From the NCBI GenBank assembly GCA_037190965.1, contig JBBCKI010000013.1, forward strand, positions 11,998-75,997: a stretch of DNA of 64,000 nt. Reading direction: 5' to 3'. The DNA is from Chthoniobacteraceae bacterium. Its GTDB lineage: Bacteria; Verrucomicrobiota; Verrucomicrobiia; Chthoniobacterales; Chthoniobacteraceae. Positions 1 through 64,000 of the stretch are shown here, in pieces; the stretch's first letter is position 1, and every line of letters begins with the position of its first letter. Under the pieces are notes generated by a model. The model ran no database searches, was not told the origin of the DNA, and saw only the letters and a list, made by a program, of their open reading frames with translations. The translations under genes and the position numbers were made by a program.

Positions 1-141
1 GACCGTTTTCGCCGACAATATCGTGAGGCGACAAGGCTCTCCCGGGGAGAGCCGACACTTAAAAGGTGAGAAATTGCGAGAAACCCCTTGTCAACCCTCG
101 GGGGGTGTGGCAGCTTTCACGCCTTTCTTTTCGAGACGTTT

Positions 142-456
142 ATGGCTTACGCAATTATTAAAACGGGCGGCAAACAGTACAAAGTCGCGGCAGGCGACGT
201 GATTCTGGTTGAAAAACTTGAAGTGCAGCCCGGGACTGAAACCAGCTTTTCCGATGTTCTTTTCTTCGCTGAAGGGGACTCGATCAAGTCTGACGCCAGC
301 GCTCTCGAAGGAGCCAGCGTGAAGGGCGAAGTGCTCGAGCAGACCAAGGGCGACAAGGTCATCGCGTTCAAATATCGCCGCCGCAAGGGGTATCACCGCA
401 CGGTGGGGCACCGCCAGAAGTTGACGAAAGTCAAAATCACCGCGATCAACGCCTAA
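142..456 (+). CDS. rplU: 50S ribosomal protein L21
   Basis: MAYAIIKTGGKQYKV...RRRKGYHRTVGHRQKLTKVKITAI; ATG at 142 chosen over the TTG at 88. Confidence 0.97.
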   Translation: MAYAIIKTGGKQYKVAAGDVILVEKLEVQPGTETSFSDVLFFAEGDSIKSDASALEGASVKGEVLEQTKGDKVIAFKYRRRKGYHRTVGHRQKLTKVKITAINA

Positions 457-485
457 TCGGATTTTTTTAACTACAGCAACTTTTT

Positions 486-743
486 ATGGCTCATAAAAAA
501 GGTCAGGGCAGCGTCAAGAACGGCCGCGACAGCGTAAGCAAGCGTCTCGGCGTTAAGAAATACGGCAGCCAGTCGGTCGTCGCCGGGAACATCATCATCC
601 GCCAGCGTGGCACCAAGTTCCGCCCCGGTCGTAACGTCGGGCTCGGACGGGATTACACCATCTTCGCCCTCGTGGACGGCACCGTCCGTTTCGACCGCGA
701 AGGCCGCCGCGTGAACGTCGACCCCGTCGCCGTCACCGCATAA
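486..743 (+). CDS. rpmA: 50S ribosomal protein L27
   Basis: [23 protein letters not shown] signature; follows rplU. Confidence 0.98.
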
Positions 744-770
744 GGTTCCGCACAACGGTTTATTTTCAGA

Positions 771-801
771 AACGCCCCGGGTTTTCCCAGGGCGTTTTTT
801 T
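771..801 (+). terminator. Intrinsic terminator of rplU-rpmA
   Basis: AACGCCCCGGG-TTTT-CCCAGGGCGTT hairpin followed by a T run. Confidence 0.8.
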
Positions 802-807
802 ATGGCA

Positions 808-946
808 GGTAGACCGCTCGCGCCGCCGAGTTTTGATAAGGAAGGGCATTTGGCGTCATCCCCGCCGGACGGGTTGCTCTTGCTGGATGTCCGGGTAAAG
901 AATATGCGGGAGCCGATACCCGCGCTCTCGGCGAGAGCGGACTACC
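808..946. repeat. GTAG-family REPIN copy 1
   Basis: GGTAGACCGCTCGCGCCGCCGAG ... CCCGCGCTCTCGGCGAGAGCGGACTACC inverted REP arms; the right arm supplies the TAG stop of the SDR gene. Confidence 0.85.
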
Positions 947-1949
947 TTGTATGTCCTCGCCAAAACAATGCCGTGGCGGCTCCGGCAAGAATCGCTCCCC
1001 CGAGGGTGCGGCGCACGCCGGGGTGGAGTTGCAGCCAGGTGTAGGCGCTGGTGGCGTGCGATTCTTTGTCAAAATCGCCATGGATGCGGGTGTCCGCCGT
1101 GCCGGGCTGGAAGATATTTTCCTGTCGTGTCTCTCTGGGGCGTCCGCTTTTCCGGCTCCGGTAGGCAAGCCAGGTGATGACGGCATCTGTCAGTTTGGGC
1201 ATGAGCCGTTTGGCGAGAATGGCCAAGCCCCCCGACGCGCCGATGACCACTTCTTCAATCGGGTGCTGCGCCGCGTGGATGACGGCGCGAACGACCGTCT
1301 CGGGTTGGTAAATGGCGGAGGTGGGTCGAGGCCGCATGCCGGTTTTGGACCGGGCGTGATTGAAAAACGGGGTGTTGATGCCGCTCGGCATGATGTTGGT
1401 AACGCTCACGGGAATGCGCTCATGCTTGATCTCCATTCTCAGCACGTCCATGAACCCCCGCATTCCATGTTTGGAGGCTGAGTAGGCGCTCTGGTTCGGG
1501 AGGCCCACCTCGGCTTCGACGGAGGAGATTTCGATCAGCGCGCCTCCATGCTGGCTCAGGGCTGGCAGGACCGCCATCGCGGCGAAGGCGGCACCCAGAA
1601 GGTTCACGTCGATGACGCGCTGGAACTCCTCAGGCGTGGTCTCGCGGAAGGGGGCGTAAACGGAGGTAGCGGCGAAATGCGCCCAGGTGTCGATGCGCCC
1701 GAAGCGTTCGAGCGCGCGGCGGACGACATTTTTGACCTGCGAATAGTCGCTGACATCGGTTGCCACCGCGACGGCGGTGCCGCCCGCCGATTCGATCTGC
1801 GAGACCAAAGAGTCGAGCCCCTCCTGGCTGCGCGAGGCGACCACCACCTTTGCGCCCCGCCGGGCAAACTCCAGCGCCGTCTGGCGGCCCATCCCGCTCG
1901 ACGCGCCACAGACGACCACAACTTGCTCATGCACCGGTTTTAGCTTCAT
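942..1949 (-). CDS. SDR family oxidoreductase
   Basis: GASSGMG Rossmann motif, YSASK catalytic motif, C-terminal hydrophobic tail. Confidence 0.92.
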   Translation of the reverse strand: MKLKPVHEQVVVVCGASSGMGRQTALEFARRGAKVVVASRSQEGLDSLVSQIESAGGTAVAVATDVSDYSQVKNVVRRALERFGRIDTWAHFAATSVYAPFRETTPEEFQRVIDVNLLGAAFAAMAVLPALSQHGGALIEISSVEAEVGLPNQSAYSASKHGMRGFMDVLRMEIKHERIPVSVTNIMPSGINTPFFNHARSKTGMRPRPTSAIYQPETVVRAVIHAAQHPIEEVVIGASGGLAILAKRLMPKLTDAVITWLAYRSRKSGRPRETRQENIFQPGTADTRIHGDFDKESHATSAYTWLQLHPGVRRTLGGAILAGAATALFWRGHTR

Positions 1950-1990
1950 GCGTCCTCCAAAGGAGAACGGGCATGGGCGATGCAGCGGTT

Positions 1991-3943
1991 CTACCTGCCG
2001 GGTAACGGTTCTTGAGGGCTCTCGGGGACGATGAGGAGATGTTCGAGGGCAATTTTCCGGGCTTTCGGGGAGACCCTGATGGTGACTTCACACGTGTCGG
2101 CTCCCTCGGGAACTTGCAGGCGATGGAAGTCGATCCCGCTGCGACGGTGGAAATAGGGCCGTAACTCCATCGTTTGGAGAAACTTGGAGTCCCGGAAAAA
2201 TTTGAGCTGGACCCGGATCGCCTGGACGAAATTAGCCGAGCCGTTCAGTTCCAGGCTGATCGGCTTGTTGCGCAGAACTTCGGGAATTTTTACTCTTTTG
2301 ACGACCGTTTCTCCGCCATCGCCCTCCCATAGAAACGGCATCGCGGGGGCTTCGGCAAACAGGGTCTGCGCCTCGATCGGCTCAGGGGCGGATGCCGCCG
2401 CGTCCCGCTTTTGGTAGAAGATGAATTCCGGGACTTCCCCGATATTGATGACCCGGGTTAGGGACCAGTTGAGCTGTGGCTTGGTGAAAAAGGAGCCCAG
2501 TTCATTCTGCTCTTCGATCTTTTCTCTTTGGATGTCCTGTCGATCCGTCAGCCAGGTGAGCTTGCGGCAGAACCAGAATTGCTCCGAGGCGGCTGCCATC
2601 TCTTCCAGTTTGTCATTTTTGTGAAAGATCTTGGAACGGGTATTCCACTGAAGAGTGGAGGCCTTCCTGGCGTCGGAGAGGTAGGCGGCGCTCCGCATCG
2701 CGTCGTGGGTGAAGATGGAGGTCCCAGCGGGCACGGTCTGGAGATAGGCCCGGAATTGCGGGACGTAACCGAGGTTGAAATAGGATCGCCGGGTGGCGGC
2801 GCAAAAGAAGATCACCGCGAGGCAGGCCGCCGGGACGGGGTTTCGCCGGATCCAGCCCGCGCCGATCCGCCAGAACGACAGAAGAAATCCAGCTCCTGCA
2901 ACCGAGAGGATGGAGAGGGGGATCGACAGGGAACAGAGAAAGCGGTCGGCATCGCGAAGCAGCGGCCGAGGCGGCGAAACGCTTTGCAGGGAGCAGCTAT
3001 AAGCGAGGTAAAGGGCGACGGCCCAGGCGGTGATGACACGGCCCCACATTCCGCTCCTGCCCTCCCGCCGACAGAGGTGAACCGCGCCGATAACGGCCAA
3101 TATACAGAGGGTGGGACCGAGAAGACCCTTTGCCCAAACGACACGCAGGAACCGGAAGGGGAGTGTCCAGACAGGGACCGATTCCGTCCCCTTTCGGCCT
3201 TTGGCTCCCATATTGGTGTGCAGGCTGTGAAGGAAATCGCCGGTGATCCGCTGGTAAATGAGCGATTCGACGCAAACAAGGGCGAGCCAGACAACCCCGA
3301 TGACAGCCAGCCAGGTGAGGGCCTGGATCGGTTTGAAGCGTGGGTTGCGCCAGCAGGTGACGAGCGCGACGGCGGCGAGGACGCCGAAGACGAAAACCCC
3401 GGTGATCCGGTTGGCAAAGAGAATTGCCGAAACCAGGCCGGCCCCGAGGGCAAAAAGAACGCGGGCGCGCCGGGTCTCATTTTCCACGATTCCCAACCAG
3501 CAGAGAACGGCCACTCCGATGAGAACCCCCTCCGTAAGGTCGGGCATGGGGCGAAAGATCACCGTATCGAGAAGGGGATGAAAGAGAAACGTGAGGGCGC
3601 AAGCCCACCCTGCCGCGCGAGAATCGAAAACGCGGTTCCCAAGGATGAAGATCACGAGGCTGCCCAGAGAGAGATAAGAGAAGGGCACCCCATAAAACGA
3701 CACGAGTCCGGGACCGAAAATCCCCTGTAAAACCCAGCAAAATCCCCAGATCGGCCAGCGTAAATCGTGGAACTTGGTAGGGCTCCATCCATCGATCCCA
3801 TTTTCGTGAACGGCCCAGGCGGTTCTCCAGTACGTGAAATCGTCGCCCAGCCCCGGTTCTTTCAGGAAAAGAATGCCGACGGCAAAGGCGGTCAGGATAA
3901 GAAGGATCAGATCGCTGGCGAGCAGCTTGCGTGGGGTATTCAT
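1991..3943 (-). CDS. Polytopic membrane protein, probable GT-C (ArnT/PMT-like) glycosyltransferase
   Basis: N-terminal TM followed by a DD motif (GDDFTY), many hydrophobic segments, soluble C-terminal domain. Confidence 0.65.
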   Translation of the reverse strand: MNTPRKLLASDLILLILTAFAVGILFLKEPGLGDDFTYWRTAWAVHENGIDGWSPTKFHDLRWPIWGFCWVLQGIFGPGLVSFYGVPFSYLSLGSLVIFILGNRVFDSRAAGWACALTFLFHPLLDTVIFRPMPDLTEGVLIGVAVLCWLGIVENETRRARVLFALGAGLVSAILFANRITGVFVFGVLAAVALVTCWRNPRFKPIQALTWLAVIGVVWLALVCVESLIYQRITGDFLHSLHTNMGAKGRKGTESVPVWTLPFRFLRVVWAKGLLGPTLCILAVIGAVHLCRREGRSGMWGRVITAWAVALYLAYSCSLQSVSPPRPLLRDADRFLCSLSIPLSILSVAGAGFLLSFWRIGAGWIRRNPVPAACLAVIFFCAATRRSYFNLGYVPQFRAYLQTVPAGTSIFTHDAMRSAAYLSDARKASTLQWNTRSKIFHKNDKLEEMAAASEQFWFCRKLTWLTDRQDIQREKIEEQNELGSFFTKPQLNWSLTRVINIGEVPEFIFYQKRDAAASAPEPIEAQTLFAEAPAMPFLWEGDGGETVVKRVKIPEVLRNKPISLELNGSANFVQAIRVQLKFFRDSKFLQTMELRPYFHRRSGIDFHRLQVPEGADTCEVTIRVSPKARKIALEHLLIVPESPQEPLPGR

Positions 3944-4011
3944 CCGTCTTTTAAGGCGCCGGGGACGCTAACAACACCTTGCATGGGGAACAAGAGGATT
4001 TAATTCTTTAC

Positions 4012-4028
4012 AATTCTTATAGGGAATT
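4012..4028. promoter_or_regulatory. Candidate operator upstream of the sulfite/nitrite reductase
   Basis: Near-palindrome AATTCTTATAGGGAATT in an AT-rich divergent intergenic region. Confidence 0.35.
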
Positions 4029-4080
4029 ATGATATTCCCTCTCGGAGGCTCTAACCGAGGTCTCGTGTCTTTATTAAGTT

Positions 4081-5703
4081 ATGACCGAAATCACACCCAA
4101 CTTCGCCGCCGTTAAACAGGGGCTGATTCCTCTCACGCCGCAGGAACAGTATAAGCAGGACAAGGATGCATTGGATGTCATTCACGACATCTACCGGTAC
4201 GCAAAATCCGGGTTTGCCTCCATTCCCGACCCCGATTTCGAGCGCATGAAATGGTATGGCGTTTACCGCCAGAAGCCAAAAGAGAGCGGCTTTTTCATGA
4301 TGCGGACAAAGATCCCCGGCGGCCAGTTAACCGGGGCGCAAGCCAAGGTGCTTTCCAGCATCGCCGACCGTTTCGGCCACGGTTTCTGCGACATCACTAC
4401 CCGCCAGTGCATTCAGTTTCATTGGCTGAAGATCAAGGATGTCCCGCAGATTTTTGCCGACCTTGCCGGTGTCGGGATGACCACGAGCGGTGCATGCGGC
4501 GACGACACCCGTAACGTGGTCGGCTGCCCTGTATCGGGGATCGATCCCGACGAGATCATCGACGCCACGGACGAAATGTGGGAGGTGAGCAGGGCGCTGA
4601 CCGACAATCGGGAGTTCTCCAACATGCCCCGAAAGTACAAGATTTCCGTCTCCGGGTGCTGTATCCGCTGCGCCCAGCCCGACATCAACTGCACCGCCGT
4701 TTTCGGCCTCAAGCGCACGGTCAACGGCGTGGAAGAAACCGGTTACGGCATCATGCTCGGAGGCGGTCTCTCTGCCGCCCCGCACATGGCGAAGATTCTC
4801 CCGTTCTTTATCAGACCAGGTCAGGTTTGGGCGGTCGTGAAGGCGGCGAGCGAGTTTTTCCGCGACGAAGGGTATCGCCTCAAGCGCAACCGCGCCCGGT
4901 TCAAGTTCCTGGTGGCGGACTGGGGTGTCGAGCGCGTGGCCGCCGCCGTGCAGGAGCGCCTTTCGTTCCAGCTTGAAGCGCATACGGACTTCCCGGAACT
5001 CAAGGATCAGGAGAGCGATCACCTTGGCATTCATCCGCAGAAACAGGCGGGCCTGTTCTGGGTGGGCGTCAACTTCGCGGGTGGCCGGGTTCGCAACGGG
5101 CTTCTCGGGCGGATCGGCGAGCTTGCCCAAAAATATTGCGCCGAAGGGAAGGACGCCATCCGTCTTACCAACAAGCAGAACCTGCTTATCATCAACGTGC
5201 CGGAGGCGAACCTTCCCGCGTTGAAGGCGGAACTCGACCACCTTGGGCTCGTCTACGATCCCTCGAACTTCCGCAAAGGGTGCGTCTCATGCACCGGCAT
5301 TGAGTTCTGCAACCTTGCCGTTACCGAGACCAAGAACCGGATGATCGATCTGGTTGAACAGCTTGAGACCCAGAGCGGCTGGTACAAGGACAAGATCCGC
5401 ATCCACTTCTCGGGCTGCCCGTCGAGTTGCGGTCAGCACCAAATTGCCGATATCGGCTTCCGGGGCGCGCGCACGAAGATCGACGGCGTGATGCACGACG
5501 CCTACGATTGCTTCATCGGCGGCCGCCTCGGCGAGAACCGCCGCTTCAACGAGTTGTTGAAGGGGAAGGTGCTCGCCAAGGACGTCCACCACTTCATCGA
5601 CAAGCTCCTGCGCATCTATGATTGCGGGAAGGTGAACGGCGAAACCTTCGCGGAGTTCTGCGATCGCGTCCCAAAGACCGAGATCCTGGCGGGGCTCGGG
5701 TAA
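4081..5703 (+). CDS. Ferredoxin-dependent nitrite/sulfite reductase (siroheme, 4Fe-4S)
   Basis: TTRQ and PRKYKI motifs; CTGIEFC and SGCPSSCG siroheme/FeS cysteines. Confidence 0.93.
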   Translation: MTEITPNFAAVKQGLIPLTPQEQYKQDKDALDVIHDIYRYAKSGFASIPDPDFERMKWYGVYRQKPKESGFFMMRTKIPGGQLTGAQAKVLSSIADRFGHGFCDITTRQCIQFHWLKIKDVPQIFADLAGVGMTTSGACGDDTRNVVGCPVSGIDPDEIIDATDEMWEVSRALTDNREFSNMPRKYKISVSGCCIRCAQPDINCTAVFGLKRTVNGVEETGYGIMLGGGLSAAPHMAKILPFFIRPGQVWAVVKAASEFFRDEGYRLKRNRARFKFLVADWGVERVAAAVQERLSFQLEAHTDFPELKDQESDHLGIHPQKQAGLFWVGVNFAGGRVRNGLLGRIGELAQKYCAEGKDAIRLTNKQNLLIINVPEANLPALKAELDHLGLVYDPSNFRKGCVSCTGIEFCNLAVTETKNRMIDLVEQLETQSGWYKDKIRIHFSGCPSSCGQHQIADIGFRGARTKIDGVMHDAYDCFIGGRLGENRRFNELLKGKVLAKDVHHFIDKLLRIYDCGKVNGETFAEFCDRVPKTEILAGLG

Positions 5704-5794
5704 TGCGTATCCTTCAGCAGCGGTTTTTTTGGGTCGCGCGGGATTCGAGGCTTTTCTGCTTCAAGCACTTCTGCAATAAACCCGCCTTTATCCC

Positions 5795-6259
5795 ATGAAC
5801 CAACCGAGCGTCGAACAAGCCACTCTGGAGGATCTGCCGCAGTTGACCGACCTGCTGGTCGAATTGTTTTCCCATGAGTCGGACTTCAAACCGGACCGCA
5901 TCAAACAGATGCGCGGCATCCGACTGGTTTTGGAAAACCCGGCGCGGGGGCGGATCTTCGTTCTTCGCAGTCACGGGCGGATCATCGGGATGATCAACCT
6001 GCTTTTCACGATCAGTACCGCCGAGGGCGGGTTCGTGATGTTGCTGGAGGACCTGGTGATTCATAAAGACCACCGTGGCCATGGCTACGGCACCATTTTG
6101 CTTGAGCATGCGATCGAGTACGCGAAGGCCAAGGATTTTCAGCGAATCACGCTCCTGAGCGATCTTGACGAGGTTGAGTCCCAGAAATTGTTCCGTCATC
6201 ACGGGTTCGTCGATTCCCACATGATCCCGATGCGGCTGGTCCTTTCCACGGCGAAATAG
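5795..6259 (+). CDS. GNAT family N-acetyltransferase
   Basis: HRGHGYG acetyl-CoA binding motif A. Confidence 0.9.
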   Translation: MNQPSVEQATLEDLPQLTDLLVELFSHESDFKPDRIKQMRGIRLVLENPARGRIFVLRSHGRIIGMINLLFTISTAEGGFVMLLEDLVIHKDHRGHGYGTILLEHAIEYAKAKDFQRITLLSDLDEVESQKLFRHHGFVDSHMIPMRLVLSTAK

Positions 6260-6262
6260 TCC

Positions 6263-6952
6263 ATGGCTGACGATTCCAAATTCGTCGATATCGGCGTCGC
6301 CCGGGTGGATGTGGACCGGCACGACCGGTGCGGCTTCCCGGAAGTCATCTTTGCCCAAGGCAAGACGGCGGAAGATGTCGTGGCGATCGCCCGCACGTTA
6401 GCGGAGCGGCACGGCGTCCTGCTGATCACCCGTGCCAGCGAAGAACAGGCGGCGGCAGTCACGGGGGCCTTCCCCGAGGCGCGCTTTCATTCGCGTTCCC
6501 GCTGCATCACTATCGAGATCAAGCCGCTCCCGAAGCTCGACGGCGCGGTGGCAGTGGTCTGCGCGGGCACCTCGGATCTTCCCGTCGCGGAGGAGGCGGT
6601 GGTGACGCTGGAGATTTTCGGCAATCGCGTGGCGAAGTTTTACGACGTTGGCGTGGCCGGGATTCACCGGTTGCTTGCCGTCCGCGACCAGATTGAATCC
6701 TGTAACGCCGTTGTGGTGGTGGCGGGGATGGAAGGAGCGTTGCCGAGCGCGATTGCGGGGCTGATCAGCAAGCCGGTCATCGCGGTGCCGACCAGTGTGG
6801 GTTACGGAGCGAGCTTTGGAGGGTTGGCCGCACTGCTGGGAATGCTCAATAGCTGCGGCAGCGGTGTCACGGTGGTGAACATCGACAACGGCTTCGGCGC
6901 GGCCTATGCGGCGGCGGCAATCAACAAGCAGTTGCACGCCAAAGGGGGTTGA
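6263..6952 (+). CDS. larB: Nickel pincer cofactor biosynthesis protein LarB (PurE-like)
   Basis: AGTSDLPVAEEA, DVGVAGIHRL, AGMEGAL, VPTSVGYG and VVNIDNGFGAA motifs. Confidence 0.92.
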   Translation: MADDSKFVDIGVARVDVDRHDRCGFPEVIFAQGKTAEDVVAIARTLAERHGVLLITRASEEQAAAVTGAFPEARFHSRSRCITIEIKPLPKLDGAVAVVCAGTSDLPVAEEAVVTLEIFGNRVAKFYDVGVAGIHRLLAVRDQIESCNAVVVVAGMEGALPSAIAGLISKPVIAVPTSVGYGASFGGLAALLGMLNSCGSGVTVVNIDNGFGAAYAAAAINKQLHAKGG

Positions 6953-6980
6953 GAAGAAATAGAGGGCCTTTGGCCATGGG

Positions 6981-7108
6981 CGGCGTCGTGGAACTCCGCC
7001 CTCCCTCTACCGCGCGGCAGCGCGCGCAGGGCGAAAGATTCCAGTGTGAAATACCCTCCAACGGAGGGCGGAGCTCCGCGACGCCGTAATCCTTGCAGCC
7101 GAAGGCTC
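6981..7108. repeat. GGAG-type REP inverted pair
   Basis: CGGCGTCGTGGAACTCCGCCCTCC (6981-7004) inverted against GGAGGGCGGAGCTCCGCGACGCCG (7063-7086); 7053-7108 recurs at 35516-35571. Confidence 0.8.
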
Positions 7109-7109
7109 G

Positions 7110-8153
7110 CTAATCCACCAGATTCGTCGGCGTACCGGCGATAAAATTCCGCAGATTCTCCAGCGTGGTGTCATTGATCCGCTGGACGGCTTCCACGCTG
7201 TTGAACGCGACGTGCGGAGTGAAGACGACGTTGGGCCTCCCGATAAGATCGGTATTGCGGATCAGTCGTTGAAGTTCGTCGATGCGGTCGGACTCTGAGG
7301 CCCGCAGTTCCTCCGGGTCCATCCCCGACTGAAGGCGGTTGACGATCTGTTCGCCGATAAGGTTCATCGCCTCCCGTTGGAGGACGTGCTCTTCCTCAAG
7401 CACATCGAGCCCCGCGCCTCCGACAACGCCGCTGTCGAGCGCTTCGATCAACGCGTCGGTGTCGATCAGCCCGCCGCGAGCGGTGTTGATGACGATCACC
7501 CCCTCTTTACACTTGGCGAACGCGGCGCGGTCGAGCAGGTGGACGGTGGCCGGCAGGAGGGGGATGTGAAGCGAAATGATGTCCGAGCGGGCCAGGAGAA
7601 CGTCGAGGGGGACGTATTCGAAGCCAAGGAGATCCCCCATGAAAGGCCGTGGGCTGAGATCGTAGGCGATCACATTCATGTTGAACGCCTTGGCGATGCG
7701 GATGGCGTGCAGGCCAATGCGGCCCGACCCGATAATGCCGATGGTTTTCTGATTGAGATCGAACCCTCGGACCGCTTCGTAGCTGAACTGATCGCCTTTG
7801 TTGGCGTTCATTGACTCCCGCATGCGCCGGGAAATCGCAAGGATGAGCGCGAACGTGTGTTCGGCCACGGTGTTGTCGCCATAGGTAGGAACCGTGGAAA
7901 TCTCGACGCCGCGAGCCTTGCAGGCCGCCAGATCGATATGATCGTACCCCGTGGAGCGCGTGGCGATGAAACGGAGATTCGGATGGGTCTCCAGGAATTC
8001 GGGAGTGATCCGGGAGTAGATAAACGGCGAAATCGCTTCTACATCGGGCTCCACTTCGTCCAAAGACGCGGCAAACCGGACGTCGTGGCCTTTGAGGTTC
8101 TCTGCAAAAAAAGATTCCTCGCTGGGTTCCGTCTCAAGAAAGCAGATGATCAT
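7110..8153 (-). CDS. D-2-hydroxyacid dehydrogenase (D-lactate dehydrogenase-like)
   Basis: GSGRIG, INTARGGLID, LDVLEEE and TPHVAF motifs; ATG at 8153. Confidence 0.92.
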   Translation of the reverse strand: MIICFLETEPSEESFFAENLKGHDVRFAASLDEVEPDVEAISPFIYSRITPEFLETHPNLRFIATRSTGYDHIDLAACKARGVEISTVPTYGDNTVAEHTFALILAISRRMRESMNANKGDQFSYEAVRGFDLNQKTIGIIGSGRIGLHAIRIAKAFNMNVIAYDLSPRPFMGDLLGFEYVPLDVLLARSDIISLHIPLLPATVHLLDRAAFAKCKEGVIVINTARGGLIDTDALIEALDSGVVGGAGLDVLEEEHVLQREAMNLIGEQIVNRLQSGMDPEELRASESDRIDELQRLIRNTDLIGRPNVVFTPHVAFNSVEAVQRINDTTLENLRNFIAGTPTNLVD

Positions 8154-8226
8154 AAGCCCGTGTTGCAATTTAGCCTCAACTTCAACACGGGCGCGAGAGG
8201 AATTGCACAACGAGGAGGATCAGCCA

Positions 8227-8325
8227 GGTAGCCCGCTCTCGCCGAGAGCGCGGGGATTGAGCGGGACGCGCGTTTGACGTAATCCCGGCAAGACCTACTG
8301 CCGATTCCTGGGATTGCGTTGCAGG
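8227..8325. repeat. GTAG-family REPIN copy 2 (partial, left arm only)
   Basis: GGTAGCCCGCTCTCGCCGAGAGCGCGGG plus the CGTTTGACG internal motif; right arm absent. Confidence 0.75.
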
Positions 8326-8326
8326 C

Positions 8327-9643
8327 TCAAGCCAGCACGTCCACCGGGCTGTAATTCCCTTTCAGCACCTTGGCGCTATCCGTTTTGAGCCATTTCTCAA
8401 GCACGGCGGCGTAGACTTGCCGGAAGTCGGTCTGGTGGCGCAGGTCGCCGTCGAGCAGGTTTTTTAAATCGGGCGGTCCGCCGTGGATTCCCCCTTTTAC
8501 GGAGTCGCCGAAAAGGAACATCGGGGCGGCCGCGCCGTGATCGGTGCCTCCGCTCCCGTTTTCCGCCACGCGGCGGCCGAATTCGCTGAAAGCCAGGACG
8601 AGGACACGCTGCGAGGCCTTGTGGGATCGAAGGTCGGCCATGAAGGCGGCGAGGCTTCGCGACATATCGTCAAGAAGGCGGGCGTGGGAGCCGACCTGTC
8701 CCGCGTGGGTGTCGAAGCCACCCTGGCTGGCGTAATAAACGCGCGTGGGAAAGTCCCCTGCGATCAGCTTCGAGATCATGGAAAGCTCCCGTCCGAGGCG
8801 TGAGTAGGGGTATTCCGCCCGATTCTTTCCCTTGCCAAGAAGCGCGCGGATGCGATCGCCTGCCGCAATGGCGTTCATGGCCGTGTGACGAAGGAAATCG
8901 GCGGTTTCCGGGCTGCCTCCGTTGATGCCGCCGAGCGTCCCCATGGTTTTGGACTCGATGGCAAGCGGCGTCATGGGCGCGGTCATGCCGGGCTTGTTGA
9001 GTTTCTCGAAGATCGCTTCCTGCGCCTTCGCGAGCGCCACGGTTTCGCCGCTGGCGTTCCATTGAAAGGTCTCCGGGTCGTCGAGCGAGAGGGCGACGTT
9101 GGAGCGATTGCGGAAGGATTGCGGCATGACCTTCCCCAGCGACACGCCGATCTCCCCCTGCTGTCCGCGAGGATCGGCGCCGGAGCATTGGGCGTCAAAA
9201 TAACGCCCCAGCCAGCCGTTGGTTTCCAACTGGTCGTTCACCCCAGTGTGCCAGATTTCCATGGCGCGGAAGTGGGAACGGTTCGGGTTGGGGTATCCGG
9301 TATTCTGGATGATGGCAAAACGCCCCTGGTCGAACTCGTTTTTGAGCGGCTTGAGCGCGGCGTTGAGCGCGATCTGGTCGTTGATCTTCAGCAGGCCGTT
9401 GCCGTTGAGCGCGATGGTCGGGCGGGCTTTGAAATAGAGGTCGTCCGTGAAGGGGACGACGGTGTTCAGCCCGTCGTTGCCGCCGCTCAGTTGCAGCACG
9501 ACGAGCACGGTGGCGTCCTTATCCGCCCCGGCGGCTGCGGCGGTGCGGGCAAGAAACGCCGGGACAAACGCGCTGGCGGCAAGAAGCCCGGCTCCCTTGA
9601 GGCTGGAGGCGAGGAATTCGCGTCGGGTCTGGAAGTATTGCAT
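8327..9643 (-). CDS. DUF1501 domain protein with Tat signal
   Basis: TRREFL Tat motif; GGNDGLN, RSHF, GFDTH, SEFGRR and GTDHG motifs. Confidence 0.9.
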   Translation of the reverse strand: MQYFQTRREFLASSLKGAGLLAASAFVPAFLARTAAAAGADKDATVLVVLQLSGGNDGLNTVVPFTDDLYFKARPTIALNGNGLLKINDQIALNAALKPLKNEFDQGRFAIIQNTGYPNPNRSHFRAMEIWHTGVNDQLETNGWLGRYFDAQCSGADPRGQQGEIGVSLGKVMPQSFRNRSNVALSLDDPETFQWNASGETVALAKAQEAIFEKLNKPGMTAPMTPLAIESKTMGTLGGINGGSPETADFLRHTAMNAIAAGDRIRALLGKGKNRAEYPYSRLGRELSMISKLIAGDFPTRVYYASQGGFDTHAGQVGSHARLLDDMSRSLAAFMADLRSHKASQRVLVLAFSEFGRRVAENGSGGTDHGAAAPMFLFGDSVKGGIHGGPPDLKNLLDGDLRHQTDFRQVYAAVLEKWLKTDSAKVLKGNYSPVDVLA

Positions 9644-9646
9644 AGG

Positions 9647-11179
9647 CTAGCAGAGTTGATAATCCGGGCTGCTCATGATGAGGTGCACGAGGCCGCGGAT
9701 CCGTTCGTCGAAGGTATTGTCGTCGAAGCTGAAGCTTTTCCGTCCCCCGGCTGCATCGGTTTCCAGGAGAGCGACCAACTGGCGGCGGAACTCCGGGGAG
9801 ATGGGGCGTTGCAGAAAGTCGCGCACGTAGAAATCGACCGCCTCGCCCGGGCTGTTGAGTTTTCGTTCCAACCCAAGCGCCTTGATCTGGGCTTTGGGGC
9901 TCCAGTTCACGCTTCGTTGTTTCTCGATGAAAGTGCGCCGGGTCTGCTTCTGGGCCGGTTGTTTGGAATCGTACATCTGGAAATCATCCGGGCTGACGCC
10001 GTTGATGAGGAAGTTTCCGAAATTGTAGCGGATCAGGAGAACGTTGGAGTTGATCCAGGCCATGCCGCCCGGCCATCCGTTGACGTCGGGCGGAAAAAAG
10101 AGGTCCTGCCCCATCAGCCGGAGCGCGTCGATCATGGTGGAACTCTCCGGGATCGGGACGCGCATCGATTTCAGAGCCCCGAGCGTCAGGACCACCGGGC
10201 TCTTGACGGTCGCGGCGAGGGCGCGCGGGGAGTAAAACTCCCGGCTGGCGAAGAGGTGGCGGAGAAAGGGAGCCAGCGCGAGGTCGACCTCCCGGTAGAT
10301 CCGGGCGGCTTCTTCCACCAACGGCGTTTCGGGGTTGGGCCAGAGAAAGAACTCCAGAAACTTGCGCGTCATGAAACGCGAGGCGGCGGGATGCTCCGAG
10401 ATGATCTGCACGATGTCGTCGCCCGTCCAGTCGCCGGTATTGCCAAGAAATACCTTCTCACCCGGGTCGTGGGCGTCCTTGTGAAAAGCGAACTTCCAGG
10501 TATCGCGATCGACGCCAAAGCCGGTGAGGGCGCGGGCCGATTCCTTCACATCGGTTTCGCTATAGTGGCCGACGCCCAGTGAGAAGAGTTCCATCAGTTC
10601 GCGGGCAAAATTCTCATTGGGTCGCCCGCTTCGCGACTGGGCGTTGTCGAGCCAGACCAGCATCGCGGGATCGCGGATCAGCGCCTTGAGTTGATCGGGA
10701 AACTTCCCGAACGCGAACCGGCGGAACCGCTCGTTCTGCCGCCACATCGGGTAGGCGTGCTCGATTTTTTCGGCGAAGGAACTGGCGAAATGGGAGTGCC
10801 AGAAGAGAGTCAGTTTTTCTTCCAGCGGCCGGCGTGTGGTGAGCATCCGCTCCAGCCACCAGCGTTTGAGCGCCTCGATCTTGTTGTTCTCTTCGCGTCG
10901 CCGTTCATTGGCGAGTTTCTGTCGCACCCCGTCGGGAAGCGAGCGGAGGCGGGCGCGGAAGGCGGCTTCATCCTCCTCGGGAAGCTTGGCACACTCGGGC
11001 GGTGAAAGCGGCCCCGGTTTTTCCACCGCGGGTGCCAGGAGCCATTCGATGGCACCGTCAAGCCCGCGCCCCGCGAGTTCCTCGGCGTCGGCCCAGGTGC
11101 CGCCAAAGCCGGCGCGCCAAAGAAGGTGGGCGGCCTTCGGCGTGTCGAACTCTTGGGCGGGGAGGGGGGAGAACGCCAT
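9647..11179 (-). CDS. DUF1800 family protein
   Basis: LFWHSHF, PNENFARELMELFSLG and PPDVNGW motifs; adjacent to the DUF1501 gene. Confidence 0.9.
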   Translation of the reverse strand: MAFSPLPAQEFDTPKAAHLLWRAGFGGTWADAEELAGRGLDGAIEWLLAPAVEKPGPLSPPECAKLPEEDEAAFRARLRSLPDGVRQKLANERRREENNKIEALKRWWLERMLTTRRPLEEKLTLFWHSHFASSFAEKIEHAYPMWRQNERFRRFAFGKFPDQLKALIRDPAMLVWLDNAQSRSGRPNENFARELMELFSLGVGHYSETDVKESARALTGFGVDRDTWKFAFHKDAHDPGEKVFLGNTGDWTGDDIVQIISEHPAASRFMTRKFLEFFLWPNPETPLVEEAARIYREVDLALAPFLRHLFASREFYSPRALAATVKSPVVLTLGALKSMRVPIPESSTMIDALRLMGQDLFFPPDVNGWPGGMAWINSNVLLIRYNFGNFLINGVSPDDFQMYDSKQPAQKQTRRTFIEKQRSVNWSPKAQIKALGLERKLNSPGEAVDFYVRDFLQRPISPEFRRQLVALLETDAAGGRKSFSFDDNTFDERIRGLVHLIMSSPDYQLC

Positions 11180-11221
11180 TAACCGAGTTTAACTCATTTC
11201 GATTAAGGAAGTTGCAAAAAA

Positions 11222-11575
11222 TCACTCAAAATACGTGTCTTCGTGCGCGTAGGGCGGGGCGCAGCAGCAGAGGAAACGGAGTTCCGACTCCGCCCGGATA
11301 GTGTGCCATGCGCCCGCCGGGATCAGGATGGCGTCTCCCGGGCCAACCGCGCGGGTATCGCTGCCGACGGTCATTTCGCCGGTGCCTTCCAGAATGAAGT
11401 AAAATTCCTCGCTCAGGCGGTGGTAGTGCCGCTCCGTGGTAGCCCCCTTCGGCAATCGCGCTTCGGCCAGGCTCTGGTTTTCCACGGGCGCATTGCTCCT
11501 GTCGAGGATGGAGCGAATCGTCGAGGAGTCTTTCGTGGTAAATGGAGTCGCAGAGTCGATGTTTTGGACGATCAT
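11222..11575 (-). CDS. Cupin domain protein
   Basis: HYH-x3-EEFYFILEG and IPAGAWH cupin motifs; ATG at 11575. Confidence 0.9.
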   Translation of the reverse strand: MIVQNIDSATPFTTKDSSTIRSILDRSNAPVENQSLAEARLPKGATTERHYHRLSEEFYFILEGTGEMTVGSDTRAVGPGDAILIPAGAWHTIRAESELRFLCCCAPPYAHEDTYFE

Positions 11576-11580
11576 GAGGT

Positions 11581-11648
11581 TAGAGCATTTTCGGCTTATT
11601 CTGTCGCATGCTTTAATCATTGCGACATTCTAAACCGAAAAAGCTCTA
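11581..11648. repeat. Short MITE-like inverted-repeat element
   Basis: TAGAGCATTTTCGG ... CCGAAAAAGCTCTA termini with an inner TGTCGCA/TGCGACA stem. Confidence 0.6.
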
Positions 11649-11697
11649 GCCGTTCTATTTTCCTGACTTCCTGCCGTCGAGCGTATATACCTGAGGG

Positions 11698-12489
11698 ATG
11701 CGATTCCTCGATCAGTGTTCGGCGTTGATTACCGGAGCCTCTTCCGGTCTTGGAGCCGAGTTTGCCCGTCAACTTGCCCCCCGTGCGACGACCTTGGTTT
11801 TGGTGGCGCGCCGGTTGGAGAACCTGGAGGCGCTGCGAAACGAGATAGCGAGGCCCGGGCTTGAGATTCACCTGCACAAGGCGGATCTCTCCTGTGCTGC
11901 CGATGTGGACGGTTTGCTTTGCTCGCTTCAGGAGGGCGGGTTGCAGATTAATTTTTTGATCAATAATGCCGGGTTGGGGGATCATGGCAAATTTGAGAAT
12001 AGCGATTGGGAACGCGTTCGCCAAATGGTTGAGGTGAATGTCAACGCGTTGACGCGGCTGAGCTTCGCCCTGCTGCCTATGCTTAAGAAGCAGCCCAAGG
12101 CGGCCATTCTTAATGTTTCCTCCGTTGCGAGTTTTCTCCCGATGCCCAAGATGGCGGTCTACGCCGCGACGAAGGCGTATGTGACCAGCTTCTCAGAGGC
12201 ATTGCGGGCGGAGTTGCGCTCCAGTGGCCTCCGGGTGACGAACCTATGCCCAGGGCCGGTCTCCACGGAGTTTGGGGCGGTGGCCGAGCGGAAGACAAAC
12301 GCCGAGCCATTGCCGGCCCCCGAGATCATGAAGGTGCCGGCTCCCAAAGTGGTATCGGATGCTCTTCGGGCGGTGGAGCGCGACCAGCCTCGCAATATTC
12401 CCGGTTGGTTTGTCGCCATGGTGATGTTGCTGACCGCCGCGATGCCGATGTCCATTCTTCGCCTGGCCATGAAAAAGCAGGCTCGATAG
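11698..12489 (+). CDS. SDR family oxidoreductase
   Basis: TGASSGLG, NNAG and YAATK motifs. Confidence 0.93.
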   Translation: MRFLDQCSALITGASSGLGAEFARQLAPRATTLVLVARRLENLEALRNEIARPGLEIHLHKADLSCAADVDGLLCSLQEGGLQINFLINNAGLGDHGKFENSDWERVRQMVEVNVNALTRLSFALLPMLKKQPKAAILNVSSVASFLPMPKMAVYAATKAYVTSFSEALRAELRSSGLRVTNLCPGPVSTEFGAVAERKTNAEPLPAPEIMKVPAPKVVSDALRAVERDQPRNIPGWFVAMVMLLTAAMPMSILRLAMKKQAR

Positions 12490-12770
12490 CCGGGGGCATT
12501 GAGATTGCACCTTGGTGATATAGTAATGTCTCAATCTATAACGTTTATTAATAATGAGAATGGAGCGTTATAAAGTGATGGATAGGGGAAACCCTTAGTG
12601 ATTTCTTCATAGGAATCCCGAGTCTGTTTTCGCTTCCCAATTGATGGATTTCATTTACCCTGCGGTCTCGTCAGCAGTGTTGAGGCAGGGGAGTTTGCAA
12701 TTGAATCAATCAGTGGCCGACTTGAGACCGATGACCGGAACCGTCACGGCAGTGCTAGGCAGTTATCAGT

Positions 12771-13157
12771 ATGTCAAATAACAAACTTTACGTTGGGAAC
12801 CTTCCCTTTAACGTAACGGAACCCGATCTGCAGGACCTCTTCGGTCAGGCAGGAACCGTCAGCGATGTGCTGTTGGTTCAGGACAAATTCACGGGCAAAA
12901 GCCGTGGGTTTGCTTTCGTCACGATGAGCTCGGACAATGAAGCTCTGAGCGCCATCGAACAGTTCCACGGCAAGGCGTTGGAAGGCCGTCCGTTGACCGT
13001 CAATATCGCCCGTCCTCGTGAAGAGCGCAGCGGCGGCGGTGGTGGCGGTGGTGGTCGTTCCTTCGAGCGTCGCGGTGGCGGCGGCGGTGGATACGGCGGC
13101 GGCGGTGACCGTCGTGGTGGTGGCGGTGGTGGCCGCGATCGTGGTGGCCGCTATTAG
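12771..13157 (+). CDS. RRM (RNP-1) RNA-binding protein with Gly/Arg-rich tail
   Basis: LYVGNL (RNP2), RGFAFVTM (RNP1), Gly-rich C-terminus. Confidence 0.95.
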   Translation: MSNNKLYVGNLPFNVTEPDLQDLFGQAGTVSDVLLVQDKFTGKSRGFAFVTMSSDNEALSAIEQFHGKALEGRPLTVNIARPREERSGGGGGGGGRSFERRGGGGGGYGGGGDRRGGGGGGRDRGGRY

Positions 13158-13197
13158 GCTTCCCCTCAGTACCCTAAGTTTTTTAACCGGGTTTTCT

Positions 13198-13243
13198 ACG
13201 TCGGTGTTGCAGTTTGAAATGCTGTAACACCGACGTTTTGTTT
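13198..13243 (+). terminator. Intrinsic terminator after the RRM gene
   Basis: ACGTCGGTGTTGCAG / CTGTAACACCGACGT stem followed by TTTGTTT. Confidence 0.75.
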
Positions 13244-13304
13244 CGTCTCTTATTGGATAAATCCTGCGCAGACAGGAGTTTCACTTTTTTCGTGGAGAGC
13301 GCAA

Positions 13305-13450
13305 GGTAGCCCGCTCTCGCCGAGAGCGCGGGATGGGTTGACGAATCGCGTTTGATATCCATCCCTGCAGGACGGACTACCGGTATTGGGATGCAGCCCT
13401 CATGAAGCCACGGGGCTGATACCCGCGCTCGACGGCGCGAGCGGGCTACC
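13305..13450. repeat. GTAG-family REPIN copy 3
   Basis: GGTAGCCCGCTCTCGCCGAGAGCGCGGG ... CCCGCGCTCGACGGCGCGAGCGGGCTACC. Confidence 0.9.
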
Positions 13451-13490
13451 AGTGCTGCCGCACTCGTTTAGTACAAATGGTCCGCTTTCG

Positions 13491-14672
13491 CTATCCAAAC
13501 AGCGCCATGGAGACGGTATAGCCATGGACAAAGCTTCGGCCTTTGATGGGGCCGATCTCGCCATTGCAGAAAAGGCCTGCGCTGGGAAATTTGCCAATGG
13601 CCTTGGCGAGCGCATGGGCGTCGTGATTGGCGGAACCGAAAAGATCGCGGCCCCGGCCATTGCACGAAAAGAGAAGGGCGGCGAAGGGCGGGAGCGGGCG
13701 GCTGCCTTCGACGGCGAGGCGATACCGCAGGTCGGCCTCGGCGCTTTGCCGGTCGCGCAGTTGCCATTGGAGGGTCTGTCCGACTCTCGGGTAGGCTCCC
13801 ACCGCGACCGCGCCGGTTCCGGCGTCGGCTCCCAAAATGGTGCGAATGAGGAAGTCGCCTCGTTTGAAGTCCTCGACGTATTCCGAACTGGCCAACCCGG
13901 CGAAGAGATTCCCCTGGGCGCGGGTCTTTTCTTCGTCGCTAAGCGATTCGAACGCTTCAGCCAGGGCTGAATAGGCGGGCTTGCCGCCCAGCGCCAGCAC
14001 GAGGTTGCCATCGGTGCCGGTCACGGTCAGCGGTTCGCCAATGGGTCTGCAGCCTTGCGCAAGGAGCGGATGCACGGTGACTCCTCCCTTGAACCCGACA
14101 AGCATGGCTGTTCCGGGATCGAGGACTTCACGGTTGTGGATCACAAAGACTTCCTCGTTCTGGGTTCCGCCGAGGTTGCTCGAACAGAGGCCGCCGATGG
14201 TGTCGATCCCCGGGTAGGCCTCGCTCCAGGCGGCGAGCCACGGTTCCACGGGAAAACCAAAGGGATCGACGAGGCTGATCCAGGTATCCACGTCGCCGGG
14301 GCTCACCCCGGTGATGCGGTGCCAGTCTTCGGCGGATTGCGCCTCCTCCACATGATGCTCCTGAAGGGTGGCGGTGTGGATCTTCGTTTCAGGCAGGTGC
14401 AGGAGCAGCAACGAGAAACCGCTGGTTTGCTCTGCCTCCTCATCGGTGCCGATGAGCCCCGTGCCGCTGCAACCGACGAGAAGCGGGACGTGCCCGTGAA
14501 GCTGGATGAGCTCCAGAAAATCCTCAAGATGATCCCTGTAGTCCGCCGAGGCAAAGACGAACCCGATGGAAACACGCCCGCCCACTTCCGCCAGGGCACT
14601 TCGCGCGGCCTCCTTGACGGCTTCCTCGGTATAAGGCTGAAGGACGAGTCGGGAAGCGGCTGTATTCGACAT
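13491..14672 (-). CDS. FIST domain signal transduction protein
   Basis: QGCRPIG, FSCNGRG and FCNGEIGP motifs; ATG at 14672 preferred. Confidence 0.9.
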   Translation of the reverse strand: MSNTAASRLVLQPYTEEAVKEAARSALAEVGGRVSIGFVFASADYRDHLEDFLELIQLHGHVPLLVGCSGTGLIGTDEEAEQTSGFSLLLLHLPETKIHTATLQEHHVEEAQSAEDWHRITGVSPGDVDTWISLVDPFGFPVEPWLAAWSEAYPGIDTIGGLCSSNLGGTQNEEVFVIHNREVLDPGTAMLVGFKGGVTVHPLLAQGCRPIGEPLTVTGTDGNLVLALGGKPAYSALAEAFESLSDEEKTRAQGNLFAGLASSEYVEDFKRGDFLIRTILGADAGTGAVAVGAYPRVGQTLQWQLRDRQSAEADLRYRLAVEGSRPLPPFAALLFSCNGRGRDLFGSANHDAHALAKAIGKFPSAGLFCNGEIGPIKGRSFVHGYTVSMALFG

Positions 14673-14776
14673 GGTTGTGGGGCTGGACACTAGCGGCTTT
14701 CTACGAAGCACAAAATGCACCATGATTCCATCTCCCCAAAGACCGAATCGGGAACGGGGAAGGGAAAGGGGGCTTT

Positions 14777-16315
14777 CTACTTTTCCGAAACGATGGGCCA
14801 ATCATCGGTACGGAACGATGAGGCGGGCAACCCTTCCTTGTTGACGAGGTTGATCTCCGGGCTATTGGCCCAGGCGTACCGAACTGCCACGGGCTGAGTT
14901 GCTTGTGGAGAGGTGATGATGACGGTCGAAGAGGCTTTGTCGATTTTCGCTTCGGCGGCGACGAAGTTCTTGTCCGCTCCGGCGACGGTGAATCCCTTCA
15001 CGGCGGCGCCATCGTGCGTGGTCAGTCCGTCGGCGGTGCCCGGCTTGAAGCGGACGGTTACCTGGTTGCCGTCGAATTTCGCGTCATCGAAGAACGGCCC
15101 GGAGGAGACGACTGCCTTGCCATAGGTGGAGGCTTCGGCGATCAGGGCGAGCCTGCGGCCGACCTCCTGTTTGTTCTTGGGATGGATGTCGGAGGGGTTT
15201 CCGATGTCGAGGGCGACGGCGAGGCCGGTGTGGGGGACTTCAAGCGTGGTCAGGCGTTGAGCGTCCCGCAGTTCGGCCCATTTGGAGGCTACGGGTTCCT
15301 TTCCGCCTGGCAGATAGTTGGCAAGCTGGACGATCAGGAACGGAAGGTCGTTGTTCTTCCACGCGGCGCGCCAGGAGGCGATCAGCGTGCTCAGCAGCGG
15401 TTTGTAGGTATCCGCTTTGCCGGCGTTGGATTCTCCCTGGTACCAGATGACACCCTTGATCGTGTAAGGAGTCGCGCCGTGGATCATGCAATTATAGAGA
15501 ACGGCGGGCGCGTGCTGGCTGTCGGGGCCAAGGGGGGCCATCGGCTTTTTCGGTTCAGGCTGGCCTGCCGCTTTGGCCGCTTCGGCCTGGGTGGCCCATG
15601 CGACCATCTTCTCGTCATGCGCGGCCTTGAGGGCGGGGTAATCGGCCATCCGCTTCTGCCACTCCTGGTGGTATTCCTTTTCAAGCAACGGGTTAGCCAT
15701 GATGGCATCGCCGGGAGTCCACGCTTCCGCCCGGGTGCCACCCCATGAGGTGTGGATGATCCCGATGGGGCTCTTGAGGTTTTGATGCAGTTGGCGGGCG
15801 AAGTAGTACCCTACCGCAGACCAGTTGGGGACGTTTTGCGGCGAACAGACCTGCCACTTGCCGGCCACTTCCTCGAGAGGGGTCGGGCTGACCTTTCTGG
15901 GGACGTTGAACATCCGGATCTCCGGAAAACTGGCGGCGGCAATTTCCTGCTCGGGGTTTTGGGAGTGCGAGACCTGCCATTGCATGTTCGATTGACCCGA
16001 CCCGACCCAGACCTCGCCGACGGCGACGTTCTGAACAGTCAGCTTGTTTTTCCCTTCGACGGTGAGAGCGCCTGCGTTCCCGGGGGTGAGGCCGTCGAGT
16101 TCCACGCGCCATTTGCCGTCGTCGCCTGCGGTTGCGGTTGCGGAGGTTTTACCCAGCGAGACGGTCACTTTTTCCCCTGGGTCAGCTTTGCCCCAGACGG
16201 CCGCCTTGGGGGCTTGAAGCAGCATGTTATCAGAGATGAGCGGCGGCAGGGTGACATCGCTCCAGGCGGAAGCCATGGGGATGAGAGTGAGGGCAAAGGG
16301 GAACAGCTTTCTCAT
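14777..16315 (-). CDS. Sialate O-acetylesterase (SGNH)
   Basis: Signal peptide; SGQSNM, WYQGESN and DIHP motifs. Confidence 0.92.
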   Translation of the reverse strand: MRKLFPFALTLIPMASAWSDVTLPPLISDNMLLQAPKAAVWGKADPGEKVTVSLGKTSATATAGDDGKWRVELDGLTPGNAGALTVEGKNKLTVQNVAVGEVWVGSGQSNMQWQVSHSQNPEQEIAAASFPEIRMFNVPRKVSPTPLEEVAGKWQVCSPQNVPNWSAVGYYFARQLHQNLKSPIGIIHTSWGGTRAEAWTPGDAIMANPLLEKEYHQEWQKRMADYPALKAAHDEKMVAWATQAEAAKAAGQPEPKKPMAPLGPDSQHAPAVLYNCMIHGATPYTIKGVIWYQGESNAGKADTYKPLLSTLIASWRAAWKNNDLPFLIVQLANYLPGGKEPVASKWAELRDAQRLTTLEVPHTGLAVALDIGNPSDIHPKNKQEVGRRLALIAEASTYGKAVVSSGPFFDDAKFDGNQVTVRFKPGTADGLTTHDGAAVKGFTVAGADKNFVAAEAKIDKASSTVIITSPQATQPVAVRYAWANSPEINLVNKEGLPASSFRTDDWPIVSEK

Positions 16316-16392
16316 TTGCCTAGATTTCCGTTGAGAAATATTCTTTGCAACTTTTAATTCCCGCCAGGTTTATTTAGCGTCGACCTCCTCCC

Positions 16393-16830
16393 ATGAAGCA
16401 TCCCCATTATTCGTCCGTTTCGCGTCCGTCCGGTTTCACCCTTCTCGAGATCATGCTCGTTTTGGGGATCATCGCCATTCTTGTCAGCTCGGGTATTTAT
16501 CTGCTTTCGGGAAATATCGACGTGGCCAAGGAGACCCGTGTGGAGAGCGATATCAAAACGATCAGCACGCAGATCAAGACTTACGAGATGAGCAACTACG
16601 CGCCTCCGACTACGGAGCAGGGATTGTTGGCGCTGGTTGAGCCTCCCACGGCGGCTCCCGAGCCGCGCCGCTGGAAAAAGCTGCTGGAGGAGTTGCCCAA
16701 GGACCCGTGGAATCGCGACTATGTTTATCGTTTCCCCGGTATCAAGAATCCGGCGGGGTTCGATCTTTTTTCACTGGGGGCCGATGGCGTTGAGAGCACC
16801 GACGATATCGGCAACTGGAAGCAGCCGTGA
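16393..16830 (+). CDS. gspG: Type II secretion major pseudopilin GspG
   Basis: GFTLLEIM prepilin motif; PTTEQGL, DPW and SLGADG motifs. Confidence 0.93.
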   Translation: MKHPHYSSVSRPSGFTLLEIMLVLGIIAILVSSGIYLLSGNIDVAKETRVESDIKTISTQIKTYEMSNYAPPTTEQGLLALVEPPTAAPEPRRWKKLLEELPKDPWNRDYVYRFPGIKNPAGFDLFSLGADGVESTDDIGNWKQP

Positions 16831-17504
16831 GCCGACCGCGCCGTCATGGATGGCAGCGGGGGTTTACGCTTCTTGAGATCGTCGTTGTCCTTGCCATTGT
16901 GGCGGTGCTGGCTGCTTTCGGAGTGCCATTTATTTCCGGAATGATCCGGGAGGCGGCCATGCGGGCGCCTGTGGAGGAGTTGCAGGATCTTGCGAAGATC
17001 GTGCGTCTGCGGGCCATAAAAGAGGGCCGCCCTTACGAGATCGTATTCAATGAAGACGGTTTTTCAGGGCGTCTCTATAGTCTCTATTCCAGGCCGGACG
17101 GCGACGAGGAAGAGCTTGAGGAGGTCGATTCCCGGAATGGCGATGCGGAAAAGACCGATGGGTCCGATAACGAGACACCCCGCAGAACAGAAGACGAAAC
17201 AGAAGACAAAGCCGATGAGAACGGGGAGGAGAAAAAGCCGCTGCCGCCCGAGCCGCTGGTCGAATACCAGTACGCTCCGGGGATGGCCTGTCGTTTGCTT
17301 TTTTGGGGCAAAAGCCAGTGGCTTGAGCCCGGGCTGGAGACAAGAAGCCGCCGGGACTCGTCGCGCGACCGCTGGGTCTTCCAACCTTCGGGGCTTTGCA
17401 ATCCCGTGCGGGTCCAATTTCGCAAAGGCGACGCCTGGATCGAAGTCGCCTTTAACCCCCTGACGGCGGACGCCCAGGACGAGCGCTACTACTTCCCGGA
17501 GTAA
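16827..17504 (+). CDS. Minor pseudopilin (GspH-like)
   Basis: GFTLLEIVVV prepilin motif; position after gspG; acidic low-complexity insert. Confidence 0.8.
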   Translation: MSRPRRHGWQRGFTLLEIVVVLAIVAVLAAFGVPFISGMIREAAMRAPVEELQDLAKIVRLRAIKEGRPYEIVFNEDGFSGRLYSLYSRPDGDEEELEEVDSRNGDAEKTDGSDNETPRRTEDETEDKADENGEEKKPLPPEPLVEYQYAPGMACRLLFWGKSQWLEPGLETRSRRDSSRDRWVFQPSGLCNPVRVQFRKGDAWIEVAFNPLTADAQDERYYFPE

Positions 17505-17509
17505 ACCCC

Positions 17510-17908
17510 GTGCCCCATTCGCGTCAACATGCCGATCGCTCGGGGTTTACCCTTTTGGAGATCATGCTCGCGGTGACGGTCTTCGCCATCGCGGTGCTTG
17601 GCTTGCTCTCGGCGTTGCACACCACTGTGGATGCCGCGACAGGCTTTAACCGGGAGGCGCAGGTGGCGCTTTCGCTCCAGAACCAGCTTGCGGAGGCTCG
17701 CGAGGAACCATGGACCGGCCCGGGAAGCGAGACGAACGGCCCCGACGAACTCGGCGTGATGTACACCAAGGAGATCGAGCCGCTGGAATTGCAGAACCGG
17801 GACGGGCACGCGCTCGACCGGATGTACCGGCTCAAGATCACGGCAACCTGGGGAGCGGGCGATACGGAGGAAACCCAAACGGCGGAGGTATATGTCCATA
17901 AGCCGTAA
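17510..17908 (+). CDS. Minor pseudopilin (GspI-like)
   Basis: GFTLLEIMLA prepilin motif, 132 aa, operon position. Confidence 0.8.
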   Translation: MPHSRQHADRSGFTLLEIMLAVTVFAIAVLGLLSALHTTVDAATGFNREAQVALSLQNQLAEAREEPWTGPGSETNGPDELGVMYTKEIEPLELQNRDGHALDRMYRLKITATWGAGDTEETQTAEVYVHKP

Positions 17909-18605
17909 TCGCCGCAACCTCTTCCGCGCGCCCGGCTTCACGTTGCTGGAGCTGGTGATCGCGATGGCGGTATTCTCGATCATCGCGGTGGCGTTGTTTC
18001 GTGTGCTCGACGCCTGCCTACGGACGACGAACGAATTGCACGATGCCCAGCGGGTCACCCGGCAACTGGCGACCTTCGCGGAGTTGTGCCGAAAAACGTT
18101 TGCCACCCTCCCTCCCACCGCCAGTTTCCGGGTTCCGGCCAGCCTTGAGGCCGACGGCCAGGAAATTGAGTTCAAGGATGCTCCCGCCATTTTTGCCTTC
18201 GGCGATAGTCCGCTCAACTATGGCACGACGACACTTGCCGTTCGCCCCCGGGAGGACGGGCTCTTTGAGCTTTCCATCTCTCGCAGTGATTTTGCTCCGC
18301 CCAAGGACGAGAGCACGATAATCGGGGTGGAGGCTTCAGCCCCCTCCCTGGAGCCGGACGAAAAGGGGCGGTATTGGTTGCTGCTGGCTGGTGATCTTGA
18401 ATGGGCGCGCTGGCGTTTTTACGATCCTCGCGCCCACGATTGGGTGGAGTCCTGGACACGGAACACCCGGCCGCCGCTGGTGGAGCTTTCGCTCCTCCTG
18501 ACGGGAGACACCGTTCCATTCCGCGCCGTATTCCCCGTCGCCTTTGCCGAAGAATCCACACAGCAACCCGAGCAGGGTCGCCGCTCAAACAGGAGGAGGC
18601 GATGA
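17892..18605 (+). CDS. Minor pseudopilin (GspJ-like)
   Basis: GFTLLELVIA prepilin motif; W-x-x-x-W...P-x-LVEL C-terminal pattern. Confidence 0.8.
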   Translation: MSISRNRRNLFRAPGFTLLELVIAMAVFSIIAVALFRVLDACLRTTNELHDAQRVTRQLATFAELCRKTFATLPPTASFRVPASLEADGQEIEFKDAPAIFAFGDSPLNYGTTTLAVRPREDGLFELSISRSDFAPPKDESTIIGVEASAPSLEPDEKGRYWLLLAGDLEWARWRFYDPRAHDWVESWTRNTRPPLVELSLLLTGDTVPFRAVFPVAFAEESTQQPEQGRRSNRRRR

Positions 18606-19528
18606 GGTTGTTTTTTCGTGCAAAACACGCTCATGGCTCCGCGCTTTTGCTCGTCATGTGGGCTCTGGTCGTGATGTCGCTGGCGGTTTTTGGCGTCATC
18701 AAGTTTGTTGGCTACGGTTTCGATGATACGGTGGCGCTCCAGAAGGATTTTCGCGCCCGTCAACTCGCGGAGTCGGGGCTGGCAATCGGGCTGCATCCCC
18801 AGGTGAAGCCGGGCGATCCGGTTTTGCGGCAGAAACTTTCGGCCGAGGAGAGAATTGAAGTCCGGATCCGGCCCGAGGACGGGAGATTGCCCATCAACGT
18901 CATCATCGAGTTCGGCTTTTCCGACGTGCTCCGCGTGCTTTTTGAACAGTGGGGACTGGAGCCGGAGGACGCCTTCATTCTGGCGGATTCCCTGGCCGAC
19001 TGGGTGGACCGCAATGGTCGCGTCCGGCTTCACGGCGCGGAGCGGGAATATTATGAGGAGCAGGGATATCCCGAATACCCGAGAAATCGGCCTTTTGAAT
19101 CCGTGGAGGAGATGCTATCCGTGCGGGGAATGGACAAGCTAGTGGCAATGAAACCCGATTGGCGGGATTACTTTACCGTTCACGGCTCCGGGAAACTCAA
19201 CGTCAACGGGGCATCGGCGGACGCCATTTCCATTTACACCAAAGTCCCGCTGGAGCACGCCGAAGCGTTGGTAAAGCAACGCAACGGGCTTGACGGTCTT
19301 CCTGATACCGAAGACGATCTACAATTCTCTTCGTTGGAGCAATTTCGCGACGCGTTGGGCATGAACCCCGGTGACTTCGATGCGGTTTCGGGCCTGCTGA
19401 CCGTGGAGACAACGCTACTGCGCGTGGAGAGCAAAGGCCGCGTCGGAAATCGCGTGGTCACACTTTCAATGATCGCCAAGCTCGAACAGGGGAAACGCCC
19501 CGCCATCCTTGCAACCATGGAGAACTAA
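18602..19528 (+). CDS. gspK: Type II secretion protein GspK
   Basis: GSALLLVMW atypical prepilin motif; DWVD, GAE and LNVN motifs; ATG at 18602 overlaps the upstream stop. Confidence 0.88.
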   Translation: MRLFFRAKHAHGSALLLVMWALVVMSLAVFGVIKFVGYGFDDTVALQKDFRARQLAESGLAIGLHPQVKPGDPVLRQKLSAEERIEVRIRPEDGRLPINVIIEFGFSDVLRVLFEQWGLEPEDAFILADSLADWVDRNGRVRLHGAEREYYEEQGYPEYPRNRPFESVEEMLSVRGMDKLVAMKPDWRDYFTVHGSGKLNVNGASADAISIYTKVPLEHAEALVKQRNGLDGLPDTEDDLQFSSLEQFRDALGMNPGDFDAVSGLLTVETTLLRVESKGRVGNRVVTLSMIAKLEQGKRPAILATMEN

Positions 19529-19534
19529 CCCCCG

Positions 19535-20755
19535 ATGAGCAAACATCTTCTATTCTCTCCCTCGGCGGGGCTTGACTGGGAAATCTGGTCGCTCCACGGC
19601 GGCTCGCGCACGCCGACGCTGGAGGGGAAGACCACCGAGCCCGCCGATGCTGCCGCCGCCGCCAGCCGGGTGGTGATGGCGTTGCCCGTGAGCCAATGTC
19701 TGACGCTGCCGCTCTGGTTGACCAATGCGGAGCCCGGGTTGTACGAGCCGATGATTCTCTCCCAACTGGAGAAACGGGGGATGGCCCCGCGCAACGGAAC
19801 GCCGCCGATCTTCGACTACGGCGTCGTCGCCGTATCGGAGAATCGCACGCTGCTCCGCGTGACACTACTGCCTGGGAATTTCCCCGAGGCGCTCTGCTTT
19901 GCAAAGGCTCGCTGCTATGCCGGCTGGGCGGATTTTCTCCCGCTGCCGGAGAGCCAGATCGTATTGTGGCAGGAGCGGCAGAATCTCGTGCTGGCGGTGG
20001 CGCGGGGCGGCGAGGTGGTTTATACCCAGGTGCTCTCGCGATCGCTTCAAATCACCGCGGAGACGGCTCTTGAAGTTCGGGCGATCCGGCTTGCCCTGGA
20101 GGCGGAGCAGGTCGTTGAATCCATCACCGGAGTGACGGTCTGGGGAAGCTTCCCCGAAGGCGTTGACTGTCTGCAGCTTCTCAAACTTCCGGTGGATGAA
20201 GGGGAGCGCCCGGCTCCGTCCGCGGCGCGGGTGGCGACTGTCTCGACCCGCTCGCGAATGGTGCCTCTCCCGCTGCAAAAGACGCGCATCCTGCGCTTGC
20301 GGCGCGACCGGAACCTCCGGTTCGCGGGGATCGCCGCGCTTGGGTATGTCGCGCTCGTTTTGTTGATGGCGGTCTATCTTCGGTCCCTGCAGGCCAAAGC
20401 CTCCGCGTTGGTGGAGAGCGTCAAGCGCGACAAGCCCGCGGCCACCGAGTTGGAGCGCACGTCAGCGGCGTGGCGGGTCGTGGAGTCCGCCGTGGACCCG
20501 AACTATTACGCCATCGAACAATTTTACCTGTGCGCCGAGGCGCTTCCGCCCGTCGGGATCCGCTTCTCCTCCTTCGAGATCAAGGGGCGCGGCGTGCAGA
20601 TCAAGGGGATGGCGCGGAGTGTGGCGGAACTCTACAAATATGTGGATGTTCTGAAGCAGTCGCCCGTAATCTCCCGCAATAGCTGGAGGGTTGGGCAGCC
20701 GAGGGTGTTCCAGGACGACACGGTGGAGTTCAAGATCGAAGGGAACATGCAATAA
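19535..20755 (+). CDS. GspL-like inner-membrane platform protein
   Basis: Cytoplasmic N-domain, single TM near residue 270, periplasmic C-domain; operon position. Confidence 0.65.
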   Translation: MSKHLLFSPSAGLDWEIWSLHGGSRTPTLEGKTTEPADAAAAASRVVMALPVSQCLTLPLWLTNAEPGLYEPMILSQLEKRGMAPRNGTPPIFDYGVVAVSENRTLLRVTLLPGNFPEALCFAKARCYAGWADFLPLPESQIVLWQERQNLVLAVARGGEVVYTQVLSRSLQITAETALEVRAIRLALEAEQVVESITGVTVWGSFPEGVDCLQLLKLPVDEGERPAPSAARVATVSTRSRMVPLPLQKTRILRLRRDRNLRFAGIAALGYVALVLLMAVYLRSLQAKASALVESVKRDKPAATELERTSAAWRVVESAVDPNYYAIEQFYLCAEALPPVGIRFSSFEIKGRGVQIKGMARSVAELYKYVDVLKQSPVISRNSWRVGQPRVFQDDTVEFKIEGNMQ

Positions 20756-21312
20756 TGGCCAAGCTATCCAAAAAGGAGACACGCCTGCTGGTGATCTTTC
20801 TCTCCGTCATTTTCTTTGCGGGGAATGTGATCGCGCTTAAGACGTTTATGGGAGGGGTGACTCTCGCAAAAACGCAGATCCGCACGCTTACCGAGCAGAA
20901 GCAGGGGATTGACGCCCTTCTTGGTGATCGCGCTTATTGGGAGGAGCGCCAGAAGTGGATGGAGGATCACCAGCCGGTCATCGGGGACATGGGCGAAGCC
21001 CAAGGCGAGTTGATCGAGACCTTACAGAAGCTGGCGCGCGCCCGCGGAATCACGATTCTGGAGCAACGCATCATGGAGCCCAACCCCAAGCTGCAATACA
21101 AGAGGATTTCCGTCATGCTCAAGGTGATCGCGCCGATGAGCGACTTGGTCGACTGGCTGGCTGAGATCCAGTCGCCGGAAGCCTTTCACATTGTCGAGCA
21201 GTTGACGCTGGCGCTCGACCTCAAGAGCAAGGAGGAGGAACTGCCTGTGATTTGCACCCTTCAGGTGGGGCGTCTTTACCAATCCCACGGCGCAGGAGGA
21301 TTTGCCCGATGA
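20755..21312 (+). CDS. GspM/PilO-like protein
   Basis: LSKKE-RLL start followed by a TM and a coiled coil; operon position. Confidence 0.65.
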   Translation: MAKLSKKETRLLVIFLSVIFFAGNVIALKTFMGGVTLAKTQIRTLTEQKQGIDALLGDRAYWEERQKWMEDHQPVIGDMGEAQGELIETLQKLARARGITILEQRIMEPNPKLQYKRISVMLKVIAPMSDLVDWLAEIQSPEAFHIVEQLTLALDLKSKEEELPVICTLQVGRLYQSHGAGGFAR

Positions 21313-21872
21313 ACACCGCTTTGTCATCTTTCTCATTCACTCTTCTGATCGCGTCCGCCTCAATCCTCCCTGCGGTGGAGGCTGGCGGCGAGGCGATCTC
21401 CGCCCCGGCACCTGGGCCGGAGCGGTATCGCAATCTCTGGAGCAACTCGCCGTTCCTGCGGCCACTTAACGCGGCGGAAAGCTATGTTCTTACCGGCGTG
21501 GCCCGCTTCGACGGAAAGCCGATGGTGACGATGCTTAACACCGCCACCGGCGAGCGGATCACGCTCACGACCGAAAGCAATTCGCTGGGTTGGCGGCTGA
21601 TCGATCTGAACAACGACCCGAACCCCCGCAACATCATGGCGCGCGTCACCATCAATGGTGAGGAGGTGGCTATCCGTTTCAACGAACGGCAAATTAGCCC
21701 TGACGCCTTGCTCAAAGCCTCCGACGGCTCCGGGCGTACGTTGCCGTTTTCCACTCCGAGAGCGCCCGGAAGCATTCTCAAGGATCGGCTTCCGAAAACG
21801 AGCGAGATCAAGCCCAAGCCACGCGATCCCGAGAAGAACAAGCGCCAAAGAAGACCGCAAGCCTCCCAATAA
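21309..21872 (+). CDS. GspC-like exported protein
   Basis: Signal/TM segment, SPF motif followed by LTGV beta-rich domain; directly before the secretin. Confidence 0.5.
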   Translation: MNTALSSFSFTLLIASASILPAVEAGGEAISAPAPGPERYRNLWSNSPFLRPLNAAESYVLTGVARFDGKPMVTMLNTATGERITLTTESNSLGWRLIDLNNDPNPRNIMARVTINGEEVAIRFNERQISPDALLKASDGSGRTLPFSTPRAPGSILKDRLPKTSEIKPKPRDPEKNKRQRRPQASQ

Positions 21873-24184
21873 TGAAATCAACGAAGTTTGTCCTCCCATT
21901 TCTCTTCGCGCTTGTCAGCGCCCCGGTGCATGGAGCGCCGGATGTTTCCGGATCGCGGCCTGCCCTGGGCGGTTCCGTGGAGCCCCTGCCCGGCGATGCC
22001 AGCAAGGTAACGATCCAGTTTCCCAACACGCCCGTCTCCGATATTCTCGACATCTATGAACGGCTGATCGGCAAGCCGCTGGTGCGCGATTCCCAGATCT
22101 ACCGGGGGCCGAGCATTACCCTCATGCCGCCGGAACCCGTGGGAAAGGAGGAGGCGTGCCGGTTGATCGAATCGGTCCTGTTGCTCAACGGCTATCTGCT
22201 TCTGCCCGGGCCGGAGGGAAGCCTCAAGGTGGTGCTCAATGACCCCAAGGTGAAACAGAACCCGTTGCGCGACGGGATCACGATTTATACCGACGCGACC
22301 CAACTCCCCGGGGGCGACGCCATCGCGGCGTTTTTTCTGCCGCTGGAGTTCCTGACTCCCGACGACGCCAAGGCGCTCTTCGAAACGCATGTCCAGCTCA
22401 ACTCCTACGGGAAGGTTACCCCGATCTATGCGCCGCCCGCGTTGCTGATTACTGAGAATGTCTCGCTCATCAAACAGATCGTCGCGCTCAAACCGCTGGT
22501 GGACGTCGATCCTGCCTTGAGCCAGGCCCCCGTGAAGACGGAACTGGTGGAGATCAAGTACGCCGACGCGGTGGCGGTAGCGGAGATGATCCAGGCGCTG
22601 GTCGATAATCGCGCGCCGGGCGCACCCGGGCAGCCGCAACGCCCGGGACAGAGGCCGCAGGCGCACAGGCCACAGCAGGGGCAAGGGCAGGGGAGGCCGA
22701 GGCAGGTGCTCAACCAAAGTCAGCTTCTGAGCATCAACGCGCAGTTGATTCCTGACGCACGCTTGAATCGCATCCTCGTCGTCACCGAGCCCGCCAACTT
22801 TGCCTATATCAACGCGTTGATTAGCGAACTGGATCAACCCCTGGAGTTGAAAGCGCCGCTGGAGCGCCGGTTGAAGTATGTCTCCGCGGAGGACATTCTT
22901 CCCGTGCTAGTCAATATCCTTTCCGATAACGGCGAGGCACCGCCTGCCGGTCAGGCGGCACGGCCCGGCAACCCGCTGGGGAGCCGTTTGGGCGCGGGTT
23001 CGATGGGGCGTTCCCGTTCCAGCAATGGGCGTGGCGGCAGTTTCACCAACGCGGGCGGGGTCGATTCGTTGCCGGATCAACTGACCGAGCCGGTGGACGA
23101 CAACGCACCCCTCTCCGTGCAAATCGGCAAGACCCGTCTCATCGCGGACCGGCAGGCCAATTCGATTTTCGTGGTCGGGCCGCCCGAGAGCTATGACAAG
23201 GTGGCGACCATCATCGATCGGCTCGACCGCAAGCCGCCGCAGGTTTATCTGGCGACGATCATCGGGCAACTGACGCTTGATGAGAGCTCGCAGTTGGGCG
23301 TTGATTATCTGGTTCACTTCAACAAAAAACAGTTCTCTGGCGGTCTGCTTTCGGCGGGCGGGATGGCGAAATCGGTGAACGATATTCGCGACGGCATCGC
23401 CAGCGCCGTGACTCCGGCGGCCGGTGGGCTGACGGTTTTCGGCGCGGTGACCAACAACCTCGACGTGCTGGTGCGCGCGTTGGAGAGCACGAACCGGTTC
23501 AAGGTTCTCTCCCGCCCCACGGTTTACGCCGCCAATAACAAAAAGGCGGTGATCACCTCGGGTCAGCAGATCCCCGTGCCGACGAACATCCTACAAAGCC
23601 TCGATTCGAATAGCAGCCGCTTCCAGACCAACATCGATTACCGCGACGTGGTGCTGAAGCTGGAGGTTGTCCCGCTCATCAACAGCAGGAAGGAAGTGAC
23701 GCTCAAGATCGCGCAGGTCAACGACACGGTGGTCGGCGAGCAAACCGTGAGCAGCAACACTGTGCCGATCATCGGAACGGAACGGCTGAATACAACCGTG
23801 ACAATTCCCAATGCGAACACGGTCGTTCTTGGCGGGTTGATTACCGAGCAGCTTGAAAAGAAGGCGACCGGTGTGCCGTTGCTCAAGGAGATTCCCGTAT
23901 TGGGCAACGCATTCAAGAGCCGGTCGCAGAGCAAGGTGCGTCGGGAGTTGATCATCTTCATCCAGCCGATCGTGGTGGATGATGAAGAGTCCGCATTGCT
24001 GGCTAGCGAGAAGGAGGATGCGCGTACGGTGATCGGTCTCGACGCGTCGAATGTTTTCCCTTCCGCCGACGCGATCAATCTAATACCGCGGCCGGTCACT
24101 CTCGAAGTTGAGGAGCCTGCCAAGCCGGTTCAGTCCCTTAAGCCTGTCCCGTCTGTTACGCCCGCCAAGCGCTACCACAAATAG
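21872..24184 (+). CDS. gspD: Type II secretion secretin GspD
   Basis: N-domain repeats; VLGGLI and GVPLLKEIPVLGNAF...ELIIFIQP secretin motifs. Confidence 0.95.
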   Translation: MKSTKFVLPFLFALVSAPVHGAPDVSGSRPALGGSVEPLPGDASKVTIQFPNTPVSDILDIYERLIGKPLVRDSQIYRGPSITLMPPEPVGKEEACRLIESVLLLNGYLLLPGPEGSLKVVLNDPKVKQNPLRDGITIYTDATQLPGGDAIAAFFLPLEFLTPDDAKALFETHVQLNSYGKVTPIYAPPALLITENVSLIKQIVALKPLVDVDPALSQAPVKTELVEIKYADAVAVAEMIQALVDNRAPGAPGQPQRPGQRPQAHRPQQGQGQGRPRQVLNQSQLLSINAQLIPDARLNRILVVTEPANFAYINALISELDQPLELKAPLERRLKYVSAEDILPVLVNILSDNGEAPPAGQAARPGNPLGSRLGAGSMGRSRSSNGRGGSFTNAGGVDSLPDQLTEPVDDNAPLSVQIGKTRLIADRQANSIFVVGPPESYDKVATIIDRLDRKPPQVYLATIIGQLTLDESSQLGVDYLVHFNKKQFSGGLLSAGGMAKSVNDIRDGIASAVTPAAGGLTVFGAVTNNLDVLVRALESTNRFKVLSRPTVYAANNKKAVITSGQQIPVPTNILQSLDSNSSRFQTNIDYRDVVLKLEVVPLINSRKEVTLKIAQVNDTVVGEQTVSSNTVPIIGTERLNTTVTIPNANTVVLGGLITEQLEKKATGVPLLKEIPVLGNAFKSRSQSKVRRELIIFIQPIVVDDEESALLASEKEDARTVIGLDASNVFPSADAINLIPRPVTLEVEEPAKPVQSLKPVPSVTPAKRYHK

Positions 24185-24197
24185 CGGGGCGACTGCC

Positions 24198-24995
24198 ATG
24201 GGAATGCTGCGCAAGGTAGCCTTGGGTCTCGCTTTTCTGCTGTTGGCAGGGGGTATTCCCGTGGCGGCGGCGGAGCGCGTGGAGATTCCCTTCGAATGGG
24301 AAAACGGACTGATTTGGGTGAAGGTCTCGGCGAAGGGGAAGCGGTTGAACTTCGTCGTCGATTCGGGCGCGGGCGCGACGGTTTTGCATTTCGATACCGT
24401 GCAACGGCTTCGGTTGAAAGTGGGCGATCCGTGCCCGCTTTACGGCGCGGGGGTCAATGGTGTGGCCTATCGGATCAGCGATTTCGAAGGAAGCCTTCAT
24501 GGCATTCCGCTTGAGCGGGAGGTCTTTGCCGTGCCGCTGCGGCGTTTGAAGGGCCGCGGGTGGAAGTTTCGGAAGATGGACGGCTTGATCGGGCAGGATT
24601 TTTTCCGGAACCGGATCATCGAGATCGACTATAAAAATCGGCGGCTCGTCATTCTGGAAAAAGCGGGGAATCGGCGAGGGGTCAGGCTGCCGCTCCGCTA
24701 CGAGAAGGATGCGATGTGTGTCCCCGTAAAGGTGAATGGCTCCGAGCCGCGATGGACACGGCTCGATACCGGTTGCGTTTCGGCGCTGGAATGGGTGGAG
24801 GGGAGAGAGGCGAAGAGGACCGAAGTGGAGGCCGAGGTGCATCTCGGCGCGAATCGCTGTTCCGGGGTGCAAGTGGGGCTGCATGGCAAGCCGCTCTTTC
24901 CCGGCGAGGCGGGGCTGTTGGGGAATGGATTGCTCTCGATTTACCGGGTCACCATCGACGCGCGGGCAATGCAGGTTTGGCTGGAGAAGCCGTGA
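24198..24995 (+). CDS. Exported retropepsin-like aspartyl protease (two catalytic lobes)
   Basis: Signal peptide; VVDSGA...DGLIG and LDTGC...GLLG motifs. Confidence 0.85.
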   Translation: MGMLRKVALGLAFLLLAGGIPVAAAERVEIPFEWENGLIWVKVSAKGKRLNFVVDSGAGATVLHFDTVQRLRLKVGDPCPLYGAGVNGVAYRISDFEGSLHGIPLEREVFAVPLRRLKGRGWKFRKMDGLIGQDFFRNRIIEIDYKNRRLVILEKAGNRRGVRLPLRYEKDAMCVPVKVNGSEPRWTRLDTGCVSALEWVEGREAKRTEVEAEVHLGANRCSGVQVGLHGKPLFPGEAGLLGNGLLSIYRVTIDARAMQVWLEKP

Positions 24996-25067
24996 TAAGG
25001 CCGTGGCCGGGCTGCATTCCGAAAACGGGGTGTGGCATTCAGGATGAATCAACACGGGGGATGGATC

Positions 25068-25418
25068 ATGCTCAGCAATTTTCGAAAACACGCCCTGGCG
25101 GCAGCCATGCTGACCGGTCTGGCGTTTTGGCTGGTCGTCTCGGCTCCGCAAACGGTGGCGCAGGGCGTTTCCGCCATCAAACTGGGGTGGACCTACGACA
25201 TCGGTCTTCCCGAGAGCCTGCAAGATCAGGAAACCCCCACGCTCGGGCTGGCCGCAGGGGTGAATACCTACCGGGTCGTCGGCTACGGCGGGGATACCTG
25301 GTATCGGTTGCAGCGGGTGTACAGGCATCCCAAAGGAGGCTGGTATTCGCCGCAGGGAGCCAAGCAGGTTTGGGTGAATATAGCGTACGCTTACATGATC
25401 AACGAGGTGCTTCGTTAG
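25068..25418 (+). CDS. Hypothetical exported protein
   Basis: Signal-peptide-like N-terminus; co-oriented with the T2SS cluster; start uncertain (25044 or 25068). Confidence 0.6.
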   Translation: MLSNFRKHALAAAMLTGLAFWLVVSAPQTVAQGVSAIKLGWTYDIGLPESLQDQETPTLGLAAGVNTYRVVGYGGDTWYRLQRVYRHPKGGWYSPQGAKQVWVNIAYAYMINEVLR

Positions 25419-25468
25419 TTTAAACCCGAACTCCGAAACTGATCGCGGCGGGTTGGTGCGGTAGCACC

Positions 25469-25614
25469 GGTAGACCGCTCGCGCCGTCGAGCGCGGATAT
25501 CGACCTCTTGGCTTCATAAGAGGACCATCGCAAGACCAGCAGCCCGTCCTGCGGGGATGGCGTCAAACGCGACTCTTTACCCATCCCGCGCTCGCGGCGC
25601 GAGTGCGGGCTACC
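25469..25614. repeat. GTAG-family REPIN copy 4 (reverse orientation)
   Basis: Reverse-complement match to copies 3, 5 and 7, including the GTGCGGTAGCACC flank. Confidence 0.9.
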
Positions 25615-25621
25615 TTGCTCA

Positions 25622-26905
25622 TCAACAGCGGCGCTCTTCCAATAAGGCGCAGAGTTCGGCGAAGGCCGTGGAGAGCGGATCGTGATCCCGGCTGTCGCCC
25701 CTTGGCGTCTCCTGTTCAAGACGGCGTTGGAAGACTGCTTTCGGATTGGAAAGAAGCGCGTCGGCTTCCTCGTCGGCGGAGTCGTCATCGAGCCCCAATG
25801 GCGCGATAGGGGTGGTGCGTTCCGCCAGCACCCGGATGACCTGGAAGGGCCGGTTTGCGGTGGCTTCCCTTACCGCTTCGCAGAGATCCTCGCTCCCATT
25901 GGCCTCTGTTATGGTGATCTCCACCCATGGCATAAGATCGCCCGCAGGCGGTTCGAATTGCCGTAGACGCGTCTTCAACTCCGCATGCGGAATTTTGAGT
26001 CTCACGAAGGGGCGCGGCTGGGGGACCGGCAGCGATTGATTGGCGACGAGTCGGTTGCCTGAAAAATCGAGCAGGCGCACTTCCTTGCGGTCCGCCGCTT
26101 CGCTGAAGCTCAGCATGAGGGGTGAGCCGCTATAGCGAACGGTCTCCCGGTTGCCGACGGTCTGGGGACGGTGCAGGTGGCCGAGCGCGACGTAAGCAAA
26201 AGCCGTGGGGAACGCTTCTGCGCCGACGGAACCGAGGCCTCCGACGTGGATTTCCCGTTCGCTTTCGGAGACCGCGCTCCCTAATGCGGTGAGATGGCCG
26301 GTGGCAATGACGGGTATCGCGCGCTCCAGCCACGGTTTGGCGGCCTCGGCGGCTTCCGCGTAGCGTTTGGTAAGCCCCTCCTGAAGCTCCCGCCGGATGA
26401 CGTCGGCGCTTTGGCCGAATTCCCCGGTGCGGAGGTCGCGCTCGCGCAGAAACGGCAGCGCGGCGACGACGAGGCGCGGAGCTTCGGGCGAGGGGAGCGG
26501 GATGAGGATGGCGGAGGCGTCAAGGGCGCCGTCTTCGCTCTTGGGGAGCGTGGCGGAAACGTGAACGTTGATGACGCGTAGGAGATCGCGCGCCGCGTCG
26601 AGGTGGGCGGGGGAATCGTGATTGCCCGCCGTGATGACGACCTGGCAGCCGCACTTCGCGTGCAGCGAGGCCAGGAAGTCGAAATACATCCGGACCGCCG
26701 ACTGGGGAGGGGTGGCGGAATCGAAGACGTCGCCCGCGATGACGAGGGCGTCGGCTTGAACCGCCACAAGAGTGGCCTCCAGCCAGTCGAGAAAGCGTTG
26801 GTGCTCTTCGGTGCGGTCGAGGCTGCCGAGCATTTTGCCGAGGTGCCAATCCGCGCTATGGATGACGCGGTAGACCCCCTCCGGTTTCGGCAGGTCGGTT
26901 TGCAT
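25622..26905 (-). CDS. sbcD: Exonuclease SbcCD subunit D
   Basis: HSADWHLG, GDVFD, GNHDS and ALGHLH metallophosphoesterase motifs; YSGSP. Confidence 0.93.
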   Translation of the reverse strand: MQTDLPKPEGVYRVIHSADWHLGKMLGSLDRTEEHQRFLDWLEATLVAVQADALVIAGDVFDSATPPQSAVRMYFDFLASLHAKCGCQVVITAGNHDSPAHLDAARDLLRVINVHVSATLPKSEDGALDASAILIPLPSPEAPRLVVAALPFLRERDLRTGEFGQSADVIRRELQEGLTKRYAEAAEAAKPWLERAIPVIATGHLTALGSAVSESEREIHVGGLGSVGAEAFPTAFAYVALGHLHRPQTVGNRETVRYSGSPLMLSFSEAADRKEVRLLDFSGNRLVANQSLPVPQPRPFVRLKIPHAELKTRLRQFEPPAGDLMPWVEITITEANGSEDLCEAVREATANRPFQVIRVLAERTTPIAPLGLDDDSADEEADALLSNPKAVFQRRLEQETPRGDSRDHDPLSTAFAELCALLEERRC

Positions 26906-26936
26906 GGCTAGTATTTAACTAGTCTACTGCTGCGGG

Positions 26937-27734
26937 TTATTCTTCTTCGTTGCCATCGCCTTTCATGGCGTTGCTCAGGATTTCCACCTGATCGCGGGGG
27001 ATGGCCAGTGAAGCGTCGCCGGGGTTGATGACGGCTCCTGCGCAGTTCTCAAGGTTGAGAACGTATTCCCACGCTTCCGAGGAGTCGATCGCGATGGCGG
27101 AGGTCGTTTCTTCGGCCCAGTTCTTGAGAGCGCCGACGTCGGTGAAGAGCGGCAGGAACTCTACGCCATCATCGTCGGTGCAGACGATGAGTTGCAGGCT
27201 CTCGTCGTCTTCCTCCTCGGAGGGTTCTCCCGAAACCGGAAGCAGGAAGACGGCATCGAAGAGTTGCGCGGTCAGCGCTTCCTGGGCCTCGGCGGAGTCG
27301 TCCTCTTGCAGGGCCTCCATGGCGGCGACCAGTTCGGGGTTTTCGATGGCTCCTCCGCCATCTTCCTCAACGGAGTCGTCGTCACCGCTATCGACGGGGT
27401 TCACATCCATTCCGTCATATGAGTCGAGCCCGTATTCTGCGGCGAAGGCTTCCAGTTCCTGATTGCGGGCGTGCAGCGATTCCGGGGTGTGGGCTTCCAC
27501 GCGCTCCACCTGGAGGACATGCATGTCCTCATCTCCCTCTTCTTCGTCGTTTTCGAAGACACCGACGATTTCGTACCCGCGTTCGGCGAGCGCGCCGCCG
27601 GCGGCCATCAGTTTATCGGGGTCGGGAGAGAGGAAAAAATACCCCCAGAGCATTTCGCCATCGACGTCCCAGGTGGTTTCGGCGCGAAGATCCGAGAAGA
27701 GTGTTTGAAGTTGTTGCAGCGTGATCGTTTCCAT
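26937..27734 (-). CDS. Acidic RraB-like / SseB-like two-domain protein
   Basis: N-half WGYFF...YDGMDV (RraB-like); C-half FLLPV...LPLFTD...VINPG (SseB-like); ATG at 27734. Confidence 0.7.
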   Translation of the reverse strand: METITLQQLQTLFSDLRAETTWDVDGEMLWGYFFLSPDPDKLMAAGGALAERGYEIVGVFENDEEEGDEDMHVLQVERVEAHTPESLHARNQELEAFAAEYGLDSYDGMDVNPVDSGDDDSVEEDGGGAIENPELVAAMEALQEDDSAEAQEALTAQLFDAVFLLPVSGEPSEEEDDESLQLIVCTDDDGVEFLPLFTDVGALKNWAEETTSAIAIDSSEAWEYVLNLENCAGAVINPGDASLAIPRDQVEILSNAMKGDGNEEE

Positions 27735-27843
27735 TTTCTTGGGCTGAAAGCCTCGCAGCCCGAGCGGGGAATGACAATCCGCAAAGAGCGAATCTGTTTG
27801 ATCTACCACCAAGGGTGGGTGTATGCCACCCGGGACACTTTTT

Positions 27844-28092
27844 ATGCCCGGCGCACGCGATCCCAACAAAGCTCTTGCCTCCTTCTGGATGCACAAGGAC
27901 ATCTATACGGCGTTGGGAATTGTCGCCAAGGTCAGCGACAGCACGATGACGCGCTGCATTCTTGAAGCGCTGGCGGAGAAAATGGGCTTCTCGCTCGACG
28001 AAGCGGGAAACCCGGTGGGGCTCGATCTCGATACGCTCGCGAGACAAGCTTTCGAAAAGCGAAAACGACCTTCCAAAAAGCGGGTCAAGTAA
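27844..28092 (+). CDS. Small hypothetical protein, possibly a ribbon-helix-helix DNA binder
   Basis: 82 aa; strand-helix-helix-like pattern (ASFWMHKDIYTAL...TMTRCILEAL) with a basic tail. Confidence 0.5.
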   Translation: MPGARDPNKALASFWMHKDIYTALGIVAKVSDSTMTRCILEALAEKMGFSLDEAGNPVGLDLDTLARQAFEKRKRPSKKRVK

Positions 28093-28243
28093 GGGGTCAG
28101 CCAAGTTTAAGTGCTTGGTATTGTCCGGTTTATAAGTTAAACTTAGCGGTCCTTCGGGACGCTGGAGCGGTCTCCGGTGTCGGCTCGTCTTCCATGTCCT
28201 GTCTGCTGAGCCTCCCGATGAAATTACTCTACCCGAATGACAG

Positions 28244-28594
28244 GTGAACCCTACTGCTTATAAGAATCCCGGTATCATGACCCAGGAACTCTTCGAGATC
28301 CTCCGGCCACGCATCAATGCACGGGTGTTGGAGATTATTCATAAACACTTGAGCGACGAGCAGATCGGCTTGTTGCTGGTCAAACTTATCAATCCCTACG
28401 CGGTGCTTTCGCAACAGGAAGAGGCGAAGCTACGCGGTGTCGATCGGAAGACGTTGCGGGGCATGAAGGCGCGGGGTGAGCTCCCTGAGCAGCGGGGGGC
28501 CGTCAATGCTCAGGATGCCCCAAGTTTCCCCAATCGGGGACGGGGTTTCCCCAATGCGCCTCAAAGAGAAACACGGGGGGCAAAGCGGGTGTAA
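28244..28594 (+). CDS. Small hypothetical protein with excisionase-like HTH
   Basis: LSQQEEAKLRGVDRKTLRGMKARGELP resembles a MerR/Xis-type HTH; start may be ATG 28277. Confidence 0.5.
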   Translation: MNPTAYKNPGIMTQELFEILRPRINARVLEIIHKHLSDEQIGLLLVKLINPYAVLSQQEEAKLRGVDRKTLRGMKARGELPEQRGAVNAQDAPSFPNRGRGFPNAPQRETRGAKRV

Positions 28595-28791
28595 ACTCCT
28601 AGTCGTTGCTCGGGAAGGAACCTGAGCCGTTTGATAAATTCACATCCCAACACGGAAGTAAATCGATGAAAGAAGAAGCGCCCCCAACGGCGCGTTCAGC
28701 GCCGGGGCACGGTATTGGCTCCCGGGCGCGGGAGCGTTGTGCCCTTTCGGCTTCACGGCAGAGACGGTCGTTCGATGAGATCGGCGGTCCA

Positions 28792-29016
28792 ATGAACGAT
28801 GACGGGAAACGACTTTTGGCGATCGCCAAAGAAAATCCTTGGTGGACCTTCACCATTGAAGAGCTCTCTGCAATCACCGGTTATTCGCGTGATGTCGTTT
28901 CGGCAGCCAAGGAACATGGGGCGCGTTTTCCTTTTGGAAAATCGCGACCCGAGTGGCTGATGGAATGGATGTCGGCGCACCCTCGTGCGTCGCTTAAAAA
29001 TCCGGAAGGCGTGTGA
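28792..29016 (+). CDS. Small hypothetical protein, HTH-like
   Basis: FTIEELSAITGYSRDVV resembles an HTH; ATG at 28792. Confidence 0.45.
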   Translation: MNDDGKRLLAIAKENPWWTFTIEELSAITGYSRDVVSAAKEHGARFPFGKSRPEWLMEWMSAHPRASLKNPEGV

Positions 29017-29027
29017 TCGTTGTCATG

Positions 29028-30128
29028 CTAGTTTCCCGATTTCCCGAGCGTTTTGAGGGCTCGGTCCGTCGTCAGCCAGATGAGGCCCACTTGACGGGCG
29101 GCCTGCTGGACCAAATTCAGCCGGTCCGTCTTCGTCGGGTATTCGATCAGGAGGACTGGCTTGGAGGCCGCCAGCGCGAGCGTTGCAAAGTCGAGAATGT
29201 AATTCGTAAATTCCAGCGGTTGTAAGGTATTGCCGTTGGTGAAGAGATCTTCAATGCCCACCGCAGAGATGGTCGAAAGAAAGTCCGCGTGCTCAAGCAG
29301 TTGAACGCCGTTTTGCGGAATGATCAATGCATCGCTCTTGCCCGCGCGGGCGCGAATCGCAATCTTCTTAACCAAATCCACCATGTCCCGCCGATAGGTT
29401 TGAGCAGTTTCCGGGTTGACGCGATCGTCGATCCAGTTTTTCCCATCAAACTCGAAAGATTCGAAGCCGTCGACAATATCGAGATAGATCCCGTCAAATC
29501 CGCGCCCCATGAGCTTATCGACCATGGGCAGAATGATGTTCTGCCAGCCGGGTTGCCAGTACTTCACCACATAGTTTCCCTTCCACTGAGGGCTTTCCTT
29601 CACCAGGAATGAGGGGGCGCTGGCGGTCAGTTTTCCTTTCTTCGTCCACGCCGCGTTCCAGTAGGGACGGTAGCTTTCCGCCTCGCCAATGGAGAGATAG
29701 GCGAGGACTTTTCGCCCAGGCTGCCCTTGGCGGATGGCAATGATGTCGGCGGGGGTGAAGTCCGATTTGGCGTTGAACGAGGGATCGATGATCACCCAGT
29801 CGCGCTTGCTGGCGGCGATTTTTTTGACGGCATCCGCGCTTTTCTTTGCGAGCGCATCCGGCTGGAGGACGTAGGCAAAAGATTTCGGAGGAGTAATGAT
29901 CCCGGTCACTGAGTTTGAACCGCCCAAAGTCAATGTGCCGCCTCCCAGGGTTAACGTTCCGCCTCCCACTGTGATGGTGCTCGTGCCACTTCCCGGAGAC
30001 GTTCCGGTTTGTATGACCCCAGTGCCGCCGGTGTATGAACCGCCTCCGTTCAACACCAAAGAGCCCCCGAAGCTGAAGCCGGAATAGGCGAAGGAAAATA
30101 GCGCAATGGCAAACGTCCTGAAATCCAT
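29028..30128 (-). CDS. Exported GH114-like (endo-alpha-1,4-polygalactosaminidase / TM1410-type) glycoside hydrolase
   Basis: LAYLSIGEAESYRPYW, GFDGIYLDIVD and IIPQNG motifs; N-terminal GGGTLTL repeats. Confidence 0.85.
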   Translation of the reverse strand: MDFRTFAIALFSFAYSGFSFGGSLVLNGGGSYTGGTGVIQTGTSPGSGTSTITVGGGTLTLGGGTLTLGGSNSVTGIITPPKSFAYVLQPDALAKKSADAVKKIAASKRDWVIIDPSFNAKSDFTPADIIAIRQGQPGRKVLAYLSIGEAESYRPYWNAAWTKKGKLTASAPSFLVKESPQWKGNYVVKYWQPGWQNIILPMVDKLMGRGFDGIYLDIVDGFESFEFDGKNWIDDRVNPETAQTYRRDMVDLVKKIAIRARAGKSDALIIPQNGVQLLEHADFLSTISAVGIEDLFTNGNTLQPLEFTNYILDFATLALAASKPVLLIEYPTKTDRLNLVQQAARQVGLIWLTTDRALKTLGKSGN

Positions 30129-30362
30129 GGTATTGGATAGTGCTGTTTATACAAAATGATTGGAAGTGTAAAATATGCGTATTCGATAGTGGGCGATATC
30201 GGATCGAAGGGATCTGAGTGAAAACCCAAGAAACGTGGCGAGCGAATTTTGCTGAAAAAATCCGGCGCAGAAGGTGAGTGATTCGTCGGCGGATGGGCCT
30301 GGTTCGGCGCATCATGGGCGGGGAAGGACGCGGCGGCGCGAGGGGCGCTTATAAGAAAGTCC

Positions 30363-30572
30363 ATGGAGAAGACTTACGCGCTCATTATGACCTCAAGGCA
30401 AGCAGCTGCACTGGTAAAACTGATTCGAATGCAGGCGGCTGCTTACGCCGAGGCTGGGGAAGGCGAGGCGAGGAACGAGGAGCTTTTTACGGGGGAAGAT
30501 CTGGAGGCGGTGATGGAACTGCTAGGTTTACCCTTTCCGGGTGGCGCAAAGCCGCTCATGGTGAGGGAATGA
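30363..30572 (+). CDS. Hypothetical protein
   Basis: 69 aa ORF whose TGA overlaps the dGTPase ATG (ATGA). Confidence 0.5.
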   Translation: MEKTYALIMTSRQAAALVKLIRMQAAAYAEAGEGEARNEELFTGEDLEAVMELLGLPFPGGAKPLMVRE

Positions 30573-31921
30573 TGCAATGGGAGAAACTCCTTTCGCCCGC
30601 CCGCCTGGGGCGGCGCGAGCTTGAAACGCCGCAGGCACAGCGCTCGCCCTTTCAACGGGATTACGACCGGATGGTCTTTTCCTCGGCGTTCCGCCGGATG
30701 CAGGATAAGACGCAGGTGTTCCCGCTGGCGGAGAGCGACTATGTGCGCACCCGGCTCACGCATAGCCTGGAGGCGGCGTGTGTGGGGCGGTCGCTTGGTA
30801 CGGCAATCGGAGCGGATCTGATCGATTGCCCGCCGGTTTTTCATCCGTCGGACGTTGGGGCGATTGTGGCTGCGGCTTGTCTGGCCCATGACATCGGCAA
30901 TCCTCCCTTTGGGCATTCGGGCGAGGATGCCATCCGGCACTGGTTTCTTACCTCGCCCCGCGCGTTGGCCCTGTATGGGCAGCTTTCCCCTGAGGAGGCG
31001 GCCGATTTTGCGCGGTTTGAGGGCAATGCGCAGGGGTTCCGGATTTTAACGCGACTTCAGATGCCCGATAACAAGGGGGGGCTCCAGTTGACCTGTGCGA
31101 CACTCGGGGCCTTTGCCAAGTATCCTCTCGCCTCCAGCGTGACACCAGGGGGGCGCAGCGGTGCGAGCACCAAAAAGTTTTCGTTCTTTCACTCGGAGTC
31201 CCCCCTTTTTGAGGAGGTTGCCGAGCGGACCGGGCTGCTCCGGCGTGGCGAGGCTGGGGGATGGTGGTGCAGGCATCCGTTGGCCTTTATCGTGGAGGCG
31301 GCGGACGATATTTGCTACCGGCTCGTCGATTTCGAGGATGGCGTCCGGCTGGGGCTACTCCGCTACGAGGAGGTGCGCGATGCGTTCCTGGAGGTCATCG
31401 GCAAGCCAACGGCGGCGCAGCGGCTCGAGACCATCCAGCGGGAGAAGGAGAGGATCGAGTTTCTGCGGGCCCAGGCGATCGGAAGCGCGGTAGAGCAGGT
31501 AGCCGGGGTGTTCCTGGCCAACCAGGAGGCGCTTCTGGCGGGGGAATTCGAGCAACCGCTGATCGACTGCACTCCGATGGCCGGGGCGCTGCAAAAGATC
31601 GTGCGCCGTTCCCGCGAGACGATCTACGCGAGCCCTCGCGGGATCGAGATCGAGGCGGCGGGTTTCGAAGTGATCGGCGGGTTGCTCGATCTCTTCGTCG
31701 AGGCGGTCGAGGACCTCGCGGGAAATGGGAAGAAATCCTCTCCGCGCTCCCGCACCCTTTTGCGAATGGTTCCCGAGCAGTTCGTTGGCCCTGGGCGGGT
31801 TCCCGCCGATGAGGTCTATACCCGGTTGCAAAGAATGACGGATTTTGTCTCCGGCATGACCGATTCTTATGCGGTGAGCCTTTACAAAAAACTGCGGGGG
31901 ATTTCGCTCCCCGGGCAATAG
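30569..31921 (+). CDS. dgt: Deoxyguanosinetriphosphate triphosphohydrolase
   Basis: KTQVFP, RTRLTHSLE, HDIGNPPFGH, EGNAQ and EAADDICY motifs. Confidence 0.95.
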   Translation: MMQWEKLLSPARLGRRELETPQAQRSPFQRDYDRMVFSSAFRRMQDKTQVFPLAESDYVRTRLTHSLEAACVGRSLGTAIGADLIDCPPVFHPSDVGAIVAAACLAHDIGNPPFGHSGEDAIRHWFLTSPRALALYGQLSPEEAADFARFEGNAQGFRILTRLQMPDNKGGLQLTCATLGAFAKYPLASSVTPGGRSGASTKKFSFFHSESPLFEEVAERTGLLRRGEAGGWWCRHPLAFIVEAADDICYRLVDFEDGVRLGLLRYEEVRDAFLEVIGKPTAAQRLETIQREKERIEFLRAQAIGSAVEQVAGVFLANQEALLAGEFEQPLIDCTPMAGALQKIVRRSRETIYASPRGIEIEAAGFEVIGGLLDLFVEAVEDLAGNGKKSSPRSRTLLRMVPEQFVGPGRVPADEVYTRLQRMTDFVSGMTDSYAVSLYKKLRGISLPGQ

Positions 31922-31927
31922 AGAACC

Positions 31928-32374
31928 ATGGCTATATCTATCGGGAAGACTGAAGAGTTCCTGCACGAAAAGATTCCGCTTTCCGCCGCGATGGGGGTGC
32001 GCGTGGTGGAGGCCGGTCATGAACGGCTGGTGTTGGAAGCTCCTCTTGAGCCGAATCAAAATCATCTGGGCACCGCGTTTGGCGGCAGCCTCAACGCGCT
32101 GGCCACCCTGGCTGCGTATGCGATGCTTTGGCTGGAACTCGACGATACGGCAGCCCATCTCGTCATTGCGGAGAGTTCCATTATATTTTTGCGCCCGGTA
32201 AGCCGCGATCTCCGGGCGGTTTGTGTCCGGCCTGAAGCGCCGGTTCTCGCCGCGTTCAAAGAGCAATTTTCCCGGACGGGAAAGGCGCGAATCAAAGTGG
32301 AAGCGACTTTGGAGGATGCGGGAGGGAGCGAAACCAAGGTCCGGTTTCGCGGTACATTTGTCGCGTTACGGTAG
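31928..32374 (+). CDS. YiiD C-terminal-type hot-dog thioesterase protein
   Basis: IPLSAAMG and PNQNHLGTAFGGSL motifs. Confidence 0.85.
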   Translation: MAISIGKTEEFLHEKIPLSAAMGVRVVEAGHERLVLEAPLEPNQNHLGTAFGGSLNALATLAAYAMLWLELDDTAAHLVIAESSIIFLRPVSRDLRAVCVRPEAPVLAAFKEQFSRTGKARIKVEATLEDAGGSETKVRFRGTFVALR

Positions 32375-32442
32375 AAAAAGGTAGGAAAAATCTTTGGGGA
32401 AATTTGAATGTTTGGCGCAAATGGAGCGTCTAACCTTGCGAT

Positions 32443-32862
32443 ATGATGAGAATCTCCCGCTCTGTTCCCCTGGCTATTTTGTTGTCGGGCTTGTGTGCCG
32501 TCCCGGCGATGGCGCGCGATCGCCATCATCGCCATTACCATCACTCCCGGCCCTCGGTCAGTTTCGGGTTCTATAGCAATCCTTACCCCTACTACGGCGC
32601 GCCTTTCTATCCTTATTACCCTGCTCCCACGGTTATCTACTCGCAGCCGAGGCCCGTCTATGTGGAAAGAGATCGAGATCGGGGTTCGGTGGAACTCGAC
32701 GTGCAGAGCCAACTCGCGCGGAAAGGTTATTACGGCGGCGTGATCGACGGTGATGTCGGCCCCCAGACGCGTGCGGCGATTCGCGCCTATCAGGTGGATC
32801 GCGGACTGCCCGTGACGGGACGGATCGACGGCAATCTGCTTCGTTCTTTAAAACTGATTTAA
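32443..32862 (+). CDS. Exported peptidoglycan-binding domain protein
   Basis: Signal peptide; His/Tyr/Pro-rich linker; VQSQLARKGYYGGVIDGDVGPQTRAAIRAYQ (PG_binding_1). Confidence 0.88.
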   Translation: MMRISRSVPLAILLSGLCAVPAMARDRHHRHYHHSRPSVSFGFYSNPYPYYGAPFYPYYPAPTVIYSQPRPVYVERDRDRGSVELDVQSQLARKGYYGGVIDGDVGPQTRAAIRAYQVDRGLPVTGRIDGNLLRSLKLI

Positions 32863-32995
32863 CTGATTTACGGCGGTTCTCCGTTCCTTGTCGGGACGGA
32901 GGGCCGCCTGAAGTTTCCTGAAAAGATTCGCGGCGGCTTTGCGCCACGATTTCACTCGATCCAGCACCGCAATTCAGATTAAACCGCACTTGCCC

Positions 32996-33427
32996 ATGAA
33001 AACAAACCTACTCAGTATTACCATGGTTGCCGTCATCGCTGTCGGCGCGACGGCTCTCCCCGTTCACGCGGATGATTGGCACAAGAGAAAAAACAGCAAA
33101 TATAAAAAGGATACCAGGGTGACGGTGAACGTCATCAGTGATCGCGGGCATTATCATCGCGGTCCCGCTCCGCGCCCCGTTTACGTCGCACCGCGTCCGG
33201 TCTACGTGGCTCCCCGTCCTGTTTATGTTGAGCGCCCTGGTTATGGCCGGTCTGTCGAGATCGACGTCCAGCGCGCGCTGGCCCGACGCGGTTACTATGG
33301 CGGGGTGATCGATGGCGACATCGGACCCCGCAGCCGCGCCTCCATCCGCGCTTACCAGGTGGATAAGGGACTGCCTGTCACGGGGCGCATCGACGGCTCT
33401 CTTTTGAGGTCGTTGCGACTCCTGTAG
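32996..33427 (+). CDS. Exported peptidoglycan-binding domain protein (tandem paralog)
   Basis: Signal peptide, (PRPVYVA)n repeats, near-identical PG-binding domain; ATG at 32996. Confidence 0.88.
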   Translation: MKTNLLSITMVAVIAVGATALPVHADDWHKRKNSKYKKDTRVTVNVISDRGHYHRGPAPRPVYVAPRPVYVAPRPVYVERPGYGRSVEIDVQRALARRGYYGGVIDGDIGPRSRASIRAYQVDKGLPVTGRIDGSLLRSLRLL

Positions 33428-33446
33428 TTCAATATTTCTTAATTTG

Positions 33447-33480
33447 GCCCGGGCGGGGCATTTCCACGCCCGGGCTACTT
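33447..33480 (+). terminator. Putative terminator hairpin
   Basis: GCCCGGGCG / CGCCCGGGC stem; weak T tail. Confidence 0.5.
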
Positions 33481-33482
33481 AT

Positions 33483-33566
33483 CCCGAACTCCGATGTTGA
33501 TCGCGGTCAAGTCATCGCGACTCAACCTTTTGCGCCAGCTCATCCGCTCCAACATCGGAGTTCGGG
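33483..33566. repeat. MITE-like element with perfect 17-bp terminal inverted repeats
   Basis: CCCGAACTCCGATGTTG (33483-33499) and CAACATCGGAGTTCGGG (33550-33566). Confidence 0.7.
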
Positions 33567-33588
33567 CTTATAGCGGCGCGGCATTGAT

Positions 33589-34665
33589 TTGCACAGAACC
33601 CCGGGTTCTGACACTCTCGGCGAAGTGCAACCGCCGCCGACATCCAAGCCTCATTCCCGGGAAGAAGCCGGAGGAGACCGCGATTTGTTCGGCGCCATTC
33701 TGGCGTCCGTTTCGCGGTCATTTTATCTGACGATCCGGGTGCTCCCTGCTCCGGTGCGGCGTCCGATCGCGCTGGCCTATCTGCTCGCGAGAACGAGCGA
33801 TACCATCGCCGATAGCGCCGGGATTCCGGCAGCCGAGCGGCTGGAAGTCCTGCGGGAGTTTGGCCGGGCGATTGCGAACGGAACAGGAGCGCAAGTGGTC
33901 TCCCGCCTGGATGCTTTTCAAAGCCAGGTTGAAGATCCGGCGGAGCGCACCCTTCTGAGCCATGCGGACACATTGCTGGCTCTGCTCCGGGCTGCGGATC
34001 CCGGAGACCGGGCGGAAGTGGTGCGTGTGCTGGAGGTGATCCTGCGTGGGCAGGAGCACGATTTGGAGCGCTTTTCAACGCGCCGGGGGGAAGGGGTTTC
34101 GGCGCTCTCCAACGCGCAGGAATTGGATGATTACACTTATCGGGTGGCGGGTTGCGTGGGCGAATTCTGGACGCGGATCTGTTTTCGGCATCTGCCTGGT
34201 TATGCCACCCGGGATGAGGAGGAGATGATTCGCCTGGGGATCGGCTTCGGCAAGGGGCTTCAACTGGTCAATATCCTTCGCGATGCCCCCGCGGACCTTG
34301 CGTCGGGGCGGTGTTATCTCCCGGCGGATGAGTTGGCAGGCGAGGGAATTTCCCCTGAAATGCTTCTGGCGGAGCCCGACCGCGTCCGGCCGGTGGTGGA
34401 CCGTTGGCTGGCCCAGGCGCGTGAGCATCTGGCGGAGGGGTTCCGTTACCTGGAGGCCGTGCGTCCATGGCGGCTTCGGCTTGCCTGCTTTTTACCCTGG
34501 GCGATCGGCGTGAAAACGGTGGCCCTCATGGCGCGAAAGCCGCCTCTGGAAAGCGCAGAGAGGGTTAAAATTTCGCGGAAAGAGGTCCGGCGGTTGTTAA
34601 GCTGGGGATTGCTTGTTGCGATGGGCAATTTTTTCCTGAAATGGTTCAAAAATAGGAATCGTTGA
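33589..34665 (+). CDS. Squalene/phytoene synthase family protein
   Basis: VSRSF, DTIAD, YTYRVAGCVGEF and GLQLVNILRD motifs; start uncertain. Confidence 0.9.
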   Translation: MHRTPGSDTLGEVQPPPTSKPHSREEAGGDRDLFGAILASVSRSFYLTIRVLPAPVRRPIALAYLLARTSDTIADSAGIPAAERLEVLREFGRAIANGTGAQVVSRLDAFQSQVEDPAERTLLSHADTLLALLRAADPGDRAEVVRVLEVILRGQEHDLERFSTRRGEGVSALSNAQELDDYTYRVAGCVGEFWTRICFRHLPGYATRDEEEMIRLGIGFGKGLQLVNILRDAPADLASGRCYLPADELAGEGISPEMLLAEPDRVRPVVDRWLAQAREHLAEGFRYLEAVRPWRLRLACFLPWAIGVKTVALMARKPPLESAERVKISRKEVRRLLSWGLLVAMGNFFLKWFKNRNR

Positions 34666-34942
34666 AACCGTGCCTGCCGAAAGGCAAAACGTCCCTTTAG
34701 GAACCACTGATTAGAGCGAGCTATGCCGCAAGTTTGTCATTATGGCGTCTTTTCAACCCGATTTGTCTTCGCTTATCTTCAGACAGGCTGCGGAAAATCG
34801 GCTTGGAAAGCCATCCAAACTGCCTCCGCTTTCGTCATGCTTCATTTAATCAGCGATTCCTTCACGCAGAAAAATATTCCGCTGACACCATATTTACATT
34901 CTTGCAACGGAATTGATTGAACGCTTAATATTCGGGCGCGCT

Positions 34943-35266
34943 ATGGCGAATTTGACCAAAAGGGATTTGGTAGTGAGGATCAGCAATGAAACCGGGATGG
35001 TTCAGAGCGAAGTCTTTGAGGTGATTCAAAAGACGCTCGACTACATCACGGAGTCTTTGGCTCAAGGGAGTGACGTGGAGTTAAGAAATTTTGGCGTTTT
35101 CGAGGTTCGTTTGACCAAGCCGCGCGTGGGTCGCAATCCCAATGAACCGGGCAGCCGCTACGATATTCCGGAGCGAGCAACCGTGAAATTCAAGCTCGGC
35201 AAGGTGATGCGCCAGAAGGTTTCCAAGATGACGCCGGTGCTCAAGCGCAATGGCGATCAGGAGTAG
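34943..35266 (+). CDS. HU/IHF family DNA-binding protein
   Basis: LTKRDLV, VELRNFGVF and GRNP motifs; ATG at 34943. Confidence 0.93.
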   Translation: MANLTKRDLVVRISNETGMVQSEVFEVIQKTLDYITESLAQGSDVELRNFGVFEVRLTKPRVGRNPNEPGSRYDIPERATVKFKLGKVMRQKVSKMTPVLKRNGDQE

Positions 35267-35328
35267 GGTAAGACCGGAAAGAAAAGAGCGCTGCCGCGCC
35301 AGTTCCATACACTCGATCGCTCGTTTTT

Positions 35329-35490
35329 CTCGTTACCAATCTCCAGATTGGTAATGCTCCTGTCTTCGAATCTCTGATTCGCTATCGCCCGACAGTGTGT
35401 TGGGAATACTGAGCTTTATTGCGCCTTCAGGGGTGACGAAACTGGAGTTTCGCAGACACAGGCGTTCCCAATCTGGAGATTGGGAACGAG
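35329..35490. repeat. CTCGTT-type REP inverted pair (third repeat family)
   Basis: CTCGTTACCAATCTCCAGATTGGTAATGC inverted against GCGTTCCCAATCTGGAGATTGGGAACGAG; each arm is itself palindromic. Confidence 0.8.
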
Positions 35491-35515
35491 GGGAACGAGG
35501 TGAAACGAGGGGAAC

Positions 35516-35571
35516 ACCCTCCAACGGAGGGCGGAGTTCCGCGACGCCGCATTCCTTCCAGCCGAAGGCTC
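35516..35571. repeat. GGAG-type REP, copy of 7053-7108
   Basis: 56-bp near-identical match ACCCTCCAACGGAGGGCGGAG(T/C)TCCGCGACGCCG...CAGCCGAAGGCTC. Confidence 0.85.
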
Positions 35572-35723
35572 ATTTTTCTCCATTCGTCAACACCGCCCCG
35601 GCCGCTTTCTCTCCGGTTTCCGCTTTCCGGTTTTGATCTGAGTCCTTGCCACCGGGTCAGGTCTGGGCGAATCTGTTCTCTTGCCCGGAAGGTTTGTCTC
35701 CCGGGTTTATTTTTCTTCAAAAC

Positions 35724-38700
35724 GTGGGTAAACGAGCCGAACACTCCATCCAGATCCGCGGCGCGCGGCAGAACAATCTTAAAGGAATCGATCTCGATAT
35801 TCCGATCGGGCAATTGACCGTGGTGTCGGGCCCCAGCGGCAGCGGCAAATCGAGCCTTGCCTTCGACACAATTTACGCGGAGGGGCAGCGGCGTTACGTG
35901 GAGACTTTCAGCCCGTACACGCGGCAGTTTCTGGAGAGGATGGACAAGCCGCAGGTGGACGAGATCCTCGGTATCCCTCCGGCCATCGCCATCGAGCAGG
36001 CCAATTCGGTCAAGACCACCCGGTCCACGGTAGGGACGATGACGGAGATTAATGACTACCTGAAGCTTCTCTTCCCCCGGGTCGCGCAGGCGTTTTGCCC
36101 TTCGTGCAACCGCCCGATCCGGCCCGAGACGGCGCAATCGATTGTCGCCCATGCGTTCCGCGAGGCGGCGGGGGAGACGGTGCTGGTGACCTTCGGGGTG
36201 CCTGCGCCGGCGGGGACAAAACCGGCTGACTTTTTTGCGTTCCTTCAGCAGCAGGGATACCTGCGCGTTTGGGTGGACGGGGTGGTTCATCGCACCGACG
36301 AGTTGGAGGCCGCGCCGAAGCGGCTCCCTGCGGTGGTCCGGGTCATTCAGGATCGTGTTGCCGTTGAGGAACCGAACCACGCCCGGTTGGCCGAGGCTGT
36401 GGAGACGGCGCTTCGTTTCGGGAAGGGGCAGATCTGTTTCGTGCTGCCGGGAGCGGCGCCCAATACGCCCGACAAGGTGCGCTTTTTCCCTCATTCCGCA
36501 GGGTGGCATTGCGCCCATTGCGATCTCGACATCACCCCGCCTTCGGTTGGCCTTTTCAGCTTTAACAATCCGCTCGGGGCATGCCCGGCCTGCCGTGGAT
36601 TCGGGCGTATCATCGCCATCGATCTGGAGCGGGCGATTCCCGACCGGAACCTGAGCATCGCGGATGGCGTGGTGAAACCCTTCCAGACGGAGAACGGGCA
36701 GGAATGCCAGCGTGATCTGCTGAAAGGATGCGCGCGCCACGAGATCGATATTCACACGCCGTACCGCGATCTTCCGAAGGCGGATCAGGATTTTGTGCTC
36801 TACGGGGAGGATCCCAAGGCGAACCCTGAGGAGCTTTGGACCAACGGGCGGTGGTATGGGGTGCGGGGGTTTTTCACCTGGCTGGAGTCCAAGTCGTACA
36901 AGATGCACGTGCGCGTGCTTTTGAGCCGCTACCGGAATTACACGATTTGCCCCGATTGCCATGGCGGGCGGTTCCAGCCTGCGGCGTTGCATTTCCGGTT
37001 TGCCGGGAAGACGCTTCCCGAGCTTTCCGCGCTGGCGGTGGCCGAGTTGCACGATCTTTTCGAGCCGCAGGCGGAGGATGATTCCACCACGGCGATGCTG
37101 CGCGGCGAGGTCCGCACCCGCTTGCGTTATTTGCGGGAGGTAGGGCTTGGCTACCTGAGCCTCGACCGTCCGACCCGGACGCTGAGCGGTGGCGAGACGG
37201 AGCGGGTGACGCTGACGACGTGCCTTGGCGCTTCGCTGGTCAATACGCTCTTTGTCATGGACGAGCCGAGCGTGGGGCTGCACCCGCGCGATGTCGGCAG
37301 GCTCATCAACGTGATGCGGGATCTGCGGGATCGCGGCAACACGCTGGTGGTGGTGGAGCACGAAGAAGCGGTGCTCCGCGCGGCGGATCACTTTGTGGAG
37401 ATCGGGCCGGGCCGCGCCGACGAGGGCGGCAACCTTGTGTTCAGCGGGCCGTTGGACCGGTTGAAGGGAACGTTGACGGGCGACTATCTCTCGGGCCGCA
37501 AGGCGATTCCCATTCCCGCCAAACGGCGCAAGCCCAAGGGGTGGCTCCGCGTGGAGGGGGCGAGGCAGAACAACCTGCGAGGCGTCGATGTCGATTTTCC
37601 GCTCGGCGTGTTCGGGTGTGTCACCGGGGTTTCCGGTTCGGGCAAGAGCACGCTGGTCCATGAGGTCCTGTATCGGAACCTGGAGGCGTTGCGCGACAAC
37701 GGCAACCCCGAGGAGGCGGCGGGCGCGTGCCATCGTTTGCAAGGCGCGGAGGCGGTGGGGGGCGTGGTGATGGTCGATCAATCGCCGCTCTCGCGCACCC
37801 CGCGTTCCAGCCCCGCGGTTTACCTGGGGGTGTTCGACGCCATTCGCGAGGAGTTCGCGATGCTCCCCGAGGCGCTTGCCGCCGGGTTGAGCGCGAGTTC
37901 GTTTTCGTTCAATACCGGCACGGGCCGTTGCGACCGCTGCTCCGGCATGGGGTTCGAGAAGATCGAGATGCAGTTCCTGAGCGATCTGTTTGTCCGCTGC
38001 CCGGAATGCAACGGCAAACGCTACCAGGATCACGTCCTGCGGGTGAAACTGCGCGGCCGCTCGATTGCCGAGGTGCTGGAAATGACGGTGACCGGGGCGA
38101 TTGAATTTTTCACCCCCAAGGAAGAATCTCCGAAGGCTTCGGTGGTTCACCTTCTCTCCGCGCTACGGTTGCTGGACGAGGTTGGGCTTGGTTACCTTAG
38201 GCTCGGACAGCCGCTCAACGTTCTGAGCGGCGGTGAATCGCAGCGGCTCAAGCTGGTTAAGCACCTTGCCGAGCAGAGCGAAGGCGAGGCGGCACTATTC
38301 ATCCTCGACGAGCCGACGACGGGCCTGCATTTCGACGACGTGGCGATGCTGCTGCGCCTCTTCGACCGGTTGGTGGAGCAGGGGAACACTTTGCTGGTGA
38401 TCGAGCATAACCTGGAGGTGATCAAATCCGCCGATTACGTGATTGATCTCGGGCCGGAGGCGGGCTCCGAAGGTGGGTTGGTGATCGCCACGGGAACGCC
38501 GGAGGAAGTGGCGCGCACGGCGGCGGCCACCGGTTCGCACACCGGGGCGTTTCTCGCCGGGGCACTGAAGCCCGCCGCAAGGGCCAAAGCCGCCGGGCAT
38601 AAGGAACCGGCGCGCAAAAAGAAGATGGCGCTCCCTGCCATCGGCGTGCACGGCGCGCGCGAGCATAACCTTAAAAATTTCACGCTCGATATTCCGCGCG

Positions 38701-41219
38701 ATGAACTGGTGGTCATCACCGGTTTGAGCGGTTCGGGCAAGAGCACGCTGGCGTTCGATATTCTTTTTGCCGAAGGCCAGCGGCGGTTCCTCGACAGCAT
38801 GTCGCCCTACGCGCGGCAGTTTGTGGAGCAATTGGAGAAGCCGGATGTCGATCTTGTCACAGGGCTGCCGCCGAGTGTCGCCATTGAGCAACGGGTAACG
38901 CGGGGAGGAGGCAAATCGACGGTGGCGACGGTGACGGAAGTGTATCACTTTTTGCGACTGCTTTTTGCCAAGCTCGGGACCCAGTTCTGTCCGAAGTGCG
39001 ACCTGCCGGTTGAGAAGCAGAGCTTTGCCGCGTTGCTCAAAAAGGCGGAGGCGGCGGTGCGCAAACAGGGGGGCGTGCGGGTGCTTGCTCCGCTGGTGAA
39101 AGCGCGCAAGGGCTTCCATACGGAGGTCGCCCGCTGGGCGGCGCGCGAGGGATTTGAAGAGTTGTTTGTGGATGGCAAGATCGTCCCTGTCGCCGAGTTC
39201 AAAAAGCTGGAGCGTTTCCGAGAGCATACCATCGACGTGGTGGTGGGCGAGCGGCGTTCTCCCGGTCGCCTGGAGCAGATCCTGCGGCGGGCGCTGGAGA
39301 TCGGGAAGGGGACGGCGCGTCTGCTCGACGGCAAACGGCAACTCACGGTGCTGAGCGCGGAGATGAGCTGCCCGGGCTGCGGCGATTCGTTCGAGGAGCT
39401 TGATCCCCGCTTGTTCTCATTCAATTCCCCGCACGGGTGGTGCGAGGTTTGCCATGGGTTTGGCGAAGTCTGGGAAGGCCCGGCGACCGATGCCGAAACG
39501 GCCCTGGAGGCGGAGCTGAACGAGGAGCGCCAGCATGAATGGCTGGAGGAGGGCGAGGCGCAGCCGTGCGAAGCGTGCGCCGGAGCGCGGATCAACACCA
39601 TCGCGCGGCACGTGCGGTTGCAGAAGAACAGCATCGCCGATCTGGTGCGTCTGCCGGTGTGCGACGCGTTGAGAGCGATCGAGAAGTTCCGCTTCAACGG
39701 GATGCAGAAGACGATCGCCGCCGACATTCTCCCCGAGATCCGGCAGCGGTTGGAATTCATGGGGCGCGTGGGGCTTGACTATCTATCGCTGGATCGTTCC
39801 GCCAAGACATTGAGCGGCGGTGAATCGCAGCGCATCCGACTTGCGGCGCAGCTGGGTTCCAACCTGCGCGGTGTCCTCTATGTGCTCGACGAGCCGACCA
39901 TCGGCCTGCACCCGCGCGATAACGAGTTCCTGTTGGAGACGCTGGAAGCCTTGCGCGCGAAGGGGAATTCACTAGTCATCGTGGAGCACGATGAAGAGAC
40001 GATGCGGCGTGCGGATACCATTATCGACCTTGGCCCCGGCGCTGGGAGCAACGGCGGCTCGGTGGTGGCGATGGGGAAACTTGCCGAGATCAAGCGCAAC
40101 CGGCTTTCCGAAACGGGCCGTTGCCTGCGCGAACCGATGCGGCACCCGAGCCGGGGAAGCCGCCGCCCGCTGGATACGGCGGAGTGGATCGAATTGCGCG
40201 GCGCGCGCGCGAATAATTTGAAGGGGGTCGATGTCCGTTTCCCCGTGGGAAGGCTGAGTGTCATCACCGGCATTTCCGGCTCCGGAAAAAGCACGCTCAT
40301 GCGAGGCGTTTTGAAACCGGCGCTTACCGATCCGAAGAAAAAGGGCGGTACGGTCGGGAACGGATCCTACGATGCGCTCCTCGGCATGGAGCATGTGGAG
40401 ACGGTTTACGAAGTCGATCAAACGCCGATCGGCAAGACCTCGCGTTCGACTCCGGCGACCTACATCAAAGTCTTCGACGAGATCCGCAAGCAGTTCGCGC
40501 AGGTGCCGCTTTCAAGGATGCGAGGTTACACGCCTTCGCGGTTTTCATTCAACGCCGAAGGCGGCCGCTGCGAAACGTGTGCGGGGCAGGGGGTCATCAA
40601 GATCGAGATGAACTTTCTCCCGGCCAGCTACATTCCGTGCGGCGACTGCGGCGGCAAGCGTTACAACGCGGCCACGCTGGAGGCGCTCTACAACGGCGGA
40701 AGCATTGGCGATGTCATGGAGATGACGCTGGAACAGGCGGCGGAGTTCTTCGCCGCCAGCCCGAAGATCGCAAGGCCGCTCCGGCTGCTTTGCGACACGG
40801 GGCTCGGCTATCTGAAGCTCGGCCAGCCCAGCCCCACCTTGAGCGGCGGCGAAGCGCAACGGCTCAAGCTGGTGAGCGAGTTGATCCGTGGTGTCACGCG
40901 GGCAAGCAACGATCGCATCCGGCGGCAGCGCCAACCGAAATCAACCGTCTACCTGCTGGAAGAACCGACCATCGGGCTTCACATGGCCGACGTGGAACGG
41001 CTGCTCGATGTCCTGCATCGTCTGGTGGACGACGGGCAGACGGTGATCGTCATCGAACACAACCTGAGCCTCATCGCCGACGCCGACTATCTCATCGACA
41101 TCGGCCCCGAAGCGGGCCCGGAGGGTGGCGAATTGGTCGCCTTCGGAACGCCCGAAGAGGTGGCGAAGAACAAGGTTAGCCGCACCGCGCCATTCCTGCG
41201 GGAGATGAAGATGGGGTAG
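35724..41219 (+). CDS. uvrA: Excinuclease ABC subunit A, double-length (two fused UvrA units)
   Basis: Four Walker A (GxSGSGKS) motifs, four LSGGE motifs, multiple CxxC fingers; GTG at 35724 preferred as start. Confidence 0.95.
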
Positions 41220-41237
41220 CCTTCGGAGAACCGGCCA

Positions 41238-41381
41238 GGTAGACCGCTCTCGCCGAGAGCGCGGGATCGGTGAGGAGTCGCATTTGGCGCCGATCCTCGC
41301 AGGACGGGCTATTGTTGTTGGGATGCGGCCTTCATGAAGCCAAGGAGTCGAACCCGCGCTCGACGGCGCGAGCGTGCTACC
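41238..41381. repeat. GTAG-family REPIN copy 5
   Basis: Same arms and internal motifs as copy 3. Confidence 0.9.
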
Positions 41382-41395
41382 GGCGCTGCCGCGCC

Positions 41396-42751
41396 TTATT
41401 CCTTCGCTCCGTGTTCCTTCAAAAACTCGGCGGTCTTGGTTTTGCCGTCGCGCAGGGCGATCCCGAGAGCGGTAAGGCCTTCCTTGTTGCGGATATTGAG
41501 GTCGGCTCCGTATTGCACCAACTGCTTCAGGGGCGTGGTGGGCTGGTGCCATACCGCCCGCATGAGCGGGGTTTCCCCGGATTTATCGAGGCCGACGTTG
41601 GGATTGACGCCCGCTTTCAGGAGCGTTTCGCGTAGTTCGTTCACGTCGCCGCCATCCCAGATCACGGTCATGTAGATTGGCGTCGTCTTATATTTCGGGC
41701 AGACGTAGTCGATGTCCGCTCCCTGCTCGATCAGGAATTGCGCGGTTTTGATATTGCCCGCCGCGATGGCGGCGATCAGGGGGGAATAGCCGTTTTTGGG
41801 GTCCGGAACGTCCACGGGGACGCCTTCATCGAGGAGCTTCAGGACGAGCTCATGGTCGCCTCGTTTTACGGCGTTGTGCAGATTCCAAACCGGGTCGTCG
41901 CTCAGTTTGATCGGCTCGTCGATCCCGTTTCGCCGGAGGAGATCCATGATCGGTTGGCGACCTGCTTGGAACGCGATCTGAAACGGAGTGCCGAGTTTGG
42001 TCTTTTCCCGTCCGTTGGCGCCGAGCCAGAGCAGCCATTGCGTGCCGTGGTTATTGCCGCGTTCCACGGCCCAGGTCAGCTCGTTGTAGTGGTTCTTCCG
42101 AATGGCAAACGGATAAGCGCCCCGGGCGATCAGGAACCGGCGCATCCCGTCAAAGCTGCCCCCGACCCAGCCCATGGTGCTCATCAACGGGGTCACGCCG
42201 TTCTTGTCCGCGACGTTCGGGTTGGCACCGGCGGCGATGAGATAGAAGAGGACGTCGTCCTGCGCGGCGGCGATGGCGCGGTGCAGCGCGGTTCGCCCCT
42301 GCTCGTCCTGCATGTTGATGTCCGCGCCGCCATCGAGAAACGCTTCCAGCTTTTTCAGATCGCCCACGCGCGCCGCCTCGTGCAGGGAGTTCTTCACGAA
42401 AGTGGGGATGTAGCGGGAGGACGAACGCATCGCGGCTTCATGCTTTGAGACGATTTCCCGCACTTCGTCGCTCCCCATGAGGTCGAGCAGCGTTTTCGGC
42501 TGCACACTCTCGGGGACTCCGGGGATGCTCGTCTCGGCCCCAAGCCACAGAAGGGTTTCCACCTCTTTCTCCTTGTCTGCTTTGATGGCGAGCGCGAGCG
42601 GCGTCATCCCGTCCTTGGCGATGGCGTTGACATTGGCCCTGCAGATCAGCAACAGCCGCTGGAGGAGAGGTTCGCCGCTTTGTACCGCGTAGTGCAGCGG
42701 GGTGTAGCCGAGCGAATCGACGGCATTCACGTCGGCTCCGCGCAGGATCAT
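41396..42751 (-). CDS. Ankyrin repeat protein
   Basis: Multiple GADVN...G-TPLH-A repeats; ATG at 42751 overlaps the stop of the sigma factor ORF. Confidence 0.88.
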   Translation of the reverse strand: MILRGADVNAVDSLGYTPLHYAVQSGEPLLQRLLLICRANVNAIAKDGMTPLALAIKADKEKEVETLLWLGAETSIPGVPESVQPKTLLDLMGSDEVREIVSKHEAAMRSSSRYIPTFVKNSLHEAARVGDLKKLEAFLDGGADINMQDEQGRTALHRAIAAAQDDVLFYLIAAGANPNVADKNGVTPLMSTMGWVGGSFDGMRRFLIARGAYPFAIRKNHYNELTWAVERGNNHGTQWLLWLGANGREKTKLGTPFQIAFQAGRQPIMDLLRRNGIDEPIKLSDDPVWNLHNAVKRGDHELVLKLLDEGVPVDVPDPKNGYSPLIAAIAAGNIKTAQFLIEQGADIDYVCPKYKTTPIYMTVIWDGGDVNELRETLLKAGVNPNVGLDKSGETPLMRAVWHQPTTPLKQLVQYGADLNIRNKEGLTALGIALRDGKTKTAEFLKEHGAKE

Positions 42752-43515
42752 CCGGTGGCAATGGCAGCCGCCGCTATCGGCCACTTCAACTTTGCAAAGA
42801 GGAGATTTCGCAGTGAATCGTTGGCCAGCCTCAAAAGGGAGGTCATCGCCCCGGTGCTAGCTTCCATCCCTTTCGCCGCCGTCAGTGCGCTCCGGGTCGC
42901 GATGGAGGCGAATTCCGGATTGGCTTCAGCCGCCATCCGGGCGGCATCCGTGAGAAGGGTTCCGGTCAGAAGGCCGACGCCGCGCCGGGTGAGCCGGTTG
43001 CGCAGCAGTTCCCTCCCGCGCGTTAGCCGCATCGAGATCGCACTCTGGGTGCATTGATGGCGGCGGGCCAGTTCCCCGATGGAGACGCCTTCCAGATAAT
43101 GTTCGATGACGGTCTCGCGTAGTTTTGCCGGAAGCGCCTCGATGGCCTCGTCGAGTTTGCCGGCGAGGAAAGGGGGGAATCCATCGCCTTGGAGTACGTC
43201 CCGCCGGGCTGACTCGGAATCTCGCATCTGCCGACGTGTGGCGGATCGCCGTACGCTCAACGCAGTCAGCCGCGCCACGCGGTGCAACCAGCCGCCGAGG
43301 CCGCGACTTGCGTTGAGGTTCCGAGCCTTGAGGGCCAGCGCGATAAAGGTGGCTTGCCCGGCGTCTTCGGCATCCGTGGTGTTGCCCAACACTCGCCTGC
43401 AGACGCCGTGGACCATCGGGCTGTGCCGGGATACGAGGGCTCGAAAGGCGGTTTCGGAGTTCCAACTCGCAAATTTTTCCAACAGTGCCGCATCGGTTTC
43501 CAAGGAGGTTTCCAT
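42748..43515 (-). CDS. ECF sigma-70 factor with truncated PVC-type C-terminal extension
   Basis: DAEDAGQATFIAL (region 2), WLHRVA, region 4 HTH (SIGELARRHQCTQSAISMRLTRGRELLR); ends at the start of a TM-like segment. Confidence 0.88.
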   Translation of the reverse strand: METSLETDAALLEKFASWNSETAFRALVSRHSPMVHGVCRRVLGNTTDAEDAGQATFIALALKARNLNASRGLGGWLHRVARLTALSVRRSATRRQMRDSESARRDVLQGDGFPPFLAGKLDEAIEALPAKLRETVIEHYLEGVSIGELARRHQCTQSAISMRLTRGRELLRNRLTRRGVGLLTGTLLTDAARMAAEANPEFASIATRSALTAAKGMEASTGAMTSLLRLANDSLRNLLFAKLKWPIAAAAIATG

Positions 43516-43621
43516 ACACACATTCACCGCCGTGAGTGGGTGCGTTTATCACATTTTTCTTGGGATCTGCCGATGAATTTTTGGTGAGGGGTTTGTCCCG
43601 TTGGCCTTTCGAGTGCGGCAA

Positions 43622-43770
43622 GGTAGTCCGCTCGCGCCGCGAGCGTGGGAGTTGATCTGGAAGGTGCGTTTGACGTCCATCCCCGCAGGACCGGCGCTGA
43701 TGGTGTTGGGATGAGGCCTGAAAGAGAGGAGGGAGCCAAACCCCGCGCTCGGCGGCGCGAGCGGACTACC
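43622..43770. repeat. GTAG-family REPIN copy 6
   Basis: Arms GGTAGTCCGCTCGCGCCGCGAGCG / CGCGCTCGGCGGCGCGAGCGGACTACC; interior close to copy 7. Confidence 0.9.
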
Positions 43771-43817
43771 GGTGCTGCCGCACCCGGGAAGCGCAAGGTT
43801 TTGGCGACTTGCTGCGC

Positions 43818-44048
43818 CTACTCTTCGACCTGGAGCAATGCTCTCTGGCCGTGGCGGGCTGCACCTGCCGAGAGCAGGTTGCGGATGGCAACGATGGTGC
43901 GGCCTTGCTTGCCGATCACCTTGCCGATTTCGCTCTTGGGAACCTTGAGTCGAAAAGTGATTTTGCGCGCGGTTTCAGAGTGCGACAAAATCATCTCATC
44001 GGGGTTTCCGATGAGATTGCCAATGGTATAACGCAGAAACTCTTCCAT
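43818..44048 (-). CDS. khpA: KH domain RNA-binding protein (KhpA/UPF0109)
   Basis: GKVIGKQGRT motif; downstream of rpsP. Confidence 0.9.
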   Translation of the reverse strand: MEEFLRYTIGNLIGNPDEMILSHSETARKITFRLKVPKSEIGKVIGKQGRTIVAIRNLLSAGAARHGQRALLQVEE

Positions 44049-44148
44049 GGGATTAACCACGGTCTACCGCTGCGGGTGGCCCGGCATGATTGCCGAAACC
44101 GGTCGTAATTGGTCGGAATGAGCCGGTTTTTAACCGGCTTTCCGAAAT

Positions 44149-44406
44149 TTAGGCTGCGGAGACCGCCTTTTTACGGGCGTTCTTGATGATGCTGCGGACG
44201 GTGTCCGAAGGCTGTGCGCCGGAAGCGATCCAGTAGTCAACGCGGGAGAGGTCGATCGAGGCGTTGTTCTCGGCCTTCTTCGGGTCGTAGTTGCCGATGT
44301 GCTCGATGAACTTGCCGTCACGGGGGCCGCGGGAGTCGGCCACGACGATGCGATAATACGGTGCGTTGATAGCGCCTTCACGGCGGAGTCGGATGGATAC
44401 TGACAT
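44149..44406 (-). CDS. rpsP: 30S ribosomal protein S16
   Basis: IRLRREG...YRIVVADSRGPRDGKFIE...GAQPSDTV. Confidence 0.98.
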   Translation of the reverse strand: MSVSIRLRREGAINAPYYRIVVADSRGPRDGKFIEHIGNYDPKKAENNASIDLSRVDYWIASGAQPSDTVRSIIKNARKKAVSAA

Positions 44407-44491
44407 AAATGGTCGTTAAAAAAGGGCCTTTATAAGGGGTCTTGTAAATTGGTCGAACTAAATTTTGGGCGAAAATGAGGTTTGGAGGCGG

Positions 44492-45835
44492 TTATTTCCC
44501 CCGCATCCCCGGGATGCGTGGCATGCCGCCGCCGGAGCGGGCCATCATTTTCTTCAACTTGCCCATGTTCTTCATCATCTTTTGCATCTGACTGAAGCGC
44601 ATGAGCAGGTCGTTTACTTCCGTCACCGAGGTGCCGCTGCCACGGGCGATGCGCTGCCGGCGTCGGGCATTGAGGATGTCCGGCTTGCGGCGTTCGTCCA
44701 TTGTCATTGAAAGGACAATGGCTTCGACCCGTTTCATTTGCTTCTCGTCGACGGAGAAGCCTTTCATGTTACCCATTCCGGGCAACATGCCAAGGATATT
44801 TTCCAGGGGCCCGAGTTTCCGGATCATGCGGAATTGATCGAGGAAGTCGTTCAGGTCGAAGGTGGCGGTGCGGAGTTTTTCCTCCATCCGCTTTGCCTCG
44901 GCTTCGTCGATCGCCTCGGCGGCCTTTTCGACGAGACCCACGATGTCGCCCATCCCGAGGATGCGCCCGGCAAGGCGATCCGGGTGGAACGGCTCAAACT
45001 GGTCGATCTTTTCGCCGACGCCCGCGAATTTGATCGGGCGTTGGGTGACCTCCCGCATGGAGAGGGCCGCACCGCCGCGTGCGTCGCCGTCGAGCTTGGT
45101 GAGAACGAGGCCGGTGACGCCAAGCGCTTCGTGGAAATGCGTGGCGACGCTCACCGCCTGCTGACCGGTGGCGGAGTCGGCGACGAGCAGGACTTCCCCT
45201 GGGTTCAGGCGTTCCTTCACGTTCTTGAGTTCCTGCACCAGCGCTTCGTCAATTTCCTGACGGCCTGCGGTGTCGTAAATCTCGACGTTTCCGTTCTGGG
45301 TCGCGGCCCATGCCAGGGCATGTTCCGTCGCGCGGAGGACATCGGTTTCCCCGGGGGCCGGGCGGAAGACGGGGACGCCGATCTGTTTGCCGAGCGTCTC
45401 CAATTGGTCGATGGCGGCCGGGCGGTGAAGGTCGAGCGCGAAGAGGAGGGGAGAGCGCCCCTGATTTTTGAGCCACCGGGCAAGCTTGGCCGAGGAGGTC
45501 GTCTTGCCTGCGCCGTTCAAGCCGACCATCAGGATCCGGGCCGGTTTGTCGAGCAACAACGGGGCGGAATCCCCACCGAGAAGCGCGGTCAGTTCGTCAT
45601 GGAAGATTTTGACGATCTGCTGCCCCGGGGTGACGCTGCGGAGCACCTCTTCGCCCAGCGCCTTTTCCTTGACGCGGGCGATGAAATCTTTCGCCACCTG
45701 ATAGTGGACATCGGCCTCCAGCAGCGCGAGACGGATCTCCCGCAGGGCGTCGGTGACGTTGGTTTCCGAAATCTTCCCCTGGCCCCGCAGGTCCTTGAAG
45801 ACATCCTGAAGTTTATCGGCGAGTTGACTAAACAT
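44492..45835 (-). CDS. ffh: Signal recognition particle protein
   Basis: ALLEADV, GAGKTT, DTAGR, TKLDGDARGG and M-domain RRQRIARGSG motifs. Confidence 0.97.
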   Translation of the reverse strand: MFSQLADKLQDVFKDLRGQGKISETNVTDALREIRLALLEADVHYQVAKDFIARVKEKALGEEVLRSVTPGQQIVKIFHDELTALLGGDSAPLLLDKPARILMVGLNGAGKTTSSAKLARWLKNQGRSPLLFALDLHRPAAIDQLETLGKQIGVPVFRPAPGETDVLRATEHALAWAATQNGNVEIYDTAGRQEIDEALVQELKNVKERLNPGEVLLVADSATGQQAVSVATHFHEALGVTGLVLTKLDGDARGGAALSMREVTQRPIKFAGVGEKIDQFEPFHPDRLAGRILGMGDIVGLVEKAAEAIDEAEAKRMEEKLRTATFDLNDFLDQFRMIRKLGPLENILGMLPGMGNMKGFSVDEKQMKRVEAIVLSMTMDERRKPDILNARRRQRIARGSGTSVTEVNDLLMRFSQMQKMMKNMGKLKKMMARSGGGMPRIPGMRGK

Positions 45836-45856
45836 GGTGGATTCCTTGCAAGCGAC

Positions 45857-47122
45857 TTATCGCGCCCCGGCGGCGGACGGGTCGAACTGGAAGCTCCAGC
45901 GGGTTTCGGCCTTTCTGCCACCGACTTTGGCGCTGATGATGACGGTGTAGTTCCGATCCCTCAGCGGCTGGTTGGCGAGCTGGAAGGAGACCATCTTGGT
46001 GGCAGGGTCGTACACGGCAGGCACCAGGCCGAAGCCGCTGATCCGCATTTCGACGCTATCGGGCTCGATGGCTCCCATCGTGGCGAGGTTCGCCTTGATG
46101 AGCGGTTTGGGGTCGGAAATCGTTTCGCCTTCCATCGGCTGCGTGGCCATGGAGGCGGCTGCCATTTGGGCGACGGCGGGCGCGACCGAGACAGGGCCGC
46201 TGCCGATGGCGTGGAGGGCGGCCTGGAAAATATGCGGCTCCTTGGAGCCGATGGCGTAGCGGCCGATCTGCGTGGCAGAGGGGCTGCTGAACCCGTTCCG
46301 CTGGCCGTAGACGGTGAAGGCGGCTTCGTAACCGGTCTTCAGGGCCATGTCCTGGGCTTCCTGGTTAAAAAGTCCGTAGGGGTAGGCGAGCGAGTTGACG
46401 CGAATGGCGAGTTGACGCTCAAGCACGTTTTTGGATTCTCCGATTTCCTTTTGCAGCCACGCTTCATAGCCGATGCGCTTGATCTCTTCGACGTTCTTTT
46501 TGTTCACGTTGCCCTTCCCGCGAAGGCTCTGGTGCGAGTAGGTGTGCGACTGGATGTCGACGCCTGCGTCGCGCATCTGGGCAAGTTGATCCCAGCTGAC
46601 CGATTTTCCGCCGACCCCGATGTATTCGATGTAAACGAACATCGTGAAGGGGTACTCAAATTTCTTGAGGATCGGCCAGGCGACGTCGTAGGCGGAGACG
46701 TAGCCGTCGTCGATGGTAATGACGGCGCTCTTGGCGGGAATATCTTTTTCCCCACGGCGCCAGGCCAGGAAGTCCTGCATCGGGATCACCGAGATCCCAT
46801 GGTCCTTGAGCGCCTGCAACTGCTGTTCGAATTCCTGCGGCGTGATGGCGAGGTTGTCGGGTTTGTTTTCAAACCGGTGATAACAGAGGACGATCACCCC
46901 TGCGTTCTGGTTGATCACGGGCGCGGCGGGTGCCGGTTCCGGCGTCGGCTCGGGCGCCAGGGCTTGTGGGGCCGCGGCGGCTTCCACCGCCGGCGTCGGG
47001 GCTGGAGCGGTCTGCGCCTCGACAGTCTTCGACTTGAAGGGCGAAAGGCTCTTAATCTTATCGCAACCGGAGAATGTAACCGCAGTGGCGGCCAGACAGG
47101 TCAGTAGAAGGCGGGTTTTCAT
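45857..47122 (-). CDS. Lipoprotein polysaccharide deacetylase (CE4/NodB-like)
   Basis: Lipobox FSGC; LCYHR, ITIDDG, SHTYSH and AYPYG motifs. Confidence 0.9.
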   Translation of the reverse strand: MKTRLLLTCLAATAVTFSGCDKIKSLSPFKSKTVEAQTAPAPTPAVEAAAAPQALAPEPTPEPAPAAPVINQNAGVIVLCYHRFENKPDNLAITPQEFEQQLQALKDHGISVIPMQDFLAWRRGEKDIPAKSAVITIDDGYVSAYDVAWPILKKFEYPFTMFVYIEYIGVGGKSVSWDQLAQMRDAGVDIQSHTYSHQSLRGKGNVNKKNVEEIKRIGYEAWLQKEIGESKNVLERQLAIRVNSLAYPYGLFNQEAQDMALKTGYEAAFTVYGQRNGFSSPSATQIGRYAIGSKEPHIFQAALHAIGSGPVSVAPAVAQMAAASMATQPMEGETISDPKPLIKANLATMGAIEPDSVEMRISGFGLVPAVYDPATKMVSFQLANQPLRDRNYTVIISAKVGGRKAETRWSFQFDPSAAGAR

Positions 47123-47215
47123 TGAAGATGAGGCGGAAGGATAAACCGGAAAGTGGAAACCGGAAACCGGAAAGATGGGGCTTTCCGGTTTCCTATTGAA
47201 TGGCGATATGGTCTC

Positions 47216-48508
47216 TTACAGTCCCAGCTTGCGGAAGGTCTCGTCGATGTGGCGGAAGTGGATGTCGAGCGAGCAGAACTCCTCGATCTCCGCAGGGGAG
47301 ATCAGGGCCATGATTTCGGCCTCGTCGAGGAGGTTTTCCTTCAGCGAGCGGTCGCCCTGCCACGTTTTCATGGCGGCGCGCTGCACGGCCTCGTAGGCGG
47401 TTTTGCGTTCGATGCCGCGCTCGGTGAGCTTCAGGAGGATCGACTGGGAGTAGTAAAGCCCCTTGGTGATCTCCATGTTCCGCTTCATGTTCTCCGGGTA
47501 GACGATCAGGCGATCGACCAGCTTGGTGGTGAGCTGGAGCATGTAATCGAGGAGGATCGTCGAATCGGGCATGATGATCCGCTCCACGCTGGAGTGCGAA
47601 ATATCGCGCTCGTGCCACAGGGCGACATTCTCCAGGGCAGCCATCGCGTTGCCGCGCAGGATGCGGGCCAGGCCGCTCAGCTTCTCGCCGGTAATCGGGT
47701 TGCGCTTGTGCGGCATCGCGGAGCTGCCCTTCTGGCCGGGGGAGAAATACTCTTCCACTTCCAGCACCTCGGTGCGTTGGAGATGGCGGAACTCCGTGGC
47801 CCAGCGGTCGATGCTCGCGCCGATGATCGCGAGGGTCTGCTGGAACTCCGCATGGCGGTCGCGCTGGACGACCTGCGTGCTCAGGGCGGCGGGGATCAGG
47901 CCGAGCTTTTTGCAAACGGCCTCCTCCACGCGGGGATCGAGGTGCGCGTGCGTGCCGACGGCCCCGGAAAGCTTGCCCACGCGGATGCGCTCGCGGGTCT
48001 GCTTGAGCCGTTCGATGGCGCGGCCAAACTCGTCATACATCAGCGCCATCTTGAGGCCGAAGGTGATCGGCTCCGCGTGAATGCCGTGGGAGCGCCCGAT
48101 CATCGGGGTGTTCTTGAACTCGTGCGCCTTCTTGGCGATGGCGACGCGCAGGGCTTCGAGATCTTCGAGCAGCAGGCCGCAGGCCTCGTTCATCTGGACG
48201 GCGAGGGTCGTGTCGAGCACGTCCGAGGAGGTCATCCCCTGGTGGATCCAGCGCGCGGCTGGCCCGACGTAACTGGCGACGTTCTCCAGAAACGCGATGA
48301 CGTCGTGGTTGGTGCGGCGCTCGATTTCCTGGATCTCGGGCAGCGAAAAGCGCCCTTTTTCGCGGATGGTTTCGGCGTCGGCCTTGGGGATTACGCCGAT
48401 CTCGGCTTGCGCCTCGCAGGCGAGGGTTTCAATCTCCAGCCAGATTTCGTACTTGTGCTGCTCTTCCCAGAGCGCAGCCATTTTAGGAAAAGAATAACGG
48501 TCGATCAC
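47216..48508 (-). CDS. purB: Adenylosuccinate lyase
   Basis: [16 protein letters not shown] and [11 protein letters not shown] motifs. Confidence 0.97.
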
Positions 48509-48597
48509 CCGGGGAGGATAGGAAGCCCGCCGCCTCTGAAAAGCTTTTTTGATGAGCGGCTGATGGAAAATTAAGTTTCCGATTTGGAGGATTTCAA

Positions 48598-48745
48598 GGT
48601 AGCCCGTTCTCGCCGAGAGCGCGGGAGTTGATCTGGAAGGCGCGTTTGACCTCCATCCTCTCAGGACCGGCGCTGAGGGTGTTGGGATGCGGCCTTCATG
48701 AGGCGCGGGGCCAAACCCCGCGCTCGACGGCGCGAGCGCGCTACC
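48598..48745. repeat. GTAG-family REPIN copy 7
   Basis: Same arms; GGTGCTGCCGCAC 3' flank shared with copies 3 and 6. Confidence 0.9.
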
Positions 48746-48866
48746 GGTGCTGCCGCACCATTTTTTCTTTTCGTCCCTTGGCGGGCTTTGTGGCCTTGGC
48801 GCGAGCTGTTGGGCGCAGGATGTCTGCCGGGGCGGAAATTCGCTCTTGCCGGGAGGGTGGCGAAAA

Positions 48867-48904
48867 TCGCAATTAAAAGAAGGCGATTTGCAATTCGAAG
48901 AAAG
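48867..48904 (+). promoter_or_regulatory. Putative AraC-family tandem binding site A (upstream of the regulator)
   Basis: TCGCAATTAAAAGAAGGCGAT-TTGCAATTCGAAGAAAG, GCAA at 21-bp spacing; TGnTA 17 nt downstream. Confidence 0.7.
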
Positions 48905-49001
48905 TTAGGCTTGGTTCGGCCTGTTAGAACAACGGCTTCATCCTGATCGTTCCCATTGTCCAACCGACACCAATTCTAGAAAACGCGGGATTGACCTTAC
49001 T

Positions 49002-49946
49002 TTGAGCCATTCGAACCACGAGAAAGCCCTTCTTTTTGAGCGCCCGGTCTGGAACAAGATCGACGGCACCTGGAAACCTTTGTACGGCGGATTTCTGGAC
49101 CTTGGCGCGAGCATTGAATGGCACGACTTCCGGGTGGATGAGCCGCTCCCCTGGTCCGACAGCTTCCACCAGAACAGCCTGGAGATTTGTCTCAACTACA
49201 CCGGGACGGCGGAACTGCGCCTCGGGTCGAAGCTGCTGAAGCTCGGCAACGAACAGATCGCCATTTATACCTCCCGGGACGAGCCGCCCACGGCGGTGCG
49301 CCACGCCAATTCCGCGCACCGGTTCATGACGCTGGAGTTTTCCATCGACTATCTCCGCTGCCAATTGGAGGGGATGATGGACGGAGTAATTCCGGGTATT
49401 CGCCGTTTTCTCGAAAGCCCGGAGCGCACCGACCTCTGGATGGAGGCTCGCCCCCTTCCGAGTACGCTTTTGGCGATCCGCGCCAGCATGCTGGAGCCCC
49501 CGGTCGGCTCCGCGGCACTCCCAGCGTGGTATCGGAGCAAGATTCTCGAAGTGCTTGCCCAGACGGTCTTTGTTGCCGACGCCCCGGACGAACTTTTCTG
49601 CGAGCGCCATAAGCGCCTTAATCGCGAGCGGGTCGACCGGGTGCGCTACCTGATCCAGCGCGACATCGAGAATCCGCCCAGCCTCGACATGCTGGCCCAG
49701 GAGGTCGATTGCAGCCCCTTCTACCTCAGTCGCCTTTTCGCGGAAGAGGCCGGGGTTTCTCTGCCCAAATACCTCCGCCTCAAACGGGTGGAGAAGGCGG
49801 CGGAGCTGATCAAGGAAAGCGGGATGAGCGTTACCGACGCCGCCATGGCGGTCGGTTACTCCAGCCTGAGCGCCTTCCATAAGGCGTTTGTGGAGCGGCA
49901 CGGGGTTTCGCCAAGCCAGTATGGGTTGAAGAAGGGGCGGAAGTAG
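49002..49946 (+). CDS. AraC family transcriptional regulator (PchR/YbtA-like)
   Basis: C-terminal PPSLDMLAQEV...AAMAVGYSSLSAFHKAF...GVSPSQY; TTG start. Confidence 0.93.
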   Translation: MSHSNHEKALLFERPVWNKIDGTWKPLYGGFLDLGASIEWHDFRVDEPLPWSDSFHQNSLEICLNYTGTAELRLGSKLLKLGNEQIAIYTSRDEPPTAVRHANSAHRFMTLEFSIDYLRCQLEGMMDGVIPGIRRFLESPERTDLWMEARPLPSTLLAIRASMLEPPVGSAALPAWYRSKILEVLAQTVFVADAPDELFCERHKRLNRERVDRVRYLIQRDIENPPSLDMLAQEVDCSPFYLSRLFAEEAGVSLPKYLRLKRVEKAAELIKESGMSVTDAAMAVGYSSLSAFHKAFVERHGVSPSQYGLKKGRK

Positions 49947-50060
49947 GGGGATGCTGCAGGTTAGGCCGGTGGTTTAGCCTGTTTGTGCCGCCTTCAGAGG
50001 GAGTGATATGAGTGATGATGCAGTGCGGAAAGAACTCCATTGACACTTCAATGGAAATCC

Positions 50061-50099
50061 AAAAAAACGCTTCCCGTTAATTGATTGGCGGGAAGCGTT
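50061..50099 (-). terminator. Intrinsic terminator of the PEP-CTERM gene
   Basis: AACGCTTCCCG / CGGGAAGCGTT stem with an A7 run on the + strand (U tail on the - strand). Confidence 0.8.
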
Positions 50100-50122
50100 G
50101 AATATTGAAGGGAAACCGTCAA

Positions 50123-50926
50123 TCAGGCTTGCACTGTGCGCCTCCGGCGAAGGGCAAAGACGCCAGCCGCTCCGCTGGTGAGAAGCAGCGCCCATGTGGA
50201 GGGCTCGGGAACGACCGAGTAATTGTAAACGGTGTCCGTCTGATCGAGACGCACTTCATAAACCTGCGCATGCGGCACGGCGGAGAACTGGATCTCGAAG
50301 GAGTTGATCGTAGCGTCGACGCTCCACTGGAAATAATAGGTATTTCTGTAAAGATCCTGCTCCGGTTCGCCCGGAGGCGTGAACGTTCCAGTGTAAACCT
50401 GACTGATCAGAAAGGTGAAATTAGCGTCCAGTTCAACGGTTGATCCTCCGGAGGTTACAAAGAGGGTTGGTCCGCTAAATAGATCGTATCCAGATGCCTC
50501 ACCGATATCGATCTGGAAACCGATGGTTCTTACGCCGGAAAGCATGTTCACCGGCCTGATTCCTATGGTGCCCCCGAGGGAGTTTGCCTCCACAGCTCCC
50601 GCGCCGAAATAGAGGCTCTCGCCTCCGATGTACGGGCCGCCACCGCTTGCTCCATTGGCTACTTTATAGAGCTGTGCGGCGTGGCCCGCGCTGCCGAGGC
50701 TGCTCGGAGCTGAATTATTCCAAGACGTATTCCAGGCATTCGTTCCGGGATATCCGCCGTAGTAGCCCTTATAAACGTTCCAGTTATTGTTGCCGTAGTT
50801 AAAATTATCGAGTTGCCAGCCATCCCACGAGGTGTTGCCGGTAAAGGGGACATTGACTATCTGTGCCAGTGCTGCTCCCGAGAGGGCAAGCGAAGATAAG
50901 AGCAAGAGACTCAGTTTTCGGATCAT
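50123..50926 (-). CDS. PEP-CTERM sorting domain surface protein
   Basis: Signal peptide; C-terminal VPEPSTWALL-TM-RRRR; Tyr/Trp/Gly/Asn-rich body. Confidence 0.93.
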   Translation of the reverse strand: MIRKLSLLLLSSLALSGAALAQIVNVPFTGNTSWDGWQLDNFNYGNNNWNVYKGYYGGYPGTNAWNTSWNNSAPSSLGSAGHAAQLYKVANGASGGGPYIGGESLYFGAGAVEANSLGGTIGIRPVNMLSGVRTIGFQIDIGEASGYDLFSGPTLFVTSGGSTVELDANFTFLISQVYTGTFTPPGEPEQDLYRNTYYFQWSVDATINSFEIQFSAVPHAQVYEVRLDQTDTVYNYSVVPEPSTWALLLTSGAAGVFALRRRRTVQA

Positions 50927-50960
50927 TTCCCAATGAGTATCAGCTCTCCATATCGCACAG

Positions 50961-50998
50961 CTATCTTCGAATTGCGATTTTGTGTCTCTCTTTTGCGA
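50961..50998 (-). promoter_or_regulatory. Putative AraC-family tandem binding site B (upstream of the PEP-CTERM gene)
   Basis: Minus strand TCGCAAAAGAGAGACACAAAA-TCGCAATTCGAAGATAG; TGnTA 18 nt downstream. Confidence 0.7.
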
Positions 50999-51024
50999 CG
51001 GTCCTACTGCATCCGGATAGAGGA

Positions 51025-51062
51025 CCGCAAGAATCAGTAAACTGAGTGCAAGTCGAAGGAAG
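51025..51062 (+). promoter_or_regulatory. Putative AraC-family tandem binding site C (upstream of the prepilin gene)
   Basis: CCGCAAGAATCAGTAAACTGA-GTGCAAGTCGAAGGAAG; TGnTA 17 nt downstream. Confidence 0.65.
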
Positions 51063-51190
51063 TTCTAAGAAAAGGAACGTGGTAGCTTCATCTTTCTTCG
51101 AACTCGTTGCGCAATACATCCGCTGCAGGGTTGACTCCTGACCGGCTGGATTGCCGGGACTCCGAAGGGAACCGAGTATATCACCATTTA

Positions 51191-52090
51191 ATGAAAGATT
51201 CGCAATCCTCCAGTTTTCCCCAGAACTGTTTGAAGGTACCTGCCAGAGTCTCCGCATTCACGGTTGTTGAGCTGCTGGTCGTCGTAGCAATTTCGGCCGT
51301 CGTTCTTGGAATGGGAGGGGCGGTTTTTAGTTCTGTTCGCAAAAGCGGGATGATGGCGCAGGAGCTTGCGGCAGGCCGGACGTTGATTACGGCTTATCTC
51401 TCATACGCGGCTGAAAATAATAATCGGCTGATGCCGGCGTTCGATCAGCGTCCCAACAACGTCTGGTTTGAGCCCGACAAGAAGGAGCTTTCCGGCTCCG
51501 GTGCGCTTTCGCAAATGGTTTATCGGTATCCTTACCGGCTCGCACCCTATTTTGGCTACAAAATGGATGGGGTGATCCTTAGCAAAGCGAACTCCAGCAA
51601 AGTTCAGGATGTTCGGGCCACGCAGGGGGCTGACATGGCCTACTATGAAACTAGTGCCATGCCGATGTTTGGAATCAACGAGACCTTTGTGGGTGGGAAA
51701 ATCGTAAAATTGCCCACGCGAATGCAGCCGGGGGAATTTGGAGAGTATGGATACGATCCCCTGTCAGCCACTGAAACGATCGGTAATACTCTGGGCGGCA
51801 GGAGGATAATTGTGTTTGCCTCGGCCGGGTCGGGAACCGGATCCAACGCAATGGGCGGGTATTTCAGGGTTGATAGTCCGACTACGGCTTCCCAAACTTG
51901 GTTGAACAGCCATTGGGCGGCCAATAGCGACCCCGCCACCTTCGGACGTGTGGATGCCCGCTTCGAAGGCCGGGCGCTGTGTGTTTTTCTCGATGGAAGT
52001 GTCGAGTCGTTAACCATTGATCAACTCAAAGATATGCGGTTCTGGTCGAAAAACGCAGCCGAGCAGGATAATCCCAATTATGCGCCGTAA
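51191..52090 (+). CDS. Prepilin-type N-terminal cleavage/methylation protein with H-X9-DG-like C-terminus
   Basis: AFTVVELLVVVAI class III signal; C-terminal ARFEGRALCVFLDGSV (F-X9-DG); ATG at 51191. Confidence 0.88.
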   Translation: MKDSQSSSFPQNCLKVPARVSAFTVVELLVVVAISAVVLGMGGAVFSSVRKSGMMAQELAAGRTLITAYLSYAAENNNRLMPAFDQRPNNVWFEPDKKELSGSGALSQMVYRYPYRLAPYFGYKMDGVILSKANSSKVQDVRATQGADMAYYETSAMPMFGINETFVGGKIVKLPTRMQPGEFGEYGYDPLSATETIGNTLGGRRIIVFASAGSGTGSNAMGGYFRVDSPTTASQTWLNSHWAANSDPATFGRVDARFEGRALCVFLDGSVESLTIDQLKDMRFWSKNAAEQDNPNYAP

Positions 52091-52259
52091 ACGCAGCTAA
52101 TGCGCCCGCAGGGAGGTGGCTTTTTGAATCTGAAAAAGCAACGCCACCATTCTTAAACTTTGCATTTTTTCCGTGTCTACGTTTCACTGCGTCCCCTCCC
52201 CCCGGGGTTTGACACTGGGGCGAAGGGATTAGCCTCCTAGCTGCGACTTTTTTCAACCT

Positions 52260-53321
52260 ATGAAAACCAACCATTCCGAACTCAGTGAACAGTGGCGCGA
52301 ATTGATTGCCAAAGAACCCAATCTCCGCATTCGCGATGCGGCGACCCGTCTTGGGGTTAGCGAAGCTGAGCTTCTTGCCACCCGCGTCGGGGCCGGTGTG
52401 ACCCGCCTTGCGGCTGCCAACTGGTTCGAACTCGTCCAGGAATTGCCGAAGCTTGGCCGCGTGATGTGCCTCACCCGCAATGAACACGCCGTTCATGAGC
52501 GTTACGGAGTGTTCCGCGAAATCGCTTTCATGGGTCACGGTGTGGCTCAGGTGGTTGGTCATGATATTGACCTTCGTTTGTTCATGGGCCACTGGCACAT
52601 CGGGTTTGCCGTAACGGATGAAACCAAGGATGGCCCTCGCAACAGCCTCCAGTTCTTCGACGCCGACGGCACCGCGATCCACAAGGTCTATCTCCAGGCG
52701 GAGAGCGATCAGGCTGCTTACGCAGAGCTGGTGAAGAAGTACCTCTCCGATGATCAGGCGCAGACTCAGTGCGTTACGCCGCTGGCTCCCGGACGTCCTG
52801 AGCGCCCCGATGAACAGGTTGACGTCGCCGGTTTCCAGAAGGGCTGGCTCGAACTCAAGGAGTCGCACGCGTTCTTCATGCTGATGCATAAGTTCGGCGT
52901 CGCCCGCGAGCAGGCGCTTCGCCTCGCTCCTGAAGGGTTTGCGTGGCAGGTGGACAAAAACTCCGCCCAGATCATGCTGGAGAAGGCCGCTGCGGACCAG
53001 ACTCCGATCATGGTCTTTATCGGCAGCGAAGGGTGCATCCAGATTCACACCGGCGAAGTCACGAACATCAAGCGCTTTGGCGGGGAATGGATCAACGTTC
53101 TCGACGACGAGTTCAACATGCACCTCCGCGACAGCGCCGTGGCTCGCGCCTGGATCGTCCGTAAGCCGACCTACGAAGGGGGCGTTGTGACGTCGCTTGA
53201 GCTTTACGACGAGAAGGGGAACAATCTCGTTCTCTTTTTCGGTAAGCGCAAACCCGGCCAGTTGGAAGACCCGGTTTGGGCCGCCCTCGCCGAGTCGCTG
53301 CCCAAGGAGCAGGTGGCATGA
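52260..53321 (+). CDS. hemS: Hemin-degrading/trafficking protein HemS/ChuS/HmuS
   Basis: RIRDAATRLGVSEAEL, LTRNEHAVHE, IDLRLF, SLQFFD, CIQIHTG and FNMHLR motifs. Confidence 0.95.
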   Translation: MKTNHSELSEQWRELIAKEPNLRIRDAATRLGVSEAELLATRVGAGVTRLAAANWFELVQELPKLGRVMCLTRNEHAVHERYGVFREIAFMGHGVAQVVGHDIDLRLFMGHWHIGFAVTDETKDGPRNSLQFFDADGTAIHKVYLQAESDQAAYAELVKKYLSDDQAQTQCVTPLAPGRPERPDEQVDVAGFQKGWLELKESHAFFMLMHKFGVAREQALRLAPEGFAWQVDKNSAQIMLEKAAADQTPIMVFIGSEGCIQIHTGEVTNIKRFGGEWINVLDDEFNMHLRDSAVARAWIVRKPTYEGGVVTSLELYDEKGNNLVLFFGKRKPGQLEDPVWAALAESLPKEQVA

Positions 53322-54253
53322 CGCGACTCTTCAAGAGCGCAATTTTGGGAGTGTTGTTGGCGGCCGCCGGAAACGGGGCCGCCTTCGGCCATGATGGTTC
53401 TCATGACCATTCTCATGGTCAGGAAGCCTCGACATCCACGATTCCATTGCCCAAGAACCCGCAGAGCATCGTCTCGGTGGGTGGCGGGGTCACGGAAACG
53501 ATCTTCGCGCTTGGCGCGGAGAAGGCGCTTGTCGCCGTGGATACCAGCAGCGTTTATCCCGAGGCTGCCACGAAACTCCCGCAGTGCGGTTATCAGCGTA
53601 CCCTTTCCGCAGAGGGGGTCGCCTCCCTGAAGCCGGACCTCATCTTCCTCGCCGGTGCCGCGGGCCCACCCTCGGCCATCGCTCAACTCGAGAAGCTGGG
53701 CATCCCCAATGTCCGCCTGAACGAAGCTCACACGCTGGAGGCCGCCAAGGAGAATATCCTCAAAATCGGCGCCACGCTCGAACGCGAGGAGAAGGCGAAG
53801 GAACTCGTGGCGCAGATCGACGAAAAGATCGCCGCGCTTCCGAAGCCAACCAGCCGCCCGAAAGTGCTCTTCATCCTCAGCGCGGGCGGGGGGAGAACCC
53901 TCGTTTCCGGCAAAGGGACCGCCGCTGACGCGATGATCGAACTCGCGGGAGGCGAAAACGTCGCCGCCGAGTTTACGAGCTTCAAACCGGTCTCCTCGGA
54001 GGCGCTGGTTGCCATGGCGCCCGAAGTGATTCTCACCACTTCCCGGACGGTCGGTGAGTTTCGTGACGGCGGGATTGAGAAAGCGCTCCCCGGGATCGCT
54101 TTGACCCCCGCGGGCAAGGCCAACCGGATTATCGTGATGGAAGATCTCTACCTGATGGGGTTTGGCCCGAGGGTGGGGGACGCCCTGGTTGATCTTTCGC
54201 GGCAGTTTCACCCGGCATCTGGGGCCCCTGGGGCGAACGTCAAGCCGCAGTAA
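53318..54253 (+). CDS. hmuT: Heme ABC transporter periplasmic binding protein
   Basis: Signal peptide; GGGVTETIFALG, VDTSSVYP, GYQRTLSAEG (heme Tyr) and GFGPR motifs; ATG at 53318. Confidence 0.92.
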   Translation: MTRLFKSAILGVLLAAAGNGAAFGHDGSHDHSHGQEASTSTIPLPKNPQSIVSVGGGVTETIFALGAEKALVAVDTSSVYPEAATKLPQCGYQRTLSAEGVASLKPDLIFLAGAAGPPSAIAQLEKLGIPNVRLNEAHTLEAAKENILKIGATLEREEKAKELVAQIDEKIAALPKPTSRPKVLFILSAGGGRTLVSGKGTAADAMIELAGGENVAAEFTSFKPVSSEALVAMAPEVILTTSRTVGEFRDGGIEKALPGIALTPAGKANRIIVMEDLYLMGFGPRVGDALVDLSRQFHPASGAPGANVKPQ

Positions 54254-55314
54254 TGGCGAGAGCCCTCGTTGCCTCCCTCGGTTGGAGAACGCGGCCCCGT
54301 CTTTTGGTGATCGCGCTCGGCCTTGCGTCGATCGCGATCCTTTTCTGGTCTGTCGGCTCCGGCGCGATGGCCATCAGTTGGAACGAGATTCTCGATAGCC
54401 TCTGGAACGCTTATGGCCGGGAGGGGCATCGCAATGACGCCCTGATCTGGAATCTCCGTCTCCCGCGGATTCTCATGGGCTTTGCCGCCGGCGGAGCCCT
54501 CGGGATTTGCGGCGCGGCATTGCAAGGGCTTTTCCGGAATCCTCTTGCCGACCCGGCTTTGATCGGGGTTTCCGGCGGGGGCGCTCTGGGAGCGGCCTTC
54601 GCCATTGTGCTCGGCGTGCCGAAATTCCTGGCAGGCATCCCGCTTCTTTCTCTCTATTCCGTGCCGCTTGCGGCCTTTGCGGGGGCTTTTGCCGCAACCG
54701 CGTTGGTCTATAGCGTGGCCACGTGGCAGGGGCAGGTGCAAGTAGCCACTCTTTTGCTGGCGGGCATCGCGATCAATGCCATTGCGGGATCGATCATCGG
54801 CTGGTTCACTTTCATGGCGACCGACGCGCAATTGCGCGAGCTGAGCTTCTGGAGTCTCGGCAGCGTGGGCGGCGCGAGTTGGGAGAGCCTGGCCGGGTCT
54901 GTCCCCTTTGTGGCGGTGGCCTTGTTCCTCCTCCTGTTTTATGCGCGGCCTTTGAACGCGCTTGCCCTTGGCGAATCCAATGCAAAGCACATGGGAGCGC
55001 CTGTTGAGTCGATGAAACGCGGCATCGTTATCGCCACGGCCCTGGCGGTTGGCGCGGTGGTTTCATTTACCGGGACCATCGGTTTCATTGGGCTCGTGGC
55101 TCCGCATCTTTTCCGGCTGGTTGGCGGCCCGGATCACCGCTGGGTTCTTCCCGGTTCCTTTCTGATGGGCGGTTGCCTTCTGTGCGTGGCCGACGTGATT
55201 GCCCGTGTGGCGGCGATTCCCGCGGAGATTCCTGTCGGGATTGTCGTTTCGACCATCGGGGCTCCTTTTTTCCTTTTCCTGCTCATGAGCGAAAAGAAGC
55301 GCAACGGGGGATAA
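54253..55314 (+). CDS. hmuU: Heme ABC transporter permease (FecCD family)
   Basis: LRLPR, QGLFRNPLADP, IGFIGLVAPH and EIPVG motifs. Confidence 0.93.
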   Translation: MARALVASLGWRTRPRLLVIALGLASIAILFWSVGSGAMAISWNEILDSLWNAYGREGHRNDALIWNLRLPRILMGFAAGGALGICGAALQGLFRNPLADPALIGVSGGGALGAAFAIVLGVPKFLAGIPLLSLYSVPLAAFAGAFAATALVYSVATWQGQVQVATLLLAGIAINAIAGSIIGWFTFMATDAQLRELSFWSLGSVGGASWESLAGSVPFVAVALFLLLFYARPLNALALGESNAKHMGAPVESMKRGIVIATALAVGAVVSFTGTIGFIGLVAPHLFRLVGGPDHRWVLPGSFLMGGCLLCVADVIARVAAIPAEIPVGIVVSTIGAPFFLFLLMSEKKRNGG

Positions 55315-55336
55315 ACCGGTTGATTGTCAGACGCTC

Positions 55337-56146
55337 ATGCTGAAAGCAAAAAACATCACCGTGAAACGCGGGGCGAATACGCTCCTCTGCGGTGTCGATG
55401 CCGTGGCCAAACCGGGTGAGCTTCTTGTCATTGCCGGGGTGAACGGGGCAGGCAAAACGACGCTGCTGAGGGTTTTGTCGGGTGAAATTGCTCCAAGTCA
55501 CGGAGAGGTGTTTTGGGATGCCGCTCCTCTGAAATCGTTGAAAAGCCGCGAAATGGCAAAGATGCGTGCGTATCTCAGCCAGCGGACGACTTGCGCGGTG
55601 GCTTTCCGCGCCATCGAGATCGTCCGTCTCGGGGTGGAGGCGTCGGAGACTTTCGCGCAGGGCGACACCGATGCGGAAACTCTCGCGATCGCGGCCTTGG
55701 AGCTTTGCGGCGTGGGGCATTTGCAGGAGCGGCTTGTCGATACGCTCTCTGGCGGCGAGCAGCAGCGCGTCCACTGGGCGCGCGTCATCGCGCAACTTGG
55801 CGGGCAGTCGAGCGCTTCCCTCGCCGGGAAATGCCTGTTGCTGGACGAGCCGATTTCCGCTCTCGACCTGGCTCACCAGCACGAGATGATGGCGCTGGCG
55901 AGATCGCTGGTGGAGCGCGGCTGCGCCGTGATCGCGGTGCTTCACGACCTCAATCTTTCCGCCGAGTACGGCGATAGAATGCTATTGCTGGGCAACGGCA
56001 GCGTCGTGGCGGAAGGCAGTCCGCGCGAAGTATTGACCCCCGCCATCATTCACACCGCGTTCGGCTTGCGGGCAAGGGTTGAGGCAAACCCGGTCTCCGG
56101 ATCCCCGTGCGTCTTTGTTGAAAGAAACGCCCGAGGTCCAGTTTGA
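55337..56146 (+). CDS. hmuV: Heme ABC transporter ATP-binding protein
   Basis: GVNGAGKTT, LSGGEQQRVHWAR, LLDEP and LHDLNL motifs. Confidence 0.93.
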   Translation: MLKAKNITVKRGANTLLCGVDAVAKPGELLVIAGVNGAGKTTLLRVLSGEIAPSHGEVFWDAAPLKSLKSREMAKMRAYLSQRTTCAVAFRAIEIVRLGVEASETFAQGDTDAETLAIAALELCGVGHLQERLVDTLSGGEQQRVHWARVIAQLGGQSSASLAGKCLLLDEPISALDLAHQHEMMALARSLVERGCAVIAVLHDLNLSAEYGDRMLLLGNGSVVAEGSPREVLTPAIIHTAFGLRARVEANPVSGSPCVFVERNARGPV

Positions 56147-56154
56147 CTGAGGAA

Positions 56155-56324
56155 TAGAGCGTTTCTCGAGAGATCCTTCCGGAAGCACTGGGGCGGCATG
56201 GCCTCTGGCGCCGCGTTGCCAAGCGTGGGTAGGGCGCTGCGGCCCCAATCACTGCGTTTAGCCTTGTTCCAGAAGCAACGGCGCTCCCATTGCCTTTCGG
56301 AAATGATCTTCCGAGAAACGCTAT
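56155..56324. repeat. MITE-like element with imperfect terminal inverted repeats
   Basis: TAGAGCGTTTCTCGAGAGATCCTTCCGGAAG against CTTTCGGAAATGATCTTCCGAGAAACGCTA. Confidence 0.55.
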
Positions 56325-56353
56325 GGAATCATCTCCGAACGCGGTAAGGCGGC

Positions 56354-56390
56354 ACGGCTCCCTTTCGGGAGCCGTTTCGGAGTTTTTTTT
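56354..56390. terminator. Terminator-like hairpin between convergent hmuV and the RHH ORF
   Basis: ACGGCTCCC-TTTC-GGGAGCCGT followed by a T-rich tract. Confidence 0.65.
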
Positions 56391-56401
56391 CGCGAACCGC
56401 T

Positions 56402-56668
56402 TTACGGTTTCTTTTTCCTGCCCGGAGCGGGCTTGGCCTTGGGGGCCTTGACCTTGGCTTTTGGGGGCGGTTTTGTTCCCTTTTTTACCGGAGCAATGGG
56501 TTTGCTCCGGGGGCGTGGGACATCCTCACGGGTGACTCCGCCCTCCCCATCGCGTTGAATCAGCCACGCGATGTAAGCCGAAAAAGATTGCCCAAAACCG
56601 CGTTTTGCGGCGATTTCGAGACCCGTTTCGTATATACGGTCGTCTAAGGTGATGCTGGTGCGTTTGAT
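56402..56668 (-). CDS. Ribbon-helix-helix-like protein with Lys/Pro/Ala-rich tail (ATC start; absent from the ORF track)
   Basis: Hand translation (I/M)KRTSITLDDRIYETGLEIAAKRGFGQSFSAYIAWLIQRD...KKGTKPPPKAKVKAPKAKPAPGRKKKP*; AGGAG 6 nt upstream of ATC; in-frame TAG five codons upstream. Confidence 0.75.
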   Translation of the reverse strand: MKRTSITLDDRIYETGLEIAAKRGFGQSFSAYIAWLIQRDGEGGVTREDVPRPRSKPIAPVKKGTKPPPKAKVKAPKAKPAPGRKKKP

Positions 56669-56930
56669 AGGTAGCTCCTGCTAGTTTGAGGTTTGGACTG
56701 ATTGCCAAGCGGCCGTGTCCTGAAACCCTCGAACGGCTTTCTCACTCCACCAAGGGACCTGTAGAAGGCATGCATCAAAGGGTTGGTTCCTGCGACTTCG
56801 AGCCGCGACTCATCAGAGGGCGTCGAGGATATTACGACGTATCACACTCGTCCAGTGATAAAAGGAATTGTTTTTTTGGGACAAGAAACGCTTGCCTGAT
56901 GCTCTTTTGGATATTACTCAATCATATATC

Positions 56931-57128
56931 ATGGGTGGTGTCACACAGCGTACTTCGATCTCCCTGCCGAAGCATCTTTTCGAAAAGGGGCAGCAAATCG
57001 CAAAGAAACGTCGTCGGAATTTCTCGAACTACGTCGCTGACCTTATTGCATCGGATTGCATCACCCGCCCGGTTGGGTCGGATTCCGTCCCGGATGAGGA
57101 AAATAAGCGCGGGAAATCGGGCGATTGA
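56931..57128 (+). CDS. Ribbon-helix-helix (CopG/Arc-like) protein
   Basis: QRTSISLPKHLFEKGQQIAKKRRRNFSNYVADLIASD; ATG at 56931. Confidence 0.75.
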   Translation: MGGVTQRTSISLPKHLFEKGQQIAKKRRRNFSNYVADLIASDCITRPVGSDSVPDEENKRGKSGD

Positions 57129-57194
57129 TCGGTCTTCTGGATTCCTTCCTTGCCCTGATTGCAGGATGCCAGGCCTTTGGGATAGCTTCCCTTT

Positions 57195-57980
57195 GTGAAG
57201 TCTCCTGCCCGCCACGACTTTTCAGGACAGCTCAAATGGCTTCTTCTGGGAGGAATCCCTCTCGCCGTCGCGGTGGGATTATGGGCCATGGGGCCCATCG
57301 CCCAATCTGTGGCGTATCATCACTTTGCCGATCGGCGTCCCTTCCTGGGAATGCCCAATGGATGGGATGTCCTCAGTAACCTCCCGTTTCTGCTGGTCGG
57401 TCTCCTTGGTCTGTTTTCATTGTGCCGGGGCCGGGCTCCCGGGTGCCTTTCGGCGCTCCGACCTGCCTACATATGCTTTTTTGCCGGGACGGCTCTGGTG
57501 GGCCTCGGTTCGGCGTACTACCACCTCGCGCCGACCAACGAGACACTGGTTTGGGATCGCCTGCCGATGACCGTCGCGTTTATGGCTTTCTTTTCCATCG
57601 TTGTCGGGGAACACCTTGGGGCAAACAAAGGGGCACGGTTGCTGGTTCCGCTTCTCATTGTCGGGGGGCTCTCCGTGGTCTACTGGGCTCTTACGGAGAG
57701 GGCCGGTCACGGCGATTTGCGGCCCTACATCTTCGTGCAGTTTGTTCCGCTGCTTCTTGTGCCGGTGATCCTCCTTCTGTTTCCATCCGCGCTTTCAGGG
57801 AGCGGCTATTTTTGGGGAGTGCTGGCCGCTTACGGGGTGGCAAAGGCCTTGGAGCATTGGGATGTGCCCATCTTCCATGCTTTAGGAGGATTGAGCGGAC
57901 ACACGCTTAAACACCTTGCGGCTGCTCTTGGCACTTTTTTTGTATGGCTGGCCGTGACCCGGCGAAGACCCGTTGCCTAA
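57195..57980 (+). CDS. Ceramidase-domain (CREST superfamily) membrane protein
   Basis: SNLPF, GSAYYH, WDRLPM and GHTLKH motifs; multiple TM segments. Confidence 0.88.
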   Translation: MKSPARHDFSGQLKWLLLGGIPLAVAVGLWAMGPIAQSVAYHHFADRRPFLGMPNGWDVLSNLPFLLVGLLGLFSLCRGRAPGCLSALRPAYICFFAGTALVGLGSAYYHLAPTNETLVWDRLPMTVAFMAFFSIVVGEHLGANKGARLLVPLLIVGGLSVVYWALTERAGHGDLRPYIFVQFVPLLLVPVILLLFPSALSGSGYFWGVLAAYGVAKALEHWDVPIFHALGGLSGHTLKHLAAALGTFFVWLAVTRRRPVA

Positions 57981-57988
57981 CCCTGGAG

Positions 57989-58390
57989 CTAACCGATCCG
58001 TTCGGGAACGTGATCGACCGCCTTCAGGTCGGAGATCAGGTAGGCGTGCAGCATGACCCAGACCCAGTAAAATGGCAGAACCAGGAACTGGAACCCCATG
58101 CTCACCATCCAGACAACGCCAATGAAGAAGAGGGCAAGGAAGGTTCCCGCCAGATACGCAATTCCCATCTTTACGTGTCCTTTGAAGATATGCCCTGCAC
58201 CGGGAATGATGCTTATCGCGGCGGCGATAATGTCGCGTGAAGTCCCGGCGGTTACGGGCAGGCGGTGCCGATACCCTTTTACCCAATCGCACTTCGTGCA
58301 TTCGGTGGCTCTGGCGGGAAGCATTTCCCCGCAGAGAGGGCAGGGGAATGGCGAGTTTCGAGCGGAAGCGTTTACTTCGTGCGCAGGCAT
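57989..58390 (-). CDS. Zinc-ribbon membrane protein
   Basis: CPLC...CTKC followed by SIIPGAGH and TM segments. Confidence 0.75.
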   Translation of the reverse strand: MPAHEVNASARNSPFPCPLCGEMLPARATECTKCDWVKGYRHRLPVTAGTSRDIIAAAISIIPGAGHIFKGHVKMGIAYLAGTFLALFFIGVVWMVSMGFQFLVLPFYWVWVMLHAYLISDLKAVDHVPERIG

Positions 58391-58437
58391 CGTTAGGCTC
58401 CTCAGAGGGTTGAATTGATTGATGTTAAGTAAAGCTT

Positions 58438-59226
58438 ATGGCTAAATCTTCCTCTAGTAAAACTGTTAATTCGATTCCCTTGCGGGATGTGGTGGTCTAT
58501 CTGGAGAAGCTTCTCGACCATCAGAAGATTGCGGACTGGAGTCAGGCGCTCAATGGGCTTCATGTGGAGAACAACGGCCGTGTGAGCCGGATCGGGGCCG
58601 CCGTGGATGCCTGCGAGACGACGCTGGAGATGGCCGCAAGCCGGGGCATCGATTTGCTGCTGGTGCACCACGGTCTTTTCTGGAGCGGAGCCCAACGGGT
58701 GGAGGGGCCAAACTACCGCAAGCTCAAACGGGCGTTCGACGCCAATATCGCCGTTTTCAGCTCTCACCTGCCGCTGGATCTTCACCCGAAGTTCGGAAAC
58801 AACGCCTTGCTGGCGCGCGCGTTGGGATTCCGCAAGATGGAACCATTTTTCCCGGAGAAGGGGGCGCTCATAGGCCTAAAGGTCGAGACGAAGCTCGACA
58901 GGGAGGCTTTGAGGAAGCGTCTGGAAAAGGCGGTGGGAGGACCGGTCAAGCTCATCCCCGGCGGTCCGAGGGAAACGAAGGCGATCGGCATTGTCACCGG
59001 TGGCGCGGGCGGGGAGGTTTTCAAAGCGGCGGCGGAAGGTGTCGATACTTTCATCACCGGGGAGGGGCCGCACTGGAGTTACACGGCGGCTGAGGAACTG
59101 GGGCTCAACGTTTATCACGCTGGCCATTACGCGACCGAGACCTTCGGGGTCAAAGCCCTCGCGGAGCATCTGTCGAAGAAGTACCGCCTCCCGTGGGAGT
59201 TCCTTGATCACCCAACGGGACTATAA
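58438..59226 (+). CDS. Nif3-like dinuclear metal center protein
   Basis: NGLHVE, HHGLFW, HLPLD-HP-FGNN and GHYATE motifs. Confidence 0.93.
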   Translation: MAKSSSSKTVNSIPLRDVVVYLEKLLDHQKIADWSQALNGLHVENNGRVSRIGAAVDACETTLEMAASRGIDLLLVHHGLFWSGAQRVEGPNYRKLKRAFDANIAVFSSHLPLDLHPKFGNNALLARALGFRKMEPFFPEKGALIGLKVETKLDREALRKRLEKAVGGPVKLIPGGPRETKAIGIVTGGAGGEVFKAAAEGVDTFITGEGPHWSYTAAEELGLNVYHAGHYATETFGVKALAEHLSKKYRLPWEFLDHPTGL

Positions 59227-59606
59227 TGAACCCGAGGCGACTATCGGCAAAACGTCTTACCCGTGGTGGAATTTTCGGGTTGATCCTATTCTCTGCTGCA
59301 TTCGTTGTCTTCCTGCCGCTTATTGTTCCTGCGAGCATAATCCTAAGCCTGCTCCACGGAAATAAGCTTCGCAGAATCGCTCGATCCACAAAGTGCCAGA
59401 AGTGTGGCAACATACTCGGGCTTGAAGCCCTGGCTATTGCAGATGCAGAATGGGCTGCCCACGTAGCGGAGCTACGCAAGGCCTATCCAGATTGTCGATT
59501 GCGGCTCGTGCGGGAAGTTGACGCTGTATGTCCGCATTGCGACACGCAATATGCTTTTTTTGAGAAAGAAAATGAACTTAGAGTTCATCCCGCTAGGGAG
59601 TCATAA
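59226..59606 (+). CDS. Hypothetical membrane-anchored zinc-ribbon protein
   Basis: N-terminal TM, CQKC and CPHC; ATG overlaps the upstream stop. Confidence 0.65.
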   Translation: MNPRRLSAKRLTRGGIFGLILFSAAFVVFLPLIVPASIILSLLHGNKLRRIARSTKCQKCGNILGLEALAIADAEWAAHVAELRKAYPDCRLRLVREVDAVCPHCDTQYAFFEKENELRVHPARES

Positions 59607-59720
59607 TCTCGTTTGAATGCGAAAATTGCTGGCCGCGGGCGCACAGTTCGTCAATGAAGTGCTTTGGCGCTGGAACGGTCATGCTCCCGCTCTCCCTCTG
59701 CCGCTTTCCTGCCTTCATAC

Positions 59721-59760
59721 AAAAAAAAACCGCCGCGCTCCGGGAATCGGAGCGCGGCGG
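59721..59760 (-). terminator. Intrinsic terminator of acnA
   Basis: CCGCCGCGCTCCG / CGGAGCGCGGCGG stem with an A9 run on the + strand. Confidence 0.85.
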
Positions 59761-59781
59761 CTTACTGAAGTCAGTTACCTC

Positions 59782-62628
<2,847 letters not shown>

Positions 62629-62790
62629 TGTGAATAAGTGTTTTGGGATGGAAACAGAAAAGCCGACATGGGCTTTCCCGGCAAGGAATGTCTTCTGTTT
62701 TTAAGAAGGCGAGGTGTCCGGGATTGTGGAGGGGACGCTCCGCATTGCGAGGCGTCCCCTGAGAGCTGGAATCTGCTGGAAAGCGGCTTT

Positions 62791-63270
62791 TTAGGCGAGT
62801 TCCGCCAGCTTTGCTTTGATCGCCTCAAAATTCGGCAGATCTTTCGGCGTTGGCGTCTGCTCGGAGTATTGGATGACGCCGTTCTTATCGATGACAAACG
62901 CGGCGCGGGCGGCGGTGGCTCCGAAGCCGAGAAGATCGGCCAGCAGAACGCCGTAGTCGGCGGACGTGGTTTTGTTCAGGTCGCTTGCCAGCGTCAGCGA
63001 GATCTTTTCTTTCTGCGCCCAGGCGTCCTGAGCGAAGGGGCTGTCCACGCTGATGGCGATGACCTTGGCATTGAGCGTCTCAAAAGCGCCCAGCCCGGCG
63101 GTGACGTCGCACATCTCCTGGGTGCAAACGCCCGTGAAGGCGAGGGGGAAGAAAAGGAGAACGGTGTTGCTGCTGCCGAAGTTGCTGCTCAGCGTAACAT
63201 CGGAGACGGCGTCGCCTTTTTTGGACTTGAGGGTGAAGTCAGGAGCTTTGTTGCCGACGGGAAGTGCCAT
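62791..63270 (-). CDS. Peroxiredoxin (AhpC/TSA, AhpE-like)
   Basis: FFPLAFTGVCTQE peroxidatic motif. Confidence 0.92.
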   Translation of the reverse strand: MALPVGNKAPDFTLKSKKGDAVSDVTLSSNFGSSNTVLLFFPLAFTGVCTQEMCDVTAGLGAFETLNAKVIAISVDSPFAQDAWAQKEKISLTLASDLNKTTSADYGVLLADLLGFGATAARAAFVIDKNGVIQYSEQTPTPKDLPNFEAIKAKLAELA

Positions 63271-63343
63271 AAATAAGAGAATTAAATGTTGAGAGTCTTT
63301 TGGCTTTTCTTAAGTTGCCGAGCGGAGAACTGCAATCTTCAAA

Positions 63344-63829
63344 ATGGACATCCTCTGGTGGAGCTTGACCGTAGTGCTCATGTTGACGGGGCTGGTGGGA
63401 ACGGTGGTGCCGTTCATCCCCGGCGCCTTGCTCATTTTCGCGGGGGCGGTATTGCACCGGGTCACCCTTGGGCCGAATGAGAGCGTGGGCTGGGCAACCC
63501 TTGCCGTGCTATTGGTTCTGATGCTGTTCTCCTACGTGATCGAATTCCTGAGCGGCAGCCTGGGCGCGCGATATTTCGGGGCGACCCGGTGGGGGATCAT
63601 CGGCGGAATTGCCGGGGGCGTCGTGGGGATTTTTTTCGGGATCCCCGGCTTGATCATCGGGCCCTTGCTTGGGGTTCTGTTGGGAGAACTGGCGGCGGGG
63701 CAAAAATTGCTCCCTGCCACCAAATCGACCTGGGGGACTCTGATCGGGACCGCGGCGGGAATGGTCGCCAAGCTGGGGATTGCTCTCGTAATGATCGGCT
63801 GGTTTGCCGTGGCGCTGATGATTCGTTAG
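63344..63829 (+). CDS. DUF456 family membrane protein
   Basis: GTVVPFIPG, FGATRWG and GP-LG-LLGE motifs; hydrophobic throughout. Confidence 0.85.
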   Translation: MDILWWSLTVVLMLTGLVGTVVPFIPGALLIFAGAVLHRVTLGPNESVGWATLAVLLVLMLFSYVIEFLSGSLGARYFGATRWGIIGGIAGGVVGIFFGIPGLIIGPLLGVLLGELAAGQKLLPATKSTWGTLIGTAAGMVAKLGIALVMIGWFAVALMIR

Positions 63830-63877
63830 GTTGCTCGGGGCGGTCGGTTCCTCGTTGTTTCCTCGTTCCCAAACTCT

Positions 63878-64000
63878 GAGACTGTGTGAAAACACACCTA
63901 CGTCATTGAAAGCCTGAGAGAGGGAGATCAGGATGAAGGGCGATGAGATTCATTGCCGGAGTAGACCGCTCGCAACGCCAGCTTCTGCCGGAGAGCCTTG
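63878..64000. mobile_element. Possible end of an IS/MITE inserted into a REP palindrome (cut by the window edge)
   Basis: CTCGTTCCCAAACTCT half-REP is followed abruptly by GAGACTGTGTGAAAAC, which resembles IS terminal repeats; no transposase visible. Confidence 0.35.

Follow-up and report, generated by a model that had tools for sequence, protein, structure and literature searches.

Genes at the heme locus

We analysed a window of 64,000 nucleotides from the genome of a Chthoniobacteraceae bacterium (Verrucomicrobiota), in which an earlier note had recognized a heme-uptake locus. All open reading frames that it placed there were recovered at the same positions, and we list them below together with a short repeat.

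48887-48900, no strand assigned: reverse complement of the repeat at 50965-50978, upstream of the AraC gene
49002-49946, forward strand: AraC-family regulator (PF12833)
50123-50926, reverse strand: PEP-CTERM protein, candidate hemophore (PF07589 and TIGR02595, both above cut-off)
50965-50978, no strand assigned: short repeat, candidate operator (low confidence), with further copies upstream of both the AraC gene and a second pilin gene on contig C30
51191-52090, forward strand: prepilin-type protein of a heme-locus subfamily (leader A|FTVVE; PF07963 at 20.8 bits, slightly below the cut-off of 21.2)
52260-53321, forward strand: hemS, cytoplasmic heme-binding and heme-degrading protein of the HemS/ChuS/PhuS family (two PF05171 domains)
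53318-54253, forward strand: hmuT, periplasmic heme-binding protein (matches heme-binding periplasmic proteins at E values between 1e-52 and 1e-36)
54253-55314, forward strand: hmuU, permease (FecCD)
55337-56146, forward strand: hmuV, ATPase (PRK13548 heme ABC ATPase, 275.8 bits, cut-off 261)

HemS matched the PhuS, HemS and ChuS structures with E values from 1e-87 to 1e-60, and the tyrosine in the GYQR motif of HmuT, the axial Tyr, aligned with that of heme-binding periplasmic proteins. Measured against HmuRSTUV-type systems, the locus holds a HemS/ChuS protein and a heme-type ABC importer (HmuT/HmuU/HmuV) but no TonB-dependent heme receptor (TIGR01785/TIGR01786).

TonB receptors and secretion machinery in the genome

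The earlier note had seen neither a TonB-dependent receptor nor a tonB gene in the window, and whole-genome searches agreed, placing none on the window's contig; in this assembly of 73 contigs, 97% complete, TonB receptors lie on contigs C62 and C45 and TonB_C matches on C1 and C30. The note had suggested a whole-genome search for heme receptors, and neither of the two receptors found is heme-type: their TIGR01786 scores are 81.7 and 52.5 bits, against a cut-off of 323.75, and a profile built from six heme receptors of relatives reached 31 bits at best in this genome. The presence of two TonB receptors and of a TonB counts against a pilin route, as does the position of the pilin gene, which is tied to no secretin operon. 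The genome encodes secretins, the prepilin peptidase PilD, an exosortase and assembly ATPases, five of them strong matches, and includes a type II operon, gspG-K,L,M,D. We also considered heme auxotrophy, as HemH and HemE were not found, and rejected it as a likely state: HemB is present together with a two-domain AhbAB-like gene, which we take to be part of a heme-making pathway, and HemH was detected in 20 of 51 genomes tested.

A candidate hemophore domain in the PEP-CTERM protein

The PEP-CTERM protein has the features of an exosortase substrate, namely a signal peptide (assigned by eye), a PEP motif, a hydrophobic helix and a basic tail. Residues 23-238 form a domain that we call YH, with Tyr106 and His219. 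A search for Tyr, His or Met heme-binding residues had been suggested beforehand, and such a Tyr/His pair is conserved here: in two sets of sequences Tyr106 is kept in 45/45 and 28/28 members and His219 in 38/45 and 27/28. YH matched no known hemophore family (HasA, HmuY, NEAT or HtaA) in Pfam or NCBIfam (E 0.01), its family profile had no sequence match in the PDB, and an Atlas search with the domain returned scores of 0.76 only. The structural model is a jelly roll whose listed fold matches are CBM-like (best Z 9.2, rmsd 3.2, 135 residues aligned), a level that the structure-comparison tool classes as common; known hemophores are not among these listed matches. From sequence conservation and neighbourhood, YH likely represents a new family of candidate hemophores, and would do so even if the pilus route set out below were wrong.

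A pilin subfamily linked to heme genes

The prepilin, 299 aa long with a head that starts at about residue 46, carries a class III leader (A|FTVVE) with Ala instead of Gly at position -1, a long N-terminal helix (residues 4-54), a large alpha-beta insertion and an invariant Tyr152. The leader is kept in the family (F1 in 114/134 and E5 in 128/134 members), and the best fold matches of the model are all pilins, 5hz7 among them, though weak (Z up to 5.0); together, leader, helix and fold are those of type IV pilins and pseudopilins. Foldseek at E 0.001 gave no match for either the pilin or the YH model. The description of the protein as an H-X9-DG prepilin did not hold, as the motif reads F-x9-DG and the position is His in only 52/134 family members. 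For the same reason we rejected this His as a heme ligand. The protein matched neither Pfam SBP_bac_10 nor the NCBIfam H-X9-DG models, while its Atlas features lie at 0.96 to SBP_bac_10 clusters, a likeness by features only.

The subfamily occurs in 47 of 401 genomes of the class, nine of which belong to one genus and are not independent; every match reached at least 147 bits, with only 2 to 7 candidates scored per genome. It is present in 17/29 genomes with HemS versus 30/372 of the others. At 25 of the 49 other pilin loci, a heme-degrading enzyme from one of three unrelated families (HemS, heme oxygenase or HutZ) is encoded no more than 6 kb away; the 24 loci with none at that distance count against a heme role. 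Outside the class, hemS-hmuTUV is found at three of six pilin loci. Cultured carriers of the pilin include Verrucomicrobium sp. BvORR034 and BvORR106 (L182 and L194) and Kiritimatiellota B12222 and B1221 (L188 and L203), the last two with hemS-hmuTUV-DRW-pilin. Linkage to heme genes in relatives, proposed earlier as a check, is kept across orders and classes and in many gene orders. Word-index protein searches were nearly empty, with 2 and 3 matches.

Regulation

The AraC subfamily is found at pilin-type and receptor-type heme loci alike. Orthologues with 50-70% identity adjoin hemS in the genus, and high-scoring relatives occur at receptor loci L071, L083 and L085 and at 13/54 pilin loci. A Fur-box-like palindrome, whose regulator we presume to be Fur, lies near 21/53 pilin loci; no site above 8 bits was found at the present locus, and the palindrome is absent from all six loci of other classes. 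Two FUR-family genes are present in the genome. The pattern for the short repeat listed above was picked after its sites had been seen, and three of its seven matches in the genome fall at these loci. A sigma-70 scan gave 0 sites versus 2.6 in shuffled sequences.

Pilin and heme receptor as possible alternative partners of YH

YH was found in 43 of the 401 genomes. It is accompanied by the pilin alone in 24 of them and by a TIGR01786-type receptor alone in 13; three have both and three neither. The domain adjoins a heme receptor at 13 loci in 12 genomes, and no prepilin was detected in those loci. Conversely, no heme TonB receptor lies near the pilin in two overlapping sets of pilin loci (0/54 and 0/80). 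Among 34 full-length hemS loci, 19 have the pilin, six a heme receptor, none both, and nine have neither nearby. Receptor-type loci of the same class (L071, L076, L077, L081 and L083) pass TIGR01786. Across all 401 genomes the pilin and the heme receptor show no mutual avoidance (p 0.74), the three shared genomes being G193, G194 and G319. Because most YH genomes have either the pilin or the receptor but not both, the two appear to replace one another beside a single candidate hemophore. The HemS tree is poorly resolved (11/31 branches supported) and so gives no order of replacement events.

A model of the pilin-YH complex scored 0.63 versus 0.21 for the best control, at a mark reached by 116/157 solved pairs and 2/215 mismatched pairs. 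Separate runs agreed in at least 65% of contacts, with a partner pLDDT of at least 82. Conservation at the modelled interface is lower than elsewhere (0.16 vs 0.45 in the pilin, 0.29 vs 0.38 in YH), which counts against it.

Proposed mechanism and alternatives

To our knowledge, heme import in Gram-negative bacteria is held to require a TonB-dependent receptor. The earlier note had proposed TonB-independent import by the pilin and the PEP-CTERM protein. This is supported in part, namely by the linkage to heme genes, the absence of a heme-type receptor, the Tyr/His pair and the occurrence of YH beside true heme receptors in genomes without the pilin; since two TonB receptors, as well as a TonB system, are encoded in the genome, we infer TonB independence rather than demonstrate it. 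On balance, we think it probable, though far from assured, that the locus serves heme's use as a source of iron and that the outer-membrane step falls to a dedicated pilin rather than to a TonB-dependent receptor. The PEP-CTERM protein would be exported, processed by the exosortase and bind extracellular heme through Tyr106 aided by His219, as their invariance and the gene neighbours suggest. PilD would cut the pilin, which would presumably join a type IV pilus or type II pseudopilus with genes at another place, either as a minor subunit or at the tip; the machinery for this is present in the genome. In the model, the enlarged head of the pilin docks the loaded YH binder. Retraction or pseudopilus turnover might then carry heme through a secretin into the periplasm, the weakest step of the scheme. 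HmuT-HmuUV would import the heme and HemS free or buffer its iron, roles known for the families to which these proteins belong. The AraC protein may control the locus, with the Fur-box-like palindrome in its place in many relatives.

A rather unlikely alternative is that the pilin acts as an adaptor for the export or display of YH, with heme entering otherwise, for example through one of the two atypical TonB receptors or a porin. The predicted contact suits cargo recognition as well as hand-over, the type II operon and the assembly ATPases could serve such export, and 11/25 DG-type pilins encoded here have a PEP-CTERM gene of some kind no more than 3 kb away, as expected of a general export pairing. 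Against this, the 13 receptor-type loci with YH lack a prepilin and the 13 genomes with YH and a receptor only have no match to the pilin, so export of YH does not generally depend on it. Moreover, the pilin is kept where its partner is the unrelated DRW family (15/54 loci, with no overlap with YH), and the adaptor leaves the absence of a receptor unexplained.

We consider it improbable that no filament is involved, the pilin and the PEP-CTERM protein both staying fixed to the inner membrane and serving in the periplasm as heme sink and relay to HmuT while heme crosses the outer membrane passively. Both proteins do carry inner-membrane helices before processing; a Legionella pilin is described as helping iron uptake without PilD, PilT or PilQ in the text available from PMC13170364, and PEP-CTERM proteins of A. 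muciniphila were higher in intracellular than in outer-membrane fractions according to the accessible part of PMC4960237. However, the cleavage motif and, in the model, the pilin fold are conserved, the periplasmic role is one that HmuT already has, the occurrence of YH genes next to outer-membrane receptors suggests that the protein lies outside, and the PEP-CTERM zinc scavenger ZepA is an exoprotein (PMC10957091, in part).

It is very unlikely that the module is iron-regulated with a cargo other than heme, such as a different tetrapyrrole, chelated iron, or the surface of a glycan or hemoprotein used for attachment. The CBM-like fold of YH would fit, as would the roughly half of pilin loci without nearby heme genes, several of which adjoin kelch and DUF4198 genes, and the second cassette with a paralogous pilin on C30, which has no heme gene near. 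Yet three unrelated heme-degrading enzymes and a heme-type HmuT recur beside the pilin, YH adjoins TIGR01786-type receptors, and many loci devoid of heme genes share the AraC gene or the palindrome (heme genes, AraC or palindrome at 71/80). Chance neighbourhood in a genome with 62 PEP-CTERM and 68 prepilin-like open reading frames is refuted by the restriction of the subfamily to two of those 68, with all three YH frames at the same two places, and by linkage across classes.

Verrucomicrobia abound in soil and water, and their genomes hold uncharacterised prepilin-type and PEP-CTERM genes by the dozen. Here a single pilin subfamily and a single PEP-CTERM domain are linked to a defined cargo, and for that domain the partner is now the pilin, now a real heme receptor; since heme binding is easily measured, the role of these pilins is directly testable. 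Judged by gene content, receptor-less heme loci with a pilin and a surface protein point to an undescribed way of heme entry. More tentatively, PVC bacteria could possess a general TonB-independent import with one common type IV filament machine and, for every nutrient, a separate minor pilin and PEP-CTERM binder. The locus pilin would then be the functional equivalent of the heme receptor, taking heme from a new hemophore family, and retraction would pull the heme through a secretin. Such a system would be a categorically new way of uptake and would assign a function to two large orphan families together, with heme as a coloured, assayable cargo.

Comparison with known systems

Our literature search found no paper describing such a pilin-type heme-uptake system. 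HemS, HmuT, HmuU and HmuV are true members of the families encoded by hmuRSTUV, chuA-STUV and phuR-STUV loci (PMC6449446; PMC5827684, both in part), and a receptor version exists in the same class. The present locus differs in having no heme receptor or TonB, and in the pilin and PEP-CTERM protein upstream of hemS.

The hemophores HasA and HmuY and the CR domains of HtaA/ChtA are secreted or surface proteins encoded beside a heme receptor, as YH can be, and available sections on the CR domains describe a conserved Tyr as likely axial ligand, likewise present in YH (PMC6449446; PMC12494546; PMC12106395). YH differs from known hemophores in lacking a sequence match, in its jelly-roll fold and PEP-CTERM anchor, and in that its partner can be a pilin. 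NEAT is a further hemophore family to which YH can be likened. ZepA is also a PEP-CTERM protein, an extracellular metal scavenger with a Fur-family regulator and located near TonB receptors; its cargo is zinc, and the word pilin is absent from that paper (PMC10957091). The N_methyl plus SBP_bac_10 (DUF1559)/H-X9-DG prepilins of PVC bacteria share with the locus pilin the leader, a length of ~280 aa, a terminal x9-DG and secreted-protein neighbours (PMC8567305, in part). In the locus pilin, by contrast, the motif His is not conserved and the cargo pathway is defined by neighbours.

In Neisseria, a mutant PilQ secretin passes heme with the help of PilT (Chen et al. 2004, as summarized in part of PMC6449446). 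That case is a laboratory point mutation, whereas the present module would be natural, dedicated and conserved, for a small nutrient. Type IV pili also take up DNA by way of the minor pilin ComP, with which we presumptively associate 5hz7, and a minor pilin can confer cargo specificity on a filament; the cargo there is DNA, while here a small nutrient is proposed. The Akkermansiaceae MUL2 system likewise links a type IV-like pilus to nutrient use in Verrucomicrobiota, with core pilus parts serving glycan attachment and, in the available text, no PEP-CTERM partner or heme genes (PMC13174399), in contrast to the pilin and candidate hemophore encoded together upstream of hemS-hmuTUV.

The heme locus and its genes

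The places assigned to the seven genes of the heme locus in the earlier note hold, and family scans bear out the AraC regulator, the PEP-CTERM tail, HemS, the periplasmic binding protein, FecCD and the heme ABC ATPase. The prepilin-type protein (51191-52090, +; hereafter the pilin) does carry a leader, borderline in the family scan, but F-x9-DG stands where an H-X9-DG motif had been supposed. HmuT aligns, the tyrosine of GYQR included, with heme-binding periplasmic proteins of solved structure, and HemS matches PhuS/HemS/ChuS. Downstream of hmuV lie two small divergent ORFs (window 56868-57128, +, and about 56540-56680, -), both of which look, by eye, like ribbon-helix-helix DNA-binding proteins; a Pfam scan of 56868-57128 gave no match.

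Pilin or receptor beside hemS

Linkage of the pilin to hemS in relatives, which the earlier note had proposed to test, is conserved at part of the loci. Of 34 HemS rows taken as full-length (phmmer score >250, >300 aa; L034, L078 and other weaker HemS-like rows left out), the pilin is present at 19, a receptor at 6, both at 0 and neither at 9, an exclusion with a Fisher p of 0.004 in which kin are not independent. At hemS loci that lack the pilin an 800-aa receptor is often present, and 5/6 tested pass TIGR01786, the model of TonB-dependent heme receptors. Three of the nine partnerless loci belong to genomes with a pilin elsewhere (G002 twice, G005), one more to such a genome, G432, and two lie on short contigs. 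Across 401 class genomes, pilin and heme receptor show no mutual avoidance (both present in 3, p 0.74, with only two receptor candidates scored per genome), because most genomes have neither. Within the genus, HemS and two copies of the pilin are present in four of five relatives and the fifth has neither; no heme receptor was matched in any of the five.

The source genome (4.2 Mb, 73 contigs, 97% complete) contains 62 PEP-CTERM and 68 prepilin-like ORFs, yet only two TonB-dependent receptors, on contigs C62 and C45, and two TonB_C matches. In the whole-genome search called for earlier, these two receptors score under the TIGR01786 cut-off (81.7 and 52.5 bits against 323.75), and a profile combining six heme receptors of relatives reached at best 31 bits in this genome. 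The genes preceding the C45 receptor are presumably cobalt/nickel-transport-like. Only 2 of the 68 prepilin-like ORFs belong to the pilin subfamily; of its 25 DG-type pilins, 11 have a PEP-CTERM gene no more than 3 kb away.

A Tyr/His domain shared by both arrangements

Judged by sequence comparison, residues 23-238 of the PEP-CTERM protein (50123-50926, -) form an unnamed family, here the YH domain. Tyr and His, among the residues for which the earlier note had proposed to look, are conserved in the alignment, Tyr106 in 45/45 and His219 in 38/45 sequences. The confident model of the domain (pLDDT 87) is a jelly-roll sandwich resembling carbohydrate-binding modules (Z up to 9.2). The domain occurs in only three ORFs of the source genome, where a second cassette (C30:205-8360, L040) encodes a paralogous pilin and PEP-CTERM proteins of 835 aa and 1552 aa with a YH-family domain at the N-terminus, on a stalk of autotransporter-type repeats. 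Heme genes are absent from its neighbourhood, and similar cassettes occur in G005 and G301.

Although nearly all the sequences behind the YH profile come from pilin loci, 16 of 43 YH genomes are without a pilin, so that its association with receptors is not circular. A heme receptor scoring 300 bits or more is present in 13 of these 16, and the YH matches of the remaining three are weak. Only 3/334 genomes with neither pilin nor receptor have the domain. In a receptor-side survey of 20 fetched regions, 3 of them genus pilin loci, the YH domain is encoded a few kb or less from a receptor at 13 loci from 12 genomes, three of these loci also carrying hmuTUV and hutZ; no prepilin was detected in the 13. 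The tyrosine is kept in 28/28 and the histidine in 27/28 YH sequences of this survey. Some receptor-linked YH proteins (L212, L214, L216-L219 and L221) have a different C-terminal domain and no PEP-CTERM, which suggests a second sorting route for this domain. The gene families, their linkage, the exchange of partners around the YH domain and the presence of the machinery are observed. That the pilin is instead an adaptor for export or display of the YH protein seems rather doubtful, since YH proteins occur without a pilin wherever a receptor is present.

The modelled complex and candidate machinery

Besides the long helix, the pilin model (pLDDT 92.5) has a head roughly double the usual size; pilins are the best fold matches of the model (Z 3.5-5.0), and Tyr152 (alignment 131) is invariant in 134 pilin sequences. 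Co-folding of pilin head, YH domain and heme scored 0.63 against 0.21 for the best control, with heme outside the score and no sister pilin among the controls. Runs shared at least 65% of contacts, with partner pLDDT of at least 82, and the mark was reached by 116/157 solved and 2/215 mismatched pairs, a calibration only roughly valid here. In sequence, the predicted contact patches lie to either side of the two invariant tyrosines; conservation is lower at the contact residues than elsewhere, which counts against the complex.

The source genome has five secretin matches, one exosortase, one prepilin peptidase and two Fur-family genes. Assembly ATPases are represented by five strong matches, joined by four weaker PilT-like ones. 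One operon precedes the heme locus by 25 kb:

16393-24184, + strand, type II secretion-like operon: gspG, three further pseudopilins, gspK, PilN/L-like, gspM, secretin

No ATPase is present among its scanned genes; it might serve as host machine of the pilin. Pilin-dependent import, in which heme would be bound at the cell surface, the pilin incorporated in a filament and heme passed through a secretin, is moderately probable. A periplasmic relay that involves no filament is improbable.

Neither HemH nor HemE was found in the source genome. HemB (C1:45703-46662) and an AhbAB-like two-domain gene (C19:67259-68023) are present, and heme synthesis therefore seems to be siroheme-dependent; with these genes, heme more likely serves as an iron source than as an essential cofactor. 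The genome also encodes a diverged HemS-like protein (C32:60724-61737), whose relatives match PF05171 (L038); a flavodoxin-like family recurs beside such genes and at heme loci.

Pilin loci across the phylum

HemS is present in 14/61 relatives, and 9/17 regions fetched around HemS matches contain a homologous pilin (29-39% identity). A leaderless pilin profile matched 47/401 class genomes, each at 147 bits or more, and 778 clusters of a large library at E 1e-10. The 401 include 29 genomes with HemS, and the pilin is present in 17 of these 29 against 30/372 others. All 49 non-self matches were fetched, and a heme-degrading gene (for HemS, a PF01126 heme oxygenase or a HutZ/HugZ-like protein) lies 6 kb or less from the pilin at 21/43 loci of one set and 4/6 of the other, counts that overstate independence because nine pilin genomes, with heme oxygenase, are one genus. 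The HutZ-like protein tested scores under the NCBIfam cut-offs. From 279 named loci the best 80 were taken, a set that overlaps the fetched one and includes some short loci; 44 have a heme-degrading gene, 32 hmuT or hmuU, 67 a YH or DRW partner, none a heme receptor and three another receptor. With this linkage, chance neighbourhood is scarcely credible. The 24/49 loci with no heme-degrading gene nearby count against the heme link; a cargo other than heme is very unlikely.

Kelch beta-propeller genes, often with DUF4198, adjoin a group of pilin loci (L091, L095, L096, L102, L106, L107, L109-L111, L130) from which heme enzymes are absent, and whose cargo may differ from heme.

The DRW family, unrelated to YH, replaces or joins it at 15/54 pilin loci; in some cases, such as L037 and P0015, DRW and pilin form one fused protein. 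Long proteins with a C-terminal pilin domain occur at L037:1983-3776, P0007, P0015, P0035 and P0044; in L037 and P0015 a DRW-type domain and PEP-CTERM motif run in frame into the prepilin leader. Outside the class, a search of 151 genomes of the phylum added six with the pilin, three of the six loci reading hemS-hmuTUV-DRW-pilin. A pilin with the palindrome described below upstream of it also lies on a short contig of a Phycisphaerales MAG (Planctomycetota; L202), which could be mis-binned.

A palindrome, TATTGAGACTNAGTCTCAATA, which resembles a Fur box, lies near 21/53 pilin loci and, in the set of the 80 best named loci, near 33. It has 40 sites in 365 kb at pilin loci compared with 9 in 336 kb at greater distance, having been trained on the same loci; it marks loci without heme genes too and is absent at the window's heme locus. 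AraC may bind a short repeat that stands upstream of its own gene, of the PEP-CTERM gene and of the pilin on C30, a candidate site whose pattern was chosen post hoc.

Relation to known heme-uptake systems

The heme-uptake variant is real and conserved, and apparently unpublished: a full-text literature search, with most subscription papers outside its scope and mention in a supplementary table possible, found no paper on a PEP-CTERM hemophore or on a pilin in Verrucomicrobiota heme loci. If the pilus route is confirmed, the import mechanism would be categorically new. Hemophores, TonB receptors and heme passage through mutant PilQ are covered in PMC6449446. A YH gene beside a receptor has the arrangement of HmuY-HmuR or HasA-HasR; what the present analysis adds is that pilin and receptor are exchanged around one Tyr/His domain.
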